Part shown: positions 1 through 44,935 of the stretch, piece after piece | Layout: each line of letters opens with the position of its first letter | Numbering within the stretch: position 1 is the stretch's first letter | UHGV virus genome: UHGV-0175244 | DNA from: a virus | Length of the DNA stretch: 44,935 bases | Reading direction: 5' to 3' (one strand) | Made by a program: the position numbers and the translations under genes | Notes under the pieces: generated by a model | What the model was told of the DNA's origin: nothing | Database searches by the model: none | Seen by the model: only the letters and a program-made list of their open reading frames with translations

Positions 1-49
1 GGGAGCATAGCTTGTCACTGATGCGCTCAATTTTACAAGGAATAAACCG

Positions 50-589
50 ATGCCATTACCCGAACGTCTGCAACCAGCCAAAGTAAACCGCCAGAAACTG
101 AAACAGCTAGCGGACATGGCCGAAGAGATACTGGCGCAAATTGATAACGGGGCTAAGGAAGAGGATACCGGGTTGAAAATGTTGATAAATGACTGGAATA
201 GCCTGGTTATTAACCCGTATGCATTCTCTGATTTCCGGGATTTCTCTTCATGGACCAGTGCAAAAGACTTCACCCGGATGGCGTTTAATCAGGAAAAATA
301 CGTGGCGGATTTATCCTGGGATGAGCTGATTCAGATCATCCAGTTTGTGTGTCAGGCCGAAGGTAAGGAATCTGAACAAAGCTACGCGCTGGGACTGCTT
401 GAGAAAAACTTTGATGCCAATCCATCCGACCTCATCTACTGGCCTAATGAATGGTTTCAGGATAAAGACATGCTTCATGTCGATTTAACGCCTGAAGAAA
501 TCGCCGGATACCTGATGGCAAAATCTGGCCGGCGGCTAAGCGATGCGCCGCACATCGAGCTGAAGTATCCTATCCCTTCAAATATTTAA
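50..589 (+). CDS. Two-domain protein with C-terminal colicin/pyocin DNase-type (Im-family) immunity domain
   Basis: 179-aa ORF. The C-terminal half (SWDELIQIIQFVCQAEGKESEQ...NPSDLIYWPNE) aligns by eye with Im7/Im9-type immunity proteins, including the DLIYYP hot-spot motif. The N-terminal ~85 aa is unrecognised. Confidence 0.6.
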   Translation: MPLPERLQPAKVNRQKLKQLADMAEEILAQIDNGAKEEDTGLKMLINDWNSLVINPYAFSDFRDFSSWTSAKDFTRMAFNQEKYVADLSWDELIQIIQFVCQAEGKESEQSYALGLLEKNFDANPSDLIYWPNEWFQDKDMLHVDLTPEEIAGYLMAKSGRRLSDAPHIELKYPIPSNI

Positions 590-1056
590 GGTGTATTACC
601 CTGCCCGCAAAATGTGAGTACGGGCCCCGCTCCAGTGAGGAGTCTACCAGGTATATAGCCTGCGGATATTCAACGTAATGCGCGACTATTATGAATAGTT
701 CAGAGTAACGAACCATGCATAATTTGCGTTATGTCCGACGCCCTTCAGAAGCCAGCGATAGTGTAAGTATCACTGCAAAAAGCAGGGCGAGGCTAAACGT
801 TGTCTTGCAATAGGTAGACCAGGCGATCAACTACTGATGAATCCGTTTAATGCTCCGCCAGGCGCCAACTCAATGAATGCCAAGTCATCGACAGCATGCA
901 CATCTTTGCTGATGAGTTACCACTTAATAAACCCCTGAGTGCTATCCAGGATTGATAGCGGAAACTAGAGGATAAAAGTACATAGCTGCAAAGGTGTTCG
1001 AGTTAGTCGGTTACGTCGTGCTCATGAAGCTATTTTGGGTAATTTGGATGTTGCTA

Positions 1057-1341
1057 TTACCGCGGATGCGGAAAGTATTTCTCCATTTTCACGAACTCTG
1101 GTTCAACCCATTTAGGCCCCTTCACTACTTGACCATTCTCACCAGTCATCAAAATTCCGGCCTGATATAATCGGTCAAACGACTCGATTAATTCCGCATT
1201 TGTGATGTGCTCTGTTCGCCCCCTGATGATTAATGGGTCTAATCTGTACAAAGGAATCTTGTACGCAAGCGCGGTTAGCAGGTCATCAATAGACTCATCA
1301 CGAAGCATTGCCTTAAATCTTTCAAGTTCAATATCTGACAT
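1057..1341 (-). CDS. Hypothetical protein (94 aa) in AT-rich islet
   Basis: Clean ORF (MSDIELERFKAMLRDES...). No motif recognised. It sits outside the prophage, next to the immunity-like gene. Confidence 0.45.
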   Translation of the reverse strand: MSDIELERFKAMLRDESIDDLLTALAYKIPLYRLDPLIIRGRTEHITNAELIESFDRLYQAGILMTGENGQVVKGPKWVEPEFVKMEKYFPHPR

Positions 1342-1803
1342 GTGAAATCAGGCTCCTGTTCCTTCAATATAACGAAGGAGTATTCATATATTACCCAAGC
1401 CTTAATATTTTTGAGGAAGGCTCCTGACAGCAACTGTATCCTACCACAGCCGCCATGCTTAGCGCTCGCTGATTATCGGTCTGAAAACATGATGCGGGTA
1501 ATGAAGTGCCCCTGCTGTTACGTGTCGTTGGCTGACAATAATGCATTCCAACTCACGCGCATCAAACGGTGCTAAAGGCCACCGCCATCAGACAGCTTAT
1601 AGGGTTTGTCCTTAGTTTTAGATATATCGACCTGGCGGGCTGCGAGCTTCACCTGAGGTATCTCCTTTCATTGAACAGGAATCTCCCTCCACATGAATGT
1701 GGATTTCAATGAATCATACAAGACATTGAGGTAATGGAATATTTGAAAATGCCGCGTATATACTGGGCTGAGTAGACTTCAGGGGACGTTAAGAGAAGTG
1801 AGT

Positions 1804-1849
1804 ATGGCACGCCCTACAGGATTCGAACCTGTGACCTACGGCTTAGAAG
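1804..1849. repeat. attL: 46-bp copy of the 3' part of tRNA-Arg (att core duplicate)
   Basis: ATGGCACGCCCTACAGGATTCGAACCTGTGACCTACGGCTTAGAAG is identical to 43602-43647. The flanks diverge immediately on both sides. Confidence 0.92.
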
Positions 1850-1908
1850 AAAGTAGAGCGTTAAATAACACACTGTAATCACACATGTTTTCCGCGTTCG
1901 CATCCGGT

Positions 1909-1936
1909 TTTGTGTCGTTTCGTGTCGTTGTGTGAC
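1909..1936 (+). promoter_or_regulatory. Candidate integrase arm-type binding sites (tandem TTGTGTCGTT / TCGTGTCGTT / GTGTGAC)
   Basis: 10-bp tandem repeats lie ~60 bp from the core. The same 9-mer (TTGTGTCGT) occurs twice in inverted orientation at 43534-43555 on the other side of the core. Confidence 0.45.
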
Positions 1937-2014
1937 TTCCTTGTCCTTATCGCGCTTTTCAGTTACGCCACAAATGCGACACATCAAACAGGACTGGCAT
2001 CCTGCCTCAAATCG

Positions 2015-2311
2015 TTAATCGTGTGTGGCTACGCCGAGAACTTCCACATCTTCCAGCGCCTCACCTTCAATGCTCTCGCCTTCGGCTGTGATAAAAGAGC
2101 TGCCCATCAATTTTGCAAACTGCAGTTCGCCAGCCAGGCGGATAAGCAGGACGCTTCCTTGCGTCACTTTTAACGACAGGTCAACTGAGTATTTTTCAGC
2201 GATTCCGACAGTAACGGTAACAGAAGCGGCATTTTCATCGAGAGAAAGAGACTTTACCTGCCACAGAGCTGACAAGTTGAGGATATGTGCATAGAGGGAC
2301 TTTTCGTCCAT
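2015..2311 (-). CDS. Hypothetical protein (98 aa), divergent from gtrA
   Basis: The ORF has a GAGGT SD 8 nt upstream of the ATG. No confident family assignment. Confidence 0.45.
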   Translation of the reverse strand: MDEKSLYAHILNLSALWQVKSLSLDENAASVTVTVGIAEKYSVDLSLKVTQGSVLLIRLAGELQFAKLMGSSFITAEGESIEGEALEDVEVLGVATHD

Positions 2312-2546
2312 GGTGGTGACCTCTGGCGATTTAATACGCCATTATCATGCCTTCAGCCACCACAACAAGGGAAGACCCATGGATAAACAGTAATATCGAT
2401 CGGTAGATTTGATCAAGGCGAAACGGCTCACAGTTTTGTAAAGCCACTGTTGGCGCTGAAATTTTAATCTGGCGGCTTCGTTTATGGGTGACTAACCTCA
2501 AATTACCCACCCCGTAGCCAGCTCAGAGAGGCGCGGTTGAGTCATT

Positions 2547-2567
2547 GCCCGGTCGCCGGGCTTTTTT
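2547..2567 (+). terminator. Rho-independent terminator-like hairpin with no assigned upstream gene
   Basis: GCCCGG-tcg-CCGGGC followed by TTTTTT. It lies ~80 nt upstream of the gtrA start. Confidence 0.45.
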
Positions 2568-2648
2568 CATTAACCCCGCTTTACTAATTCTTGCCAAAAA
2601 CCAGACGTAGTGGCAAGATCCGCACCTTGCGATTATAGGAATATACTG

Positions 2649-3008
2649 ATGTTAAAGCTGTTCGCTCGCTACGCTTCAGTTGGGGCGGTTAACACTCTCA
2701 TTCACTGGATAATTTTTGCTGCTCTTTACTCACAGGGCTTCAACCAGTCGATGTCAAACTTTGCGGCCTTCTGTTGCGCGGTAACCTTTTCATTTTTCGC
2801 AAATGCCAAGTGGACATTTGACGCTGAGACCACCACGTTTCGCTACATAATTTATCTTTTCTTTATGGGCGGCATGGCATCTGCAGTTGGAATGTATGCG
2901 GACAGGTCGCACTCCAGCCCTGTTATTACGCTTATTGCTTTTTCTGCCATCAGCATGGTGTGTGGATTCATTTATTCAAAGTACATTGTTTTCAAGGATA
3001 GAGGATGA
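2649..3008 (+). CDS. gtrA: GtrA, bactoprenol-linked glucose flippase
   Basis: 120-aa 4-TM protein ([20 protein letters not shown]...) typical of GtrA. AGGA SD before the ATG at 2649. ATGA overlap with gtrB. Confidence 0.85.
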
Positions 3009-3934
3009 AAATATCCCTTGTCGTTCCGGTATTTAATGAAGAAGACGCCATAACCATTTTCTATAGGGAAATCCGTCATTTTCAGCCCTTCCAGGGGGAA
3101 GAGGTTGAAATTGTCTTTGTAGATGACGGTAGCACTGACTTCACTGCTGTTCTGATGAAAGAGATGGCGCAGGAAGATAGTCTGGTCAAAAACATATTCT
3201 TTACTCGCAACTTTGGTAAAGAAGCTGCGTTATTTGCTGGGCTAGCAGAGGCCAGCGGCGAGGTGGTAATACCTATAGACGTGGACCTTCAGGACCCGCT
3301 GGAAGTCATTCCGCGCATGATTGAGAAATGGCGAGAAGGGGCTGATGTTGTTCTGGCAAAGCGCATGGATAGGTCTTGCGATAGCTACCTCAAGAAAAAA
3401 AGCGCTGAATGGTTCTACCATCTTCACAACTTAATCAGTAATCCTCAAATTGAAGAGAACGTAGGCGATTTTCGTCTTATGTCCCGAGAAGTTGTCGAAC
3501 ACATCAAGCTGCTGCCTGAGAGAAACCTTTTTATGAAGGGGATACTATCCTGGGTAGGTGGTAAGACAGATGTGGTTGAATACGTAAGAGCCGAAAGAGC
3601 CGCAGGAAAAAGTAAGTTTAATGGCTGGAAGCTTTGGAATCTGGCGCTTGAAGGGATAACGAGTTTTTCTACCTTCCCGCTGAGAATGTGGACGTATATC
3701 GGTCTCTTCGTAGCCGGTTGCTCATTTTTTTATGGGGCATACATGATTGTGGATACCCTTTGTTTTGGCAATCCGGTGAAGGGATATACATCGATAATGG
3801 TATCGATGCTATTCCTTGGCGGCGTTCAGCTGATAGGTATTGGAGTGCTCGGCGAATACATTGGCCGCATTTACATCGAAACAAAGAACAGACCAAGATA
3901 CATTACGAAAAGGGATAATGTTGAACATGAGTGA
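3005..3934 (+). CDS. gtrB: GtrB, bactoprenol glucosyltransferase (GT2)
   Basis: 309 aa. The N-terminal GT2 fold ([13 protein letters not shown]...VDDGSTD...DVDLQDP) and two C-terminal TM segments are typical of GtrB. Confidence 0.9.
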
Positions 3935-5411
3935 TTCAGCGTTAAAAAACGATAAATTCCAGCGAATTTTTAGAATTGTTTTGCCATTGTCCCTTTTATA
4001 CATATCTTGGATTGTTTTTACTGGCAGACTTTACATTGATGACTTAGGCCGTTCTCTTTACGGTTATACATCGTGGGGACAGGACGGCAGGCCAGCCTCT
4101 GATCTATTAATGTCAGCCTTGAGTTTTGGCACGCCAATCCTAGACATTACACCCCTTCCCCAGATTTTATCTGTCATTGCCTTAAGTGCAGTTCTGTCAC
4201 TTTGGGGGGTAAAGTATCTGCCAAGAAAAGGCACAACCTCTTCTGCTGTATGTGTTTTATATTTTATTCTATCACCATTTTTCCTTGAGAATATCTCATA
4301 TCGTTATGACTCACTACCTATGTCTTTGAGTCTTGTTGCACTATTATTGCCATATGCATTGAAGAAAAAACCTTGGTCTCCTTTTCTACATTTCATTTCT
4401 GTTATCGCTTCCCTGTCTTTTTATCAGGCATCAATATCGTTATTCATATTACTTATGATTATTGATGTAATTCATCTTTATTTTTCTAAAAAAGATGATT
4501 TAAGACATCTAGAAATAATCAAGTCAATTGCAATTAACACGCTTGCCTTTGCTGCTGGATTTGTTTTTTATAAGGTATTAATTGCTAGCTCCTTTGCGTC
4601 AGGCTCTTATTCTGATGAGCACTCAAAAATTATAAACGTTGACCACACCTTTTTTGATGTACTGTATAATAATACAGTTGTCATATTTACGTGGCTTTTA
4701 AACCCGCTTTATAAGTGCTCACCTTTTCTCTTTAAGGGGTGCGCATTGATCTTGCTAGTTAGCATCATAAAGATATCAATGACATCCAAAGATGTGAAAT
4801 CCAGAGTTATTAACTTATTTTTACTTTCCGCCTTGATTACTGCGGGCTTTTTCTCTTGCTTTGCACACATTGCACTTCTTAAAACCCCTGTGCTAGCGCC
4901 TAGAGTATTAATATCTTTCACAGGATTCTTCCTGCTTTTTGCATACCTAGTAGTCCAAGCCTTTGAAAGTAAAAAAATTCAGCTGATACTTTTGGCCCCT
5001 GTTGTTTTTTTTAGTTTCATACTTTCATTTTCTTATGCAAACGCATCAAGCTCCCAAAAGGAGCTAGATAAATTAATTTCCACCTCAATTTATAACGACA
5101 TTTCTCATCAAGATTTGAGTTTTAAAAATGTTTTCATTCATGGCGTTATGCCAACATCGAAGCAGAGGGCATTGATAGTCGAGAGACTTCCGATAATGAA
5201 TTCTCTGATACCTATTTATTTAAATAACAATTGGTCTTGGGGGGCTATGATTCTTAAGCATTACCTTCTCGACTACAATGTGGACGCAACAATTACAGAT
5301 CCAAAAAAGGAAATCTGCTCCTTAACACCATTCTCCAGGTCTAAGGATTATTCACTATACAGCAAAGGTGATACCTTAATAGTATCATTTGATAAGACTG
5401 GATGCCGCTGA
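3918..5411 (+). CDS. GtrC-type serotype-specific O-antigen glucosyltransferase (polytopic membrane protein)
   Basis: ~497-aa highly hydrophobic ORF immediately after gtrB. It is visibly AT-rich relative to the rest of the prophage. The start is 3918 or 3927; the upstream part of the 3840 ORF overlaps gtrB. Confidence 0.7.
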
Positions 5412-5420
5412 TTAAAGTCT

Positions 5421-5437
5421 AGGCCGCCATGCGGCCT
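5421..5437. terminator. Bidirectional hairpin terminator between convergent gtrC-type gene and tail-fibre assembly gene
   Basis: AGGCCGC-cat-GCGGCCT, a perfect 7-bp stem, followed by a T-rich tract. Confidence 0.6.
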
Positions 5438-5440
5438 ACT

Positions 5441-5836
5441 TTATTTTGGCCAGTCAATATCAGGTGCCTTGGAAGTATCAACCCGGCTTAAAAGCACGCG
5501 ATATTTTTTCAGTGTAGTTAACTGTGTTCTTTCTTCATCTGTCGCCATGTCTAGGTCGACCGCATCCTGAAGTATGGAGATCGTCTGGCTTGCTTCAGCT
5601 ATAAGATTAGCCTTTTGCTGCTCTGCCTGAGAAATCAAATCCTCTTTTGGTACCTCCGGCTCAGGAGGAACGTTAAACACACCTTCTTTGTATGTTCCGC
5701 CAATCCCGCAAAGATTATCACCGCACCTTACTGCATGAGCGCCTTCAGGCGGCCCCCATTCTGTGACGCCATCCCATACAACAATATTAATTATCAGGCC
5801 ATCTGAGTTAACAACTGCATAGCTTTCCGGAACCAT
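5441..5836 (-). CDS. Tail fibre assembly protein (Tfa/Mu U-like chaperone)
   Basis: The C-terminal motif ...DEERTQLTTLKKYRVLLSRVDTSKAPDIDWP is typical of the Tfa family. It lies directly downstream of the tail fibre gene. Confidence 0.8.
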   Translation of the reverse strand: MVPESYAVVNSDGLIINIVVWDGVTEWGPPEGAHAVRCGDNLCGIGGTYKEGVFNVPPEPEVPKEDLISQAEQQKANLIAEASQTISILQDAVDLDMATDEERTQLTTLKKYRVLLSRVDTSKAPDIDWPK

Positions 5837-6765
5837 TACGCGTACTCCATAATCAGTATTGCGCCATCATTTCCCGCAAGCCCAGCCTGAGCAGCGGAGC
5901 TTGCGTTAACAAAAATACCAGACCCCCCACGCCCTCTCTCACCACCAGGGAAAGGAGATGCCGGAGAAAGCCATCCGGTTCCCGATCCTGTCGCTGCCTG
6001 AAGAAAGTTCCACGCCTGTGAACCAGTACTGGAGAGAATAATCTCAGTACTGTGGTATTTGTTGATAACTGGCTTGTCATATGATGGCTGCGCAACTGCG
6101 GTAGTAGCGCCGACTGATCCCGGGCCTGACCCATACCCTCCAGTAACATCAGCGATATCTGCAATTGCGGTTGTACCACCTGCAAACCCGGCGCCATTTA
6201 CCTGTGACTTGCCACCAGTACCAACGCTTACAGCCTTACCTGCACCAATATCAGATGCATACGCCTTTATAAATGCGTAACCTCCACTGTTACCGGCGGC
6301 AGATCCACCAGTCTGATTCGACGAAGTTGCAGGAACTCCGCCTGACGCACCTCCACCGGCTATCATATGAGCAAGAATGAACTTCATGCCTGGAGTAGGA
6401 TTATAAATACCGGAGTTGTAGAATACCTGTATGTTTAGCAGCCTACCAACGTATCCGCTCGCATCTCCCAAACCAAGGTTTTCGAGAGCCGTTTTCACCG
6501 TGCCATCCGATTTGATATCACCAAACGGATTCTTGCGGCTTAACAGCAGCGCACGAAGCGCGGTAAGCAGCTGGTCGTGCCGCCCCTTCTCCAGGCTGGC
6601 ACCGGATGCCTCAACAACGCTACAAAGTTCTTCCTGCAACATGTCAAAGTAGTCATCATCCAGATCGGTGGCAGGTGTGCCGGTCTGGGGGTTACCACGG
6701 GTAAAACCGTTCTTACCCGCGCCGAACTTATCCTTCTGCGCGGTTTTCGTGTCTATACGATGCAT
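5836..6765 (-). CDS. Tail fibre protein with glycine-rich C-terminal domain
   Basis: The N-terminus [46 protein letters not shown] is typical of Mu/P2-like prophage tail fibres. It sits between the baseplate genes and tfa. Confidence 0.75.
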
Positions 6766-6768
6766 GGA

Positions 6769-7353
6769 TTACTCCGGATATTTAAAAATTACGTAGGTAT
6801 GCGACGGGCAGAGTTTGTTAAGCACGCACTCGACAACGGTGTCGCCCCAGATACGCAGTGCGGAATCACAGGGATCGCCACATGTCATCCAGGTGGTGTT
6901 GGTGGCTGCTGGCATGTTGATCTGCCAGTAATACCGCCATTCAGGCGCGTTCACAGCGTCAGTACAGGCCGATGAGCAGGTGAACGTGCTTTTGTCGTAT
7001 CGCGTGATGGTGGCATCTGGTCTGCCCAGGGCAGCAAGCTGTGCAAGATAAAAATCCTCGTTGATGCCGCCCGCCAGGTTAACCTTCGCATCCAGTCGTT
7101 GCTGACGCTGGCGAAGGGTCTGTGTTCCTGCGGGAATACATTCATCCGGCAGGCCGCACAGACGCTCCCAGCGATTTATCAGTTCGGTGGTGGTGCGCGG
7201 ATCCAGCTCCCGCATCAGGGCATCCGCACGCTGATGAACGCGGGTTAATGACGGTGCCGCACCGGCAATCGCCGGATCGCTGGCTGACCACGCCGGACCG
7301 GGCGGCAGCAGTGCCGACAACAGACGGATGTAATCATCGTTTGTCACGTCCAT
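6769..7353 (-). CDS. Mu gp48-like / YmfQ (DUF2313) baseplate-tail fibre connector protein
   Basis: 194 aa ([12 protein letters not shown]...[11 protein letters not shown]) resembling the YmfQ family. Synteny is right after the baseplate J gene. Confidence 0.65.
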
Positions 7354-8402
7354 GAAATCGTCCCCAGAACCGCCAGTTCATTTTTTGCAATGGAGATATT
7401 TTCCGCCGGTGCAAGCAACTGATGGCTGTATTCCCCGTTCGCACCGGAAATCGCTTCACTGATACGCGACACCTTCAGTTCTCCCTGGGGATAACCATCA
7501 CGCAGCAGGAACGAACGCAACTCCGCGGTGATGGCAGCCCGTATTTCCGGTGTATCCGGCGTCACACGGATATGAAAATCCACCGTATGCGCCACCGGCC
7601 TGAACACATACAAATCAGAGCCTGCCACCGGGGCCAGTGGCCCGATATGTTGTCTTGCCGCCGTTTCCGTTGATTCTTCCGGAATGGGATTAATCAGGTC
7701 ACTGCTGGCAATCATCACACCGACAGTCCCCGTTCCCATCCAGTGACGGTATGCCCATGCGCGGGTAATGCCGGGCACTTCTTTAGCCCAGACAACATAG
7801 TCCCCGTCAGCCCCGCCCTGAGGAGTCCAGTAATACCGCTCAATGACGCGGGCGCGCCACGTTTCCAGATCTTCAGTATCAAATCCACCTGTCAGAGTGT
7901 CTGCCACGCCGGAAGACGGCAGACCATTAACCGGCGTAACCAGGATTAATGACGTACCGTCGTCAGCGTTACCGACCGCTCCTGCACTTGAGCAGGCGAT
8001 CGGCACGCGCAGGACACCACCGGCGCTGGTTGCATCGGCAGTTGCCGTGTACTGAACCAGGTCATCGCGCTGAATAACACTCCCGGCGGTCACCTTCAGG
8101 CCATCGCTGACGCCTTCCCAGCGCATATACCCGCTGGCAGTCGTGGCCCCCTTGCGCGGACACCGTTTCATCGCAGCATGTCGCGCCAGCCAGGACTCAT
8201 CGCACAGGTCAGGCAGCATGTTCATTGCCAGATAATCGATGTACCCGTAAACCGTATGCAGCGCCGCCGCATACACCTTTGCCCGCACGTCTTCATCCAT
8301 GCGCCGGAGCGTGTCGCTGACGTCCAGCCTGGCGAATAAATCGTTACGGAGCATACTGATATTTTCTGCCAGCGTCGGGCGCTGAAATTCACTGTCCGCC
8401 AT
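7344..8402 (-). CDS. Baseplate J-like protein (Mu gp47-like)
   Basis: 352 aa, in conserved Mu-type baseplate order (gp45-gp46-gp47-gp48). Confidence 0.75.
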
Positions 8403-8817
8403 GCGTTATCGCACTCCACAGATCATCAAAAGAAATCATTACCGGTCCGTCACGACGCCAGAGAGTGATACTGTTACCCAGTTCATTAATCCCGGTGCGG
8501 CGGATATCCAGATCAATACGGGACACCACGCCGTCATCAATCATCCATTGCAGGCATTCGCGGATATACCCCCTTACCGTCTGCACCAGCTGATTGGTCA
8601 GTTTGCTGCGCTGAAGCAGCCACAGTCGGGAGCCGTAACGGTCATTCTGTACCGCAGGCCAGGTATCCCCCCACCATCCCATCGGGACGTCGGCGTTGTC
8701 ATCAGGCTCCGCCCGCCGCCAGGTAAACAGGGAAATCACCACGGCGCGGGTCAGCGGATCCAGCGGTGCGCTGGCGCAGGTGCGTTTACCGTTCACCGTC
8801 AGCCACAGTTCCATCAT
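8389..8817 (-). CDS. Mu gp46-like baseplate protein
   Basis: 142 aa. Position and size match the GP46 family between the V-like and J-like genes. Confidence 0.65.
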   Translation of the reverse strand: MMELWLTVNGKRTCASAPLDPLTRAVVISLFTWRRAEPDDNADVPMGWWGDTWPAVQNDRYGSRLWLLQRSKLTNQLVQTVRGYIRECLQWMIDDGVVSRIDLDIRRTGINELGNSITLWRRDGPVMISFDDLWSAITHGGQ

Positions 8818-9362
8818 GCCTCCATCGCTTTATCAGGTTTGTCGGTGTTACTGCCCTGACCGTTCTCTCTGTGACGATGCCCGTTATAGGCAAGCCGCAT
8901 CGCTGACATGGTGGTGCCGCTGGAGTCGCACAGGTCTTTCACCTGTCCTGTCACTTCCAGGTCCATTTCAAAACGTGCTTTAGGTGAATTGCGAAACGTG
9001 ATCGTTTTGCCTGCACCGTCCACCACGATCCCCTCCCGGGTCAGCGTCACGGACTGCCCCTGATCGTCATAGACAGCCACCTCACCCGTTTGCAGCCCTT
9101 TCAGGCGGTAGCGACGGTCCGACACCGTAACAACCACCGCATGAGAACGGTCGCCATCCGGAAACAACACCACCGCTTCCGCACCGCTGTTTGCCCTTGC
9201 GGTAAAACCGTAGGGTTCAAGATGTTCAACCCCGGCTTTGGGTTCACCGGCAATCAGGGACACATCCACGGTCTGACATTTCGTGGCGGCACTGATGCTT
9301 TTCACCACGGCCCGCCCAATCAGGCCGAGGAGTTGTCGCTGCATGGCTTCAATCGTCCTCAT
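8814..9362 (-). CDS. Baseplate assembly protein V / spike (Mu gp45-like)
   Basis: 182 aa with the LIGRAVV...VDV beta-rich N-terminal domain typical of gpV. Synteny supports the call. Confidence 0.7.
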   Translation of the reverse strand: MRTIEAMQRQLLGLIGRAVVKSISAATKCQTVDVSLIAGEPKAGVEHLEPYGFTARANSGAEAVVLFPDGDRSHAVVVTVSDRRYRLKGLQTGEVAVYDDQGQSVTLTREGIVVDGAGKTITFRNSPKARFEMDLEVTGQVKDLCDSSGTTMSAMRLAYNGHRHRENGQGSNTDKPDKAMEA

Positions 9363-10441
9363 CAGAACGGGTCCTCCTGTACTCTGGCTTTTTTCTTTTT
9401 CCGCGCGCCGGGGGCTTCGGGTTCAGGCAGATAAGCATCAGGTGGGCCGACACGGATTTCCGTCAGGGTGCCGTTCTGGTCCTGAGTAAACGTGACTTCC
9501 GAAACAAGCAGTTCGGTATTGTCGAAACCACAGACCGGATCAAAGACAATCACCCGCTGGTTGGGCTGCCACAGCGTACCGTTACCCTGTCGCCAGCCCT
9601 GCACCACATAGGTGGTTTCATCCGTCCGCGCCGCCCGTTGCCGGGCTTCAAAGTCAGCACGCGCAATACAGCCTGCCCCCGTAGCCTGCCCTGTCTGCCT
9701 GATATACATCGGACGGTAACGGGCAATAAATGCGTCCTCTGCGCGGGCCCGCAGCGCGGTGGTGGTGGCCTCACCGAAATCATCGTCGTTTCCGGCACGC
9801 TGCCCCGCCACCTGGTAAACAGAAAATCGCTCCCGGATACTCTTCTCCGTATCGCAGGAAAGGATGTTTTCCCCGAGTACCAGCGCAGTATGTGCCCGCG
9901 TTGAGCCAATACCGCCAATCACCAGCCTGCCGTGCGGGTCGTCGTAAGCCAGTGCCTGCTGCTGACCGAGTATTTTGTTGATTACCTCAATCACCGTTTC
10001 ACCGTGATCAGGCTGAACATCAGGAATAACACCCGACGGCGCACCGCTGTTCACCACCTCAATGCCGAAAGGCGCAGCAAGCGCCTGCGCAATCTGTACC
10101 AGCGATCGTCCGTTAAACTGTGTCGGTTCGGCTGCACAGTCAATCAGGTCAGCGGTCAGACTGCGTCCGGCAATACCGGTGCTGACCGAACGGGCATCGT
10201 AACGAACGGGCGTCGCCTCCACCCAGCCGGTGATCACCAGCTCATCACCAATCAGCACCTCCACTTTTGAACCGTTTTTAATGCGCGGCTGAAGCGTGGT
10301 AATACCCTCATCTCCCGGCCACTGGCGGGTGATCTCCACACTGAAATCCCGCGCCAGCCGTTCAATACCGGCACCGATGCGCACCGATGTCCAGCCATTC
10401 CACTCCCGGCCATTTACCCGTAGCGTGACATTGTCGTTCAT
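9362..10441 (-). CDS. Mu P (gp44)/P2 gpD-like baseplate hub protein
   Basis: 359 aa (MNDNVTLRVNGREWNGWTSVRI...), positioned between the DNA-circularisation protein and gpV. Confidence 0.7.
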   Translation of the reverse strand: MNDNVTLRVNGREWNGWTSVRIGAGIERLARDFSVEITRQWPGDEGITTLQPRIKNGSKVEVLIGDELVITGWVEATPVRYDARSVSTGIAGRSLTADLIDCAAEPTQFNGRSLVQIAQALAAPFGIEVVNSGAPSGVIPDVQPDHGETVIEVINKILGQQQALAYDDPHGRLVIGGIGSTRAHTALVLGENILSCDTEKSIRERFSVYQVAGQRAGNDDDFGEATTTALRARAEDAFIARYRPMYIRQTGQATGAGCIARADFEARQRAARTDETTYVVQGWRQGNGTLWQPNQRVIVFDPVCGFDNTELLVSEVTFTQDQNGTLTEIRVGPPDAYLPEPEAPGARKKKKARVQEDPF

Positions 10442-11766
10442 TGCACTGGCACCTTCAGAGGGATCACCGGCACAAAGCCGGGATGCGTAATGGCATTACG
10501 CCGGATAATGTCCGCGTCACGCGCCGCGTTATCAAACCAGGTCGCCGCCAGCACCAGCGCGGGTAAAACCTCATCCGGTGTGCGCTGAATGATCCGTGCA
10601 GACTGTTCAAGGCGCGTGTTGATATCCGCATTCAGATCTGCTTTCACCCGGCGCAGCGCCAGAAACAGCGCATCACTGGTTGTACGGGACAACTCCTTAT
10701 CAATTGCCGTATTCAGTGTGTCGCGAATGTCAGTCAGTTCTTCCCACGTCGGCAGGTCAACCGTGTTTTTCACCGCCGGTGCATTGTTCAGTGCCGGATG
10801 CGTGACGGAAGGCCAGCCGGTGCTCTGCGCAGGTGTTGTTGCCTGCCCCACTGCGGAATTCAGCATCACCGCGGAAGTTGTTGGCGCAGGCAATCGGGTG
10901 ACGGCATACGCCGCTTCACTGATTGCGGTCGTACGAAGGGTGCTGGCAACCACATTACGCTGCTGCGTAGCCGTGGCGGTGGTTTTACTGTCCGTTTTCC
11001 AGACGCCGCGCGGTTGCAGATCGCTGCCGAGGCTGACACCGGAAAGCGTTTTGATCATGGTGACCAGGTCGCTGGCGTTACCATAAAGGCGTTTCCCGGT
11101 ACGCCACATTTTCTGCACCTGCTCAACGAAATTTTTGCCTGACGATGGCGGCGGCAGAAGTACCGAGATATCCCCCTGCAACAGCCTGGCAGCATCCGAT
11201 ACGGCAGAATCCACCACTTTCATCGCATCAGAAACATACCCCAGCATTATGCTGGCATTACCGATAACGTCGTTCTGCACGAAATCCGCCACACCATCGA
11301 TACTGAAACCGCTGAAGCTGTCACTGATGCAGTCATCCAGTGCAGAACAGGATGACATCAGCGTCTGCGCCGTCGCCGCACCTGAAGTGGGGTAAGAGAG
11401 TTCTCCCGCTTCGACAAACTTCAGGTCAAAGCGGACAATACGCCCTTCACTCTTCGATGTGCTGACCCGAACTTCCCCGTCAACACAGACTTTCAGCTCA
11501 CCGTAAGTCGGATGGACAAGCGTGCCGGGACCGGGTTTATTCAGCGCGTCAATCAGGCGATCGCGCTGGTCAAAGCAGTCATCTCCCACCACATAAGCTG
11601 TGATGGACGGGCGGAAAGTGATTTTCCCCAGGTCTTCGGTATAGGGTTTGTCGCGGTTCGGGTATTCGTGTGTTTCCACACGACGGCCGGTTCCCGCACT
11701 TTCTTCTTCAACCTTAAACGGCACACCGCGAAATGACGCGTCCTGAAGTCTGTCTTTCCACGTCAT
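10438..11766 (-). CDS. DNA circularisation protein N (Mu gp43-like)
   Basis: MTWKDRLQDASFRGVPFKVEEESAGTGRRVETHEYPNRDKPYTEDLG is the DNA_circ_N motif. GGAG SD before the ATG at 11766; the longer 11808 start lacks an SD. Confidence 0.8.
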   Translation of the reverse strand: MTWKDRLQDASFRGVPFKVEEESAGTGRRVETHEYPNRDKPYTEDLGKITFRPSITAYVVGDDCFDQRDRLIDALNKPGPGTLVHPTYGELKVCVDGEVRVSTSKSEGRIVRFDLKFVEAGELSYPTSGAATAQTLMSSCSALDDCISDSFSGFSIDGVADFVQNDVIGNASIMLGYVSDAMKVVDSAVSDAARLLQGDISVLLPPPSSGKNFVEQVQKMWRTGKRLYGNASDLVTMIKTLSGVSLGSDLQPRGVWKTDSKTTATATQQRNVVASTLRTTAISEAAYAVTRLPAPTTSAVMLNSAVGQATTPAQSTGWPSVTHPALNNAPAVKNTVDLPTWEELTDIRDTLNTAIDKELSRTTSDALFLALRRVKADLNADINTRLEQSARIIQRTPDEVLPALVLAATWFDNAARDADIIRRNAITHPGFVPVIPLKVPVQ

Positions 11767-11826
11767 ATAAACTCCGTACATAAAAAATCCCACCGGAGTG
11801 GGACTCATTAACAGATTAATTTTTCA

Positions 11827-13662
11827 TTACCTGCCAAAGCGCGTATAGCCAACATCATGGCTGACATCAAAACCGCTGGATCGCGTTTCCATAACCCGCA
11901 TCCCCGGAGGCAAATTCACAAAAGAGACCTTGATCTCACCATCAACTTTTGGCGCAGAAGCTTTGTTAATCATGAAGGGATTCGAGCCTGTGGCATCGGA
12001 GGCGTTGTTTGACTGAGCCGGATCCACCGCCGGATAAGGTGTGTATCCCCGCGCCGGTATTCCCGTCCCATAAGCATCATAAGCACCCGCGCCCCACTGC
12101 GCAGAGTTAATGGCATCGACCGTGTCACCGGAACTGTCGGTAAACCACTCAATAATTGGCTTCAGCTTGTCCCACATATCCTGAAACCACTTAACAACCG
12201 GCCCCCAGTTATTGATCACCATCCCCAGCGGCGACCAGGCAAAAACTTTCTTAAGGAGTTCCCAGCCGGCCTCAAAATAAGGACCAATGGTTTCCCAGAG
12301 TTTCTTAAAATAAGGTCCGACAACATCCCAGTTAGTGATAATTAATCCCGCAGCCAGGGCTATCGCCGTCGCAATCATGCCAATCGGCGTCATCGACATG
12401 ATCCTGCTGACAATACTGATGGCACCGCCAACGCCCATCAATCCCAGTTTCAGAATCGCAAGACCGGCAGCAAGCCCGACGACGCCGCGAATAACCCGGG
12501 GATTTTCATCCGCAAACTTCGTGAATTTTTCCCCCAACTCCCCCAGCCATTGCGTGATATTTTTAGCGTCACCAGAAAATGCGCCGCCAATAGCTGCAAG
12601 ACCGTTAGTTGCGGTCCCCGTCATTGCCTCCCACAGGTTGGACAGCGTACCAAGCTGAGCCTGAACACGTTTATTCAGGCTGGCCTGTTTATTCATCTTC
12701 TGCTGGGTCTGATCGTAGCCATCCTTTCCTTTATCGATTAGTGCATTGACCACCTGAAGGGTTTCGGCATCATCACCAAATATTGCCTTAAGTACACCAG
12801 TTCGTTTAACGTCGGTCAGTTTTCGCAGCTTTGCCAGTTGCCTGAACATGTTATCAAGACCGCCAAAACTCCCTTTGCCGTCAGTAAAATCGAGCTGTAC
12901 CCCGAGTTTCTGGCGGGCCATGATTTTATTGACGTCCCTGATTTTCTTAACGCTTAATCCGGACTGGATAACTTTTCGCAGGGCGTTACCTGCCGACTCC
13001 CCGTTCATCCCCATCTGATCCATCATGACGCTGATGGGGGCAAGGCTCTGTGCAGCCTGAAGACCGTCCTTGTTCACCATCTTCAGAACAGAGCTGGTTT
13101 TAGTGAAGAAGGACAACATGTTGGTATCGTCAACGCCCAGATAAAACGCCTTCTGGATAGTGTCGAACAGCCCCATCATGTCTTCTGACGCCGTTCCGGT
13201 AGCATCCTGCATCTTTGCAGCAAACTCAGCAGCCGCTTCCGGTGTTTTTTTCAGTTGTACCGCAAGATAAGCTGTCGCTTTACCCACACCGCCAAGAATG
13301 TTTTCTGCCGGGATCCCCTGACGCACCAGCATCTGCATCATGTTCTGGAAATCAGCCGTTGTACCGGGTAGCTGGTTACCCAGACCAATAGCCAGTTTAT
13401 TGATGTCCTGAAAGCTCTTTCCGACCTCACCGTTCGCATCCATCATGGCAACTTTCAGCCCGGTGGCGGCGTTTTCCTGATCGGCATAAGATTTCAGGGA
13501 AAGCGTCAGACCCGCAGCCAGTCCGCCACCAAGCGCCAGCCCACCCTGTGACGCTTCTTCCGCCTGGCGTTTAAATCCCCGGATTTTCTTTTGCATTTTC
13601 GACAGCGCGGGAGAAAGCCTGTCGACACCGGTGATCAACGCCTTAAGCTCAAATTCAGCCAT
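11827..13662 (-). CDS. Tail tape measure protein
   Basis: 611 aa, Gly/Ala-rich with a hydrophobic central segment. It lies downstream of the chaperone pair. Confidence 0.85.
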   Translation of the reverse strand: MAEFELKALITGVDRLSPALSKMQKKIRGFKRQAEEASQGGLALGGGLAAGLTLSLKSYADQENAATGLKVAMMDANGEVGKSFQDINKLAIGLGNQLPGTTADFQNMMQMLVRQGIPAENILGGVGKATAYLAVQLKKTPEAAAEFAAKMQDATGTASEDMMGLFDTIQKAFYLGVDDTNMLSFFTKTSSVLKMVNKDGLQAAQSLAPISVMMDQMGMNGESAGNALRKVIQSGLSVKKIRDVNKIMARQKLGVQLDFTDGKGSFGGLDNMFRQLAKLRKLTDVKRTGVLKAIFGDDAETLQVVNALIDKGKDGYDQTQQKMNKQASLNKRVQAQLGTLSNLWEAMTGTATNGLAAIGGAFSGDAKNITQWLGELGEKFTKFADENPRVIRGVVGLAAGLAILKLGLMGVGGAISIVSRIMSMTPIGMIATAIALAAGLIITNWDVVGPYFKKLWETIGPYFEAGWELLKKVFAWSPLGMVINNWGPVVKWFQDMWDKLKPIIEWFTDSSGDTVDAINSAQWGAGAYDAYGTGIPARGYTPYPAVDPAQSNNASDATGSNPFMINKASAPKVDGEIKVSFVNLPPGMRVMETRSSGFDVSHDVGYTRFGR

Positions 13663-13837
13663 GTGTGCGTTTCTCCTGCTCTATCCTGTTTGCCTGACTG
13701 ACCAGCAAGGGAATTTCACTGATCGGCATATTCAGCAATTCGAAGGGATTAATGCGCCAGTAGCTGGCGCAGTCAAAGAAGCGATCAGTGAGGTATTCAG
13801 CCGTCAGGCCTGGAGGAAAAAACCGGCCACAAGCCAC
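13655..13837 (-). CDS. -1 frame extension of tail assembly chaperone (long form made by programmed frameshift; joined product 14073..13655)
   Basis: The ORF is open in the -1 frame across the U UUU UUC site and has no SD or ATG of its own. This arrangement is conserved in tailed phages (G/GT-type). Confidence 0.65.
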   Translation of the reverse strand: MACGRFFPPGLTAEYLTDRFFDCASYWRINPFELLNMPISEIPLLVSQANRIEQEKRTHG

Positions 13838-14073
13838 GCCGCTGCATTCAGGTCTGCCGGAGACATCTGGTCGACAGAGCTTTGCGGCACTTTCGCCAGC
13901 CGCACAATGTATTTCGACACCACATGCGCCAGAAGTCTGACGGACTCATCCTGATTCATCTGGTAGGGATACCCCAGCTCGCGGACATCTTTCCCGGTGG
14001 GCTCATCAAACTCCAGTACGGAGAGTGTCTCGCCATGAGCGGTAATCGGTTTCTTTAACTCAAGCTCTTTCAT
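13804..14073 (-). CDS. Tail assembly chaperone (short form)
   Basis: 89-aa ORF between the tube and tape measure genes. It ends just after the slippery heptamer. Confidence 0.75.
   Translation of the reverse strand: MKELELKKPITAHGETLSVLEFDEPTGKDVRELGYPYQMNQDESVRLLAHVVSKYIVRLAKVPQSSVDQMSPADLNAAAWLVAGFFLQA
13816..13822 (-). other. Slippery heptamer U UUU UUC (programmed -1 ribosomal frameshift site)
   Basis: The mRNA reads GCC GGU UUU UUC CUC CAG GCC UGA. A shift to -1 gives ...GFF PPGLTAEY... Confidence 0.65.
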
Positions 14074-14429
14074 TACTGGTAATCCCCTTCTTCACCGTGG
14101 AATTCAAGATCGACCGTGCCTTCTTCGGCATTATGGTTCGCTTCGCCGTGCAGCCAGGCAGACGACAGTACATAGACCTGACCGTTCGCCAGCTCGGCAG
14201 TGATGGTCATCTCATCAGACGAGGTGATTTTGTTCACCGGAAAATTCTTCGGCACCTTGAAGGTCCCTTTGACATAAGGCGCACGGTGAGTTTCCTTGCG
14301 GTCCACTGAACCGTCCAGGCCGATGATGTCATCATTGACCGTCCTGTTCATGGGCACCTCAATGCCGCCGGTCAGCGATAGCTGCTGACCGTCAATTTTG
14401 AAATAACAGGTTCCCCCGATACGGGCCAT
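14073..14429 (-). CDS. Tail tube protein (Mu gp40-like)
   Basis: 118 aa, directly downstream of the sheath gene. Confidence 0.8.
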   Translation of the reverse strand: MARIGGTCYFKIDGQQLSLTGGIEVPMNRTVNDDIIGLDGSVDRKETHRAPYVKGTFKVPKNFPVNKITSSDEMTITAELANGQVYVLSSAWLHGEANHNAEEGTVDLEFHGEEGDYQ

Positions 14430-15925
14430 TATGCGGACTCCTCTGAATACTGAAGACGGAACTGGTTAACCACGGCAAAGACACGCAACTGGTTAACATA
14501 GTCAGGCGGGAACAGCGTGTTCAGGCGGTTCGGATCGCTGGCATCACGCTCCACAACCAGGTACTGCTTAAACAGTTCGTAGTTTTCCACGATCCCCGCA
14601 CGCTCAAGCTGACGGTAGGTTGCCAGCAGTTCCCCTTTGATCACCGCCGGGGTGACAATCGCCTGACCGGGACCAAAGCGGGTACCGTCACTGGCAAGCT
14701 TGTGACGCCCGTACTTACTGGTAATGACGGATTTCAGTTTGCGCAGTACATAGGCACTGGTATGCAGCGTCTCGCTGTCGAGGTAGCTGTTATCCGCAAC
14801 CCCGTAAGCGTTTTTCCTGTACGTGGTGACATCACGCTGAATGCGCAGCACCCCGCTTTCGACATATGCCGTTGCCACGCCATGAGACAGCAGGGTCTGT
14901 TGTTCGGTCATCGTGAACCGTTTCCCCTTCGGCGCAGGCAGCATACCCACCAGCTCACCGGTCTGCGTGGGACGTGCCGGATCGTTGCGAATAAACACCG
15001 CTGCGCGGGCGGTACGGCTTGCCGCCAGCTCATCGGCAGGCGTCTGGGTCTCTTTTTCGTACCCCGCCAGGGTAATGTGCTGCTGGTTAAACTGGTCACC
15101 TGCGGTCACCAGCTCTGACAGCGTGCCGATCTTTGCCGTATACACATGACCATACAGCTGACGCGCATAGCTCCAGCGACCGCTGGTATCGTTCATCTCG
15201 GTCACCAGCGTGTTAACGGAGGCCGTGTCGTTGAACGGCAGGCCGATATAATCAAACGGCTCATCCGCCATTGCAGCCACCGCGCCGGTGAGAACCGGAG
15301 CACCCGTTCCGGCGGTACCCGTCGCCACGGCAATCTGTACGCCCGCTGGCAGCACTTCGCCCCCACCGAAGCCGTAGTAATTGAGGCTGACAGGAATTTC
15401 ATTCCCGCAAAGCCCCTTATGACGCGCGGTCAGCGTGACCACACCAGCCGAAGATGAAGCTGTAAACGGCAGAGTCGGAACGGCATTGATGGCATCCTGG
15501 ATACTGCTGGCAATCGTCGTGACGTTATCGCCGTTGGTCACCGGAGCCTGCACGCGGGTACGTCCCACATAGACATTCACCGTGCCGCTTTCGGTTGCTT
15601 CCCCGGTCACCGTCAGCGTAACCGTTGCCGCCGCGCCTGTGGCTTCCGGAACGGCAATCACATACAGCTCACCAAACGGGTCGGTCTGGCGATAAGCCTC
15701 GACCATACGCGCCAGCTGACTTCCCGCACCACAAATCTGGCGTGCATAGTCTGCCGACGGCATTAGCACCAGACTGTTGGCAACAATCTCTGCACCGTTA
15801 TTGGCATGACCAATCAGCAGCGATGCCCCGCTGCTCTGTGCAGTATTCGCAGCCTGGTTATCCATTTCCGCATAAAACAGCGGAACCAGCGTATTCGACG
15901 GAATGGTGTTAAAGCTTGTCGTCAT
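14429..15925 (-). CDS. Contractile tail sheath protein (Mu L/gp39-like)
   Basis: 498 aa, in sheath-tube-chaperone-TMP order. Confidence 0.85.
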   Translation of the reverse strand: MTTSFNTIPSNTLVPLFYAEMDNQAANTAQSSGASLLIGHANNGAEIVANSLVLMPSADYARQICGAGSQLARMVEAYRQTDPFGELYVIAVPEATGAAATVTLTVTGEATESGTVNVYVGRTRVQAPVTNGDNVTTIASSIQDAINAVPTLPFTASSSAGVVTLTARHKGLCGNEIPVSLNYYGFGGGEVLPAGVQIAVATGTAGTGAPVLTGAVAAMADEPFDYIGLPFNDTASVNTLVTEMNDTSGRWSYARQLYGHVYTAKIGTLSELVTAGDQFNQQHITLAGYEKETQTPADELAASRTARAAVFIRNDPARPTQTGELVGMLPAPKGKRFTMTEQQTLLSHGVATAYVESGVLRIQRDVTTYRKNAYGVADNSYLDSETLHTSAYVLRKLKSVITSKYGRHKLASDGTRFGPGQAIVTPAVIKGELLATYRQLERAGIVENYELFKQYLVVERDASDPNRLNTLFPPDYVNQLRVFAVVNQFRLQYSEESA

Positions 15926-16079
15926 CGGTGTTCACCTTTTTATTCACGCGCCGGATATCACCCGCTGCTTCACGGCGCAGCCAGTAGTTGTTCTCGTCAA
16001 CATTTCGCCCTTCGGCGGGCAAAAGGTCGCCGCGGGCAGGGTCAGGCACTGACCGCCCTTTAACAGGTTTGACAAACAT
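15909..16079 (-). CDS. Small DUF2635-like protein (Mu gp38 position), 56 aa
   Basis: Not in the ORF track because it is under 60 aa. MFVKPVKGRSVPDPARGDLLPAEGRNVDENNYWLRREAAGDI... overlaps the sheath start. Confidence 0.55.
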   Translation of the reverse strand: MFVKPVKGRSVPDPARGDLLPAEGRNVDENNYWLRREAAGDIRRVNKKVNTDDDKL

Positions 16080-16087
16080 GAGGATCC

Positions 16088-16648
16088 TCAGGAAGGAAGG
16101 GTTATTTCGGTGTGATGTTCGATATCGCCGTCAGGCCCGTTACCGGGATCGAGATAATCGACATCAATCGCCAGCGTTTGCAGTTCATCCAGACTGTTCA
16201 GATCATCCTGCTGGCGGGTATCGTCTTCAGTCAGCTCGCTGATGACCGAAAAATCGAACTGATAAATCAGCTCATGACGATTCAGATCCAGCAGCGTGCC
16301 GCCGTCATAGGTAATCGGGTTACCGCACGCTTCCGGGTTCCAGCCCAGCAGGGCCTTAAAGAGCATCTGCCGGACATCGTCCACCACATCATACGAGGCA
16401 AACTGACCGCGCTCATCACGCCCGTTACTCAGTATGACAACCACGGAGAAGCCCTCTTTCAGCTCCTGCCAGTAGTCGGTCTGGCTTTTGTTTTCTCCCG
16501 GAGAGTCATCACCCGGTACCACATACGCCGCCGGGAGTCTCAGCTTTCCGACCTCCGGCAGATTTTTGAACTGTGCCGCGCCTGCCACCCGGTTTTCAAA
16601 ATACGGGCAGCGGGCACGCAGCGCAGCAATAACAGGCGTCAGTTTCAT
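16088..16648 (-). CDS. Mu gp37-like tail/neck protein
   Basis: 186 aa, positioned between the head-completion genes and the sheath. Confidence 0.6.
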   Translation of the reverse strand: MKLTPVIAALRARCPYFENRVAGAAQFKNLPEVGKLRLPAAYVVPGDDSPGENKSQTDYWQELKEGFSVVVILSNGRDERGQFASYDVVDDVRQMLFKALLGWNPEACGNPITYDGGTLLDLNRHELIYQFDFSVISELTEDDTRQQDDLNSLDELQTLAIDVDYLDPGNGPDGDIEHHTEITLPS

Positions 16649-17151
16649 CTGTGTCGTCGCTCCGGCTTCAGTGATTTACGCAATTCCCGCGCCAGAAAAT
16701 AGCGTGTCCAGCTGCGGTTCTTTTCAAGAGTTTCCACCATGAAGTTATTACGTGGAGCCAGTCGCCAGCCGCTGCCACCGGATGCACCACGATGATGACT
16801 ACGACGACGTTTTGCTCCTCCCCGGACACCAAAAAACAGAAACGCCGGATAGAAGTCACCAGAGATCATCCGGTTCCCCTTCCCGTTGCGCTGGTTAGGG
16901 GCAATGCGTGTCATAAAACCGGCTCGCTTTTTACTGGCTCTCGGCACCATATAACCAATCGAACGAGCCAGGCGTCCGGTCTGATAACCGGGGTTTTCAC
17001 CCGGTGCCGATCGCGCACGGCGCATCACCAGCCGACGGGCATCACGCATATGACGCTGCCCAATCGTGACAAACGCCCGCCGGACACGGGCGCGGTTAAA
17101 GCGCATCTCGGCGGGCTGCTGAACATCAACGTGAAAAAAGGGAGTCGCCAT
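16645..17151 (-). CDS. HK97 gp10-like tail/neck completion protein
   Basis: 168-aa basic protein, in head-tail joining gene order. Confidence 0.6.
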   Translation of the reverse strand: MATPFFHVDVQQPAEMRFNRARVRRAFVTIGQRHMRDARRLVMRRARSAPGENPGYQTGRLARSIGYMVPRASKKRAGFMTRIAPNQRNGKGNRMISGDFYPAFLFFGVRGGAKRRRSHHRGASGGSGWRLAPRNNFMVETLEKNRSWTRYFLARELRKSLKPERRHR

Positions 17152-17536
17152 TGCTGCCTCCGTGACTCTGCCTACATTCGCCCAGCTCCGTACACTCCAG
17201 CAGCAGAAAGCGCCGCGCCCCGTTCAGATCACGCTGACGTTTCACCCGGTACACACTGTCACCGCAGACCACCTCATAATCAGCGGTGATCCCCCGGCGG
17301 TAACGAATGGTGATGTAATGGGTGATGGCGTCCCCGGTCTGCGCGGTTTCCTGCCAGGTGGTGGCACTGGTCTGGACAACCTTCGCCCATGCCCGGAACG
17401 CAACCGGGTATTGAGGCTCCACGCCAAAGTTATCCGCGGGCATATCCACCCGCTGGCGGATCAGGACGCGTTTATTCAGTTCGCCGGGGTCCGGCAGAAT
17501 GTAGGTTGCGCTGGTCTGCGCCTGACGAATTTTCAT
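17126..17536 (-). CDS. Head-tail adaptor / head closure protein
   Basis: 136 aa (…ITIRYRRGITADYEVVCGDSVYRV…), typical of the head-closure family. Confidence 0.7.
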   Translation of the reverse strand: MKIRQAQTSATYILPDPGELNKRVLIRQRVDMPADNFGVEPQYPVAFRAWAKVVQTSATTWQETAQTGDAITHYITIRYRRGITADYEVVCGDSVYRVKRQRDLNGARRFLLLECTELGECRQSHGGSNGDSLFSR

Positions 17537-17856
17537 TGCGGAAAGTACCTGTACGGGCCGACAAGCCAGCCAAAACTCTGCGGCATGTCGAGTTTCTCCA
17601 CTTCCGTAACCGACGAGCGGTTTTCGTAAAAATGGCTGATAAGCATCAGCATCCCCAGACGAATATCATCCGGCAGGTGCAGCCCGTCCGGATCGCTGTC
17701 CGGAATGGTTTCATCCGGTGCATAGAGCTTCCGGTTCAGATACGTTTCCGTCCGCTTTTGTGCCGCACATGCCAGCAGTTGCAGATGGCGGTCATCAGTA
17801 TCGAAATCCTCATCCAGCCGGAGTTGGGCTTTAATCTCTTCCATTGTCAGAAGCAT
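17533..17856 (-). CDS. gp6-like head-tail connector protein
   Basis: 107 aa (EEIKAQLRLDEDFDTDDRHLQLL...), the typical connector N-terminal motif. Confidence 0.7.
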   Translation of the reverse strand: MLLTMEEIKAQLRLDEDFDTDDRHLQLLACAAQKRTETYLNRKLYAPDETIPDSDPDGLHLPDDIRLGMLMLISHFYENRSSVTEVEKLDMPQSFGWLVGPYRYFPQ

Positions 17857-17858
17857 AC

Positions 17859-18059
17859 TCAGCCCTCTTTACTGGTCGTGGCTTTTTTCTCTTTTGCCGC
17901 TTTACTGCTTTTTGCACTGATTCCGCGCTCTGCTAACCCGGCCTGAAGTGCAATCTCCTGCACCCGGGCAGGAAGCGCCCCGTCGTCATACTCACCGGCC
18001 TGAATGACCTCAACACGCATACCGTCCGGTGACCATTTCAGATCTTGTTTCAGGATCAT
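17859..18059 (-). CDS. Small hypothetical head-module protein (66 aa)
   Basis: ORF between the capsid and connector genes, with a Lys-rich tail. Confidence 0.5.
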   Translation of the reverse strand: MILKQDLKWSPDGMRVEVIQAGEYDDGALPARVQEIALQAGLAERGISAKSSKAAKEKKATTSKEG

Positions 18060-18078
18060 GATTCTTCACCCATCAGAA

Positions 18079-18102
18079 CAGGGGCGCAGTTCAGCGCCCC
18101 TG
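18079..18102 (-). terminator. Strong stem-loop just downstream of the capsid gene
   Basis: CAGGGGCGC-agttca-GCGCCCCTG, a perfect 9-bp stem. No long U tract follows, so it is more likely a stabiliser or partial terminator. Confidence 0.45.
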
Positions 18103-18107
18103 AGTGA

Positions 18108-19226
18108 TTACGCCGCAGCAATCTTCAGCAGTTTGATGGCCTGCGAATCGACCAGCATGCCGCCGGTGCGCTTGGTGGTATAAAAACCGACAAACGGTTT
18201 ATTGGTGTACGGATCGCGCAAAATGCGGGTACCGATACGGTCAACGATGGTGTAACCCCGTTTGAAGTTACCAAATGCAATGGCTTTCGCATCCGCGGCG
18301 ATATCCGGCATCTGCTCGTTTTCAGCGATACCGTAACCCGCCAGAGAGGACGGCTGCCCCAGTTCCAGCCCCGGACGCCACAGATAGTTACCCTCGGTGT
18401 CTTTCAGCAGACGAATGGCAAACAGGCTGTTGTTGTTCATCATGAACTTCGCACCGGTGCGATGTGCCTTACGCAGCGTGTAAATCAGTTTGATAATGGC
18501 ATCAGCGGTCACTGCCGTCGCTTCACCGGATACAATATGCTGAAGTTTGCCGAACGCACGTACCTTATCGGTTTCATCCGTGGACTCATACGCCAGGAAC
18601 CCTTTCGGCTTCTTGGTGCCATCACCAGTGGTAAAGGCAATTTCTTCCTGTTCGGCAAATTCGGTTGCCAGCTCGCTGTTGATCCAGGCCTCTACGTTGA
18701 AGAAGGCATCATCCAGCATTTTCTGGGTGGCCTGCGGGTTACCGTAGATTTCCCCCATGAAAGGTTCAATCAGTCCCAGTTTTGAGGTGGCGGTCTGGGA
18801 GCGCGCGTCAGTCTCGCCAACCCATCCGGAAGCCGTGCCGCCCAGATTCACCAGTTTTTTGTAGTCGGAACCGCCAACAGTGATTACCGTGGCTTCCTGG
18901 CGCATCACCACTTCATCTTTCAGCAGGGTGAGAATGTTGCGATCCAGTGCTTCCGGCACGGCATAGCCACCGTCTTCATCGGTGCCCACCTGCAATGCCT
19001 TACGCTCCAGATCGCGCAGACCGTCTTCACGGCCTTTACGCAAAAAGCCCACAAACGCTTCTTTATGCTCGGTGGCCAGTTTATTTTGCGCGCCACCTGC
19101 CGGACGTTTCAGCTCAAGCAGCTCTTTTTCAAGATCGCTTTTGAGATTTTCCAGCTCGCTGAGTTTCCCGTTCAGGGTTTCCACCTGCCCGGCAAGCTTG
19201 CCTTTTTCCTGCTCAATCGCATCCAC
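18108..19226 (-). CDS. HK97-family major capsid protein (main reading frame; 5' end apparently frameshifted, see 19172-19312)
   Basis: 372 aa with a coiled-coil delta-like N-terminus and a conserved capsid core (GGYAVPEALD...WRPGLELGQPSSLAGYGI). The track start is an SD-less GTG. Confidence 0.85.
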   Translation of the reverse strand: MDAIEQEKGKLAGQVETLNGKLSELENLKSDLEKELLELKRPAGGAQNKLATEHKEAFVGFLRKGREDGLRDLERKALQVGTDEDGGYAVPEALDRNILTLLKDEVVMRQEATVITVGGSDYKKLVNLGGTASGWVGETDARSQTATSKLGLIEPFMGEIYGNPQATQKMLDDAFFNVEAWINSELATEFAEQEEIAFTTGDGTKKPKGFLAYESTDETDKVRAFGKLQHIVSGEATAVTADAIIKLIYTLRKAHRTGAKFMMNNNSLFAIRLLKDTEGNYLWRPGLELGQPSSLAGYGIAENEQMPDIAADAKAIAFGNFKRGYTIVDRIGTRILRDPYTNKPFVGFYTTKRTGGMLVDSQAIKLLKIAAA

Positions 19227-19312
19227 GCGCTTGTCGTTCTTTGCTTTAAGTCGTCAAACTTCTGCTGCAGCTCCTGCGCGACCTGTTCGACATCTTTAAT
19301 ATCTACCGCCAT
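19172..19312 (-). pseudogene. Capsid 5' fragment: 46-codon ORF carrying the real SD/ATG, out of frame with the capsid body
   Basis: AGGAG-N7-ATG at 19312 comes right after the protease stop. It reads MAVDIKDVEQVAQELQQKFDDLK and would continue ...AKNDKRVDAIEQEKG in the capsid frame if one A were added to the A-run at 19245-19247. Confidence 0.6.
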
Positions 19313-19326
19313 CGTATTTCTCCTGA

Positions 19327-19977
19327 TTAGAAGTTCAGATTTTTCAGTGCATTCAGTGCAGAGCCCACATCCTCAGCGTCGCGCAGGGACAGTGCGCCAT
19401 AGCCCCCGGCCATGAATGCTTTGGCCTGGGTACGGGAGAGTCCGACATCACGCAGGACTCTTTCGATTTTTTTCTGTTCGGGGATTTCCCCGCGGGCCAG
19501 TGCGTTCTTGACGTCGCTGATCCGCGCCTCGTCGTTAGACGGGAACGTCACCAGGCTGACTTCCCAGAGGTCGATTTCTTTCAGCAGAAAGGCTTCTTTG
19601 CTCCGGTCGTATTCCCAGTCTTTCAGGACGTACCCAATAGAAAGGCCGGTTAACGAACCGGCCTTCATGTGTGCATGTGCGCGTTTTGCGAGGGGATCAT
19701 CATCAATAAGCAACCGTCCCCTGACGTAAAGCCCGACATCGTCTTCCTTCATTTCGGTGTAAACACCGATGGGTTCATCCATGCGGTGCTGCCAGAGCAG
19801 CGCAGGTAACGCTTTTCTGTCACTCCACGCCCGCAGGGAAGCAGCAAATGCCCCGGACATCACCACATCATCGTGGCTGTCCTTTACACCAAAGACGGAG
19901 CCATACCCTTCAAACTCACCGGAGTCACTGACAGATTTCAGACTCAGCGGTACATCAAGACGTTGTTTCGTCTGCAT
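19327..19977 (-). CDS. HK97-family prohead protease
   Basis: SGEFEGYGSVFGVKDSHDDVV...GLSIGY...EVSLVTFPSNDEA motifs. ATG at 19977 with an AAGGA SD. Confidence 0.85.
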   Translation of the reverse strand: MQTKQRLDVPLSLKSVSDSGEFEGYGSVFGVKDSHDDVVMSGAFAASLRAWSDRKALPALLWQHRMDEPIGVYTEMKEDDVGLYVRGRLLIDDDPLAKRAHAHMKAGSLTGLSIGYVLKDWEYDRSKEAFLLKEIDLWEVSLVTFPSNDEARISDVKNALARGEIPEQKKIERVLRDVGLSRTQAKAFMAGGYGALSLRDAEDVGSALNALKNLNF

Positions 19978-21196
19978 TGGCGTTATCCTTCTGCTTACCG
20001 GCCTTACTGCCATCGGAGGGTTTCGTGGTCATGTTCATCGGTGTGAGATAGACATCACCACCGGGACGCGGATTCATATCTTCCAGGTCGCGGCAGTCAT
20101 TGGGAGAGTAAATTCCCCAGTTGATCCCGGTGGCGTAGGCTTCAAAACGGGACTTCATATCCCCGCGCAGTAACGCCCCGGCGTTAAATTTGGCGTAATA
20201 AACGCCCTGCTTACTTTTTCGTACCAGTCCGGTGTTGATCCGCTGTTCGATGCGGGTCAGATACGGCACCAGTGAATAGTTGATAAATCCCAGCCCCAGC
20301 TCTTCGATATTGTTGAAGGTGGCGCGATCGGTGTTCTGCACCATGTGCAACGGCACCCGGAACAGACGACAGATTTCTTCAAGCTGAAACTTGCGGGTTT
20401 CCAGGAACTGGCTGTCCTCGGCGTTCAGCGCCATCGACTTCCAGTCCAGCCCCATCTCAAGGATCATTGGGCGGTGAGCATTGCCAAGCCCGGTGTGACG
20501 CTCCTCAAAATCTTTCTTCAGGCGCTCGTAAGCCTGATCTGACAGCGTCTGCTCTGTACGCAACACACCCGACGTCACCGCGCCATTGCTGAACAGTCTG
20601 GCCCCGTGCTCTTCGGTCGCTGCCGCCAGCGATATTGCCTCGCGGGCATAGGCGATGGGATTCAGCCCCACCAGTCCGTCCAGCGTCAGCGTGCGCACAT
20701 GCCAGATATCCTCCTGGCTCAGTACATCCGTGGAGCCATCCGGGAATGTGACCTGATAGACCGGCTCCCAGCTACTGTTAAGCTTCGGTACCACACAGCC
20801 GGGATCGACGGGCAGCAGTTCAGCCACTTCGCCAAATGTTTTCACTTTGTAGGCGTAAAAGTTTCCCCGCAGGCACAGACAGGTGACCACCAGCTCCCAG
20901 AACTCCTGCGGCGTCATATAGCCATTGGGATGCGTGGAGATCAGCTTATGCAGACGTTCGCCAGTGGCTCTCTGCTTCAGGCTGCCGTTCAGGTGATACA
21001 GGTTGCAGGGCAACATCCCGACCGACTCCGCCAGCACCCTGACGCAGGAAAAAACCGCCGTCAGTCGCATGGCCCTCTGGCTGCTGATCTGCTTTCCGGT
21101 ATAGGTGTCGTATGACAGCCCGATAGCATCCACCAGCTCTGCTGGCGTGGTCACCGGTGCGTCACTTTTTCGTTGAAATAATCCCGAAAAGAACAC
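19955..21196 (-). CDS. HK97-family portal protein
   Basis: 413 aa, located between terL and the protease. Confidence 0.85.
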   Translation of the reverse strand: MFFSGLFQRKSDAPVTTPAELVDAIGLSYDTYTGKQISSQRAMRLTAVFSCVRVLAESVGMLPCNLYHLNGSLKQRATGERLHKLISTHPNGYMTPQEFWELVVTCLCLRGNFYAYKVKTFGEVAELLPVDPGCVVPKLNSSWEPVYQVTFPDGSTDVLSQEDIWHVRTLTLDGLVGLNPIAYAREAISLAAATEEHGARLFSNGAVTSGVLRTEQTLSDQAYERLKKDFEERHTGLGNAHRPMILEMGLDWKSMALNAEDSQFLETRKFQLEEICRLFRVPLHMVQNTDRATFNNIEELGLGFINYSLVPYLTRIEQRINTGLVRKSKQGVYYAKFNAGALLRGDMKSRFEAYATGINWGIYSPNDCRDLEDMNPRPGGDVYLTPMNMTTKPSDGSKAGKQKDNANADETTS

Positions 21197-21378
21197 TATT
21201 TACCTCCACCAACAGACATCTGTGTACGGTCGAGATATCGCGCTACCAGCCACGACCAGAACAGGCACAACGCCCCGGCAACAACAAACCCCGCCGGGGG
21301 ATAAATCAGCCAGGCGCCATACGCCAGCAAAAGCGCCCCCAGCACGCCCACCAGAGGCGCGAGAATCAGCATGATCAT
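21196..21378 (-). CDS. Small membrane protein (60 aa, two TM segments)
   Basis: Hydrophobic ORF between terL and the portal gene. Confidence 0.5.
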
Positions 21379-21389
21379 AATTACCTCAG

Positions 21390-23123
21390 TTAAAGCGAGC
21401 GGATCCCGTAGGACTCAATGTGGTCGGACAGCGTGTCTTCTTTCTCATACAGCATGGCTCTGCCAACCGCCATAATCAGCGCAACTGCACCATCGATTTT
21501 GTTTTCCGCCTGCTCTTTGACGGGCTTCACCACATCATCGTTACCCGGAATGGTTTTGCCGACCACGTTACCGATACACCAGGTCATGATGGGATTGCCA
21601 TCATGATGAAAGCGCCCCGATTCAATTGCCGCTTCCAGCTCTTTCATCGGGTCGGACATGTTGGTGTAGTTCTGAATGATGGTGATGGGATTCAGGTCTT
21701 CATCAGCAAGGTCATGTGACAGCCCGGTCGCCCCGAAGGGGTCGATGGGTGACTCGCTGACCGGGCTGATTTTGTTCGCCGCTTTGGCCTCTTCGAGGAT
21801 GTAGCGATAATCCACCTCCGCACCATCGGTAACGGTCAGGACGCCCATTTCCACCCATTTCTGAAAGCGTTCGGCTGTCCGGCGATCTTCATTTTTCTCG
21901 ACGCTGTACACCGTGTCATACGGTACCCAGAAACGCGGGGCCACACTATAGTAATGCGTTTTACCGTCAATCTCGCGGGTATAAAGTCGCGCCATGCTGT
22001 TCATATCCAGCTTACGCGCCAGGTCAAAGGCCAGAATGCACGGCTGCCCCTCGAACTGCTCAAGGGTCAGTGATTTATCCTCGCAGCTCTGCCAGCTCAC
22101 CAGGTTGAAATACGCCGAACGCGCCGACACCCAGATATTGAGGTGTTTTGTTTTAAAGACGTTTGCCAGACGGGCGTTATTTTTCGCACGCTGCTGCTGA
22201 CTTAACAAAAATTCGCGATAAACCGACACGCCAATATTCGGGTTAGCTTTTTCCAGCACCTGCGGGTCGGTCCAGTCATCGCCTTCGTCAACGGTATAGA
22301 TGATCCCGAACAGTTCATCGTTGGGTACCGACCCGTTGAGCATCTCGATAACTTCCCGTCGCTTGTCGTAGCACGGCCCCTCAATGTTGTACCCGGCAGT
22401 AGTAATGGCCCACATCAGTGGCTGACGTCTCGCCCCCATCCCGGTAAGCATCGTGGTGTAAAGCGCATCGGTGGCGTGCTCGTGATATTCATCCACCACC
22501 GCACAGTGGGGTGATGAACCATCACCGGGGTTACCGATCAGCGGTTCAAACCGCGCGCCATCCTCCGGACGATTCATGTTTGAGGCGTTAACCTCAATCC
22601 CGAACGCTTCCGTCAGCATGGGTGTGCGTTTACACATCAGTCGCGCCGGGCGAAAGACTTCCCACGCCTGTTTCTCTGTCGTGGCACCGGAATACACTTC
22701 CGCGCCAAACTCGTTATCACAGGCAAAACAATACAGGGCAACACCGGCAGAGATTGCCGATTTGCCGTTCTTACGGGGGATTTCGGTATACACCTCACGG
22801 AAGCGGCGCAGCCGGGAGCCTTTATTGACCCAGCCAAACGCGCAGCAGATCACAAAGAGCTGCCACGGCTCCAGCGTGATGGGCATCCGTTTAAATGCCC
22901 ACTCACCCTTGGTGTGCGGCAACAGCTGAATAAATTTCGCGGCTCGTTCAGCCAGGTCCTTGTCGAAGCGGTAACGAAACGACTTACTTTTTTCCTCCAT
23001 CAGGTCATCAAGATGGCGCTGGCAGGCCTGAATCACAAACTGGCAGGCCACAATCTTTCCGCGCACGACATCCCGGGCATACTGATTGGCAGCATTTACG
23101 TTGGGGTAAGATTTCCGGCTCAT
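21390..23123 (-). CDS. terL: Terminase large subunit
   Basis: 577 aa with a Walker-like GKS motif ([11 protein letters not shown]) and a nuclease C-terminal domain. It sits downstream of terS. Confidence 0.9.
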
Positions 23124-23623
23124 GATTCGATGATTTTCAGAAACGGGTTAGTGGCTTTCTTCTGCCCCGCCAGGCCAATCAGACGCTGGCGGCTGCTGGG
23201 GTCGAGTCCGAGCATTGCCCCCGTACTGCTCATCTCGGACTCCTGTTCTTTTTTGGCGGTCAGCTCCGGATTTTTGACCATACCGCCCATTGCACCGGTG
23301 ATGGTGTTGCCCTGTCTGGCAATATTTTTCACGGCACGTCGCCAGAACTCATAGGCCACGCACCACCGCTCAAGTACCGCCAGGTCAGTCACGCACAGCA
23401 GGCCCTGACCGCAGAGTTCTTTGGTTGTCAGTTGCCACATGATCGTGGCGAGAGGGAGATCTTCTTCAGCGAACCACTCCGGTGGGTCAGCACCTTTGAT
23501 GGGCGTAAAAACAGGTTCATCTTTATTCAGGGCTCGCTTGCCGGGGTTTCCGGCCAGCACCTTGCGCGCCGTTGGCTTGGGGCGACGCCCGGAACGCCCC
23601 GCCGTTCCAGCCATATGCGGCAC
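23120..23623 (-). CDS. terS: Terminase small subunit (P27 family)
   Basis: [29 protein letters not shown] is the typical P27-family N-terminus. Confidence 0.8.
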
Positions 23624-23721
23624 TCCTGGTTAAATTTCATTTTTCGCGGGTATAAAAAAACGATGGGGCGGGCAGTCCGGAAGACGTCAGGCTGCAGGGA
23701 TTTGACCCGCCCTCCCCTCAT

Positions 23722-23767
23722 GCAGTTGAGAATTATTATCACTAGGCAGTTGAGAATTATTATCACT
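23722..23767. repeat. Two tandem 22-bp direct repeats (GCAGTTGAGAATTATTATCACT, 2-bp spacer) in the HNH-terS gap; candidate cos / terminase recognition element
   Basis: Perfect copies at 23722-23743 and 23746-23767. The second copy overlaps the HNH stop codon. Confidence 0.5.
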
Positions 23768-24113
23768 TTAGCCGTTCACGGGCCGTCTTCGCCTTATGGC
23801 ACGGCCAGCACAGGCTCTGCAGATTACTGTCTGCATCGGTGCCGCCATGCGCTTTAGGGATGATGTGGTCAACGGTTTTAGCTTCACGCACCACACCGGC
23901 ACGCAGACATAACTGACACAGGCCTTTGTCACGTTTCAGCACACGCGCACGGATAACGTCCCACTTCGAACCATAACCGCGCTGGTGACGGGATTGTCCT
24001 GGCTTATATTGCGTCCAGCCTTCGCTTTTGTGGCTTTCACAATAGCCTGACGGATCTGTGGTGGTATGGCGGCAACCGCGAACACGGCAGGCTTTTGGGA
24101 TTCGTGGCGGCAT
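23763..24113 (-). CDS. HNH endonuclease (terminase-associated, HK97 gp74-like)
   Basis: CQLCLRAG...VDHIIPKAHGGTD...NLQSLCWPCHKAKT HNH motif. It lies immediately upstream of terS. Confidence 0.85.
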   Translation of the reverse strand: MPPRIPKACRVRGCRHTTTDPSGYCESHKSEGWTQYKPGQSRHQRGYGSKWDVIRARVLKRDKGLCQLCLRAGVVREAKTVDHIIPKAHGGTDADSNLQSLCWPCHKAKTARERLK

Positions 24114-24524
24114 ATGTACTAATCTCCGATTTATCCAAATTTCACTGCCATAATGCCGACATTCTCTGCCATTATTGACTCCGTTTATCCGTTAAAAGGG
24201 ATATCAGTTAAGTTATCCCGTGCAGGGTATAAGCCATTGTCGAGACCATTCATTGAATGGCCTCTGCAATAACCGATGTCTTTCCATCAGTCCGCCACCA
24301 CAAAGAATCTTTTTTGCCATAAGGCAGGAGGTTCATCTTTCAGTGGCTGCCAGTGTTATTTCCCCACTTACTGGCTTGGGTTGTTTCGCTGTATTGCCGC
24401 AACTGGTGGTGCACAGATTTAGTTAAATCTGTTCTCGCCTGAACTATCTTTTACATACCCGGATTGTGGGGATGTAAATCACGGTTTCATTATCAAGCCC
24501 ACCCGTAGATGGGCTTTGGAATGG

Positions 24525-25043
24525 TCACTTTGGCAGTCCGGGGATCGATATTTGCGCCTGCTGCTCAAGCCTTTCGATTCTTGCTATGAGTTGCGGTTTT
24601 TTGATCCTGCCCCAGCGGTTCAGCAAGCGTCCTGACATACTGGCAACATCCTTTTCCTTCATGAACTCCAGCATTAACTCGTTGTGCTCTCTTTGGTATG
24701 AGTGAGCCATCTCCATCAGCCTGTCACGCATCCAATTAAATGCTTTGATAAACGCCTCTTTGATGGCGGCAGCTTTTTTGCCGGTAAACGACATGATGAT
24801 GTACATCGCGCCGTCTTTGGAAATTTCATATTCAACATACTGATTACCCTTGTGTTCATAGGTAACCCGCGAAAAGTTGCTGGTTAGAAATTCATCCGAA
24901 CAGTCTAGCTTTTCGATTTTCTGAATGATGTGGTGATGCTGCTTGTCGAAGTAAGCTGCTACCTTGCGGGAGGTTGTGATCACGCGATCACCAGAAACAA
25001 CCACCATGTCCCGGAAATCGAGATTAGCCAATTGATGATTCAT
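24525..25043 (-). CDS. Rha-family phage regulatory protein
   Basis: ITTSRKVAAYFDKQHHHIIQKI...ISKDGAMYIIMSFTGKKAAAIKEAFIKAFNWM matches the Rha family pattern. ATG at 25043. Confidence 0.7.
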   Translation of the reverse strand: MNHQLANLDFRDMVVVSGDRVITTSRKVAAYFDKQHHHIIQKIEKLDCSDEFLTSNFSRVTYEHKGNQYVEYEISKDGAMYIIMSFTGKKAAAIKEAFIKAFNWMRDRLMEMAHSYQREHNELMLEFMKEKDVASMSGRLLNRWGRIKKPQLIARIERLEQQAQISIPGLPK

Positions 25044-25192
25044 AGCGTCTTTACCTTTTAGAAAGTGAGCCTGTCTCACAGAAAAGCCGTCCCGAGATGG
25101 TCGCCACCATATACGGCAGTTCTCAGGCTCAACTTTCTGAAAGGCTCGGGTGATGTAATATGCGCGTGAGATGCGCTGTGAAATTCAGATGT

Positions 25193-25216
25193 AAAAAAAG
25201 CCCCGCATCGCGAGGC
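25193..25216 (-). terminator. Rho-independent terminator after the lysis cassette
   Basis: Minus strand: GCCTCGCgatGCGGGGC (one mismatch) followed by TTTTTTT. Confidence 0.55.
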
Positions 25217-25248
25217 TCATTAAATGGACTTTGTGATTTGCAAAAAAA

Positions 25249-25707
25249 TTATTTCAGGCATTGCGTCCTGATGTACTCCTGCAGGTAGTTAACCTGCGCG
25301 GTTATCCTGTCGATTCCACTTCTGAGACGGTAATAATTGAGTTCAGCATCTGCTGTAAGTCTTGGGCTTTCTCCATCGCCCATGCCGCTGGCTCTGGTCG
25401 TTGACTTTGCACAGGTGGCGGCGACTTGCAGGCGCTTACGACCAGCAGAAACATCAGCACGGAGACTTTCGATAGTCGCGTTAGCATCAGCAAGCTCCTT
25501 TGTGTATCTGGCGTCGAGTTCTGCTACATCACGTTGACGCTTCTGCATGTCAGCGATAGTGTCATTTGCCAGGCTGAGTTGCTCAGTCACTTTGTCCCGC
25601 TGCCTTTTGAACTCGGTGGCGTTGTCGTGGTAGTGGCTGGCCAGCCAGCCGAGGCTGACTATCAGGCAGATCACAACAGCGCTGATAATGGCTGCTAATC
25701 GGCTCAT
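25249..25707 (-). CDS. i-spanin (Rz-like)
   Basis: N-terminal TM ([19 protein letters not shown]) and a coiled-coil periplasmic domain. ATGA overlap with the endolysin. Confidence 0.8.
25302..25493 (-). CDS. o-spanin (Rz1-like lipoprotein) embedded in the +1 frame of Rz
   Basis: Lipobox LVVSAC followed by the Pro-rich [13 protein letters not shown]. It lies entirely inside Rz. The exact start is uncertain. Confidence 0.7.
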
Positions 25708-26213
25708 TTCTGCCCCCACAAACAAACTTCGCGCTCAATCTCGCGGCGAGTCACCAGGCCTTTCCACTGCTTGCCCTTGGCATAGGTCCAGCGGCGCAAC
25801 TGGTCACACGCCCACTTCTGGTCGCCCTGGTTGATTTTGCGCAGTAGCGTTGAAGTCTGGAAATTGCCAGCGCCGACGTTATACGCGAATGAGTAAAGCG
25901 CCCCACGCATTGTTTCGGGGATCGGCTTCTGGATGTATGGGTTAATCTGGCGGGCGACGGCGTTCAGGTCTTTACTGAGAAGCGCACGGCATTCAGCCTC
26001 GGTGTACTTCTTGCCAAGAATGATATCTTTGCCAGTATGGCCATAGCAGACAGTCCAGACGCCTACCACATCCTGATAAGGGTTGTATCGCACACCTTCA
26101 AGACCATCGTTACCGGTTGGGCCAGTGATGAGCGCAGAGGCAATGGCTATGGCGCCACCGCCGCCGGCGATCACGCCAATCAGTTTATTCCTCATTGATG
26201 GCGTCATGCTCAC
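25704..26213 (-). CDS. SAR endolysin (T4-lysozyme/GH24 family)
   Basis: Gly/Ala-rich weakly hydrophobic N-terminal segment [19 protein letters not shown], with E-(9)-D-(6)-T catalytic spacing in [18 protein letters not shown]. Confidence 0.85.
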
Positions 26214-26524
26214 CCCTGTGTATCACTTGCGATCCGCTTCAAGGCCTCGGTTACCACTTCGGCTGAAGCCGGGCGGTTACTTCCTGGCTTAGCGGAGACA
26301 TCAGCCAGATAACTGGCCAACAGTTGCGTGCGCTTTTTCTCTTCATCCAGTCGCTCTCGCTCTTCCTTGCGCTTTGCGTAATACGTCTTGATTGTGAAGA
26401 AGGCAGAGATCAGGGCGCCAATGATGAAGACATAATCCTGCAGACTCAGGACGGAAAAGATACCAAGCAAGGCTGACCACCAGTAAGGCAGATTGTGACC
26501 ATCGGTTGGGTTCATACGTTGCAT
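26210..26524 (-). CDS. Holin (two TM segments, dual-start MQRM motif)
   Basis: 104 aa with TM segments [14 protein letters not shown] and [15 protein letters not shown] and a charged C-terminus. It lies upstream of the endolysin. Confidence 0.75.
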
Positions 26525-26719
26525 CTCTCACCTCCGATAATGTTCGGGGTGCTATCTGTAGTCAGTAAAAGGTTCAGGGCCGTCGGGCTGATTTACCAAC
26601 AAAGCGTCGAGGGTGATTCCCGCGACCCTGAAAATAAAAAAAACCGCTCAAGGCGGGAAGAAATACCAAGGGTAAAAAGTGACGGCGCGGTAGCCGTAAT
26701 GGTCCCAAGGTAGAGGGAT

Positions 26720-26794
26720 TGGAGCATCTGGCGGGGATCGAACCCGCATATTCTGGTTGGAAGCCAGACGTAATTACCAAACTACGACAGATGC
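26720..26794 (-). tRNA. Phage-encoded tRNA-Gly (anticodon UCC)
   Basis: A hand-folded cloverleaf gives acceptor GCATCTG/CAGATGC, D stem GTAG/TTAC, anticodon stem TCTGG/CCAGA with loop CTTCCAA, T arm GCGGG-TTCGATC-CCCGC, discriminator U and an encoded CCA. Confidence 0.8.
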
Positions 26795-26880
26795 AATCTG
26801 GTTCAGGGCTCTTGCGCGGCGGGTGTCGACGTGTCGTGCAGCACGTCTCTACCCAAGAGCCCTGACCGGATCGCAGGCAT

Positions 26881-26919
26881 AAAAAAGCCCAAGGCGTTAA
26901 CCTCGGGCTTGAATTTTTT
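26881..26919. terminator. Hairpin terminator downstream of the putative late promoter (tR'-like), bidirectional shape
   Basis: AAAAAA-GCCCAAGG-cgttaa-CCTCGGGC-TTgaaTTTTTT (one mismatch). U tracts follow on both strands. Confidence 0.55.
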
Positions 26920-26958
26920 GCTTCGGAACGACTGAACGGATTCCCAGCGTTAGGGATG

Positions 26959-26987
26959 AATCTAACCAGTTTTTCCGGAGATTGCAA
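26959..26987 (-). promoter_or_regulatory. Candidate late promoter (pR'-like): TTGCAA -17 nt- TAGATT
   Basis: It lies on the minus strand ~45 nt downstream of the Q stop and upstream of the terminator, tRNA and holin. Found by hexamer inspection only. Confidence 0.3.
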
Positions 26988-27029
26988 TAGCTATTTTCCA
27001 CAAAATTTTATTTTTATAGAAAATACTCA

Positions 27030-27839
27030 TTATTTCGTCACCCGGGAGAGAATGACATCAGCGTAGGATTCCTGTTTGTGACATTCGGATACCAGCTCCT
27101 CGAAGAAAGGTTTCAGTTGCTCATAAGCTGCCGTTTTCTTAATGTCAGCCACGGCCCTTACCCCTTCCATCACCGTCGAAAACTTCATGCGCGCATAACC
27201 TCTTCCGCTGCAGCGATCGCATACCTTCATTACCGGTAGCCCAAGGCGCTCGCTGGTCTCTTTATCCAGTACCTTTCCTTTTCCATTGCAGCGACACGAA
27301 TTGCTGATAACACCCTTTCCGTTACAGGCTGAGCATTTAACTTTGACCACTTCGCGCACTTCGCTCCAGCTCTCCCAGTGGCTTGGGCGAACTGCTCGGG
27401 ACATCTTTGCCCAAAAAGGTGGCTTGCCCCACGGATATGAGCATTTATTGGTGAATACCTGGGCCTCTGTGAAGCCAGTCCCATCGCAGCAAGTGCATTT
27501 TCTAACGCTGGCAGCACTTCGCGTGTAATCCTGGTATGCAAAAGCACACAGAACTTCGAGAACTCTTTTGCGAACGTCCTGGCTGAGTTCTGAAACGATA
27601 TTAAAGCGGATTGATAATCGCTCTGCTGATTCATAAAGTAGCTCCATTGCTCGGTCAGGTGCGCTCACCCCAATCTTTGCAAGATAGAGGTCGAAGCCGA
27701 ATCCGCACTTGGCATTTACCAGACCAAGAGCGGCCATGATGTCAGTGCCGGTTAGACCATCAGATGCAGTAGCCCGTGGCGAGTCGCTCAGCATTGGTGA
27801 TTTAGGCGCGAAATATTTGGCGATAGATTCGAGGTTCAT
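27030..27839 (-). CDS. Late-gene antiterminator Q (QuuQ/YdfT-like family) with four CxxCxGxG zinc-finger motifs
   Basis: 269 aa. The N-terminus [19 protein letters not shown] resembles Qin-type Q proteins as I recall them. It is the last gene before the lysis cassette. Confidence 0.7.
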   Translation of the reverse strand: MNLESIAKYFAPKSPMLSDSPRATASDGLTGTDIMAALGLVNAKCGFGFDLYLAKIGVSAPDRAMELLYESAERLSIRFNIVSELSQDVRKRVLEVLCAFAYQDYTRSAASVRKCTCCDGTGFTEAQVFTNKCSYPWGKPPFWAKMSRAVRPSHWESWSEVREVVKVKCSACNGKGVISNSCRCNGKGKVLDKETSERLGLPVMKVCDRCSGRGYARMKFSTVMEGVRAVADIKKTAAYEQLKPFFEELVSECHKQESYADVILSRVTK

Positions 27840-27976
27840 GCTGTCTCTCCCAGGGTCTGATAGATACGGACGAAATTGCGTAATATTTTGTAGTCAACCA
27901 GCACGGTGCCGCGGCTACGCAGGAGGCGGAGCTTTTGCCAGCGGTCGCGGATGCGTTCGATAACGTCACGGCTCAT
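27836..27976 (-). CDS. YlcG-like small protein (46 aa)
   Basis: Not in the track because it is under 60 aa. [30 protein letters not shown]... has ATGA overlaps with both rusA and Q. Size and position match DLP12 ylcG. Confidence 0.5.
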
Positions 27977-28335
27977 GCGGACTCCATTTCGGTAATGGTT
28001 AGCTCAAGCCGCCCACCTTTGACTACAGGCATTCTCTTCACGCTGTAATAATCAACCTGCTGGTCATCGAGCCAGAAACCTGATTTCGTCAGAGCATCGA
28101 ATGCAGCCTTTTGCAGGTTGTCCAGGTCACGGCGCCGGCGATCCGGCATGTGGCACTCAATACGGATTTTCAGTGGTGTGGCCAGGCCGATATCAAGCAT
28201 CGAGTCTTTGATGATTCTGGCGACGCTGTCGCGGTATGCCTGCCCTTCCGCGCTGATGTGTGTGCGCCCCCGGTTGTGCCGGTAGTAACGGTTGTTGCTT
28301 GGTGGCCAGGGTAAAGAAATGCGATATTGGTTCAT
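27973..28335 (-). CDS. rusA: RusA-family Holliday junction resolvase
   Basis: [35 protein letters not shown]...[13 protein letters not shown] are typical RusA motifs. Start at 28335 (ATGA coupling). Confidence 0.85.
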
Positions 28336-28622
28336 GCTTTTATCAACCCCTCTTTCATCCAGATAACCTGCGTGCGTGCCATGCCTTCCAGCGCGCACTC
28401 CTTTGCATATTCCGCATCGACCAGACGGGTGCGGCGATCAATCTCGTCGTGGCAACTGCTGCATGCGATGGTGGCGATCAGGTCAGGCGGCTTGATTCCG
28501 GTCCCGCAGAGGCCAGCAATACGGATGTGGGCCAGTACCGAGGTTTCAGAGTTGCCGTTGCATATGCCGGGGATCCGAACCTGACATTCGCGGCCGCGTG
28601 CCGCTTTGCATAAATTAGCCAT
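28332..28622 (-). CDS. YbcO-like (DUF1364) putative nuclease
   Basis: 96 aa with Cys clusters ([11 protein letters not shown]...CSSCHDEID). Size and position match DLP12 ybcO. Confidence 0.65.
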
Positions 28623-28785
28623 GCGCCTTCCTCGCCGCGAGACGCAGCCATTTCTGATCCACCAGGCGGGCGGTGTAGCCTTTCAGGGTCGGTATGTCGG
28701 ACGGCTTAACCGCTGGCTTGCGCTGGCGGCGCGCCGGAACGCGGAAGATTTCGTTTGAGATAACGCGGGAAAGTGGAGTTGACAT
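28615..28785 (-). CDS. ninE: NinE-like protein (56 aa)
   Basis: Not in the track. The C-terminus LVDQKWLRLAARKA resembles NinE LWDIRWLRRRARK. It is translationally coupled on both sides. Confidence 0.5.
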   Translation of the reverse strand: MSTPLSRVISNEIFRVPARRQRKPAVKPSDIPTLKGYTARLVDQKWLRLAARKAHG

Positions 28786-29240
28786 CAGGCCTCCTGCTTA
28801 TCGCGCAGCACCTGAAATTCGCTGCTTTGAGGTATGGTTAGCACCAGGCCAAACTGAGCGCACCAACCTTCCACCTGGCACATGAAATGATGCATGTCGC
28901 CAGTGTCCAGATCGGACGTGTGGCGCAGTTCTAATTCAATCGTCTTAATTCCGGTCACGAAGTCGGTGTATTCAACCTCTTCATAACCGAGATGGGTCTT
29001 TTTGAGGTTGCGCTTTACCCATGCAGGCGTGGCGTCAGTGCGCCCAGACTTGATCAGGTAATCGCTGATTTCCTCGTACCAGACATGGCTCAGACTATTT
29101 TGAGAAAGGCTTCTCTTCTCGCGCCAGTCTTTGAGTTGCAGCCGGAAGCACTCACCGTTTTCGAGAAGTGGCTTCAGATGCTGAGTGATAGCACCAAGAT
29201 TTCCACGGTGTAGCTTGATGCCGTCTTTGGGGAGAATCAT
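28785..29240 (-). CDS. YbcN-family protein
   Basis: 151 aa. Synteny ybcN-ninE-ybcO-rusA-ylcG-Q matches DLP12. Confidence 0.6.
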   Translation of the reverse strand: MILPKDGIKLHRGNLGAITQHLKPLLENGECFRLQLKDWREKRSLSQNSLSHVWYEEISDYLIKSGRTDATPAWVKRNLKKTHLGYEEVEYTDFVTGIKTIELELRHTSDLDTGDMHHFMCQVEGWCAQFGLVLTIPQSSEFQVLRDKQEA

Positions 29241-29332
29241 ACGGCCTCCTTAACGGAAACCGCAGAATGCAGAAAATCGCAGGTGCATTTCTGCATCTGT
29301 GACAAGGTGAGGAGTTCAGATTGTGTTCGCAT
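29237..29332 (-). CDS. Possible 31-aa ORF coupled to ybcN
   Basis: MRTQSELLTLSQMQKCTCDFLHSAVSVKEAV. AAGGGGA SD, and ATGA overlap with the ybcN start. Confidence 0.3.
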   Translation of the reverse strand: MRTQSELLTLSQMQKCTCDFLHSAVSVKEAV

Positions 29333-29423
29333 TTAAGTCCCCTTAAATGCGCAGAAGTCACCGGAGTTGTTCAGGCTCCGATGACATGATTATGGACGGT
29401 TGATTCAACAAAATCAACGCGAG

Positions 29424-29444
29424 AAAAAGGCCTCCGGAGAGGCC
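29424..29444 (-). terminator. Rho-independent terminator inside the rightward early operon (tR2-like)
   Basis: Minus strand: GGCCTC-tccg-GAGGCC followed by TTTTT. A 9-bp palindrome hairpin (29451-29472) lies just upstream. Confidence 0.65.
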
Positions 29445-29486
29445 CTGGCTGTCGATATGGGGATTCCCATATCGCTTGTATGGCAG

Positions 29487-29729
29487 TTACACCAAATCGG
29501 GCAATTTGAAGCCTGCCATGTCTTCCGCCCGGATTGGAGGCGATAGGCAGTCAGCAAACACCAGGGTGCCATCGAGCCAAATCACGAAACCCCACCCCAT
29601 AAACAGGTTGGCACTACACCAGTCAGCCTTTAGGGGCACATCTGGCATCTTGTCTGGAAAGACTGGGTAATGCTCAGCCAGCCACTCCATTGCGTCGCAG
29701 CGATTGAGAGTATATTTGTCGTACATCAT
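29487..29729 (-). CDS. Hypothetical protein (80 aa)
   Basis: Start at ATG 29729, coupled (ATGA) to the upstream gene. Confidence 0.55.
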   Translation of the reverse strand: MMYDKYTLNRCDAMEWLAEHYPVFPDKMPDVPLKADWCSANLFMGWGFVIWLDGTLVFADCLSPPIRAEDMAGFKLPDLV

Positions 29730-30115
29730 GCCTCCTGCTGTGGTGCTGCTGGCAGAGGCATCCAGTGGGTAGGCTCGCAATAACAGTCGAATCCGTGATA
29801 ATACTCACGCCCTCCCTTGTAGGTTGCTGTTTTTACTGGCGGGTCATTTGACTCACTGGCACGAGGCCGGAAAACTATGACCTTGCTTCCTTCCTCAGGC
29901 ATCCGCTCACTGCAAGCCACCCAACCATCCGGAATCACCGGAGAGTTGCCATCGACACCCTGAAGCATGGCGGGGCGGCCTTGCCACCCCTCCCACATTG
30001 CCGCCATCATCATGAACCAGACGTTTCCACAGCCAGCCTTTTTGTTATCAAAGAACCAGTCAGCAAATTCACGACTCATGCCGTTTTGCTCTGCTATTTC
30101 GTAGCGATCATTCAT
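29726..30115 (-). CDS. DUF551-domain protein
   Basis: C-terminal WVACSERMPEEGSKVIVF...THWMPLPAAP is the typical DUF551 pattern. Confidence 0.65.
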   Translation of the reverse strand: MNDRYEIAEQNGMSREFADWFFDNKKAGCGNVWFMMMAAMWEGWQGRPAMLQGVDGNSPVIPDGWVACSERMPEEGSKVIVFRPRASESNDPPVKTATYKGGREYYHGFDCYCEPTHWMPLPAAPQQEA

Positions 30116-30539
30116 TGTTCTTCTCCTTGTTGAGCATGGCGGCGCGGCAGACTCTGAAAGCAGATATCACCGCCAGTACACCATGATTCCATGCTTGCTC
30201 ATCAATCGCATCAGACTTGCGACAGATATCAATCGCCGCATCGAATATCGCGGATTCATCCGGCACAGATACCGGCGCTGGCGGGGCGGTGTAGACTTCC
30301 CTGACCGGGAGTTCCTCGTTAAATCTATAGTGATCAACATCCTCCTTCTTGATGCTTACCCAATCTCCGCCATGCTTTTTGACTTGCCATCCTGCAGGCT
30401 CCGCTTCGAGCGATGCCAGCGCAATCTTCATCGCTGCCAGCGCCATCGACGCATCTTCGTTTACTGCGCCTGGCGTCGCATCGCGCTCTTCTTCAAGCTC
30501 CGAGATGGTCTGCTGGAGCCATTCTTTGGTTAATGTCAT
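30108..30539 (-). CDS. Hypothetical protein (143 aa)
   Basis: ORF in a tightly packed early-operon array. Confidence 0.55.
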   Translation of the reverse strand: MTLTKEWLQQTISELEEERDATPGAVNEDASMALAAMKIALASLEAEPAGWQVKKHGGDWVSIKKEDVDHYRFNEELPVREVYTAPPAPVSVPDESAIFDAAIDICRKSDAIDEQAWNHGVLAVISAFRVCRAAMLNKEKNNE

Positions 30540-30542
30540 GGG

Positions 30543-30830
30543 TTAGTAGCTCCTAAAACCGTTGCAACCGCGAAGAAATTCGACGATATAACTCTTCATT
30601 TTTTCTTGCTCGCTGCCAGACCAACCATCCGGTGGTGTCCATGCCTCGACAATCTCTGCCATCTTTTTCGCTTTGGCTGGCGTCACATCAAGCGAGTCAT
30701 TGGTATGCTGATTGTTGATAAGCTTTCCCATGCCTGGAATATCCAGAACTGCAAACCACGTCCAATTAGCGAGTCCGAGGCCGGGAATACGTTGCCCACC
30801 ACGGCGTTTATCTTCGAGTTCAACTGACAT
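30543..30830 (-). CDS. Hypothetical protein (95 aa)
   Basis: Start at ATG 30830, just after the upstream stop. The longer track ORF overlaps its neighbour. Confidence 0.5.
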   Translation of the reverse strand: MSVELEDKRRGGQRIPGLGLANWTWFAVLDIPGMGKLINNQHTNDSLDVTPAKAKKMAEIVEAWTPPDGWSGSEQEKMKSYIVEFLRGCNGFRSY

Positions 30831-30832
30831 GC

Positions 30833-31234
30833 TCACTCTCCTTTGCCGGCTGCGGCGGCGCGTTCCGCGTCCCACTTCTGCATGTATTCTTCGATATCAC
30901 TCCATTCCTCACCTGAACTAGCCAACGCATCAATTACTGACTGGCGGTCACTGTGCTGTTCTTTACGCTCCAGTTCAGCAATCCGCTTCTCTGCGGCCAG
31001 GCATCGTTTCATCCATTCAACTCCAGATGCCGCAGCTTTATCTGCGCCTACAGATTCAGCCTCTGCCAGCTTTTCCAGCTTGAAGATTTGCCTCTCTGCG
31101 GACTCAAGGGCGTCGAGTGTCACTTCAAGGATGTCGCGCATTTTCTCGGCATTCCCGTGACTGGCTTCGTCGTAACGCTCCCATAGGCGTGAGAACTTCG
31201 ATTCGTATTGCGCCTGTTTGTCGATGTTGCTCAT
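30833..31234 (-). CDS. Hypothetical coiled-coil protein (ead/Ea22-like region)
   Basis: 133 aa, helical and charged. Confidence 0.55.
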   Translation of the reverse strand: MSNIDKQAQYESKFSRLWERYDEASHGNAEKMRDILEVTLDALESAERQIFKLEKLAEAESVGADKAAASGVEWMKRCLAAEKRIAELERKEQHSDRQSVIDALASSGEEWSDIEEYMQKWDAERAAAAGKGE

Positions 31235-31887
31235 TGGGCGGCCTCCTGGCGGTCTATGCGTTCAATTTCGGCCAGAATAAGTGCGCCAGCTTTCACCAGG
31301 TCACGGCGTGGATTTGTCGGCTTCCACCATTCTGGTGCCCACGGCCAGTTTTTAGGTGCTGGATGGATGTCATAAGGCGTTCCATCATCTTCAAAATCCC
31401 AGGATGCAGCGGCAGAATGGAACGCATAACACGATGCAGCAAAGGCCAATTCATTATTGTCATGCTTGTCGTCATGCTTAGACGTCCAGCCCTCAGCTGA
31501 TTGCTGGCGTTGACGCTCTGCAATTACTGACTGAACTGCATTGGATAGCGATTTCACACCCTGAGCCCGCACTTCATCCAGGAAAGCTTCGGTGGCCGTG
31601 GTTTCTGCTTCACGCATTAACTCCACAGCCAAGCCATAAAAATCATCTTTGACGCAATCTGCATACGCGATTCCATCAACGGTGTTCAAGTGTCCGTGGT
31701 TATAGCCTGCTGCGTAAACCTCTTCAGCCTGCTCAATAAGCCCCGCATTCTCCGCAGCCAGCGCCGCGCACATGGCATCCGCTTCGGCAAATTTACGCAC
31801 AAGATACTCGGCGTTGGTTTCGTTAACCTTCAGATCGCGTGGAATGCACTTGCCACGCAGAAAACCTTCCATCTCAAATAATTTCAT
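31231..31887 (-). CDS. Hypothetical phage protein (218 aa) with conserved C-terminal EGWT..HDD.H...WPW...KAGALILAEIERIDR domain
   Basis: Start at 31887 (ATGA coupling). I recall the C-terminal pattern from many phage proteins, but the family name is not certain. Confidence 0.55.
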   Translation of the reverse strand: MKLFEMEGFLRGKCIPRDLKVNETNAEYLVRKFAEADAMCAALAAENAGLIEQAEEVYAAGYNHGHLNTVDGIAYADCVKDDFYGLAVELMREAETTATEAFLDEVRAQGVKSLSNAVQSVIAERQRQQSAEGWTSKHDDKHDNNELAFAASCYAFHSAAASWDFEDDGTPYDIHPAPKNWPWAPEWWKPTNPRRDLVKAGALILAEIERIDRQEAAQ

Positions 31888-32198
31888 ACCCCTACTCTCC
31901 CCCAAACCATCAATACTCGCTTCATTGCTGCGCTGTTGCGGCACTCCTGAAATATTCCGTTGGTGCAGCTGCGTGCGGTACCGGCCTGCTCTTCCTGCGT
32001 GGCCAGGCGATAAGTCACCGTTCGCCATACCTTGCTCACGCGTACAATCTTGCGGGCCCGCTCCAGGTCGAGAGCGTTTTTCGTGATGCAGTTGATGGTC
32101 ATGCCGCACTCTGTGGCCACATCCTTCGCGGTGAAGGTCCGGTGCGTTTCGAGATAACGCAGAATTGCCTGTTTGCCTTTCATCGTCTTAGCACTCAT
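31884..32198 (-). CDS. Small putative winged-helix DNA-binding protein
   Basis: 104 aa (ILRYLETHRTFTAKDVATECGMTINCITKNALDLERARKI). Confidence 0.5.
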   Translation of the reverse strand: MSAKTMKGKQAILRYLETHRTFTAKDVATECGMTINCITKNALDLERARKIVRVSKVWRTVTYRLATQEEQAGTARSCTNGIFQECRNSAAMKRVLMVWGRVGV

Positions 32199-33561
32199 AG
32201 TCAGCCTCCTGTTGCATCTGGCCGCTGTAGGTGAAATCTACCGGGTCCAGGCCTGAGTAGCGGCTGCTGAAGTGGTAGGTCTTTTCTGCCCCCGGCGCAT
32301 GGCGGGACTTCACACAGATGATTTCGGTGATGCCTTTCAGTTCTGTGTTCGGGTTGTATTTCTCATCCCGGTAGATCATGAAAATCACATCGGCTTCCTG
32401 CTCGATAACACCGGACTCGCGGAGGTCAGCTGCGACCGGGCGCTTATTAGCACGTTCTTCGACCTTACGGTTAAGCTGAGCCAGTGCGATGACCGGGCAA
32501 CGCAACTCTTTCGCCAGGTTTTTCAGGCCGGTTGCGATCTCCCCTACGCTGCGGTTCATGTTCTCAGGGTCAGACATGCGCATCTTCTGGAGGTAATCGA
32601 CAATGACCACACCAAGTCCACCCAGTTTCTTGCTCATTCGCCTGGCTTCAGCACGCACCTGATGAACGCTGAGGGATGGCTTGTCGTTGATATAGATCGG
32701 GGCTTCGATGAAATCCTTCATGCAGTGGCCGACCTTTCCCCAGGCACCATCCATCACGCCGCTCTGCTTGCTGAGTAAATCCTCTTTGCTCACCCGGGCC
32801 CGGTGGAACGCGACTCGCTCAGAGATTTGTTCCACTGGCATCTCGAGACTGAAGAACAGCACCGGCTTTTTGTTTTTCAGGCCGACTGTCTCGGTCACTG
32901 TGGTGCTGAACATAGTTTTCCCCATGCCAGGGCGCCCGCCGACAACGATGAAATCGGTGTTGTTGAACCCGCCGAATGCGCTGTCGATGGTTGCCATGCC
33001 CAGCTCGGTTTTGTGCTTCCAGATATCGCCGCTGATAATCGACTGGATAGTCTCGAGGGACATGTCGATCCCGGTGGTGATGTGCTCGGTGCCGTAGTCG
33101 GTGTTGTGCTCGATGCCAGAGATATCCGCCTGTATGTTGCCGATGATGTCAGCGATACCCTCACTGGATGGTTCGGACAGCTTCTGGATCCCTACCTGTA
33201 GCGCCAGGGTCATCCGGCGGCCGAGATGCATTTCCCGCAACTTTTCGCAGTACGAGGCAAGGTTCGCGAACGACGGTGTGTTTTTGCTGCATTCAGCCAG
33301 GTAAGCGAATCCCCCGGCACTTTCCAGCGCGCCAAGCCGTTCAAGGTCGCTGGTCAACGTCAGCAGGTCTATCTTCTCCCCGGACTCGTTGAGGCGTTTG
33401 TAGGACCGCAGAGCCACCTTGTGAGGCGTTGCTGTGAAGTAGTCCTCAGTCAGCCCCTCAATCGCGTCAGTCGCCATGTCAACGCCGTCTGTGCGGCCCG
33501 CTGCGAGCATGATCCCGCCGATGACGGCCTGCTCAACGTACAAATCGATAAAACGGCTCAT
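32188..33561 (-). CDS. Replicative DNA helicase (DnaB-like)
   Basis: 457 aa with Walker A GRPGMGKT and a DnaB N-terminal domain (EQAVIGGIML). Confidence 0.9.
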   Translation of the reverse strand: MSRFIDLYVEQAVIGGIMLAAGRTDGVDMATDAIEGLTEDYFTATPHKVALRSYKRLNESGEKIDLLTLTSDLERLGALESAGGFAYLAECSKNTPSFANLASYCEKLREMHLGRRMTLALQVGIQKLSEPSSEGIADIIGNIQADISGIEHNTDYGTEHITTGIDMSLETIQSIISGDIWKHKTELGMATIDSAFGGFNNTDFIVVGGRPGMGKTMFSTTVTETVGLKNKKPVLFFSLEMPVEQISERVAFHRARVSKEDLLSKQSGVMDGAWGKVGHCMKDFIEAPIYINDKPSLSVHQVRAEARRMSKKLGGLGVVIVDYLQKMRMSDPENMNRSVGEIATGLKNLAKELRCPVIALAQLNRKVEERANKRPVAADLRESGVIEQEADVIFMIYRDEKYNPNTELKGITEIICVKSRHAPGAEKTYHFSSRYSGLDPVDFTYSGQMQQEADYEC

Positions 33562-34643
33562 GCTTTGACTCCCTTGCGCTCACGGTGCTCGTTGATGGCC
33601 TGCTCGTAGACAGATCCCCAGTTCTTCGGATTCAGTATCCAGTCGAGAGTCAGCCATGGCTGATCGCCTCTGGTGCCGAACAGGGAAGACTTGCTAATCA
33701 GCTCGAAGGCCATTCCCATGTGCTTCAGTTCTCGCCAGTTGCCCTGGGTGGTTTTGCCGTTCCACACAGCTTCCAGGTCTCGATAGGCCGGACGGCGGCG
33801 GTTCCACTCATGCAGTGAAACGGCCTTTGAAGGGAATTTTTCATTCCAGAGCTTGATGATCTCTTCGTGCGGACAGGCTGCCGGATTGCTTCCATGACCA
33901 TCTGCCCATATCAGGGCGTCTGACAGGTATCCATCAAAGCGGGTCATACGGCACAGGTTCTCTGGCTTGAAGCTGTGACCCCAGTTCACATGGGCCCAGC
34001 GGATAACGAGTTTCAGCTCTTCAGCGGTGTAGCACTGGTCTTTGCTCTTCACCGTGGAGAGAGCTTTCTCGAAAGGTGCCAGCGCAGCACAACGACTACC
34101 AGTTAGCTCGTTGAAGTAATCCATCACCTCCTGAGCGAGTGAGTTTTCCCCCTTGGGGGATTTAGGGGGATCTTGTCTTTCTGTATTTTGATTATTGTCT
34201 TTTGTGGTTAGCACCTTCTGCTTAGTTCTGTTAGCAACTTCCGCTAAGGTTTTCTTAGCAGGTTTAGCTAATGTTTTGCAGAATCCGTTAACCTTCGTTT
34301 CCCACTCGGAAACATTGGTATTCATGCCCACTTTGCGGCCTTCCTGAATGAATACCTTCTTGCCGATCAGCAGGTTTTTGGCAGTAGAGCAATGCGTGTG
34401 GTGCTTACCAACCATCTGCTCAAGTTGCTCGTTGCTGACCCAATCCGTTTTTTTATTGAAGCCGTATGTTTTGCGCCAGACGGCCAGCACAATGCACATC
34501 TCAGTTTCGCTCAAACCTGAAGCCATAACGGCATCAAGAAGCTCATTCGCGACGCGAGTGAACCCATCTTCCAGTTGCGCCACACGATGCTCCACGACCT
34601 CCAGCGGCGGCCTGTAGTCTGCTAAATGCTTAACGACGCCCAT
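33558..34643 (-). CDS. Replication initiation protein (lambda O-like N-terminal domain)
   Basis: GFTRVANELLDAVMASGLSETEMCIVLAVWRKTYGFNK is a typical phage O N-terminal motif. It lies upstream of the helicase. Confidence 0.8.
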   Translation of the reverse strand: MGVVKHLADYRPPLEVVEHRVAQLEDGFTRVANELLDAVMASGLSETEMCIVLAVWRKTYGFNKKTDWVSNEQLEQMVGKHHTHCSTAKNLLIGKKVFIQEGRKVGMNTNVSEWETKVNGFCKTLAKPAKKTLAEVANRTKQKVLTTKDNNQNTERQDPPKSPKGENSLAQEVMDYFNELTGSRCAALAPFEKALSTVKSKDQCYTAEELKLVIRWAHVNWGHSFKPENLCRMTRFDGYLSDALIWADGHGSNPAACPHEEIIKLWNEKFPSKAVSLHEWNRRRPAYRDLEAVWNGKTTQGNWRELKHMGMAFELISKSSLFGTRGDQPWLTLDWILNPKNWGSVYEQAINEHRERKGVKA

Positions 34644-34797
34644 GCTTCACCCCTGCCTGAATCAGTGCCAGTCTTGCCATGCCAACAAAGCGCTCAGCGA
34701 ACGCCCGGTTTTTTGAGGCAGCGACAACCAGGCCATCTGGTGAATCTGGGTGGCGACGTTCCTCTTTTTCCTGGTACTTTTTGCGAGTTTTTGACAT
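34630..34797 (-). CDS. Small basic hypothetical protein (55 aa)
   Basis: GGAG SD before the ATG at 34797. Confidence 0.45.
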   Translation of the reverse strand: MSKTRKKYQEKEERRHPDSPDGLVVAASKNRAFAERFVGMARLALIQAGVKHGRR

Positions 34798-34885
34798 ACT
34801 TACTCCCGTTACTTGGCGTAACACAGTGTGATAAGGGCCTTTGAAGTGACCGCTTCAAGGGCTTTCGCTTTTTTGGTAGTACCCA

Positions 34886-35452
34886 TCACATAACTCCCGG
34901 CGCCATAGCGGCCAGACTTGTCACCACCGCAGCGATTGATTCAGTTGGCAGGAGGCGCAGCAGTGCTTCAGCAGCTTCTCTCACCTCTTTCTCAAGGCGT
35001 TGTATCGGCTGACCAAGTAACTTCGCCTGATGCGCTTCAGTGCACTCTTTCATGGCCTCGGCTATCAGTTCGGCCTCAGTCTTTGCGACAAGACCGAACT
35101 CTCTCGCCACTTTCTCGTTATCCCGAGCCATCACATCAACAATGACGGGGATAAGTAGCACCAGGCCTTTATCGTTCTTAGGTCCCGGGTCGTTAATCAT
35201 CCGGAAGAAGTTCTGCTTGGTGTTGTGCTCAGAACCGGCCAGCAGCAATCCACGACCGCCGCGCGCCAGCCACTCCTTTGCTACCAGTTGCGAAATGTGA
35301 ACCTGAGCCTGTCCGGGCGTTGCCTTCTGCCAGGCGCGAACAGCTTCGCGGATCCTGGTCAGCTTACTGTTATTGCGCGGAACGCTTTGATTTATCGAAA
35401 TCATCGGATTCGCAGTGAATCCGTTATTCTCGTGATACGTAAGTGAATGCAT
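34886..35452 (-). CDS. YdaT-like regulator (CII-position protein)
   Basis: AKEWLARGGRGLLLAGSEHNTKQNFFRMI...LIPVIVDVM resembles Rac YdaT as I recall it. It lies directly after the cro-like gene. Confidence 0.55.
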   Translation of the reverse strand: MHSLTYHENNGFTANPMISINQSVPRNNSKLTRIREAVRAWQKATPGQAQVHISQLVAKEWLARGGRGLLLAGSEHNTKQNFFRMINDPGPKNDKGLVLLIPVIVDVMARDNEKVAREFGLVAKTEAELIAEAMKECTEAHQAKLLGQPIQRLEKEVREAAEALLRLLPTESIAAVVTSLAAMAPGVM

Positions 35453-35469
35453 TGCTTTCCCTTTCGTGG

Positions 35470-35703
35470 TTAGGCCGCAGTATCACGCGGCGATGCGAAT
35501 ACCAGGCTTTCTTTGAGGACCGGAGCCTGGCGGTGAAAATTCTTCGTGCCTTTTTCGATAGCAGATGCCATTTCTGGAGATGCCCGGCGATTTCCGTAGG
35601 CAATCTGGTCCAGGTAACCTGGCGTCGTGTTAGCCAACTTTGCGAGCTGTGCCCATTCGTCGGTAGTGGCGGCCTTGCGCCAGCGGTGTAGTTCAGTGCT
35701 CAT
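35470..35703 (-). CDS. Cro/YdaS-like HTH regulator
   Basis: 77 aa with an HTH (WAQLAKLANTTPGYLDQIAYGNRRASPEMASAIEKGT). It is divergent from cI across the operator cluster. Confidence 0.7.
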   Translation of the reverse strand: MSTELHRWRKAATTDEWAQLAKLANTTPGYLDQIAYGNRRASPEMASAIEKGTKNFHRQAPVLKESLVFASPRDTAA

Positions 35704-35735
35704 TGTTGTCTCCGGGTGAGTCGTTTAATTTGGAG

Positions 35736-35801
35736 TTTAGCGTTATGCTAAATACTACGCAAGCATCATTTAGCAATTTGCACATTTATCATTCTGCTAA
35801 A
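35736..35801. promoter_or_regulatory. OR-like operator cluster with candidate pR and pRM
   Basis: Perfect 17-bp palindrome TTTAGC-N5-GCTAAA at 35736-35752. Degenerate copies at 35769-35785 and 35785-35801. Minus-strand TTGCTA-16-TATTTA (35776-35749) is a candidate pR. Confidence 0.6.
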
Positions 35802-35819
35802 AGCAGTAACAATGCAGGG

Positions 35820-36497
35820 ATGGAAAATAAAGAAATCAGAAAAGCCAACCTGGAAGCGCTGTACGAGAAACGTCAGCACGAATCTGGAATGACCAAGGCG
35901 CAGTTCGCCGAGCTCATCGAGACAAGTCCGGCTGCGCTTAGCCAGCTACTGGGACCAAACCCTCATCGCAATATCGGCGATAAGATGGCTCGCAAAATTG
36001 AAACTGCGCTTGATCTGCCTTTTGGCTGGATGGATGTTTTACACGCCAGTGAAGAACCTTCGAACGTTGCATTTCGAGGACTTAACGAGATAAAAGGAAG
36101 TTATCCTGTGATCAGCTGGGTAAGCGCGGGGCAATGGATGGAAGCTGTAGAACCTTATCACCGAAGAGCGATAGATCGCTGGTATGACACGACCGTTGAT
36201 TGTTCAGAAGATTCATTCTGGCTTGACGTTAAAGGGGATTCTATGACCTCCCCGGCCGGACTGAGCATACCAGAGGGAGCAGCGATACTTGTTGATCCTG
36301 AAGTCGAGCCGCGCAACGGAAAGCTGGTTGTCGCGAAGCTAGAAGGCGATAACGAAGCGACCTTTAAGAAGCTTGTAATCGATGCCGGCAGACGCTTCCT
36401 TAAGCCACTTAACCCCGCGTATCCAATGCTAGAAGTTAATGGAAACTGCAAAATTATTGGCGTTGTGGTCGATGCAAAAATACTAAACATCCCATAA
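35820..36497 (+). CDS. cI: CI-like prophage repressor (HTH + S24/LexA-type autopeptidase)
   Basis: 225 aa from ATG 35820, with an N-terminal HTH and C-terminal GDSM...K (WLDVKGDSMTSP...ATFKKL). Confidence 0.85.
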   Translation: MENKEIRKANLEALYEKRQHESGMTKAQFAELIETSPAALSQLLGPNPHRNIGDKMARKIETALDLPFGWMDVLHASEEPSNVAFRGLNEIKGSYPVISWVSAGQWMEAVEPYHRRAIDRWYDTTVDCSEDSFWLDVKGDSMTSPAGLSIPEGAAILVDPEVEPRNGKLVVAKLEGDNEATFKKLVIDAGRRFLKPLNPAYPMLEVNGNCKIIGVVVDAKILNIP

Positions 36498-36515
36498 CCA
36501 CACGCAAAACCCCTC

Positions 36516-36541
36516 AAGCCCGCCATTGCGCGGGCTTTTTT
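36516..36541 (+). terminator. Rho-independent terminator of cI
   Basis: GCCCGC-cattgc-GCGGGC followed by TTTTTT. Confidence 0.75.
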
Positions 36542-36580
36542 GCGTCCCGAATTCCTGCGCTGTAAATTTTTAATCGCTTA

Positions 36581-36657
36581 TTAATCAAAAAGCTAAATAA
36601 AATCCGCCAATAATTTAGCATTTTGCTATTGCGCATAATTTAGCATCACGCTAAATT
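36581..36657 (+). promoter_or_regulatory. OL-like operator cluster and candidate pL (TTGCGC -17- TAAATT)
   Basis: Perfect TTTAGCatcacGCTAAA at 36639-36655 lies between -35 (36629-34) and -10 (36652-57). Degenerate copies at 36614-36630 and 36581-36597. Confidence 0.55.
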
Positions 36658-36721
36658 TACCCCATCGAAACGAAACATCGACAGCTGAGCGAAGTTAGCC
36701 AGCGGCGGATAGCGAGTCGCC

Positions 36722-36733
36722 TGCTCATTAAGA
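36722..36733 (+). promoter_or_regulatory. boxA-like element (TGCTCATTAAGA; compare rrn boxA TGCTCTTTAACA)
   Basis: It lies ~60 nt downstream of the predicted pL start. 10 of 12 positions match rrn boxA as I recall it. Confidence 0.35.
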
Positions 36734-36815
36734 ATTCAGTCAAGCAGCAAATCACCCGGAGCGCTCCTGGCAAATTGAAATGGCGCCCAATGGGATTGAG
36801 GCAGGTGTGTAACGC

Positions 36816-36995
36816 GTGGCGGGTATAGCACACGAAGAGGACTCCGCACCGGAATGGTTTGCTGCTCAGTTCCCGAACATCGGGGAATCTTCAGTGGGAA
36901 TGTTTTGGGATTGGATGAATGCGCAGGCTGATGCGCGGGGTGGAGCGGCCCGGGTGGCTACTGAATCAAGACAGGCTGTAAGACAAGCTGTGTAA
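36816..36995 (+). CDS. Possible 59-codon acidic Trp-rich ORF (GTG start), first ORF of the pL operon
   Basis: (M)AGIAHEEDSAPEWFAAQFPNIGESSVGMFWDWMNAQADARGG... Codon choice looks enteric. The SD is weak and the ORF falls below the track threshold. Confidence 0.3.
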   Translation: MAGIAHEEDSAPEWFAAQFPNIGESSVGMFWDWMNAQADARGGAARVATESRQAVRQAV

Positions 36996-37161
36996 ATAAC
37001 TGGTAAGCCGTAGTAGCCAATAAAGCAGGTGAAAATCATAACGTCTATCCCGCTTCGGCGGTGGCAGCTAACACCTGTGATAGTCAATGCCGGAGATCAG
37101 CGCCGGCCATCCAATCACCAAAGCATTTCGATTCATCAACCCACGCAACAAAGGAGCTTCT

Positions 37162-37194
37162 ATGCGACGGCAAAGCTATATCGCTCACAAATAA
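37162..37194 (+). CDS. 10-codon mini-ORF (MRRQSYIAHK) with strong SD, 23 nt upstream of a terminator
   Basis: AAGGAG-cttct-ATG. The stop lies 11 nt before the anti-box at 37205-37216. Confidence 0.3.
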   Translation: MRRQSYIAHK

Positions 37195-37216
37195 TCGGTA
37201 CCACAAATGCTTTCGG

Positions 37217-37241
37217 AAACCCCGGCGATGTCGGGGTTTTT
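37217..37241 (+). terminator. Rho-independent terminator (tL1-like)
   Basis: AAACCCCG-gcgatgt-CGGGGTTT followed by TT. Confidence 0.7.
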
Positions 37242-37247
37242 GGTGAG

Positions 37248-37350
37248 TGCTTTGGGTTGGCAGACGGTTATCAGCTAGTTGGTGAGGTAATGGCTCACCA
37301 AGGCGACGACGACCTTCCCCGCTTCATTGTGGGGAGCCAGCGCCAAAGCA
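37248..37350 (+). ncRNA. Structured RNA element: 14-bp closing helix plus 16S-rRNA-helix-11-like hairpin plus second hairpin
   Basis: 37248-37261 pairs with 37336-37350 (one bulge, one G-U). Hairpins at 37279-37301 and 37316-37335. 37273-37309 matches 16S rRNA from memory. Confidence 0.4.
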
Positions 37351-37389
37351 TTTCTCCCGCATCAGCGGGTAACGACAGAGGGTAAGGCG

Positions 37390-37557
37390 ATGAGAAACAC
37401 AACAGATAAATATGCTGCCGAGTGCAGTGAAGATTACAGGCAGTATCGCAAAAAATGTCGAGCATCAGTGCGTGGTGATGGGTTTCATGACCTTTGGGTA
37501 AAGCTGGCATGGATGTGCCGACGCAACGCACGAGAATGGATTAACAGAGCCGCCTAA
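37390..37557 (+). CDS. Small basic hypothetical protein (55 aa)
   Basis: MRNTTDKYAAECSEDYRQYRKKCRASVRGDGFHDLWVKLAWMCRRNAREWINRAA. GAGGGTAAGG SD. A terminator follows. Confidence 0.55.
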   Translation: MRNTTDKYAAECSEDYRQYRKKCRASVRGDGFHDLWVKLAWMCRRNAREWINRAA

Positions 37558-37571
37558 CCAGCGGCTTTTTT
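37548..37571 (+). terminator. Rho-independent terminator (tL2-like)
   Basis: AGCCGC-ctaacca-GCGGCT followed by TTTTT, overlapping the stop codon of the 55-aa ORF. Confidence 0.7.
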
Positions 37572-37707
37572 CATACCTCAGTCGCTTCACCGAGGCGGCT
37601 TAGTTATGACAATCGGCGGCCATCCACCGCCCATTGAAACACTGAATAAATGCGTTGAAGTCTTGTATTAACCGTTCGGCGGCGCGGCCTTAAGCGCGGA
37701 GATGATT

Positions 37708-38064
37708 ATGAAATACACCATGAAGGTTTATAAAAACTCTGATGACCATGCTGCTTATCTGAAAGCGCGATCCGACAGCGCCAGAAATGGCCAGTCATTT
37801 GAATGGGCGGGTCACCGCTGGGCGTACGAAGTCACCAGTTTTGACGATGCCGGCGATTACGACCTGCTTTACCGGTTTGATGACAAGCCATATCCAGAAG
37901 AAGTTTCAGTCACTACAGATGACATGACGATCCGTGACTACTTTGCGGCCAAGGCTATGCAGGGAATCATCAGCAGCGAATGCAAATATGGAGCGTTTAG
38001 TTATTTAGCAAGCGATGCATACAGCATTGCCGACGCAATGCTCCGCGCCCGGGAGGCATCATGA
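37708..38064 (+). CDS. Hypothetical phage protein (118 aa)
   Basis: GGAG sits 6 nt before the ATG at 37708 (alternative start 37702). The C-terminus IRDYFAAKAMQGII...AYSIADAMLRAR is a pattern common in phage early proteins. Confidence 0.65.
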   Translation: MKYTMKVYKNSDDHAAYLKARSDSARNGQSFEWAGHRWAYEVTSFDDAGDYDLLYRFDDKPYPEEVSVTTDDMTIRDYFAAKAMQGIISSECKYGAFSYLASDAYSIADAMLRAREAS

Positions 38065-38225
38065 CAGTCACCCACAACGGCAGGCAGTACACCTTTAAGC
38101 GCTGCGCCATGAACGATAACGAATGGCGGCTAACGTCGATCACCAATCTGCGAGAGCAGGTCACACTGAACAGCGGGCAGATGCACATTGCTGGCTTACT
38201 GGCCCAGGTGGAGGGTAAAAAATGA
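38061..38225 (+). CDS. Hypothetical protein (54 aa)
   Basis: Not in the track. ATGA coupling at both ends (MTVTHNGRQYTFKRCAMNDNEWRL...). Confidence 0.5.
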   Translation: MTVTHNGRQYTFKRCAMNDNEWRLTSITNLREQVTLNSGQMHIAGLLAQVEGKK

Positions 38226-38425
38226 TGCACCACTACGGGTACGTTGAAGTTAACCGCGGCGCAGTTCAGCCAGGCATGCTTGTTAAGCACAAAGATGGCA
38301 TGTGGACGGCATCAGCCAATAAGCGCGGAAAGCTCTACCTCCATCGAGGTTGTGAGCGCACCTTCACCAGAGAGCTTCTGGTTGAGGTGTATCTTGATGG
38401 CCTCGGCGGCGGATTGAGTCATTAA
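38222..38425 (+). CDS. Hypothetical protein (67 aa)
   Basis: Translationally coupled ORF. Confidence 0.55.
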   Translation: MMHHYGYVEVNRGAVQPGMLVKHKDGMWTASANKRGKLYLHRGCERTFTRELLVEVYLDGLGGGLSH

Positions 38426-38429
38426 CCCA

Positions 38430-38744
38430 TTAATTGTTTGGGCCGCGAGGTGCAAGCTTAAACTCCAGATGATACAGCTTGCCGTCAGGTGCCTGGAAGT
38501 CGACCTCGAATGAACCCGGCGGATTGAATGGGTCAGGTGCGTTTCTTGCGATACACGTAGAACGCCATGCAATATGACCATTCTTGCCTAAGCCAAGCGA
38601 TCGTGACTTCCACCAGTCATACCATGATTGATCATGCGGCTGGTCACTTCCCTTTTCTCTCACAAACCAATGATTCCGCTTCGAGCGCTTGCCCATTTCA
38701 TCATTTGGGTACATCGGGGTTGGCAGTTTCTTATCAATCAGCAT
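38430..38744 (-). CDS. Orphan hypothetical protein (104 aa) encoded antisense to the pL operon
   Basis: AGGTGA SD 4 nt before the ATG. It fills an otherwise empty 450-bp gap and its codon usage looks coding. No family recognised. Confidence 0.55.
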   Translation of the reverse strand: MLIDKKLPTPMYPNDEMGKRSKRNHWFVREKGSDQPHDQSWYDWWKSRSLGLGKNGHIAWRSTCIARNAPDPFNPPGSFEVDFQAPDGKLYHLEFKLAPRGPNN

Positions 38745-38877
38745 CTGGTCACCTGGTTATTGCCGTTTCGCTAGAAACATTCTGCGCCAGCATTCTGATA
38801 AATCAAGTTTCACATTTATAGACCGGGCTGGCTTTAACCGGCCTGGTGACCCACGTCAAAATTTCAGGAGTTCAGCC

Positions 38878-39162
38878 ATGAACGCATACCTCACTTACGA
38901 CCGCATCGAAGATCGGCGCTGGGTTGAGCAGCAGCTCGACGACGAGAAAGAGAAGTGGATCGACGACCGGGCGCAGGAAATTATCGACACCCTGCCGAAA
39001 GAGCCGTCAGGCCTGTTCCGCTTCTCTGTACCGATGGACAAAAGCCCATATGAAGGCCTCCGCAGCGATGCAGCTGGCGAGGCATATAACGATCTCATTT
39101 CGGCAGTAGCTTACGCCCAGGCGGAATACGACTGGGATCACCGCACCGGCTGCCCGTTTTAA
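38878..39162 (+). CDS. gam: Gam-like protein (N-terminus resembles lambda GamS)
   Basis: MNAYLTYDRIEDRRW compares with lambda MNAYYIQDRLEAQSW. The upstream SD region also reads FRSSA as in lambda. It lies immediately upstream of bet-exo. The C-terminal two thirds are divergent. Confidence 0.5.
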   Translation: MNAYLTYDRIEDRRWVEQQLDDEKEKWIDDRAQEIIDTLPKEPSGLFRFSVPMDKSPYEGLRSDAAGEAYNDLISAVAYAQAEYDWDHRTGCPF

Positions 39163-39177
39163 CTTTGGGGAATAGCA

Positions 39178-40023
39178 ATGGCTAACGAACTTGTGATTAC
39201 AGCCAGCTCTCTTGCTGAGCGAGGAATTGACGGCGCTACCTGGAGCGCCCTCAAGAACAGTATTTATCCTGGCGCCAAGGATGAGTCGGTGATGATGGCG
39301 CTTGACTACTGCCGGGCCAGAAACCTTGATCCTCTTCTGAAGCCCGTTCATCTGGTGCCAATGAGCGTTAAGGACTCGAAGTCGGGTAAAAGCGAGTGGC
39401 GCGATGTGGTTATGCCGGGCATCGGGCTTTATCGGATTCAGGCCGATCGCTCCGGTTCTTACGCTGGCGCAAAAGAACCAGAGTTCGGCCCGGACGTCAC
39501 TCTGACGCTTACCGGTATTGAGGTGACCGTACCTCAATGGTGCAAGTACACGGTCAGCAAGCGCATGCCGAGCGGGGAAATCGTCGAATTCAGCGCGAAA
39601 GAATACTGGGTTGAGAACTATGCCACCGCCGGCCGCGACACTACCGCGCCAAACGCAATGTGGAAAAAGCGCCCTTATGGCCAGCTGGCGAAGTGTGCCG
39701 AGGCTCAGGCTCTGCGTAAGGCGTGGCCTGAAATTGGCCAGCAGCCCACTGCCGAAGAGATGGAAGGTAAAACACTGGAAGTTGATGCGCGTGACGTAAC
39801 GCCGCGCAGCACTACCGAGGCACTCCCCCTGGTGGCCAGTGAGGAAACGCTGCAGGCAATTACCGACCTCCTGACGTCCCTGAATAAGGACTGGGAGCAG
39901 GACTTCCTGCCTCTGTGCAGCAACATCTTCAAGCGTGACATTTTCCAGGCATCACAACTCACCGAAGAAGAAGCGCAGAAAGGCTTTAGCTTCCTCCAGA
40001 AAAAAGCGCAGGTGGCAGCATGA
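39178..40023 (+). CDS. bet: Bet (Red-beta)/RecT-superfamily single-strand annealing protein
   Basis: The C-terminal ~60 aa ([47 protein letters not shown]) is close to the lambda Bet C-terminus. The N-terminal domain is only distantly Bet-like. Confidence 0.75.
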
Positions 40024-40700
40024 CACCAGAAATTATCCTCGAACGAACTGGCATTGACGTTACCCGCGTTGAACAGGGAGATGAATCCTGGCACCGCTTA
40101 CGCCTCGGAGTGATCACTGCCTCGGAAGTTCACAACGTCATTTCTAAGCCTAAGTCAGGCAAGAAATGGACTGATATGAAGATGTCCTACTTCCTTACGC
40201 TCCTTGCCGAAGTGTGCACCGGCGTGGCGCCGGAAGTTAACGCCAAGGCGCTGGCCTGGGGGAAACAGTATGAGGCCGATGCTCGCACCCTGTTTGAGTT
40301 CACCACCGACGTGCAGGTAACCGAGTCGCCGATCCTTTTCCGTGACGAAGGCATGCGTACCGCCTGCTCACCTGATGGCCTGTGCAGTGATGGTCGCGGC
40401 CTTGAGCTGAAGTGCCCTTTCACCTCTCGCGACTTCATGAAATTCAGGCTTGGCGGCTTCGAGGCTATCAAATCCGCCTATATGGCCCAGGTGCAATTCA
40501 GCATGTGGGTAACCGGGAAGGATGCCTGGTATTTCGCGAATTATGACCCTCGCATGAAGCGAGAAGGCATTCACCATGTCGTTGTTGAGCGCGACGACAA
40601 ATACATGTCCGATTTCAACGAAATGGTGCCGGAGTTCATCAGCAAGATGGACGAATCTCTGGCGGAGATCGGCTTTACCTTCGGGGAGCAGTGGAAATGA
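40020..40700 (+). CDS. exo: Lambda-type exonuclease (Red-alpha)
   Basis: 226 aa, near-colinear with lambda Exo as recalled ([14 protein letters not shown]...[15 protein letters not shown]...[31 protein letters not shown]). Confidence 0.9.
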
Positions 40701-41125
40701 AACGCACTCCATTTTACCGCAGGCCTGGCAAAGCAGGGAAATTCTCCGGCCTTCGCGAGCGCGTGATCTGGATGATTCAGACGCGCGGCCGCCCTGTTAC
40801 CGGCAGCGAAATAGCGGAGAAGTTCGGCGTGACGCTTGTCGAATTTAACCGCGTTGCGAACGGCATAACCAAGGGGGAAGGCCGCATTGCGCAGCTGGTC
40901 GCATCGGAAACCTGGCTCAACGAGGACGGCATCTGCGATCGCACCTTTGACCTGATCACAAGGCCAAAGGTCATTACCCCGCAGGGTAAAACGCGCCTGT
41001 TCACTAAGCGCTCGATAGCTCAGGCCGCCTCTGGCAACCGCCAGAAATGTATTGATAAAGCGGCCCGGCGCCGCCGGCTTATCGCATCTGGCCTCTATAT
41101 CGATGAAATGGAGTCAGTCCTATGA
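40697..41125 (+). CDS. Hypothetical protein (142 aa)
   Basis: ATGA coupling to exo, possibly with a winged-helix N-terminus. Confidence 0.55.
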
Positions 41126-41778
41126 ACCGCTACTCACTTATCTATGCTGACCCGGCCTGGTCTTACGGGAACACGATCAGCAACGGTGCTGCCGTCGATC
41201 ACTACCCCACCATGAGCCTGCTCGATATGAAGCGGCTCCCGGTGTGGGAGCTCGCCGCGGATAACGCTGTGCTGGCGATGTGGTACACCGGCACCCACAA
41301 CCAGGAGGCGATCGAGCTGGCCGAGGCCTGGGGATTTACGGTGCGCACAATGAAGGGTTTCACCTGGGTGAAGTTGAATCAGCTGGCCGAGCTGCGCATT
41401 ACCAAGGCTCTGGCCGAGGGAGAGATCTCCGACTTTTACGACTTCCTCGACCTGCTGAATGCAGAGACGCGCATGAATGGCGGCAACCACACCCGTGCCA
41501 ATACCGAAGACGTGCTGATCGCCACCCGCGGCGCCGGGCTGGAACGCAAGCACGCTGGCATTAAGCAGGTGATCTACAGCCCGCTCGGAGCGCACAGCGA
41601 GAAACCGTGGGAAGTTCGCCACCGCCTGGAACTGCTCTACGGCGACGTGCCGCGGATTGAGTTATTCAGCCGCAGCGCAGCGCCAGGCTGGAGCCACTGG
41701 GGTAACCAATGCGCCACCGCTTCCGTTGAGCTGATCCCCGGCTGCGCCATCGACGTTGTGAAGACGGAGGCAGCATGA
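41122..41778 (+). CDS. MT-A70-family DNA N6-adenine methyltransferase (orphan)
   Basis: IYADPAW (a DPPW-type motif) near the N-terminus and HSEKP near the C-terminus. No partner restriction gene is present. Confidence 0.75.
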   Translation: MNRYSLIYADPAWSYGNTISNGAAVDHYPTMSLLDMKRLPVWELAADNAVLAMWYTGTHNQEAIELAEAWGFTVRTMKGFTWVKLNQLAELRITKALAEGEISDFYDFLDLLNAETRMNGGNHTRANTEDVLIATRGAGLERKHAGIKQVIYSPLGAHSEKPWEVRHRLELLYGDVPRIELFSRSAAPGWSHWGNQCATASVELIPGCAIDVVKTEAA

Positions 41779-41993
41779 CGCCAGAAGAAAAGAAAAATGC
41801 GCTCAGAAGCATCGCACGCAGGGCTAACGATGAGGTTAAGGCAAAACGGCGGTCATCTCCCGCTTTAAGTTGCGACGAGATATCACGACCGATCCTCAAC
41901 GGATGCATGCCGCTGATAAAGCAGCTTGGGTTAACGCCAAGCCATCTCTATGTGGAAATCGGCATTTTGAACGGAAAGATAAAGGAGCGCTGA
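41775..41993 (+). CDS. Hypothetical protein (72 aa)
   Basis: Coupled ORF. Confidence 0.5.
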   Translation: MTPEEKKNALRSIARRANDEVKAKRRSSPALSCDEISRPILNGCMPLIKQLGLTPSHLYVEIGILNGKIKER

Positions 41994-41994
41994 C

Positions 41995-42210
41995 ATGCCA
42001 GAAATCATCGATCAGGCCAACGAGCTGGCAGAGCGCCGGCTTGAAATGACCATCCAGAACATGCGCATCAACCATGCGGCGGTTTCAGCTACTCACTGCC
42101 GCGACTGCGGGGAAGAGATACCCGAGCGGCGCCGGGAACTGGTGGCGGGCTGCCAGCGCTGTGCTGACTGTCAGGAAGAAGAGGAATTACGCGGTAAGCA
42201 TCGGAGGTGA
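41995..42210 (+). CDS. TraR/DksA-family C4 zinc-finger protein
   Basis: CRDCGEEIPERRRELVAGCQRCADC is the typical TraR/DksA zinc finger. Confidence 0.75.
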   Translation: MPEIIDQANELAERRLEMTIQNMRINHAAVSATHCRDCGEEIPERRRELVAGCQRCADCQEEEELRGKHRR

Positions 42211-42211
42211 T

Positions 42212-42547
42212 ATGGCATCTGACAAACCGATAACAGCACAGCAGGCCGCCGATTTGCTCATCGTGTCTGCGCGGGTGATCTACCGCCTGATTGAGTCTGG
42301 GGAGCTCGCCGGCCGCAAGGTCGGCAATAAGTACAGAACGACCGAGGCTGCGTGTATTGCATATTTGAAAACCCCGCGCGATCCTGTCATCGCGAACGCG
42401 GGTGAACATAAAGGAGAAGTTTTATGTCAATCACCCTCAGGGGCGGCGTGTGGCACTGTCATTTCTTTACGCCGTCAGGAAAAAGAGTTAGGCGATCTCT
42501 TGGCACGGGGGACAAAAAGCAGGCTCAGGAGCTCCACGACAAGCTGA
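42212..42547 (+). CDS. xis: Excisionase-like HTH protein
   Basis: GGAGG SD before the ATG at 42212. [32 protein letters not shown] is an excisionase/MerR-type HTH. The tail overlaps the int start. Confidence 0.6.
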
Positions 42548-43587
42548 AGGCGGAAGCGTGGCGGGTTGACCAGATCGGCGACCTGCCCGTCAGAACCTTT
42601 GAAGAGTGCTGCATCCGGTGGCTGCGGGAAAAGGACCATAAGCGATCTCTGGATGATGACAAAACCAAAATTGTTTTTTGGCTGCAGCATTTTTCCGGCC
42701 GTGATGTCTCGAAGATAACGGCGGAGGAAGTTCACGAAGCCGTTAACGGGATGATCAACCGTAAGCACCTGCAGGTGTGGGAGAGTAAGCGTGATGCCGC
42801 GATGAGGAAGGGAAAGCCGGTTCCGGAGTACAAACCACGGCAGGTTTCGCAGGCTACGAAGGCGCAACACCTTTCCTTCATTCGTTCCCTTCTCAGGGCC
42901 GCGGCGAATGACTGGGGCTGGATAAAAACAGCTCCTGTTATCAAAACCCGCAAGCCGATCAGTAAGCGGATACGATGGCTGACCAGAGAAGAAGCTGAGC
43001 GGTTGATCGAGTGCATGCCGGAGAGCATTAAGCCAGTGGTGATATTTGCACTGGCAACCGGCCTGCGCCGCTCAAACATCATCGGGCTTGAGTGGCAGCA
43101 GGTCGATATGCAGAGAAAGGTTGCATGGGTAAATCCGGAGAACGCAAAAGCGGGCAAGGCGATTGGCGTGGCTCTGAATGATACCGCATGCAGGGTATTA
43201 AGGGATCAGATAGGGAAGCACTCCCGGTGGGTGTTCGTTCACACCACGGCTAAGCATCGCCCTGATGGAACACTAACGCCCGCGGTTAGAAAAATGCGGG
43301 TGGATGACAATAACGCCTGGCGCGCCGGGTTGAAAAAAGCGGGGATCGAGGATTTCCGTTTTCACGACCTCCGGCACACCTGGGCGAGTTGGCTGATCCA
43401 GTCCGGCGTCCCGCTTTCTGTTTTACAGGAAATGGGAGGATGGGAGAGCATCGAGATGGTACGTCGTTATGCTCACCTGGCGCCGAACCACCTGACCGAA
43501 CACGCACGGAAAATTGACGCCATTTTTGGCGCTAGCGACACAAATACGACACAAGGAGGAAATCAGGCTGGTTTAAAACTGGCGTAA
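42424..43587 (+). CDS. int: Tyrosine integrase
   Basis: 387 aa with C-terminal [39 protein letters not shown]. It lies adjacent to the tRNA/att. Confidence 0.92.
43534..43555 (-). promoter_or_regulatory. Candidate integrase arm-type sites inside the 3' end of int
   Basis: The minus strand reads TTGTGTCGTatTTGTGTCGCT (11-bp period), the same 9-mer as at 1909-1929 and inverted relative to it. Confidence 0.4.
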
Positions 43588-43601
43588 GTGCTTGTTTCTT
43601 A

Positions 43602-43647
43602 ATGGCACGCCCTACAGGATTCGAACCTGTGACCTACGGCTTAGAAG
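43602..43647. repeat. attR: att core within the intact tRNA-Arg gene
   Basis: Identical to 1804-1849. Confidence 0.92.
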
Positions 43648-43679
43648 GCCGTTGCTCTATCCAGCTGAGCTAAGGGCGC
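43603..43679 (-). tRNA. argU: tRNA-Arg (anticodon UCU), argU-like
   Basis: 77 nt GCGCCCTTAGCTCAGCTGGATAGAGCAACGGCCTTCTAAGCCGTAGGTCACAGGTTCGAATCCTGTAGGGCGTGCCA. It folds as a cloverleaf and is close to E. coli argU as recalled. Confidence 0.92.
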
Positions 43680-44018
43680 CCTGAGAAGCGAGTGCTTCGC
43701 GGAGTGAAACGCGTGGAATTATACGGTCCACGTCGGTTGAGTCAATCCATTTTGCCAGGAAACTGCGGGGCTTATACGACGCTGGCGAAATATCCTCCAC
43801 CAACTGTACAAGAAGCATACCGCCGGGCCTAATGCGCGCGTAAATCGACTCAGTGGCCAGGCGCAACGCACCTATAACCATGCAATTACTATGGCCATAA
43901 CAGGCTAAATTAGCCTCAGACAAGATAAAACAGCAAACGAGGACTGACAGCGAGGCCCGCTTCTGACAAAATATCCTTATCCCCCTTTCGTAAAGATACA
44001 GATGGAATCCTCTCTCTG

Positions 44019-44885
44019 ATGGCAGCAAAAATTATTGACGGTAAAACGATTGCGCAGCAGGTACGCTCTGAGGTTGCGGAAAAAGTGAAGGCTCGCGTTG
44101 CGGCCGGAAAACGCGCCCCTGGGCTGGCCGTCGTGCTGGTCGGCAGCAACCCGGCCTCGCAGATTTATGTCGGCAGCAAGCGCAAAGCATGTGAAGAAGT
44201 GGGCTTCGTCTCCCGCTCTTACGATCTCCCGGAAACCACCAGCGAAGCCGAGCTGCTGGAGCTTATCGACACTCTGAATGCCGATAAGACCATCGACGGT
44301 ATTCTGGTTCAGCTGCCCCTGCCGGCAGGGATCGATAACGTCAAAGTTCTCGAGCGCATCGCGCCGGATAAAGACGTCGACGGCTTCCATCCTTACAACG
44401 TTGGCCGCCTGTGCCAGCGCGCGCCGCGCCTGCGTCCGTGCACTCCACGCGGTATCGTGACCTTGCTGGAACGCTACAATATCGACACCTACGGCCTCAA
44501 TGCGGTGGTCATTGGCGCCTCCAATATCGTCGGTCGCCCGATGAGCATGGAGCTGCTGCTGGCCGGCTGCACCACCACCGTCACCCACCGCTTTACAAAA
44601 AACCTGCGCCATCATGTCGAAAACGCCGACCTGCTGATCGTCGCGGTGGGCAAACCGGGCTTTATTCCTGGCGAGTGGATTAAAGAAGGGGCGATTGTGG
44701 TCGATGTCGGCATCAACCGTCTGGAAAGCGGCAAAGTGGTCGGCGACGTGGTGTATGAAGATGCCGCCGAACGCGCGTCCTACATCACCCCGGTTCCCGG
44801 CGGCGTTGGCCCGATGACCGTCGCTACCCTGATTCAGAACACGCTGCAGGCGTGCGAAGAGTATCACGACGTTGAGGAGGCCTGA
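44019..44885 (+). CDS. folD: Bifunctional methylenetetrahydrofolate dehydrogenase/cyclohydrolase FolD
   Basis: 288 aa, nearly colinear with E. coli FolD ([20 protein letters not shown]...[14 protein letters not shown]). Confidence 0.97.
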
Positions 44886-44886
44886 G

Positions 44887-44935
44887 ATGGCGACATTTTC
44901 CTTAGGTAAACACCCGCACGTTGAGCTGTGCGATC
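44887..44935 (+). CDS. ybcJ: YbcJ (S4-domain RNA-binding protein), 5' fragment truncated by the window end
   Basis: MATFSLGKHPHVELCD matches the E. coli YbcJ N-terminus as recalled. Confidence 0.7.
   Translation, partial: MATFSLGKHPHVELCD

Follow-up and report, generated by a model that had tools for sequence, protein, structure and literature searches.

A recent one-base deletion very probably inactivates the major capsid gene of an otherwise complete SfI/SfII/SfIV/ST64B-type prophage of Klebsiella pneumoniae

In the 44,935-nt virus genome UHGV-0175244, in the following called the window, the major capsid gene lies on the minus strand in two pieces that are read in different frames. This raises the question whether a base was lost in sequencing or assembly, whether the gene was broken by a mutation, or whether the ribosome changes its frame at this point. 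The ribosome-binding site (19313..19324) consists of AGGAG at 19324-19320 and a 7-nt spacer, is conserved in relatives and precedes the start codon ATG at 19312-19310, which follows directly after the stop codon TAA (19329-19327) of the protease gene. From this start an ORF of 46 codons (19172..19312) extends to the TGA at 19174-19172 and encodes the product MAVDIKDVEQVAQELQQKFDDLKQRTTSAWMRLSRKKASLPGRWKP. It is composed of the capsid codons 1-21, a Leu22 in the place of Phe22, Lys23 and 23 out-of-frame codons in front of the TGA. The Leu22 codon TTA is the frameshift junction, and Lys23 is kept, encoded by AAG instead of AAA. A Pfam search with the 46-aa ORF gave no domain match. The capsid body with the codons 23-401 and the stop codon (18108..19253, minus strand) is found in the -1 frame, which is closed upstream by the TGA at 19256-19254, is open from 19253 and stops at 18108. 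In the mechanical ORF listing it begins at the GTG 19226, which has no Shine-Dalgarno sequence, and comprises 372 aa. The layout of the locus is thus the one described in the original prediction.

The 372-aa body was identified as the HK97-fold Phage_capsid domain PF05065 with an E value of 1.3e-79 and a score of 268 bits against a gathering cutoff of 24.2, covering the profile from 1 to 280 of 280. Immediately upstream of the capsid gene, the prohead protease of the Peptidase_S78 family (19327..20013, minus strand) is intact and has the length annotated in relatives. It is preceded by the intact portal protein gene (19955..21196, minus strand; PF04860, E=4e-108), which encodes 413 aa as in relatives. 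The gene order is thus portal, S78 protease and capsid, and a separate scaffold gene is absent. About 114 N-terminal residues precede the PF05065 domain, and codon 22 falls inside this region. In these respects, the shell domain after an N-terminal extension, the adjacent S78 protease and the missing scaffold gene, the locus resembles that of HK97 gp5, although the capsid sequence itself is closer to the RcGTA capsid (6TB9, E=8e-75). By this analogy the N-terminal residues, about 114 in number, are the putative counterpart of the HK97 delta or scaffolding domain, and the lesion would fall within it. After the capsid stop codon a GC-rich hairpin (GGGGCGC...GCGCCCC, 18070-18104) was observed that resembles an intrinsic terminator or an attenuator, and its G-run (18080) has one extra G in two E. 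coli relatives.

The gene was then aligned with the corresponding region of five relatives, namely E. coli MRSN346647, the Shigella phage SfIV, the Salmonella phage ST64B, the phage phiP27 and a Klebsiella phage. All five have a single capsid gene of 401-407 aa with a start equivalent to the ATG 19312, and none starts at an internal GTG, so that a reading in which the split is the normal state of the gene fails. In each of the five relatives, a single capsid protein aligns both to the first 21 residues of the short ORF and to the -1 frame starting with codon 23. The two ORF pieces are therefore one gene that is split by a frameshift of 1 nt, as had been supposed.

The DNA alignment identified the base that is missing. 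The relatives read GAC TTC AAA GCA (TTT in two distant relatives) and the window reads GAC TT- AAA GCA, which places the deletion at 19247..19248 on the minus strand (mRNA GAC-TT^AAA-GCA) and the lost base as the C of the Phe22 codon TTC. The gap between 19248 and 19247 was also obtained in a blastn comparison of the whole module, and the protein alignment showed the sequence ...FDDFKAKNDKR... in all five relatives. When the C was added to the window, a protein of 401 aa was restored without any other amino acid change, and its sequence matches the capsids of E. coli MRSN346647 and of a sibling isolate, GCA_902499475.1, at 100% identity. The original prediction had instead added an A to the run at 19245-19247, which gives Leu22; this repair has to be corrected. 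The C that was lost stood alone, with TT on one side and AAA on the other, so that no homopolymer has changed its length. The case cautions that an obvious homopolymer repair can give the wrong base and the wrong ancestral residue. A second intact allele with Leu22, TTA AAG GCA, was suspected from a shifted blastn gap against E. coli R18 and was discarded, as R18 has a synonymous change of AAA to AAG (TTC AAG GCA). The Leu allele TTAAAGG was not found in a scan of viral contigs. Transcriptional slippage or phase variation was ruled out because the site has no long homopolymer or repeat tract.

To what kind of element does the split gene belong? The prophage extends over 1804..43679, as seen from its att repeats, its integrase and the flanking host proteins. 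The att site is a direct repeat of at least 46 nt at 1804-1849 and 43602-43647, with the right copy overlapping the 3' part of the tRNA-Arg(UCU) gene (43603-43679), the attachment site beside folD. The integrase gene (42424-43587), which adjoins the att site and this tRNA gene, is intact, and so are the two att sites. At the other end of the prophage, next to the att repeat, a gtrA/gtrB/gtrC-like cassette for O-antigen glucosylation was found in this Klebsiella host (2610-5411); for its specific glucosyltransferase (3840-5411), E. coli genomes gave matches of 98.5%. At 26720-26794, a phage-borne tRNA-Gly(UCC) gene separates the Q-type antiterminator from the holin gene. In the stretch that links the repressor to the leftward early genes, the window has 79 nt (36814-36891) that are missing from the otherwise 100% identical isolate locus in GCA_032477195.1.

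Exact K. pneumoniae matches were obtained for FolD and for the two proteins of the left flank, with counts that range from about 880 to at least 1,000 contigs per protein. Judged from these sequences, the host chromosome is that of K. pneumoniae. An Enterobacter mori host had been considered, as its FolD showed 99% identity among the matches listed for species representatives, and was ruled out by the exact K. pneumoniae matches.

The structural module of the prophage (about 5.4-24.1 kb) is of the SfI/SfII/SfIV type. When the region 6417-24114 was compared with three E. coli prophages of 97.6-98.4% identity, the capsid deletion was the sole coding indel in 17.7 kb, and the remaining gaps, at about 18080 and at 23709-23770, were intergenic. 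All structural ORFs except the capsid have the lengths annotated in relatives. The structural module has no coding lesion besides the capsid deletion, in agreement with the original view that the other prophage genes are intact.

The prophage is a mosaic: its late module is about 98% identical to E. coli and Shigella phages of the SfI/SfII/SfIV type, and its early region (25.7-42 kb) is 93-96% identical to Klebsiella phages. In the capsid region, however, the identity to the Klebsiella phages of the phage collection is as low as about 75%. This suggests that the late-gene module was recently exchanged between the genera. A metagenome chimera of E. coli-type late genes and Klebsiella-type early genes was ruled out by isolate assemblies. 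In the isolates GCA_052899345.1 and GCA_032477195.1 the early region was found through the terminase junction with 1 and 0 mismatches to the window, respectively, and an isolate contig obtained in the tape-measure look-up carries the late module together with the gtr cassette.

We then asked whether the missing base is an error of the assembly, in which case the organism would have an intact TTC and the gap would be an artefact of base calling or of the consensus. Single-base deletions are the commonest assembly artefact, and the allele is restricted to a single strain or study, which speaks for such an error. Carriers of the deletion were located through the exact-protein index alone, where 8 public contigs were listed for the exact 46-aa product and 10 for the 372-aa product, and three accessions were checked at the DNA level. 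These were Logan SRR5963258, Logan SRR5963406 and the ENA assembly ERZ28628485, in which the allele lies on scaffold_10. GACGACTTAAAGCAAAG is present in each of them, and over 6-20 kb their identity to the window is 100.000%. The ENA carrier, OLMM19-1_SAMN07501313_METAG-scaffold_10, has a length of 294 kb and a run of Ns in the place of the bases 25378-25503 of the window; the window is therefore a further, separate assembly. The deletion was thus seen in at least 4 separate assemblies and at least 3 accessions. The carrier samples apparently come from one study and one strain, as indicated by neighbouring run numbers and the 100% identity, and represent independent libraries of a single mutational event. 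A literature search for the carrier run and BioSample accessions found none. The deletion is present in the DNA of the strain, in several separately sequenced samples.

The other observations likewise argue against an artefact. The lost base is a lone C outside a homopolymer, and 17.7 kb contain no second coding indel. The C is read in near-identical siblings and in over 1,300 relatives whose local sequence is the same, which rules out a systematic error specific to this context. A sequencing or assembly error is therefore very unlikely, and the homopolymer error that had been proposed first was abandoned on the same grounds: a lone base is lost, independent read sets agree and siblings with identical flanks have the C. 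Assemblies of raw reads from sister samples can hence settle the choice between error and mutation without read pile-ups.

The siblings were reached with the exact tape-measure sequence, which is specific to the lineage (29 index blocks). The exact TerL and Rha-family proteins are very widespread, with 3,166 and 10,265 blocks, and were uninformative for finding sibling Klebsiella prophages. The isolate contig GCA_902499475.1:CABVMK010000051.1 showed 4 differences from the window in 17,836 nt: two are SNPs, one is a 1-nt indel in the DUF2635 gene of the contig, and the fourth is the capsid C, which the contig has. Its capsid gene was called intact with 401 aa. Similarly, the human gut metagenome contig ERZ917414 is 99.92% identical to the window and has an intact capsid gene. 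Since a sibling that differs at 4 of 17,836 nt and one of 99.92% identity keep the capsid C, the deletion is very recent and private to one repeatedly sampled sub-lineage.

Two other lesions were noticed among these relatives. The isolate contig lacks one A in its DUF2635 gene (the equivalent of position 16063, where the window is intact), which shortens the product to 44 aa from 56; this is either a second private frameshift in the lineage or an error in that assembly. In a relative of 97.9% identity (Logan SRR8533827, contig 727) the TTC is intact and codon 17 of the capsid gene is changed from CAG to TAG, apparently an independent knockout of the 5' end of the capsid gene, seen on one contig only.

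The distribution of the allele was followed in larger collections. A region of 601 nt around the junction matched 1,101 records of complete E. coli genomes and 33 phage records, among them SfI, SfII, SfIV, phi467, ST64B and phiP27, and nearly all matches were one base longer than the query. E. coli genomes contain up to 4 copies of this module each. With an 81-nt probe centred at the junction, the deletion allele was found in none of 1,207 copies in 1,056 E. coli genomes; no copy reached 99% identity and all have the extra base. Exact-pattern scans of the GTDB species representatives, the IMG/VR viral contigs and the JGI metagenome contigs did not find the deletion allele, and the intact allele was present in at least 120 IMG/VR viral contigs. 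The deletion is not a conserved feature of this capsid gene.

Could the ribosome nevertheless restore the frame, by programmed or adventitious -1 frameshifting, and keep the prophage functional or leaky? The deletion itself creates the sequence C_UUA_AAG (19244..19250, minus strand) and with it a zero-frame A_AAG tetramer, the most shift-prone one in E. coli (PMC4066793). A slip of the Lys-tRNA from AAG to AAA at this hypothetical site would, as computed, give a full-length capsid protein that is wild type except for F22L, and the strain with the deletion allele has been recovered repeatedly. At a second hypothetical site, G_AAA_AAG (19202..19208, minus strand, in the frame of the short ORF), a -1 slip would give a product with 14 scrambled residues. 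The capsid junction shares the zero-frame A_AAG and two overlapping open frames with the programmed -1 sites of dnaX, of IS3/IS911 and of the phage tail-chaperone G/GT genes. In contrast to these sites, it has no canonical heptamer, no stimulator and no conservation. C_UUA_AAG does not follow X_XXY_YYZ, as only the A-site tetramer A_AAG fits. The 94 nt downstream fold with a minimum free energy of -25 kcal/mol (z=-0.79), and 47 of 200 shuffled sequences fold as well. Upstream, an AGGAG-like sequence occurs no closer than about 23 nt, as part of ordinary, conserved coding sequence. The two-frame arrangement is absent from the 1,207 E. coli copies, and the sibling with 99.98% identity has a normal gene.

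In E. coli, tetramers of the A_AAG type without a stimulator shift at the background level, with 0.147% compared to 0.112%, and the best heptamers without stimulators reach about 0.3% (Sharma et al. 2014, PMC4066793). Since unstimulated sites are close to background and the downstream fold is unremarkable, a meaningful rescue by slippage is not expected, and the capsid protein is required in hundreds of copies per particle. Frameshifting is even less probable than an assembly error, in line with the lower rank that recoding had been given originally. Just as improbable is a wider version of it, in which the deletion suppresses itself because the slip at C_UUA_AAG makes the capsid a low-output, frameshift-dependent product with F22L in a disposable scaffolding domain, or in which selection within the host favours a throttled or grounded prophage in gut-colonising K. 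pneumoniae.

Internal initiation, or termination followed by reinitiation, would yield a truncated capsid protein from the GTG 19226 (lacking 29 residues) or the GTG 19184 (lacking 43) that still assembles, and is the least probable of the alternatives. Both codons are in the capsid frame, GTG 19184 lies 8 nt before the stop of the short ORF and thus near a terminating ribosome, and the delta domain is removed after assembly anyway. However, neither GTG is preceded by a Shine-Dalgarno-like sequence, GTG 19226 sits within the translated short ORF, and no orthologue starts at either of them. In addition, the N-terminal coiled-coil scaffolding region is needed for the assembly of the HK97 capsid, and the capsid protein without this fused domain aggregates (PMC10275583).

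We conclude that, very probably, a recent one-base deletion inactivates the major capsid gene of an otherwise complete K. pneumoniae myovirus prophage of the SfI/SfII/SfIV/ST64B type, with a predicted loss of head assembly. Ribosomes from the sole good start, AGGAG-N7-ATG 19312, would make the 46-residue peptide and stop at 19172. The remaining 379 codons, which comprise the rest of the delta region and the whole HK97-fold shell domain, would not be translated at useful levels because a Shine-Dalgarno sequence is missing in front of the GTGs 19226 and 19184 and -1 slippage without a stimulator amounts to about 0.1-0.3%. Slippage or re-initiation may occur at a low level. The prophage would keep repression, excision, replication, lysis and the expression of its gtr conversion genes. 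Heads from this prophage would not be assembled, unless a second related prophage in the same genome complements the defect in trans, and the element would be a freshly grounded prophage. A reversion would be possible by any +1 insertion or -2 deletion in the overlap of the two open frames of about 80 nt (19253-19175). Of the inactivating mutation that had been proposed, the lesion in the DNA was confirmed, as it is reproduced in several samples and absent from the siblings; the defect in particle formation is what we infer from it.

In an annotation, the capsid locus is best entered as a frameshifted pseudogene, with the remark that the prophage, complete as it looks, is probably particle-defective; tools for prophage completeness would probably score the element as complete. 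For the strain, we predict that induced cells lyse but that this element supplies no heads, and that +1 insertions in the 80-nt overlap could produce revertants. A suspected recoding site or assembly error was thus, as a clean negative, most likely an ordinary pseudogenising mutation that was caught very early.

The prophage can be compared with known relatives of the same type. SfI, SfII, SfIV and phi467, serotype-converting myoviruses of Shigella and E. coli, show about 98% DNA identity across the capsid region and have the same order of terminase, portal, S78 protease, capsid, connectors, sheath and tube, with a gtr cassette adjoining the attachment site. In contrast to the window, their capsid gene is intact with 401 aa and particles are formed. 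The window differs from them also in its early region of the Klebsiella-phage type and in its integration at tRNA-Arg(UCU) beside folD in K. pneumoniae. ST64B of Salmonella Typhimurium belongs to the same phage family and has 94.4% DNA identity to the window in the capsid region. It is the closest precedent: a frameshift in one of its tail assembly genes makes it defective, according to PMC7067206, which cites Figueroa-Bossi & Bossi 2004. Both prophages are inducible and intact but for a single frameshift in one structural gene, which abolishes infectious particles in ST64B and is predicted to do so here, and both defects are revertible in principle. By the same account, in ST64B a tail gene is broken and the allele is conserved across the serovar lineage, whereas here the capsid gene is affected, in one strain of K. 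pneumoniae.

A canonical slippery sequence was found elsewhere in the structural module, with properties that the capsid junction lacks. The region of the tail-assembly-chaperone gene (13655-14073, minus strand; 89 aa, PF10109) contains U_UUU_UUC at 13822-13816. The gene stops six codons after this heptamer, and the -1 frame runs for 60 codons to the start of the tape-measure gene; in one relative the -1 extension was called as a separate 60-aa gene. This site is the expected, conserved programmed frameshift of the tail chaperone.

Follow-up and report, generated by a model that had tools for sequence, protein, structure and literature searches.

To our knowledge, processive antitermination in phages is currently explained by the N protein with its nut sites, by Q or by the put RNA of HK022 and HK639. 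The antitermination factors of rrn operons are NusA, NusB, NusE, NusG, SuhB and S4, and Nus complexes of this type work well against Rho but poorly against intrinsic terminators. A degenerate boxA such as that of lambda normally needs N for stable assembly of the Nus factors. The elements of the rrn leader follow in the order boxB hairpin, boxA and boxC (PMC10250234). The put RNA acts without Nus factors and binds the β′ zinc-binding domain (PMC9378689), and the Nus-dependent mEpimmI phages have the N-like Gp17 with nut sites (PMC11893012). The leader described here carries an RNA element, designated W, which is probably an undescribed signal for the readthrough of the following terminators by RNA polymerase.

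In the window (the whole stretch of 44,935 nt of the virus genome UHGV-0175244), the region 3′ of pL forms the 5′ leader of the early-left (pL) operon in a lambdoid prophage of the phi80/HK639 kind (Table 1). The pL promoter matches the consensus weakly (three of six positions in −35 and four of six in −10) and was missed by a generic promoter scan for this reason. Its −10 hexamer aligns with the annotated pL −10 of phi80, and the overlap of pL with a perfect operator, proposed in the first-pass annotation, was found at the same place. The operon body encodes conserved small genes, kil, a gam-like gene, a single-strand annealing protein, an exonuclease, a methyltransferase, xis and int, as indicated by PHROG scans. 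Two intrinsic terminators, t1 and t2, were also missed by the generic scan, and both were recovered with a custom scan for a hairpin followed by a U-run. The folds of these terminators and of the hairpin pair in the right operon agree with the sites listed previously, and t1 and t2 do stand before the first long genes, i.e. in front of the kil, gam, recombination, xis and int genes.

Table 1 Features of the pL leader and of related sites in the window
Feature	Position	Strand	Basis or remark
Right-operon hairpin pair just upstream of ninB	29424..29472	−	z = −4.1; second hairpin is a good intrinsic terminator
Intrinsic terminator of the cI transcript, upstream of pL	36516..36537	+	Terminator scan; fold
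pL promoter	−35 TTGCGC 36629-36634, 17-nt spacer, −10 TAAATT 36652-36657	+	Sequence; −10 aligns with phi80
Operator overlapping pL	36637-36657		Perfect 8+5+8 palindrome AATTTAGC-ATCAC-GCTAAATT
Conserved 44-nt 5′ end of the pL transcript	36664..36707	+	Exact in >120 IMG/VR loci
Hairpin GGCGG-AUAGCGAG-UCGCC	36704..36721	+	MFE fold; alignments
boxA-like motif TGCTCATTAAGAA (RNA UGCUCAUUAAGAA)	36722..36734	+	Predicted single-stranded
W RNA: boxA and ~145-nt structured domain	36722..36887	+	Covariance model R2; alignment; covariation
Closing stem P1, 5′ strand	36743..36754	+	Pairs with 36855-36866; covariation; window MFE fold
Near-invariant core UCCUGGCAAA..GAAAUGGC	36765..36802	+	Alignment, covariation
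Core hairpin GCCCAAU-GGG-AUUGAGGC	36784-36802	+	Alignment, covariation
59-codon ORF, not a gene; straddles W RNA, junction and mosaic segment	36816..36995	+	
Closing stem P1, 3′ strand	36855..36866	+	Covariation; window MFE fold
Terminal hairpin of W RNA	36871..36887	+	Family consensus fold; MFE fold
Mosaic filler	36896..37130	.	97% identity to the sequence flanking a minus-strand zinc-binding-protein moron of E. coli MB20
Junction GGAATGTTTTGGG, 3′ boundary of the module slot	36897..36909	+	Alignments
Mini-ORF, 10 codons (MRRQSYIAHK), AAGGAG Shine-Dalgarno	37162..37194	+	
Intrinsic terminator t1	37217..37243	+	−22.5 kcal/mol, z = −4.3; custom scan
Cargo-slot 5′ junction: CCAAAGCATTTC, hairpin CCCGCAUCAGCGGG, ribosome-binding site	37338..37389	+	
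55-aa basic ORFan, cargo gene in the positional slot of phi80 ‘N’	37390..37557	+	
Intrinsic terminator t2	37548..37571	+	z = −5.1; 89% identical to annotated phi80 tL1A
Conserved post-terminator block, hairpins 37581-37599 and 37614-37631	37572..37700	+	Common to phi80, HK639 and HK225
pL operon body	37702..43587	+	PHROG scans

The leader is a mosaic of exchangeable cassettes with homology to the pL leaders of phi80 and HK639, and several unrelated RNA modules interchange behind identical immunity regions. The 44-nt block at its 5′ end, which is common to phi80-type, put-type, window-type and other leaders and is also found in phi80 and HK639 themselves, forms the 5′ boundary of an exchangeable module slot. 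The junction GGAATGTTTTGGG closes this slot and also follows the put-type and phi80-type modules; between the two boundaries lies either the HK639-type put, the phi80 nutL module or the W RNA. The slot was empty in none of the 107 leaders, the shortest filling (90 nt) being put. In 21 of the 23 window-type leaders, the module 36664–36891 is conserved at 96–99% and has a sharp 3′ edge followed by variable sequence. An identical cro gene (100%) was found with phi80-type (nine loci), put-type (four loci) and window-type (two loci) leaders.

The remaining parts of the leader are of various origins. The zinc-binding part of the E. coli MB20 moron gene is missing from the mosaic filler, and the small cassette 37130–37250 with its mini-ORF was present in only 6 of 232 loci. 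The cargo-slot junction is 96% identical to the stretch 5′ of phi80 ‘N’ and of HK639 gene 44, and CCAAAGCATTTC occurs for a second time at 37118–37129. Some match to the post-terminator block was detected in 162 of the 232 loci. The second hairpin of HK639 (TTTACCAGCAGC...GGTAAA) was considered as the part of a put-like pair that is missing from the window, and was rejected because it is a separate cassette element found in only 10 of 39 put-type leaders.

The W RNA resembles the put RNAs in its location. Like HK022 putL and putR and the putL-like RNA of HK639, it lies within the first 100–250 nt of the pL transcript and upstream of the terminators. The HK639 put, which is annotated in the GenBank record as an antiterminator RNA, fills exactly this slot in sister phages whose immunity region can be identical, and both RNAs occur in one copy per locus. 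The two RNAs have no homology in sequence or structure, put being ~70–75 nt long with two stem-loops and no boxA, whereas W has 166 nt and at least six helices and begins with boxA. The covariance model R1, built from HK022 putL/putR and seven HK639-type sequences, recovers every put-type locus with 83–102 bits. The comparison with HK022 putL/putR suggested in the first-pass annotation gave nothing in the window, where the best R1 match has 7.8 bits (E 2.2) and no RNA with the signature CGAACGGC..GUCGG..GGCG..CAAU was found. The proposal of a ‘put-like’ element thus holds in that an RNA of the leader is the most plausible determinant, but this RNA does not belong to the put family.

The beginning of the transcript links the leader to phi80. 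The segment 36657–36734 is 92% identical to phi80 (L001, 1501–1578), and the same value was obtained for the first 71 nt of the transcript, which include the hairpin and the boxA of the annotated phi80 nutL. The design is also alike, since boxA is followed by a structured domain of ~150–165 nt in both. The similarity stops at 36734, and the W domain stands in place of an unrelated phi80-type domain. The phi80 hairpin CACG-UAAA-CGUG (‘nutL core’) is absent from the window, and phi80 ‘N’ is replaced by the unrelated 55-aa ORFan.

The boxA-like element noted previously is present and is homologous to the annotated ‘nutL boxA’ of phi80, but as a bare motif it does not exceed chance (12 matches with up to three mismatches in the window vs 10.7 expected). 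It agrees with the rrn consensus UGCUCUUUAACAA at 11 of 13 positions, and with these two mismatches it is the most degenerate boxA of the W family. Its counterparts in the relatives match at 12–13 positions, and most of them carry the rrn-type GCUCUUUAACAA at the same place. Throughout the W alignment, boxA is kept at a fixed distance 5′ of the structured RNA. The hairpin 36704–36721 directly adjoins boxA, in the order known from the rrn leader. This hairpin is common to phi80-type leaders and is missing in the alignments of the W2b relatives. In the latter, a nested stem-loop with a terminator was observed within ~10 nt 3′ of the W RNA. The resemblance to rrn leaders extends to the start of a long, poorly translated transcript and to the fact that a phage protein is not evident; the difference is the ~145-nt structured domain that follows boxA in place of a short boxC. 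The sequence GGUGUGU at 36804 was rejected as a boxC, being ~70 nt 3′ of boxA and not conserved in the W2 relatives. As rrn-type complexes are poor against intrinsic terminators, boxA alone would not explain the readthrough of t1 and t2.

The fold of the W RNA is supported by comparative data. RNAalifold applied to the W alignment gave seven helices. Of the pair cells, 98.3% are paired, compared to 29–40% when the partners were slid by 1–3 columns, and compensatory double changes occur in seven pairs vs 0–1 in the slid controls, although only three to four clades supply the covariation and the independent events are therefore few. Such double changes affect four of the six consensus pairs of the closing stem P1, and the core hairpin has two covarying pairs (A-U to G-C and G-C to A-U). 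When additional compensatory variants of the core hairpin, with Y at the A/G position, were sought prospectively, none turned up. The MFE folds calculated separately for the window copy and a ~60%-identical relative showed the same architecture with boxA unpaired, while the thermodynamic stability is unremarkable (z = −1.7 and −0.3). The terminal hairpin is not a terminator because it has no U-run. The model R2, which comprises boxA, the closing stem, the invariant core UCCUGGCAAA..GAAAUGGC, the CCC-AUGGGAU-GAGG hairpin and the terminal hairpin, matches the 166 nt of the window over its full length with 166.3 bits (E 5e-38; next best match in the window E 0.2), a score that is partly due to construction because the window sequence is in the seed alignment. 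A pattern scan and the alignment showed the homology independently of R2. The W RNA lies only partly within the stretch 36664–36800 that had been singled out in the first-pass annotation.

The conserved 166 nt could in principle be coding, either as a sense micro-ORF (MAPNGIEAGV) or as an antisense ORF of 55–58 codons. Most copies have antisense frames without a stop from one end to the other, and in vB_EcoM-606R2 GenBank lists an antisense ‘hypothetical protein’ of 47 codons over the 5′ part of the element. We nevertheless regard a coding function as very improbable. Within the conserved core, W1 and W2 do not have the same antisense frame open, and the copies L187 and L195 contain stops. The four W1/W2 differences in the sense micro-ORF are all accounted for by the two base pairs of the hairpin that change in a compensatory manner. 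Among the matches listed from the 104 E. coli genomes with a match, RefSeq annotation over the W element was absent.

Neither the put family nor the W RNA has an entry in Rfam. The search of Rfam 15 with the window, HK639/HK022 and one relative, done at the gathering threshold and with E up to 10, gave only tRNAs and chance matches. Divergent homologues of W are carried by other prophages and by an unrelated phage backbone, the vB_EcoM-606R2 type. In this type, the W RNA heads the early-left operon, after the repressor gene and before terminators, and in 25 such loci the repressor, with 30% identity, was the only protein in common with the window. In the window, too, W is the first element of the early-left transcript and stands 3′ of the repressor gene. 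One copy per locus was detected in 100 of 100 loci, and one in the window. A related form of W occurs in ~2% of the complete E. coli genomes. Only four records, all of the vB_EcoM type, were matched when the phage database was searched with the W2 sequence, and a contig scan with the 17-mer CGCCTGCTCATTAAGAA gave mostly random matches from unrelated phyla, two Enterobacter contigs being relevant.

A divergent protein antiterminator had been proposed as an alternative to an RNA, with two small ORFs as candidates. Both ORFs are present and, as had been reported, neither has the arginine-rich N-terminus of N; Pfam and PHROG scans assigned no family to the small ORFs of the leader. Recognizable N was likewise not found, since tblastn with lambda N, P22 gp24 and phi80 N gave nothing better than E 0.36 in the window. 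The 59-codon ORF starts inside the W RNA, and its conservation in other leaders is limited to the first 25 codons, since sequence conservation ends at the module boundary 36891; the proposal does not hold for this ORF. The 55-aa ORF is a genuine small gene (seven homologues with conservative substitutions), which is basic, is conserved as a protein and stands in the position of phi80 ‘N’. Its hypervariable cargo slot accommodates at least 38 unrelated proteins, and this rare allele was found behind three put-type leaders and only one other window-type leader. An antiterminator role is not supported because put-type leaders need no protein, and the product could not be made before t1 is passed since the ORF lies 3′ of t1. 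It is hardly conceivable that either small ORF encodes the antiterminator.

The W RNA could also be a nut-type site, in which an N analogue from another part of the genome would bind boxA and a structured ‘boxB-equivalent’. The 92% identity to the annotated phi80 nutL points in this direction, and so does the lambda-like degenerate boxA, which would normally depend on N for Nus assembly. N analogues are small and hard to recognize, phi80 ‘N’ itself matching only a PHROG of unknown function. However, no ORF cluster tracked the leader type in the loci, which were sampled for ~7 kb on either side; a trans-acting phage protein could be encoded outside these limits. The small basic ORF 34630–34797 was rejected as an N analogue, as it travels with the O allele and not with the leader type. 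The phi80 ‘N’ gene was present in just 5 of 44 phi80-type leaders. The same immunity and right-operon region occurs with put-, phi80- and window-type leaders, and the backbone in which W was found elsewhere shares only a distant repressor with the window.

A nut-type system would also be expected to have a second site in the right operon. The window shares with lambda N/nut the operon order, a boxA in the pL leader and terminators that precede the recombination and int genes. Unlike lambda, it lacks an N-family first gene in the pL operon and an arginine-rich peptide, the 15-nt boxB hairpin with its GNRA-like pentaloop is missing, and matching nut sites are not present in both operons. The gap of 17 nt between cro and the cII/YdaT-like gene reported previously was located at 35453–35469. 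On the minus strand of the right operon no boxA with up to three mismatches was found, covariance models detected neither put nor W upstream of 29424–29472, and a comparison of the right operon with the leader, made to find a nutR, yielded only chance 9–15-mers. A second W copy equivalent to nutR is thus not found there, and we consider the nut-type explanation unlikely. The early antitermination of this phage is not fully explained by W, because in the right operon a strong terminator precedes ninB/Q and nothing comparable to W is present.

Another view is that W is a conserved leader or small RNA with a different role: it might affect the stability or the processing of the transcript, control the translation of the first cassette or act in trans as an sRNA. 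In that case the terminators would attenuate or insulate the cargo, and enough polymerases would pass without a dedicated mechanism. The downstream terminators travel with cargo cassettes and are similarly numerous on the sense and antisense strands, as would be expected if many of them simply belong to morons. The stem-loop and terminator of the W2b relatives would fit a discrete sRNA of ~215 nt. Nevertheless, such a role appears rather improbable. W stands in the slot of the HK639 put, and this slot is never empty. At least one sense-strand intrinsic terminator within 1.5 kb was found in all 52 window-type leaders, 97% of the put-type and 95% of the phi80-type leaders, which points to a need for readthrough. 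In the window, two strong terminators (z = −4.3 and −5.1) follow one another ahead of the essential genes for lytic growth, recombination and excision, which speaks for an active bypass, and the conserved unpaired boxA is best explained by the recruitment of Nus factors to the elongation complex.

Of the two options left by the first-pass annotation, a protein and an RNA element, the latter is preferred, with the boxA-led RNA 36722–36887 as the most plausible determinant. As judged from sequence comparisons, W is best explained as an antitermination RNA that acts in cis with the aid of host Nus factors, an explanation to which we would give about an even chance; its activity, its Nus dependence and its independence of a phage protein are what we infer. 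According to this proposal, the W RNA would emerge in the nascent pL transcript as a single-stranded boxA and a multi-helix domain. The W-dependent complex would read through t1 (37217) and t2 (37548), and the same complex would pass any Rho-dependent termination in the poorly translated 1-kb leader. As a result, kil, gam, the recombination genes, xis and int would be expressed without a phage N protein. The small ORFs would be cargo or remnants and the terminators part of the cargo cassettes. A broader and more tentative reading is that W founds a third class, a protein-independent RNA in which an rrn-type boxA would recruit NusB/E and an adjoining domain would provide resistance to intrinsic terminators, interchangeable with put and with phi80 nutL. 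The structured domain might then be the RNA counterpart of the role played by the lambda N protein. By the same token, the phi80-type ‘nutL’ may work likewise and phi80 ‘N’ may be just a cargo gene.

The recognition of the ‘weakly coding’ leader as an array of cargo cassettes is of importance for prophage annotation. The W RNA represents a structured RNA family outside Rfam 15, which also stands at the head of the early operon in an unrelated phage type. If it is true that host factors alone suffice for readthrough, the W RNA would open a new way to study how resistance to intrinsic terminators can be conferred on Nus complexes and would be a compact genetic part for synthetic operons, and there would be reason to re-examine phi80 ‘N’.

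The prophage in the window is lambdoid, and the region studied here is the start of its early-left operon (see the table). The first-pass annotation had placed pL, the early-left promoter, over a perfect operator and had described a boxA-like element, two intrinsic terminators and two small ORFs in the leader of about 1 kb that follows; all of these were confirmed. The promoter (TTGCGC-17-TAAATT) lies across the perfect palindrome AATTTAGC-ATCAC-GCTAAATT, and its −10 element lines up with the pL −10 annotated in phi80. It was not called by a generic promoter scan, and its consensus match is weak. The boxA, TGCTCATTAAGAA, has two mismatches to rrn boxA and as a bare motif does not exceed chance expectation (12 sites with up to three mismatches, 10.7 expected). 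The two terminators, t1 and t2, were both found by a custom hairpin-plus-U-run scan.

Features of the early-left leader and its surroundings (window coordinates)
Feature	Position	Strand	Remarks
tRNA gene	26723-26794	-	just 3' of Q-like gene, late-operon leader
Q-like antiterminator	27839-27030	-	
Promoter-like site	29417-29389	-	TTGATT-17-CATAAT
Right-operon terminator pair	29424-29472	-	z = -4.1
O, DnaB-like helicase, nin genes		-	
Basic 55-aa ORF at O start	34630-34797	-	MSKTRKKYQEKEERRH...
Strong terminator	34834-34875	+	between cII-like gene and O
cII/YdaT-like gene	35452-34886	-	
cro	35703-35470	-	
cI	ends 36497	+	
cI terminator	36516-36537	+	followed by OL/pL, then leader
pL −35	36629-36634		
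pL palindrome	36637-36657		
pL −10	36652-36657		
44-nt transcript start	36664-36707		
boxA	36722-36734		
W RNA	36722-36887		
59-codon ORF	36816-36995		
Junction GGAATGTTTTGGG	36897-36909		
Junction motif CCAAAGCATTTC	37118-37129, 37343-37354		two copies
10-codon ORF	37162-37194		MRRQSYIAHK
t1	37217-37243	+	-22.5 kcal/mol, z = -4.3
t2	37548-37571	+	z = -5.1
Genes 3' of leader		+	conserved small genes, kil, gam-like, single-strand annealing protein, exonuclease, methyltransferase, xis, int
tRNA gene	43606-43679	-	adjoins integrase

By its sequence, the leader is a mosaic of the phi80/HK639 type. Three blocks are common to the window and phi80 (JX871397): 36657-36734 (92% identity, from the pL −10 through the annotated 'nutL boxA'), 37338-37393 (96%, a hairpin and the ribosome-binding site upstream of gene 'N') and 37548-37677 (89%, the annotated terminator tL1A and the stretch after it). 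HK639 (HM208537) has the first and the last of them and carries an annotated 'putL-like antiterminator RNA' between the equivalent of 36708 and the next junction. Different subsets of blocks are common to the window and E. coli prophages, Klebsiella phage KO-TP1 and Enterobacter phages. More than 120 leader loci were gathered from IMG/VR by the 44-nt transcript start and typed by the sequence 3' of it, the module slot, as phi80-type (at least 58), put-type (at least 41), window-type (at least 23) and others (at least four). The 44-nt block is identical across all these types and different immunity regions and may serve as a boundary for recombination or as an element of the RNA 5' end; HK022 put functions without it. 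Further downstream, the first copy of the junction motif CCAAAGCATTTC is followed by a strong Shine-Dalgarno sequence, the 10-codon ORF and t1, and the second lies upstream of the 55-aa gene and t2. The elements at 37118-37571 resemble cassettes arrayed in tandem whose 5' and 3' ends are portable. The first of them (10-codon ORF and t1) is rare (6 of 232 loci).

In 21 of the 23 window-type leaders, positions 36664-36891 are 96-99% identical; this conservation ends sharply, and the remainder of the leader is variable. Scanning for the core TCCTGGCAAANNGAAATGGCNCCCNATGGGATNGAGG recovered more than 100 further loci of this boxA-led structured RNA, which we call W RNA. They include forms divergent from that of the window (W1), namely W1b-d, W2a, which follows the same 44-nt block, and W2b, which follows other promoters and has GCTCTTTAACAA immediately 5' of the RNA. 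The consensus of 26 aligned representatives comprises seven helices. Standard pairs occupy 98.3% of the pair cells, compared with 29-40% after the 3' partners were slid by 1-3 columns, and double compensatory changes were found at seven pairs, including four of the six in the closing stem and two of the core hairpin (0-1 in the slid controls). This covariation support is good but not overwhelming, because the events come from only three or four clades. The minimum free energy folds of the window copy and a W2b copy have the same architecture with boxA unpaired, at unexceptional stability (z = -1.7 and -0.3, respectively). The family covariance model gave a single match in the window (166 bits; next best E 0.2) and exactly one in each of 100 other loci. 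We are confident that the W RNA family and its fold are real. The boxA of the window is the most degenerate of the family.

Protein coding was considered for the same segment and rejected: W1 and W2 differ in which antisense frame is open, with stops in some copies, and the four W1/W2 differences in a tiny sense ORF are exactly the two compensatory pairs of the core hairpin. W RNA had no match in Rfam 15, and no description of it was found in the literature searched. The W2 form is present in 104 of 5,426 complete E. coli genomes, with no annotated feature under it in 11 of the 12 cases among the matches listed; W1 occurs in three isolated Enterobacter phages. At W2b loci (L192 3240-3285 and others), a nested stem-loop with terminator AAAGGCTTCGGGCCTTTT lies at most about 10 nt 3' of the RNA, directly followed by the ribosome-binding site of the next gene; a conditional terminator is one possible reading of it, the end of an sRNA another.

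An RNA-based, put-like mechanism had been suggested for this leader. Rfam contains no put family; a covariance model was built from HK022 putL/putR and HK639-type sequences. It detected exactly one put in each put-type locus (83-102 bits) and none in phi80-type or window-type loci. The suggestion holds for position and presumed role, in which W RNA resembles put, and not for membership of the put family, the best window match to this model reaching 7.8 bits (E 2.2). HK639-type loci (L002, L007, L008 and others) have one put and no putR by this model; HK022 has both. The hairpin TTTACCAGCAGCTCTTTGCGAGGGGCTGACGGTAAA inside the annotated putL-like feature of HK639 (L002 1400-1435) is absent from the window. 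Only 10 of 39 put-type leaders have it, and among 22 window-type leaders it lies 3' of the W1 RNA in 18. Rather than belonging to put, it seems to be the 5' element of a gene cassette of its own. The phi80 nutL leader and the W leader have their 5' end and boxA in common but differ in the domain 3' of boxA. That phi80-type 'nutL' module (L001 ~1557-1725 and 50 IMG/VR leaders) likewise consists of a structured RNA, 165-176 nt long, 3' of boxA, with two subtypes five compensatory pairs apart and boxB-like hairpin variants CACG-UAAA-CGUG and CGCA-CAAAA-UGCG. Tests for membership placed the window leader outside lambda N/nut. The rrn signal has the same hairpin-then-boxA order, whereas W RNA has a large extra domain.

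In the right operon, the 17-nt gap between cro and the cII/YdaT-like gene was confirmed, and the terminator pair reported there was found again. No boxA, put or W RNA was detected in this operon, and a good terminator precedes ninB/Q. Directly 3' of this terminator, ahead of ninB...Q, is the promoter-like site; were it active, nin and Q would be expressed in part without pR readthrough. The strong terminator on the opposite strand between the cII-like gene and O has the position of the annotated M3 (oop-like) antisense RNA of phi80. The basic ORF overlapping the start of O belongs to phrog_1331 (unknown function), and its distribution follows the O allele, not the leader type. The tRNA gene adjoining the integrase is probably the attachment site and prophage end.

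Every module type has the 44-nt block as its 5' boundary; the 3' boundary is the junction GGAATGTTTTGGG, a cassette hairpin or the cargo-slot junction. The module slot was empty in none of 107 leaders, the shortest filling being put (90 nt). Identical immunity (cro 100%) was found with phi80-type (nine loci), put-type (four) and window-type (two) modules, which argues that the modules replace one another as functional equivalents. HK639 put, one of these modules, is an annotated antiterminator RNA, reportedly validated experimentally by King et al. in 2011 (cited in PMC9378689). Intrinsic terminators are a problem common to all leader types: on the sense strand, 100% of window-type, 97% of put-type and 95% of phi80-type leaders have one or more within 1.5 kb. 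The conserved unpaired boxA, at a fixed distance 5' of the fold, points to recruitment of NusB/NusE. Rrn-type Nus complexes act better against Rho than against intrinsic terminators; for the latter to be passed, a contribution of the structured domain beyond the boxA/Nus effect would be needed. W RNA also lies at the start of the early-left operon in Escherichia phage vB_EcoM-606R2 and IMG/VR relatives, whose backbone is unrelated, in the order repressor gene, promoter, W RNA, small or antisense gene, strong terminator, operon. The only window protein with a homologue in 25 such loci is the repressor (30% identity), which makes it unlikely that a phage protein partner is inherited along with the RNA. 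From this combination we infer, at about even chances, that W RNA is the antitermination determinant and acts in cis.

The small ORFs, proposed earlier as candidate antiterminators, were not supported in this role. The 55-aa ORF occupies exactly the slot of phi80 'N', yet is unrelated to it in sequence. This cargo slot, which follows the junction CGGGTAACGACAGAGGG, was occupied across 81 leaders by no fewer than 38 unrelated protein clusters, and these assort freely among leader types, and no ORF cluster among the collected leaders is specific to any type. The allele of the window recurs in three put-type leaders and one other window-type leader of a different mosaic, and a relative with 53% identity lies in one phi80-type leader. 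The ORF had no family match, and a set of 5.8 billion proteins contained only seven homologues. The substitutions seen in these are conservative, which indicates a real, though rare, cargo gene. Conservation of the 59-codon ORF is limited to its first 25 codons, and its 3' half lies in a segment that flanks a minus-strand zinc-binding-protein gene in E. coli MB20. The phi80 gene 'N' (L001 1918-2214) is likewise one allele of the slot. Of 44 phi80-type leaders only 5 carry it, and every copy matches that of phi80 exactly; its product is without an arginine-rich N-terminus, and its sole match is a PHROG of unknown function. The role of phi80 'N' as an antiterminator is worth re-testing.

Follow-up and report, generated by a model that had tools for sequence, protein, structure and literature searches.

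The imitation of an rRNA protein-binding site by another RNA is established for cellular ribosomal-protein leaders, which mimic rRNA and mediate autogenous control by S4, S8, S15, L1, L20 and other proteins (Meyer 2018 review, as cited in PMC7247131). No uS17 leader is reported in the ribosomal-leader survey consulted here, and a 2024 review of extraribosomal functions names uS17 once, in a list of primary binding proteins. Within 16S rRNA, helices 7 and 11 (h7 and h11) form the binding domain of uS17, a primary 30S assembly protein (PMC4604426, PMC5591316), whereas the binding sites of uS20 and uS4 are found elsewhere. Work cited in PMC5725501 describes extensive structure in the lambda N leader and a modulation of N translation by RNase III. 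Phages also make RNA mimics directed against host systems (PMC11555353), among them pseudo-ToxI, repeat RNAs with anti-CRISPR activity and tRNAs that escape anticodon nucleases.

The phage locus analyzed here shares features with each of these systems. Like the ribosomal-protein leaders, it presents an mRNA-borne structure that copies the rRNA site of a ribosomal protein and, in the form studied most closely (type A), it lies just upstream of a ribosome-binding site; unlike them, it is phage-encoded, it constitutes a near-exact copy and not a loose imitation of a few nucleotides, and some members of its family are stand-alone units. With the h7/h11/h12 junction of 16S rRNA (RF00177) it has in common 37-43 nt of identity, the secondary structure of h11 and a hairpin in the position of helix 12 (h12), but it measures about 100 nt versus about 1540 nt, lacks h8-h10 and is closed by an artificial helix inside phage operons. 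As in the RNase III site of the lambda N leader and in the pre-16S stem, a long stem surrounds a structured domain, here on an antiterminated transcript, downstream of nutL boxA and ahead of the N-position gene, whereas many members of the family have a short closing helix or lie outside N leaders. As with the known phage RNA mimics, a phage-borne copy could titrate the protein that recognizes the original, the difference being that the RNA copied here is a ribosomal RNA helix. The novelty probably resides in the near-exact copying of an rRNA helix by a phage, without linkage to ribosomal protein genes; the putative target of this copy is uS17.

The helix 11 copy and its setting in a lambdoid pL leader

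The DNA analyzed (the window) is the 44,935-nt virus genome UHGV-0175244, a mosaic lambdoid phage that most closely resembles temperate phages of Klebsiella and Enterobacter. A first-pass annotation of the window, made from its sequence alone, had described a look-alike of h11 inside a three-way-junction RNA at positions 37248-37350. The sequence it claimed was confirmed on reading the window, and the proposed identity was borne out against real 16S genes over 37 of 37 and 43 of 43 positions. Positions 37273-37309 are an exact 37-nt copy of bacterial 16S rRNA h11 (AGCTAGTTGGTGAGGTAATGGCTCACCAAGGCGACGA); this 37-mer occurs once in the window, and none of 100 dinucleotide shuffles contained it with up to 3 mismatches. 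A scan of one genome per bacterial species located the exact 37-mer in at least 120 16S loci, with all of the 120 matches listed falling inside true 16S genes, and in 19 of these the identity lengthens to 43 nt (37269-37311). The 43-nt matches include those to Streptomyces, Rhodoluna, Plantibacter, Ornithinimicrobium and other Actinomycetota, to Gemmatimonadales and to a Patescibacteria metagenome-assembled genome, and the base of the h11 copy (TATC...CG) is of the type present in actinobacterial and Gemmatimonadales 16S genes.

The 16S genes bearing the 37-mer include those of Pseudomonas, Shewanella, Vibrio, Pseudoalteromonas, Marinobacter, Bradyrhizobium and Brevundimonas, as well as those of Clostridium, Streptomyces, Chloroflexi, Gemmatimonadales and others. 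Since the 37-mer is found in the 16S genes of many phyla, the element represents the widespread consensus form of h11 in bacteria, and its initial attribution to a variant typical of Pseudomonas, Aeromonas and Shewanella was too narrow, the same form being present in Vibrio, Bradyrhizobium, Clostridium, Streptomyces and Chloroflexi. The accompanying claim that the element differs from the h11 variant of the host did hold, as positions 37270-37309 match E. coli 16S genes at 90%; the match to a Salmonella 16S is 95%. The bacterial SSU model of Rfam (RF00177, SSU_rRNA_bacteria) yielded no match on the window element, either at the gathering score or at E-values up to 10. The element is not part of a full-length 16S gene or rrn operon: its flanks are those of a phi80-like pL leader, and no 16S signature lies downstream.

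This leader is delimited by several landmarks. The cI-like repressor gene maps to 35703-36497 on the + strand, the Cro-like and CII-like genes lie on the opposite strand, and a gene for a RecT-type annealing protein is located downstream. Repeat analysis detected operator-like repeats at 36610-36653, followed by a segment spanning the pL -10 region through nutL boxA (36657-36734, + strand) with 92% identity to the annotated phi80 pL/nutL boxA, which fixes the direction of transcription across the element. Homology to the phi80 region immediately upstream of N covers 37338-37393 and includes the conserved leader end (37355-37392, + strand), composed of a hairpin (CCCGCATCAGCGGG), a Shine-Dalgarno sequence (GAGGGTAAGG) and an ATG at 37390 that opens a 55-aa ORF in the N position, with the same leader-end sequence standing upstream of N in phi80; the homolog of the phi80 N end and tL1A follows at 37548-37677. 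The homologies at 36657-36734 and 37338-37393 bear out the proposed sense orientation of the element relative to pL. With phi80 landmarks on either side, the element can be placed in the pL leader, where it caps the long N-leader stem and, as in lambdoid N leaders, falls after nutL and before the N-position gene of the transcript from pL.

Minimum free energy (MFE) prediction folds positions 37244-37354 into a three-way junction formed by a closing helix (P1), the h11 copy and a second hairpin (P3), with a free energy of -57.2 kcal/mol compared to -34.6 ± 3.5 for shuffled sequences (z = -6.5). The fold proposed by the first-pass annotation is thereby confirmed, with a closing helix of 17 bp that is slightly longer than claimed. 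P1 pairs 37245-37261 with 37336-37353, leaving a bulged G at 37342; its 5' strand (37245-37261, + strand) was recovered in the MFE and centroid folds, in the RNAalifold consensus of 25 type A sequences and in the comparison with phi80, with whose N-leader stem it has its outer part (GAGTGCTTTGGG) in common. The 3' strand (37336-37353, + strand) contains CCAAAGCATTTC and has 96% identity to phi80 just upstream of N. A 4-nt linker (AGAC, 37262-37265, + strand), unpaired in the RNAalifold consensus, connects P1 to the h11 copy (37266-37314, + strand), whose assignment derives from the 37- and 43-nt identities to 16S, from the fold and from its score with a covariance model (below). The copy comprises a base helix (GGTT/GACC), a UC/GA element, an internal loop (AGCUAG/GGCGACGA), a GCU/GGC stem, an 8-bp stem (37279-37286/37294-37301, + strand) and a 7-nt terminal loop (GUAAUGG). 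P3 (37316-37335, + strand) occupies the position of 16S h12 and abuts the 3' strand of P1. The predicted stem amounts to 17 bp with one bulge, or to about 24 bp counting 7 bp of P3 if the two are stacked.

The outer helix of the N-leader stem (GGGAATGTT.TGGG/CCAAAGCATTTC) is common to the window and phi80, but at its apex phi80 carries an unrelated insert without rRNA similarity. The same outer helix recurs in a second cassette of the window (36898-37131) with different cargo, where CCAAAGCATTTC is repeated at 37118-37129 (direct repeat D2). Comparable observations were made on another scaffold of the family (type B, below): about 500 E. coli genomes match parts of it, and the three that were inspected all bear other inserts at the position of h11. 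BLAST against 120 rrn loci detected no rRNA similarity in the first cassette of the window, the phi80 N-leader insert or the inserts of the E. coli scaffolds, and the covariance model revealed no second, diverged h11 copy in the window, in phi80, in T4 or in the scaffolds lacking h11. The type A leader end, in turn, is followed by first genes of at least 30 different kinds across 71 loci, one of them a phi80-type N. The occurrence of the same scaffolds with non-rRNA inserts would be compatible with the insert being an interchangeable structural plug, and these data could be accommodated by a purely cis-acting leader element, that is, a processing, stability or folding module of antiterminated operons (the N leader or the late leader downstream of Q) in which h11 folds on itself and has no rRNA ligand. 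We consider this explanation improbable. A plug does not need identity to rRNA at 37 of 37 positions, nor loops that stay fixed amid covarying stems over six scaffolds and several host phyla, and the detailed copying of 16S by actinophages and the members found outside leaders, both presented below, likewise argue against it.

A family of helix 11 modules on unrelated scaffolds

BLAST searches of isolated phage genomes with a 121-nt query identified h11 inside the phage sequence of Yersinia phage vB_YenM_30.14, Shewanella phage Y11, Streptomyces phages Omar and Stella, Stenotrophomonas phages Paxi and Piffle, Escherichia phages ZCEC13 and CWW26, Klebsiella phage SBP, Serratia phage Muldoon and Cronobacter phage VP8, in all cases on the sense strand of the local genes; the same search also matched obvious 16S contaminants. 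A degenerate pattern of the h11 core matched at least 120 IMG/VR stretches, and none of 128 pattern matches, comprising IMG/VR stretches and isolated-phage loci, was accompanied by the downstream 16S signature sought. Further pattern scans contributed only four new loci. A covariance model of the 49-nt h11 module (R1) produced exactly one match per locus, scoring between 46.8 and 76.1 bits against a background of at most 15.4 bits, with the window copy as the top match (76.1 bits). Altogether, at least about 130 phage contigs of IMG/VR harbor the module, as do some 15 isolated phages infecting Enterobacteria, Yersinia, Shewanella, Stenotrophomonas, Serratia and Streptomyces. The window element is thus one member of a widespread and apparently undescribed family of structured phage RNA modules, the invariant part of which is a faithful copy of h11 encompassing the internal loop, the 8-bp stem and a GGUAAYGG-type loop.

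Searches of Rfam 15 revealed no family overlapping 37245-37354 at E-values up to 10, including the prophage sRNAs IsrK and rydB, and the only matches obtained with 16 related loci were to tRNA, SSU fragments and hammerhead ribozymes. A full-text literature search, together with papers on related topics, provided no description of a phage rRNA mimic, in agreement with the statement of the first-pass annotation that it knew of no described phage element of this kind.

The h11 module is carried by at least six different scaffolds, with P1 and P3 sequences that are unrelated between them. Besides the window, type A takes in further lambdoid phages of enterobacteria and a variant from Yersinia. Type B and its short form (Bs) have the closing helix GTTGTGGTG/CACCACAAC, with an extra 5' hairpin in the h7 position in type B and no base helix of h11 in Bs. 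Type C, closed by GTTTGGAT/ATCCAAAC, is found in marine contigs, and type D in actinophages; a Shewanella type and the singleton loci L079, L081, L073 and L110 make up the other scaffolds. Nearly all of them follow the same layout, with P1 preceding h11 and P3 following it at a distance of 0-1 nt from the 3' strand of P1; P1 extends over only 7-10 bp in several lineages. When the flanks were shuffled as a control, the architecture (at least 6 bp in P1, at least 4 bp in P3 and no more than 1 nt between P3 and the 3' strand of P1) arose again in only 2-8.5% of the trials for each lineage.

Within type A, the RNAalifold consensus of 25 sequences recovers the structure predicted for the window, with compensatory changes in 8 of its 37 pairs. 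Direct MAFFT alignment across scaffolds misaligned P1 and P3, and we used instead an N-padded alignment of folded segments, fitted to the structure. In this alignment of 22 sequences from at least six scaffolds, standard pairs form in 97% of the cells, a percentage that is inflated by the choice of the P1 and P3 columns from the folds; the corresponding figures are 72% for shuffled columns and 29-52% for slid controls. Changes on both sides affect 18 of the 28 pairs, including all six of P1, all five of P3 and four of the six in the h11 base, but only 3 of the 11 in the upper stems of h11 (GCU/GGC and the 8-bp stem), and the internal and terminal loops of h11 are invariant or nearly so across scaffolds. 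The conservation and covariation that had been proposed as a check on relatives were therefore found, with h11 retained across many phages unrelated to one another and covariation seen in P1 and P3. The view that the rRNA-like segment is held in a structured RNA mimicking h11, and not left as free sequence, is thus supported by both the fold of the window element (z = -6.5) and the conservation of the module between covarying helices. Two types of h11 base helix occur in the family, one proteobacterial (GATT/TC) and the other actinobacterial (TATC/CG), which, taken with the different scaffolds, suggests repeated independent capture from rRNA and, with it, strong selection.

These data also bear on the possibility that the element is a neutral fossil of recombination with rRNA, an assembly chimera or a piece of a protein-coding gene. 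Some records labeled as phage do hold real 16S, as in the case of the Moraxella Mcat16 record and of IMG/VR locus L082, a chimera with real E. coli 16S that was initially counted as a member, and an ORF spans the element in type A. The module, however, is flanked by phage sequence in complete phage genomes as well as in over 120 independent contigs, and the scaffold helices covary, leading us to reject the fossil of illegitimate recombination entertained in the first-pass annotation. The ORF spanning the element in the window (118 aa) has no PHROG family; a single reading frame stays open through the h11 core and is closed by stops at or inside the edges of h11 in types B, C and D and in L079, upholding the earlier judgment that this ORF is not a gene. 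Any of these three origins is, in our estimation, scarcely credible. The same ORF had been said to run through an intrinsic terminator. It does cross a hairpin immediately 5' of the element (37218-37241, + strand; CCCCGGCGATGTCGGGG followed by TTTTT), but this hairpin can only be described as terminator-like, on the basis of its sequence and of a weak terminator-like Rfam alignment, and it was not called by a simple terminator scan.

Fuller actinophage copies and genomic contexts

The closest resemblance to 16S rRNA is seen in actinophages. Streptomyces phages Stella and Omar reach 85.4 and 68.4 bits, respectively, with the Rfam SSU_rRNA_bacteria model (gathering score of 50) over model positions 106-311, and their elements are a miniature of 16S nucleotides 106-311 consisting of the 106-121 junction, a tetraloop-capped h7 stub, h11 and h12. 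Alignment with a Streptomyces 16S gene indicates that GAGUAACACGU, the base of h7, h11 and h12 with its CCUGAGAGGG loop are kept, that the tip of h7 and h8-h10 have been cleanly removed and replaced by the short capped stub, and that divergence from 16S sets in after h12. The arm in the P3 position of these versions is a true h12 look-alike with the CCUGAGAGGG loop. Judging from its sequence, the actinophage version has the look of a minimal h7/h11/h12 junction built by design, of which the window junction is a more reduced version, with P1 and P3 replacing h7 and h12.

The genomic context of the module varies among scaffolds. It lies between a cI-like repressor and an N-like antiterminator gene in L079, between a Q-like antiterminator and the holin/endolysin genes in types B and Bs and in L081, between two virion genes in type C, and among tRNA genes in phages Paxi and Muldoon. 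An intrinsic terminator follows the module on the same strand, at a distance of 30-80 nt, in ZCEC13 and in a Bs locus, and such terminator-ended units, like those among tRNA genes, are members that lie outside leaders. These contexts are heavily transcribed and largely untranslated and would hence fit a stable RNA product. The genes downstream of the elements are phage genes of at least 30 kinds, with no ribosomal protein among them, meaning that the element is not in the 5' UTR of the operon of its putative ligand. All-versus-all clustering of the ORFs within 3 kb of about 130 elements identified no protein family common to the scaffold types.

Two candidate relationships with described phage RNAs were discarded. 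Local alignment of the Muldoon member, which is located in a T4-like tRNA cluster, with the T4 species 1 and 2 RNAs (rnaC and rnaD) scored 39, against a shuffle mean of 38, and the tRNA region of T4 gave no match to R1. Also encoded between Q and holin are the Pas sRNAs of EHEC prophages, but the published paper contains no sequence match to the scaffold. ARAGORN identified no intact tRNA genes adjoining the short type B elements, where only T-arm-like fragments are present.

Candidate ligands and proposed function

The loops of h11 are kept while its stems drift, and h7 and h11 make up the uS17 domain, a combination that points to an RNA most likely recognized as h11, and most probably by free uS17. 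We tentatively propose that the window element binds uS17 and acts as a decoy or a sensor, and that RNase III probably releases it. The module lies on the pL transcript at the tip of the phi80-type N-leader stem, ahead of the ribosome-binding site in the N position; according to this model, the 17-bp P1, stacked on P3, would be cut by RNase III to generate a stable RNA with a length of about 95 nt. RNase III processes the stem of pre-16S rRNA, and we infer the cut from the resemblance of the P1/P3 stem to this stem and to that of the lambda N leader. Release by RNase III would be plausible for type A, but, given the short P1 (7-10 bp) of several lineages, it cannot be general. Acting in trans, the RNA would soak up newly made uS17 and dampen the assembly of host 30S subunits; acting in cis, as an option for type A, the leader would couple the expression of the downstream early gene to the pool of free uS17. 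Two observations speak against this proposal: within the ribosome, uS17 also touches helices that have no counterpart in most versions of the module, and the Bs form is devoid of the h11 base helix.

The conservation of the terminal and internal loops amid covarying stems could also reflect a decoy or bait for some other factor recognizing h11, such as an rRNA-directed antiphage nuclease or toxin, a factor of ribosome assembly or quality control, or a protein that the phage encodes at another locus. The module is carried by lytic as well as temperate phages from several phyla, which would fit a role in counter-defense, and pseudo-ToxI, anti-CRISPR repeat RNAs and the tRNAs that evade anticodon nucleases provide precedents, as do the phage tRNAs that evade retron effectors according to PMC11555353. 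Our literature search, however, returned no toxin, defense system or assembly factor that targets h11, uS17 is its only documented ligand, and no conserved partner gene lies near the modules, making a different protein target unlikely in our assessment. To our knowledge, no toxin or assembly factor targeting h11 is known, nor any defense system recognizing it.

A direct action on host rRNA was also considered, in which trans pairing between the mimic's strands and the complementary strands of nascent h11 would misfold the 5' domain of 16S rRNA. The strands of the hairpin are nearly complementary to those of host h11 (a 90% match to E. coli 16S), but the intramolecular hairpin is very stable, its stem matches enterobacterial h11 imperfectly, and conservation peaks at unpaired loop positions that such pairing does not need. 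Interference with host 16S folding is, for these reasons, very improbable.

Extending the uS17 reading from the window to the family leads to a more doubtful proposition, namely that the docking site of uS17 is imitated by a dedicated RNA of phages from several phyla, which is transcribed in large amounts from antiterminated or tRNA-type units and captures newly made uS17. If true, no viral RNA known before would have targeted ribosome assembly or read the ribosome-building state of the host. Should the module bind uS17, phages would be steering or tracking ribosome biogenesis with an RNA decoy, a route of host takeover not described before, and this protein would gain its first known partner outside the ribosome, and the actinophage versions could serve studies of early 30S assembly. 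Even with another ligand, the modules would constitute a new and phylogenetically broad family of phage non-coding RNAs.

As a practical observation for viral genome annotation, viral contigs bearing an h11 module can appear to be contaminated with 16S, and the modules frequently figure as hypothetical proteins in annotations.

A second leader cassette and the type B scaffold

Analysis of the leader region revealed a second cassette (window 36898-37131) located 5' of the element that carries the copy of 16S rRNA helix 11 (h11; window 37245-37353). The two share an outer helix, GAATGTTTTGGG... / ...CCAAAGCATTTC, the 3' strand of which is an exact repeat (37118-37129 and 37343-37354). Within this helix, the second cassette encloses the two hairpins (GCGCAGGCTGATGCGC and GCCGGAGATCAGCGCCGGC) that characterize type B, one of the other phage scaffolds bearing the h11 module, together with a cargo of approximately 145 nt for which BLAST searches against 120 rrn loci identified no rRNA similarity. 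The predicted fold of the cassette has a z-score of -3.2, and part of it yields a weak, below-threshold match to the Rfam rydB family (19.1 bits).

Of 5426 complete E. coli genomes, about 500 also contain matches to parts of the type B scaffold. In all three chromosomal loci inspected (L256 1500-1650, L257 1510-1650 and L258 1430-1540), the h11 position is occupied by other, unannotated inserts of 35-75 nt, lying between a Q-like antiterminator and the holin or within an early-left operon. The type B scaffold looks like a modular carrier of interchangeable RNA arms.

Putative operators and the N position

Two 19-nt repeats (ATAATTTAGCAT...GCTA; window 36610-36653), spaced 25 nt apart, adjoin the phi80-like pL -10 region on its upstream side and are probably oL operators for the cI-like repressor. 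The position of the phi80 N gene, between the end of the N leader and the tL1A homologue, is taken by a 55-aa ORF (37390-37557) that maps to no PHROG family and does not resemble phi80 N. None of the ORFs tested was identified as encoding an N-like protein, yet a boxA-like sequence is present.

Related sequences in other phage records

At the start of an IMG/VR contig (L012 1-130), the 16S-like sequence continues past h12 into counterparts of h13 and h14, extending as far as GGCAGCAG, with deletions, before giving way to unrelated sequence. The contig begins inside this 16S-like version, leaving its 5' side outside view, and the locus represents either a mimic of greater length or a sequence that is partly chimeric. 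Several public "phage" records, such as Moraxella phage Mcat16 (L008, KR093640) and L082, contain genuine 16S rRNA, as do many short INPHARED records matching the h11 region. This is the product of contamination or misassembly, and such records must be set apart from true modules when screening for h11.

Fragments resembling a tRNA T-arm and acceptor (e.g. GGGTTCGAATCCCTAC) lie directly 5' of short type B scaffolds at L035 (approximately 2985-3010), L086 and L124. ARAGORN called no tRNA gene at these fragments, which may be remnants of att sites or may serve as processing signals. The window itself encodes two minus-strand tRNA genes (26723-26794 and 43606-43679; Rfam tRNA, 59.6 and 72.0 bits, respectively).

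In Streptomyces phage Omar, which harbors a fuller h11 module (the mini-16S element), four type II hammerhead ribozymes were detected at the right genome end (L004 1717-2957), all above the gathering score of 37 (41-48 bits). They sit between small ORFs, 3' of the mini-16S element and on the same strand.

Follow-up and report, generated by a model that had tools for sequence, protein, structure and literature searches.

Lysogens keep functions for exclusion and defence in opposite-strand genes within temperate-phage early operons, as exemplified by sieB and rex. The membrane protein SieB, which comprises 184 aa in phage lambda and 192 aa in P22, is encoded in both phages by a single opposite-strand gene inside the pL operon. 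Lambda sieB (34482..35036, plus strand) directly abuts N (35037..35438, minus strand) with a 0-nt gap, and P22 sieB, for which an own promoter and an RNA start have been annotated, converges with gene 24 across 20 nt. A second point of reference is the moron concept, which reportedly goes back to Juhala, Hendrix and colleagues and their HK97/HK022 comparisons. It describes an extra unit of differing base composition and variable presence that lies between genes adjacent in relatives, is expressed from its own promoter and, in the classical case, brings its own terminator.

Here, we analysed a gene of comparable layout in the UHGV virus genome UHGV-0175244, of which the whole stretch of 44,935 nucleotides is referred to as the window. 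The gene (38430..38744, minus strand) resembles sieB in being a single opposite-strand gene inside the pL operon, and both combine an own promoter, putative in the window gene, with a short leader. The tail-to-tail gaps of sieB (0 nt in lambda, 20 nt in P22) compare with 4 nt for the window gene and 12 nt for those of its homologues that lie next to N. Having N as a neighbour is a feature that sieB shares with these homologues (loci L010, L011, L039 and L040), whereas the window copy neighbours kil. With 104 aa, the window protein is about half the length of SieB, and it is predicted to be soluble (GRAVY −1.09), in contrast to the membrane-associated SieB. Similarity to SieB was not detected (different PHROG, no shared Pfam family, NCBIfam empty), and a promoter shared with sieB was considered and rejected, as neither the lambda nor the P22 sieB promoter is related in sequence to that of the cassette. 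Judged from these sequence comparisons, the likeness to sieB is one of architecture only, and the protein does not belong to the SieB family. The cassette fits the moron concept, with which it shares the position between genes adjacent in relatives, the differing base composition, the variable presence and the (here putative) own promoter. The exception is the terminator, which the window cassette lacks, as it ends at the stop codon of its gene. Overall, the architecture is ordinary for lambdoid prophages, and the protein is without known relative outside its own family.

A conserved gene of the PHROG 16212 family

The first-pass annotation, made from the sequence of the window alone, had described a 104-codon ORF on the minus strand, preceded by the Shine-Dalgarno sequence AGGTGA, positioned 4 nt from the convergent stop codon of the upstream gene and filling the roughly 450-bp gap before the next gene. 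All of these features were recovered. The ORF occupies 38430..38744 (−) and encodes 104 aa, and the AGGTGA sequence is located at 38749..38754 (−), 4 nt 5' of the ATG, with (A)AGGTGA being kept in most upstream alignments. The stop codon is separated by 4 nt from that of the plus-strand gene 38222..38425, and the gap to the next plus-strand gene measures 452 nt (38426–38877). The gene is also consistent with being the sole minus-strand gene from pL to int, the gene content of 36.5–37.7 kb aside.

As the whole window contains 113 ORFs of at least 90 aa, length alone is little evidence for a gene, and it was the conservation that proved decisive. In total, 58 related loci were gathered from genomes, metagenomes and viral contigs, giving 59 copies together with the window. 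All 59 copies, which derive from Enterobacterales prophages, are intact with a length of 100–104 aa and span Enterobacter, Klebsiella, Citrobacter, E. coli, Cronobacter, Raoultella and Serratia. Among them are 37 distinct coding sequences, which encode 33 distinct proteins and for which a median dN/dS of 0.063 was obtained (Nei-Gojobori, 211 informative pairs). Synonymous sites are near saturation and often saturated, while the proteins are still 80–90% identical. In an alignment of 24 sequences, 30 residues are invariant, including four tryptophans and the motif H57-I-x-W-R-S-T-C64. These results show that ORF 38430..38744 is a genuine protein-coding gene under strong purifying selection. The reading frame, whose conservation in related prophages had been proposed as a check, is retained in every copy (59/59), and the possibility that the region is non-coding spacer, which had likewise been raised, is contradicted by the dN/dS value and the absence of broken copies.

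The designation as an orphan gene had to be abandoned. The protein matches PHROG 16212 ('unknown function') with an E-value of 7.6e-58, its residues 1–103 covering profile positions 1–100 of 101. All 24 aligned relatives match the same PHROG (best E 9.7e-69), and about 24 clusters of relatives at the 90% identity level were found, with 48–97% identity to the window protein. The exact window protein is present on 52 contigs. The annotation is 'hypothetical protein' everywhere, i.e. in Klebsiella, Enterobacter, Citrobacter, Lelliottia, E. coli, Shigella, Cronobacter and Serratia. An allele of the gene is carried by 28 of 5,426 complete E. coli genomes. One example, WP_000904075.1, is situated in a DLP12-site prophage, with a Kil-type gene on one side and lambda-type gam-bet-exo on the other. 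It belongs to the same family as the window protein (~70% identity) and, like it, is sited between a Kil-type gene and gam, but it lies 5' of the lambda-type module, whereas the window copy precedes gamL-RecT-YqaJ instead.

A tblastn search with the protein against 50,697 phage records gave no match, so that all known members of the family come from prophages and metagenomic contigs. When 1.84 billion representatives were searched exhaustively with a HMMER profile, the family itself was returned and otherwise only fragments and spurious repeats, among them the candidates P0019 and P0022, which were rejected as spurious repeat proteins rather than relatives. A repeat of the profile search, for which the alignment had been made more diverse, contributed only members from Serratia and Ewingella, and neither fusions nor extra domains were found. 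Literature searches, in general and by WP_000904075.1, found no paper on the gene, and the members of PHROG 16212 carry no recorded function.

The protein has a mass of 12.1 kDa, a pI of 9.4 and a GRAVY value of −1.09, and contains five tryptophans and eleven prolines. A membrane segment was not found, the maximum Kyte-Doolittle value over 19-residue windows being −0.07. Two AlphaFold2 runs of only moderate confidence (pLDDT 73.7 and 67.5) gave the same alpha-beta-alpha-beta-beta(-beta) topology, with helices at residues 15–23 and 41–47 and strands at 26–30, ~65–67, 78–84 and 90–97. The Foldseek comparison suggested in the first-pass annotation was run with this moderate-confidence model against PDB and BFVD and returned nothing at E ≤ 0.001, and a sequence profile search of the PDB returned nothing below E 0.89. 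The protein matched no entry of Pfam or NCBIfam, 0 families of the PADLOC-DB 2.0 defence models were matched at E ≤ 1, and PHROGs searched with the 24 relatives at E ≤ 1 yielded the unknown-function PHROG 16212 and no other family. The original remark that the protein matches nothing recognisable therefore stands as to function and fold (Pfam, NCBIfam, PADLOC, PDB and BFVD all empty), and homology cannot assign a function to the 104-aa protein.

Cassette boundaries, promoter and flanking genes

The convergent neighbour (38222..38425, plus strand) is a KilR-type kil gene of 67 aa, as indicated by matches to phrog_294 (E 2e-30) and PRK11354 (E 8e-15). The latter is the 'FtsZ inhibitor' entry of NCBIfam, and PF27398 KilR is recorded on homologous genes. 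In passing, we observed that a 68-aa Kil-type protein is named 'cell division protein FtsZ' by RefSeq (L064 1744–1950, H45; E. coli genomes). This name is a mis-annotation, the protein being an FtsZ inhibitor.

On the promoter side, the cassette is followed by a phi80-type gamL gene of 94 aa (38878..39162, plus strand; NF033500, E 2e-44; phrog_1050), which opens the recombination module and has RecT and then the YqaJ exonuclease downstream. Its start, previously placed at 38879, was corrected to 38878. The earlier label 'gam' was only partly appropriate: the ribosome binding site and the first codons are lambda-like, but the gene is of the phi80 GamL type and its product shares 31% identity with lambda Gam. 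GamL and lambda Gam are distinct sequence types of RecBCD inhibitor (PMC12315714). Similarity to lambda does resume, as had been noted, about 20 nt before the start codon (~22 nt, ATTTCAGGAGTTCAGCCATGAACGC), and the translated FRSSAMNAY was likewise found, the in-frame upstream translation reading NFRSSAMNAY in the window and YFRSSAMNAY in lambda Gam. This patch of ribosome binding site and first codons (38852..38900, plus strand), which is common to lambda, HK639 and E. coli gam/gamL, constitutes the recombination joint towards the recombination module. In many E. coli prophages, it recurs ahead of gam and gamL, with varying genes preceding it.

The local order of a 52-aa gene, kil and gamL is common to the window, HK639, CobraSix and the E. 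coli FDAARGOS_1250 prophage. Comparison among these syntenic prophages, as proposed at the outset, revealed that the gene is missing in the latter three, where kil is followed by gamL at a spacing of only 70–78 nt compared to 452 nt in the window. Thus, we concluded that the window carries an insertion of ~390 bp. Alignment with the empty sites places the right boundary at ~38818–38821 and the left end lies 4 nt after the kil stop, which delimits an inserted cassette (38426..38817) of promoter, leader and ORF. Between differing contexts, homology stops at the stop codon on the 3' side and at about −66 from the ATG on the 5' side. The G+C content of the cassette amounts to 48.5% versus 53.4% for kil and 56.8% for gamL, and the skews change sign within it, as expected of a reversed gene.

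Upstream of the gene, a putative −35 hexamer TTGATT (38801..38806, minus strand) and a putative −10 hexamer CAGAAT (38779..38784, minus strand) are separated by 16 nt in the window and by 16–18 nt across distinct upstream sequences. Together they make up a sigma-70-like element of conserved position: of 36 distinct upstream sequences, 34 have TTGAT[T/G/A] at −61 to −65, and CAGAAT, CAAAAT or TATAAG is aligned in nearly all of the 36. Both hexamers are kept even where everything further upstream is unrelated. A generic promoter scan missed the element because only 8 of 12 positions match the consensus; in the E. coli allele, the −10 hexamer matches at only 3 of 6. From these positions, transcription is predicted to start near 38772 with a leader of ~28 nt. 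A near-palindrome overlaps the −35 hexamer (38797–38806, minus strand, in the window) and reads TGATTTATCA in the window, TGATTAATCA in many loci and TTGATTAATCAA in the E. coli allele. Its interpretation as an operator was rejected, since its conservation fails across contexts, and it may be a coincidence.

A conserved cassette-borne terminator, i.e. a hairpin with a T-run, was not found within 600 nt downstream. The idea that the cassette carries one was rejected on this ground and in view of the homology ending at the stop codon, with the convergent gene 4 nt away. Hence, the proposal of a moron-type insertion holds in that a gene with a conserved promoter-like element and lower G+C content has been added between kil and gamL, but not with respect to an own terminator. 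A G+C-rich hairpin, CCGGGCTGG-CTTTAA-CCGGCCTGG (38823..38846, plus strand), folds at −20.6 kcal/mol and pairs better on the pL-sense strand via G-U pairs, with weak covariation support (4 consensus pairs). As the homologous stretch is also found in the empty sites, the hairpin was rejected as part of the cassette and assigned to the backbone kil-gamL spacer; it may correspond to the tL2 cluster of lambda. At the equivalent place 5' of the gene's promoter, loci L010 and L040 carry a canonical pL-sense intrinsic terminator, AAGGTCGC-TTAG-GCGGCCTT-TTTTATT.

Several further observations were made elsewhere in the window. Within ORF 37029..37385 of the early-left operon, a stretch of 47 nt (37267–37313, plus strand; GTTATCAGCTAGTTGGTGAGGTAATGGCTCACCAAGGCGACGACGAC) matches positions 237–283 of the bacterial 16S rRNA model, structure included, with 33–38.7 bits (E 5e-9 to 3e-8), which is below the gathering score of 50. 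Similar DNA occurs in 'hypothetical protein' genes of one Yersinia phage and one Klebsiella phage. A nearby element of 43–53 nt (37341–37393, plus strand), which covers the start of a small ORF (MRNTTDKY...), is 95–100% identical in HK639, CobraSix, Enterobacter phages and E. coli prophages and 98% identical to a stretch within the annotated phi80 N gene, the surroundings being unrelated. The immunity region (35538–36891) with its LexA-family repressor shares 97% identity with its counterpart in the E. coli FDAARGOS_1250 prophage. A match of 52 nt (36656–36707) to HK639 falls between the annotated putative pL and the putL-like antiterminator RNA of that phage, on which account the window phage may use RNA-mediated antitermination like HK639. 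Two tRNA genes were detected, of which one (26723–26794, minus strand) is located inside the prophage and the other (43606–43679, minus strand) adjoins the integrase gene (42424..43587), where it probably indicates the attachment site.

Contexts of the gene across relatives

In every locus examined, the orientation of the gene is opposite to that of the early-left operon. In 46 of the 59 loci, its tail-to-tail neighbour is a KilR-type kil at a distance of exactly 4 nt, three divergent Kil subtypes included, while the remaining 13 have no KilR-type kil within ~6 kb. In loci L010, L011, L039 and L040, the gene is instead tail-to-tail with an N36-type N gene (Pfam E ~1e-17) across a gap of 12 nt. 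The neighbour of the most divergent Serratia copies (~50% identity) is an 87-aa Arg-rich protein with weak similarity to N36-type N. The promoter-side neighbours vary as well and include gamL-RecT-YqaJ, lambda gam-bet-exo, a 131-aa gene with an ExoX-like exonuclease, Erf-type modules and others. As the gene recurs beside different recombination modules, its site is regarded as a recombination joint. The description of the gene as lying at a mosaic boundary is thereby borne out as far as the joint and the varied recombination modules are concerned; it needs qualification in that, for the window, an insertion into the kil-gamL spacer is the more apt description, the two genes being neighbours in relatives without it.

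The history of the gene also appears to be uncoupled from that of its surroundings. In locus L001, the gene is 75% identical to the window copy compared to 98.5% for kil, so that the identities do not co-vary, and the same cassette is found with different immunity repressors. Intact copies of the gene were seen in a truncated Cronobacter prophage (L009) and in a scrambled remnant of Raoultella terrigena NBRC 14941 with host genes around it (L013, 2900–9600). In the latter, which lacks both kil and the recombination genes, the 104-aa gene is accompanied by an Rz fragment, a TolA_C-like lipoprotein, a Tad2-like (anti-Thoeris) gene, a chromosomal class A beta-lactamase and an AAA_21/AAA_15 ATPase. 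Across these loci, the cassette is shown to be variably present and exchanged independently of its neighbours.

Other cargo was seen in the same operon (L064, E. coli FDAARGOS_1277, 2027–2998 and 569–1123; L063, 1582–1860). E. coli relatives carry a 323-aa same-strand hypothetical gene between kil and gamL. In addition, opposite-strand genes are found between the repressor and kil, with the annotations 'GhoS antitoxin' and 'ECs_2282 family zinc-binding protein'. The early-left operon serves accessory genes as a general landing site.

Proposed role and alternative explanations

The reading that we favour, and to which we give slightly less than an even chance, is that the cassette is a lysogen-expressed moron whose protein would serve the lysogen, likely in exclusion of or defence against other phages through binding of a macromolecule. 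The cassette would act as an autonomous unit of a weak sigma-70 promoter, a strong Shine-Dalgarno sequence and a 104-codon gene, placed in reverse between kil and gamL in the pL operon of this lambdoid prophage. In the lysogen, where pL is repressed, its promoter would drive modest expression of a small, basic, soluble cytoplasmic protein, which may bind a host or incoming-phage macromolecule to the benefit of the lysogen. Upon induction, antiterminated pL transcription would collide head-on with the cassette and shut it off. Since the cassette has no terminator, its transcript is expected to read on in the antisense direction, into kil here and into N in other phages.

That the function serves the lysogen is suggested by the position, which resembles that of sieB, by the reversed orientation and by the persistence of the gene in decayed prophages, the last argument being drawn from two remnant loci (L009 and L013). 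Against a protective moron speaks that no known defence protein, functional family or fold was matched. The consensus match of the putative promoter (8 of 12 positions, and 3 of 6 in the −10 hexamer of the E. coli allele) and the moderate pLDDT of the structure models (73.7 and 67.5) likewise count on this side. Arms-race genes often bear a signature other than the strong purifying selection seen here (omega 0.06), which counts against a defence-type reading. Among the known prophage exclusion factors that consist of a single gene, most are membrane proteins, and the solubility of the protein thus counts against exclusion. More tentatively, and with considerable doubt, we propose that the protein may be a single-gene cytoplasmic protection factor of the lysogen with a new fold, acting in exclusion, defence or Kil tolerance. 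It would be interchangeable with sieB at the N-proximal position and coupled to antisense damping of kil or N.

An alternative, which we consider unlikely, is that the gene safeguards the lysogen against leaky early-left expression, either through a protein that neutralises Kil or protects FtsZ, or through an antisense RNA against kil or N mRNA that stabilises the lysogen. The recurrent tail-to-tail arrangement with KilR-type kil at exactly 4 nt, kept in 46 of 59 loci and with three divergent subtypes, would fit such a role, as would N being the other recurring convergent partner and the read-through into the convergent gene that is expected of a terminator-less cassette. However, 13 of 59 loci are without a KilR-type gene within ~6 kb, the gene is intact in the kil-less remnant L013, and most kil-carrying phages and prophages do without it. 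Gene and kil identities moreover fail to co-vary (L001, 75% vs 98.5%), and the version that relies on RNA only would leave the omega of 0.06 unexplained. Two narrower forms of this idea were rejected, namely a Kil antidote forming a toxin-antitoxin pair with kil, because co-occurrence is not obligate, co-variation is absent and most kil-carrying relatives lack the gene, and a purely antisense function, in view of the omega of 0.06.

A further, quite improbable explanation moves the function from the lysogen to the infection phase. The gene would then act in anti-defence or host takeover, with its own promoter firing on genome entry independently of antitermination. A promoter outside repressor control would indeed fire on entry, the occurrence of the same cassette with different immunity repressors is compatible with this, and its early-left neighbours have host-takeover or anti-nuclease functions (kil and gamL; ral in relatives). 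Yet a head-on orientation to the strong antiterminated pL transcript would be a poor design for a lytic gene, the lytic accessory genes of the early-left operon are co-oriented with the operon, and the retention in prophage remnants argues for a benefit in the resident state.

That there is no functional gene at all, the ORF being a chance frame in non-coding spacer or a decaying remnant, is hardly conceivable: the absence of any known domain or fold match and the sole annotation as 'hypothetical protein' would be in line with it, but by the conservation pattern it is, on sequence grounds, already refuted, given the intact copies (59/59) in the taxa named above, from Enterobacter to Serratia, the 30 invariant residues shared by 33 distinct proteins, and a median omega of 0.063 with saturated synonymous sites.

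Returning to the favoured reading of a lysogen-expressed moron, the gene is compact, well delimited and widespread, with representatives in Enterobacter, Klebsiella, Citrobacter, E. coli, Shigella, Cronobacter, Raoultella and Serratia. If the protein is a minor fitness factor, the finding amounts to one more moron. The head-on, terminator-less layout lends itself as a clean natural example in which to study transcriptional interference and how kil or N is controlled by antisense transcription, and the small, easily cloned gene, for which HK639 and CobraSix provide natural empty-site controls, could reveal a new small effector.
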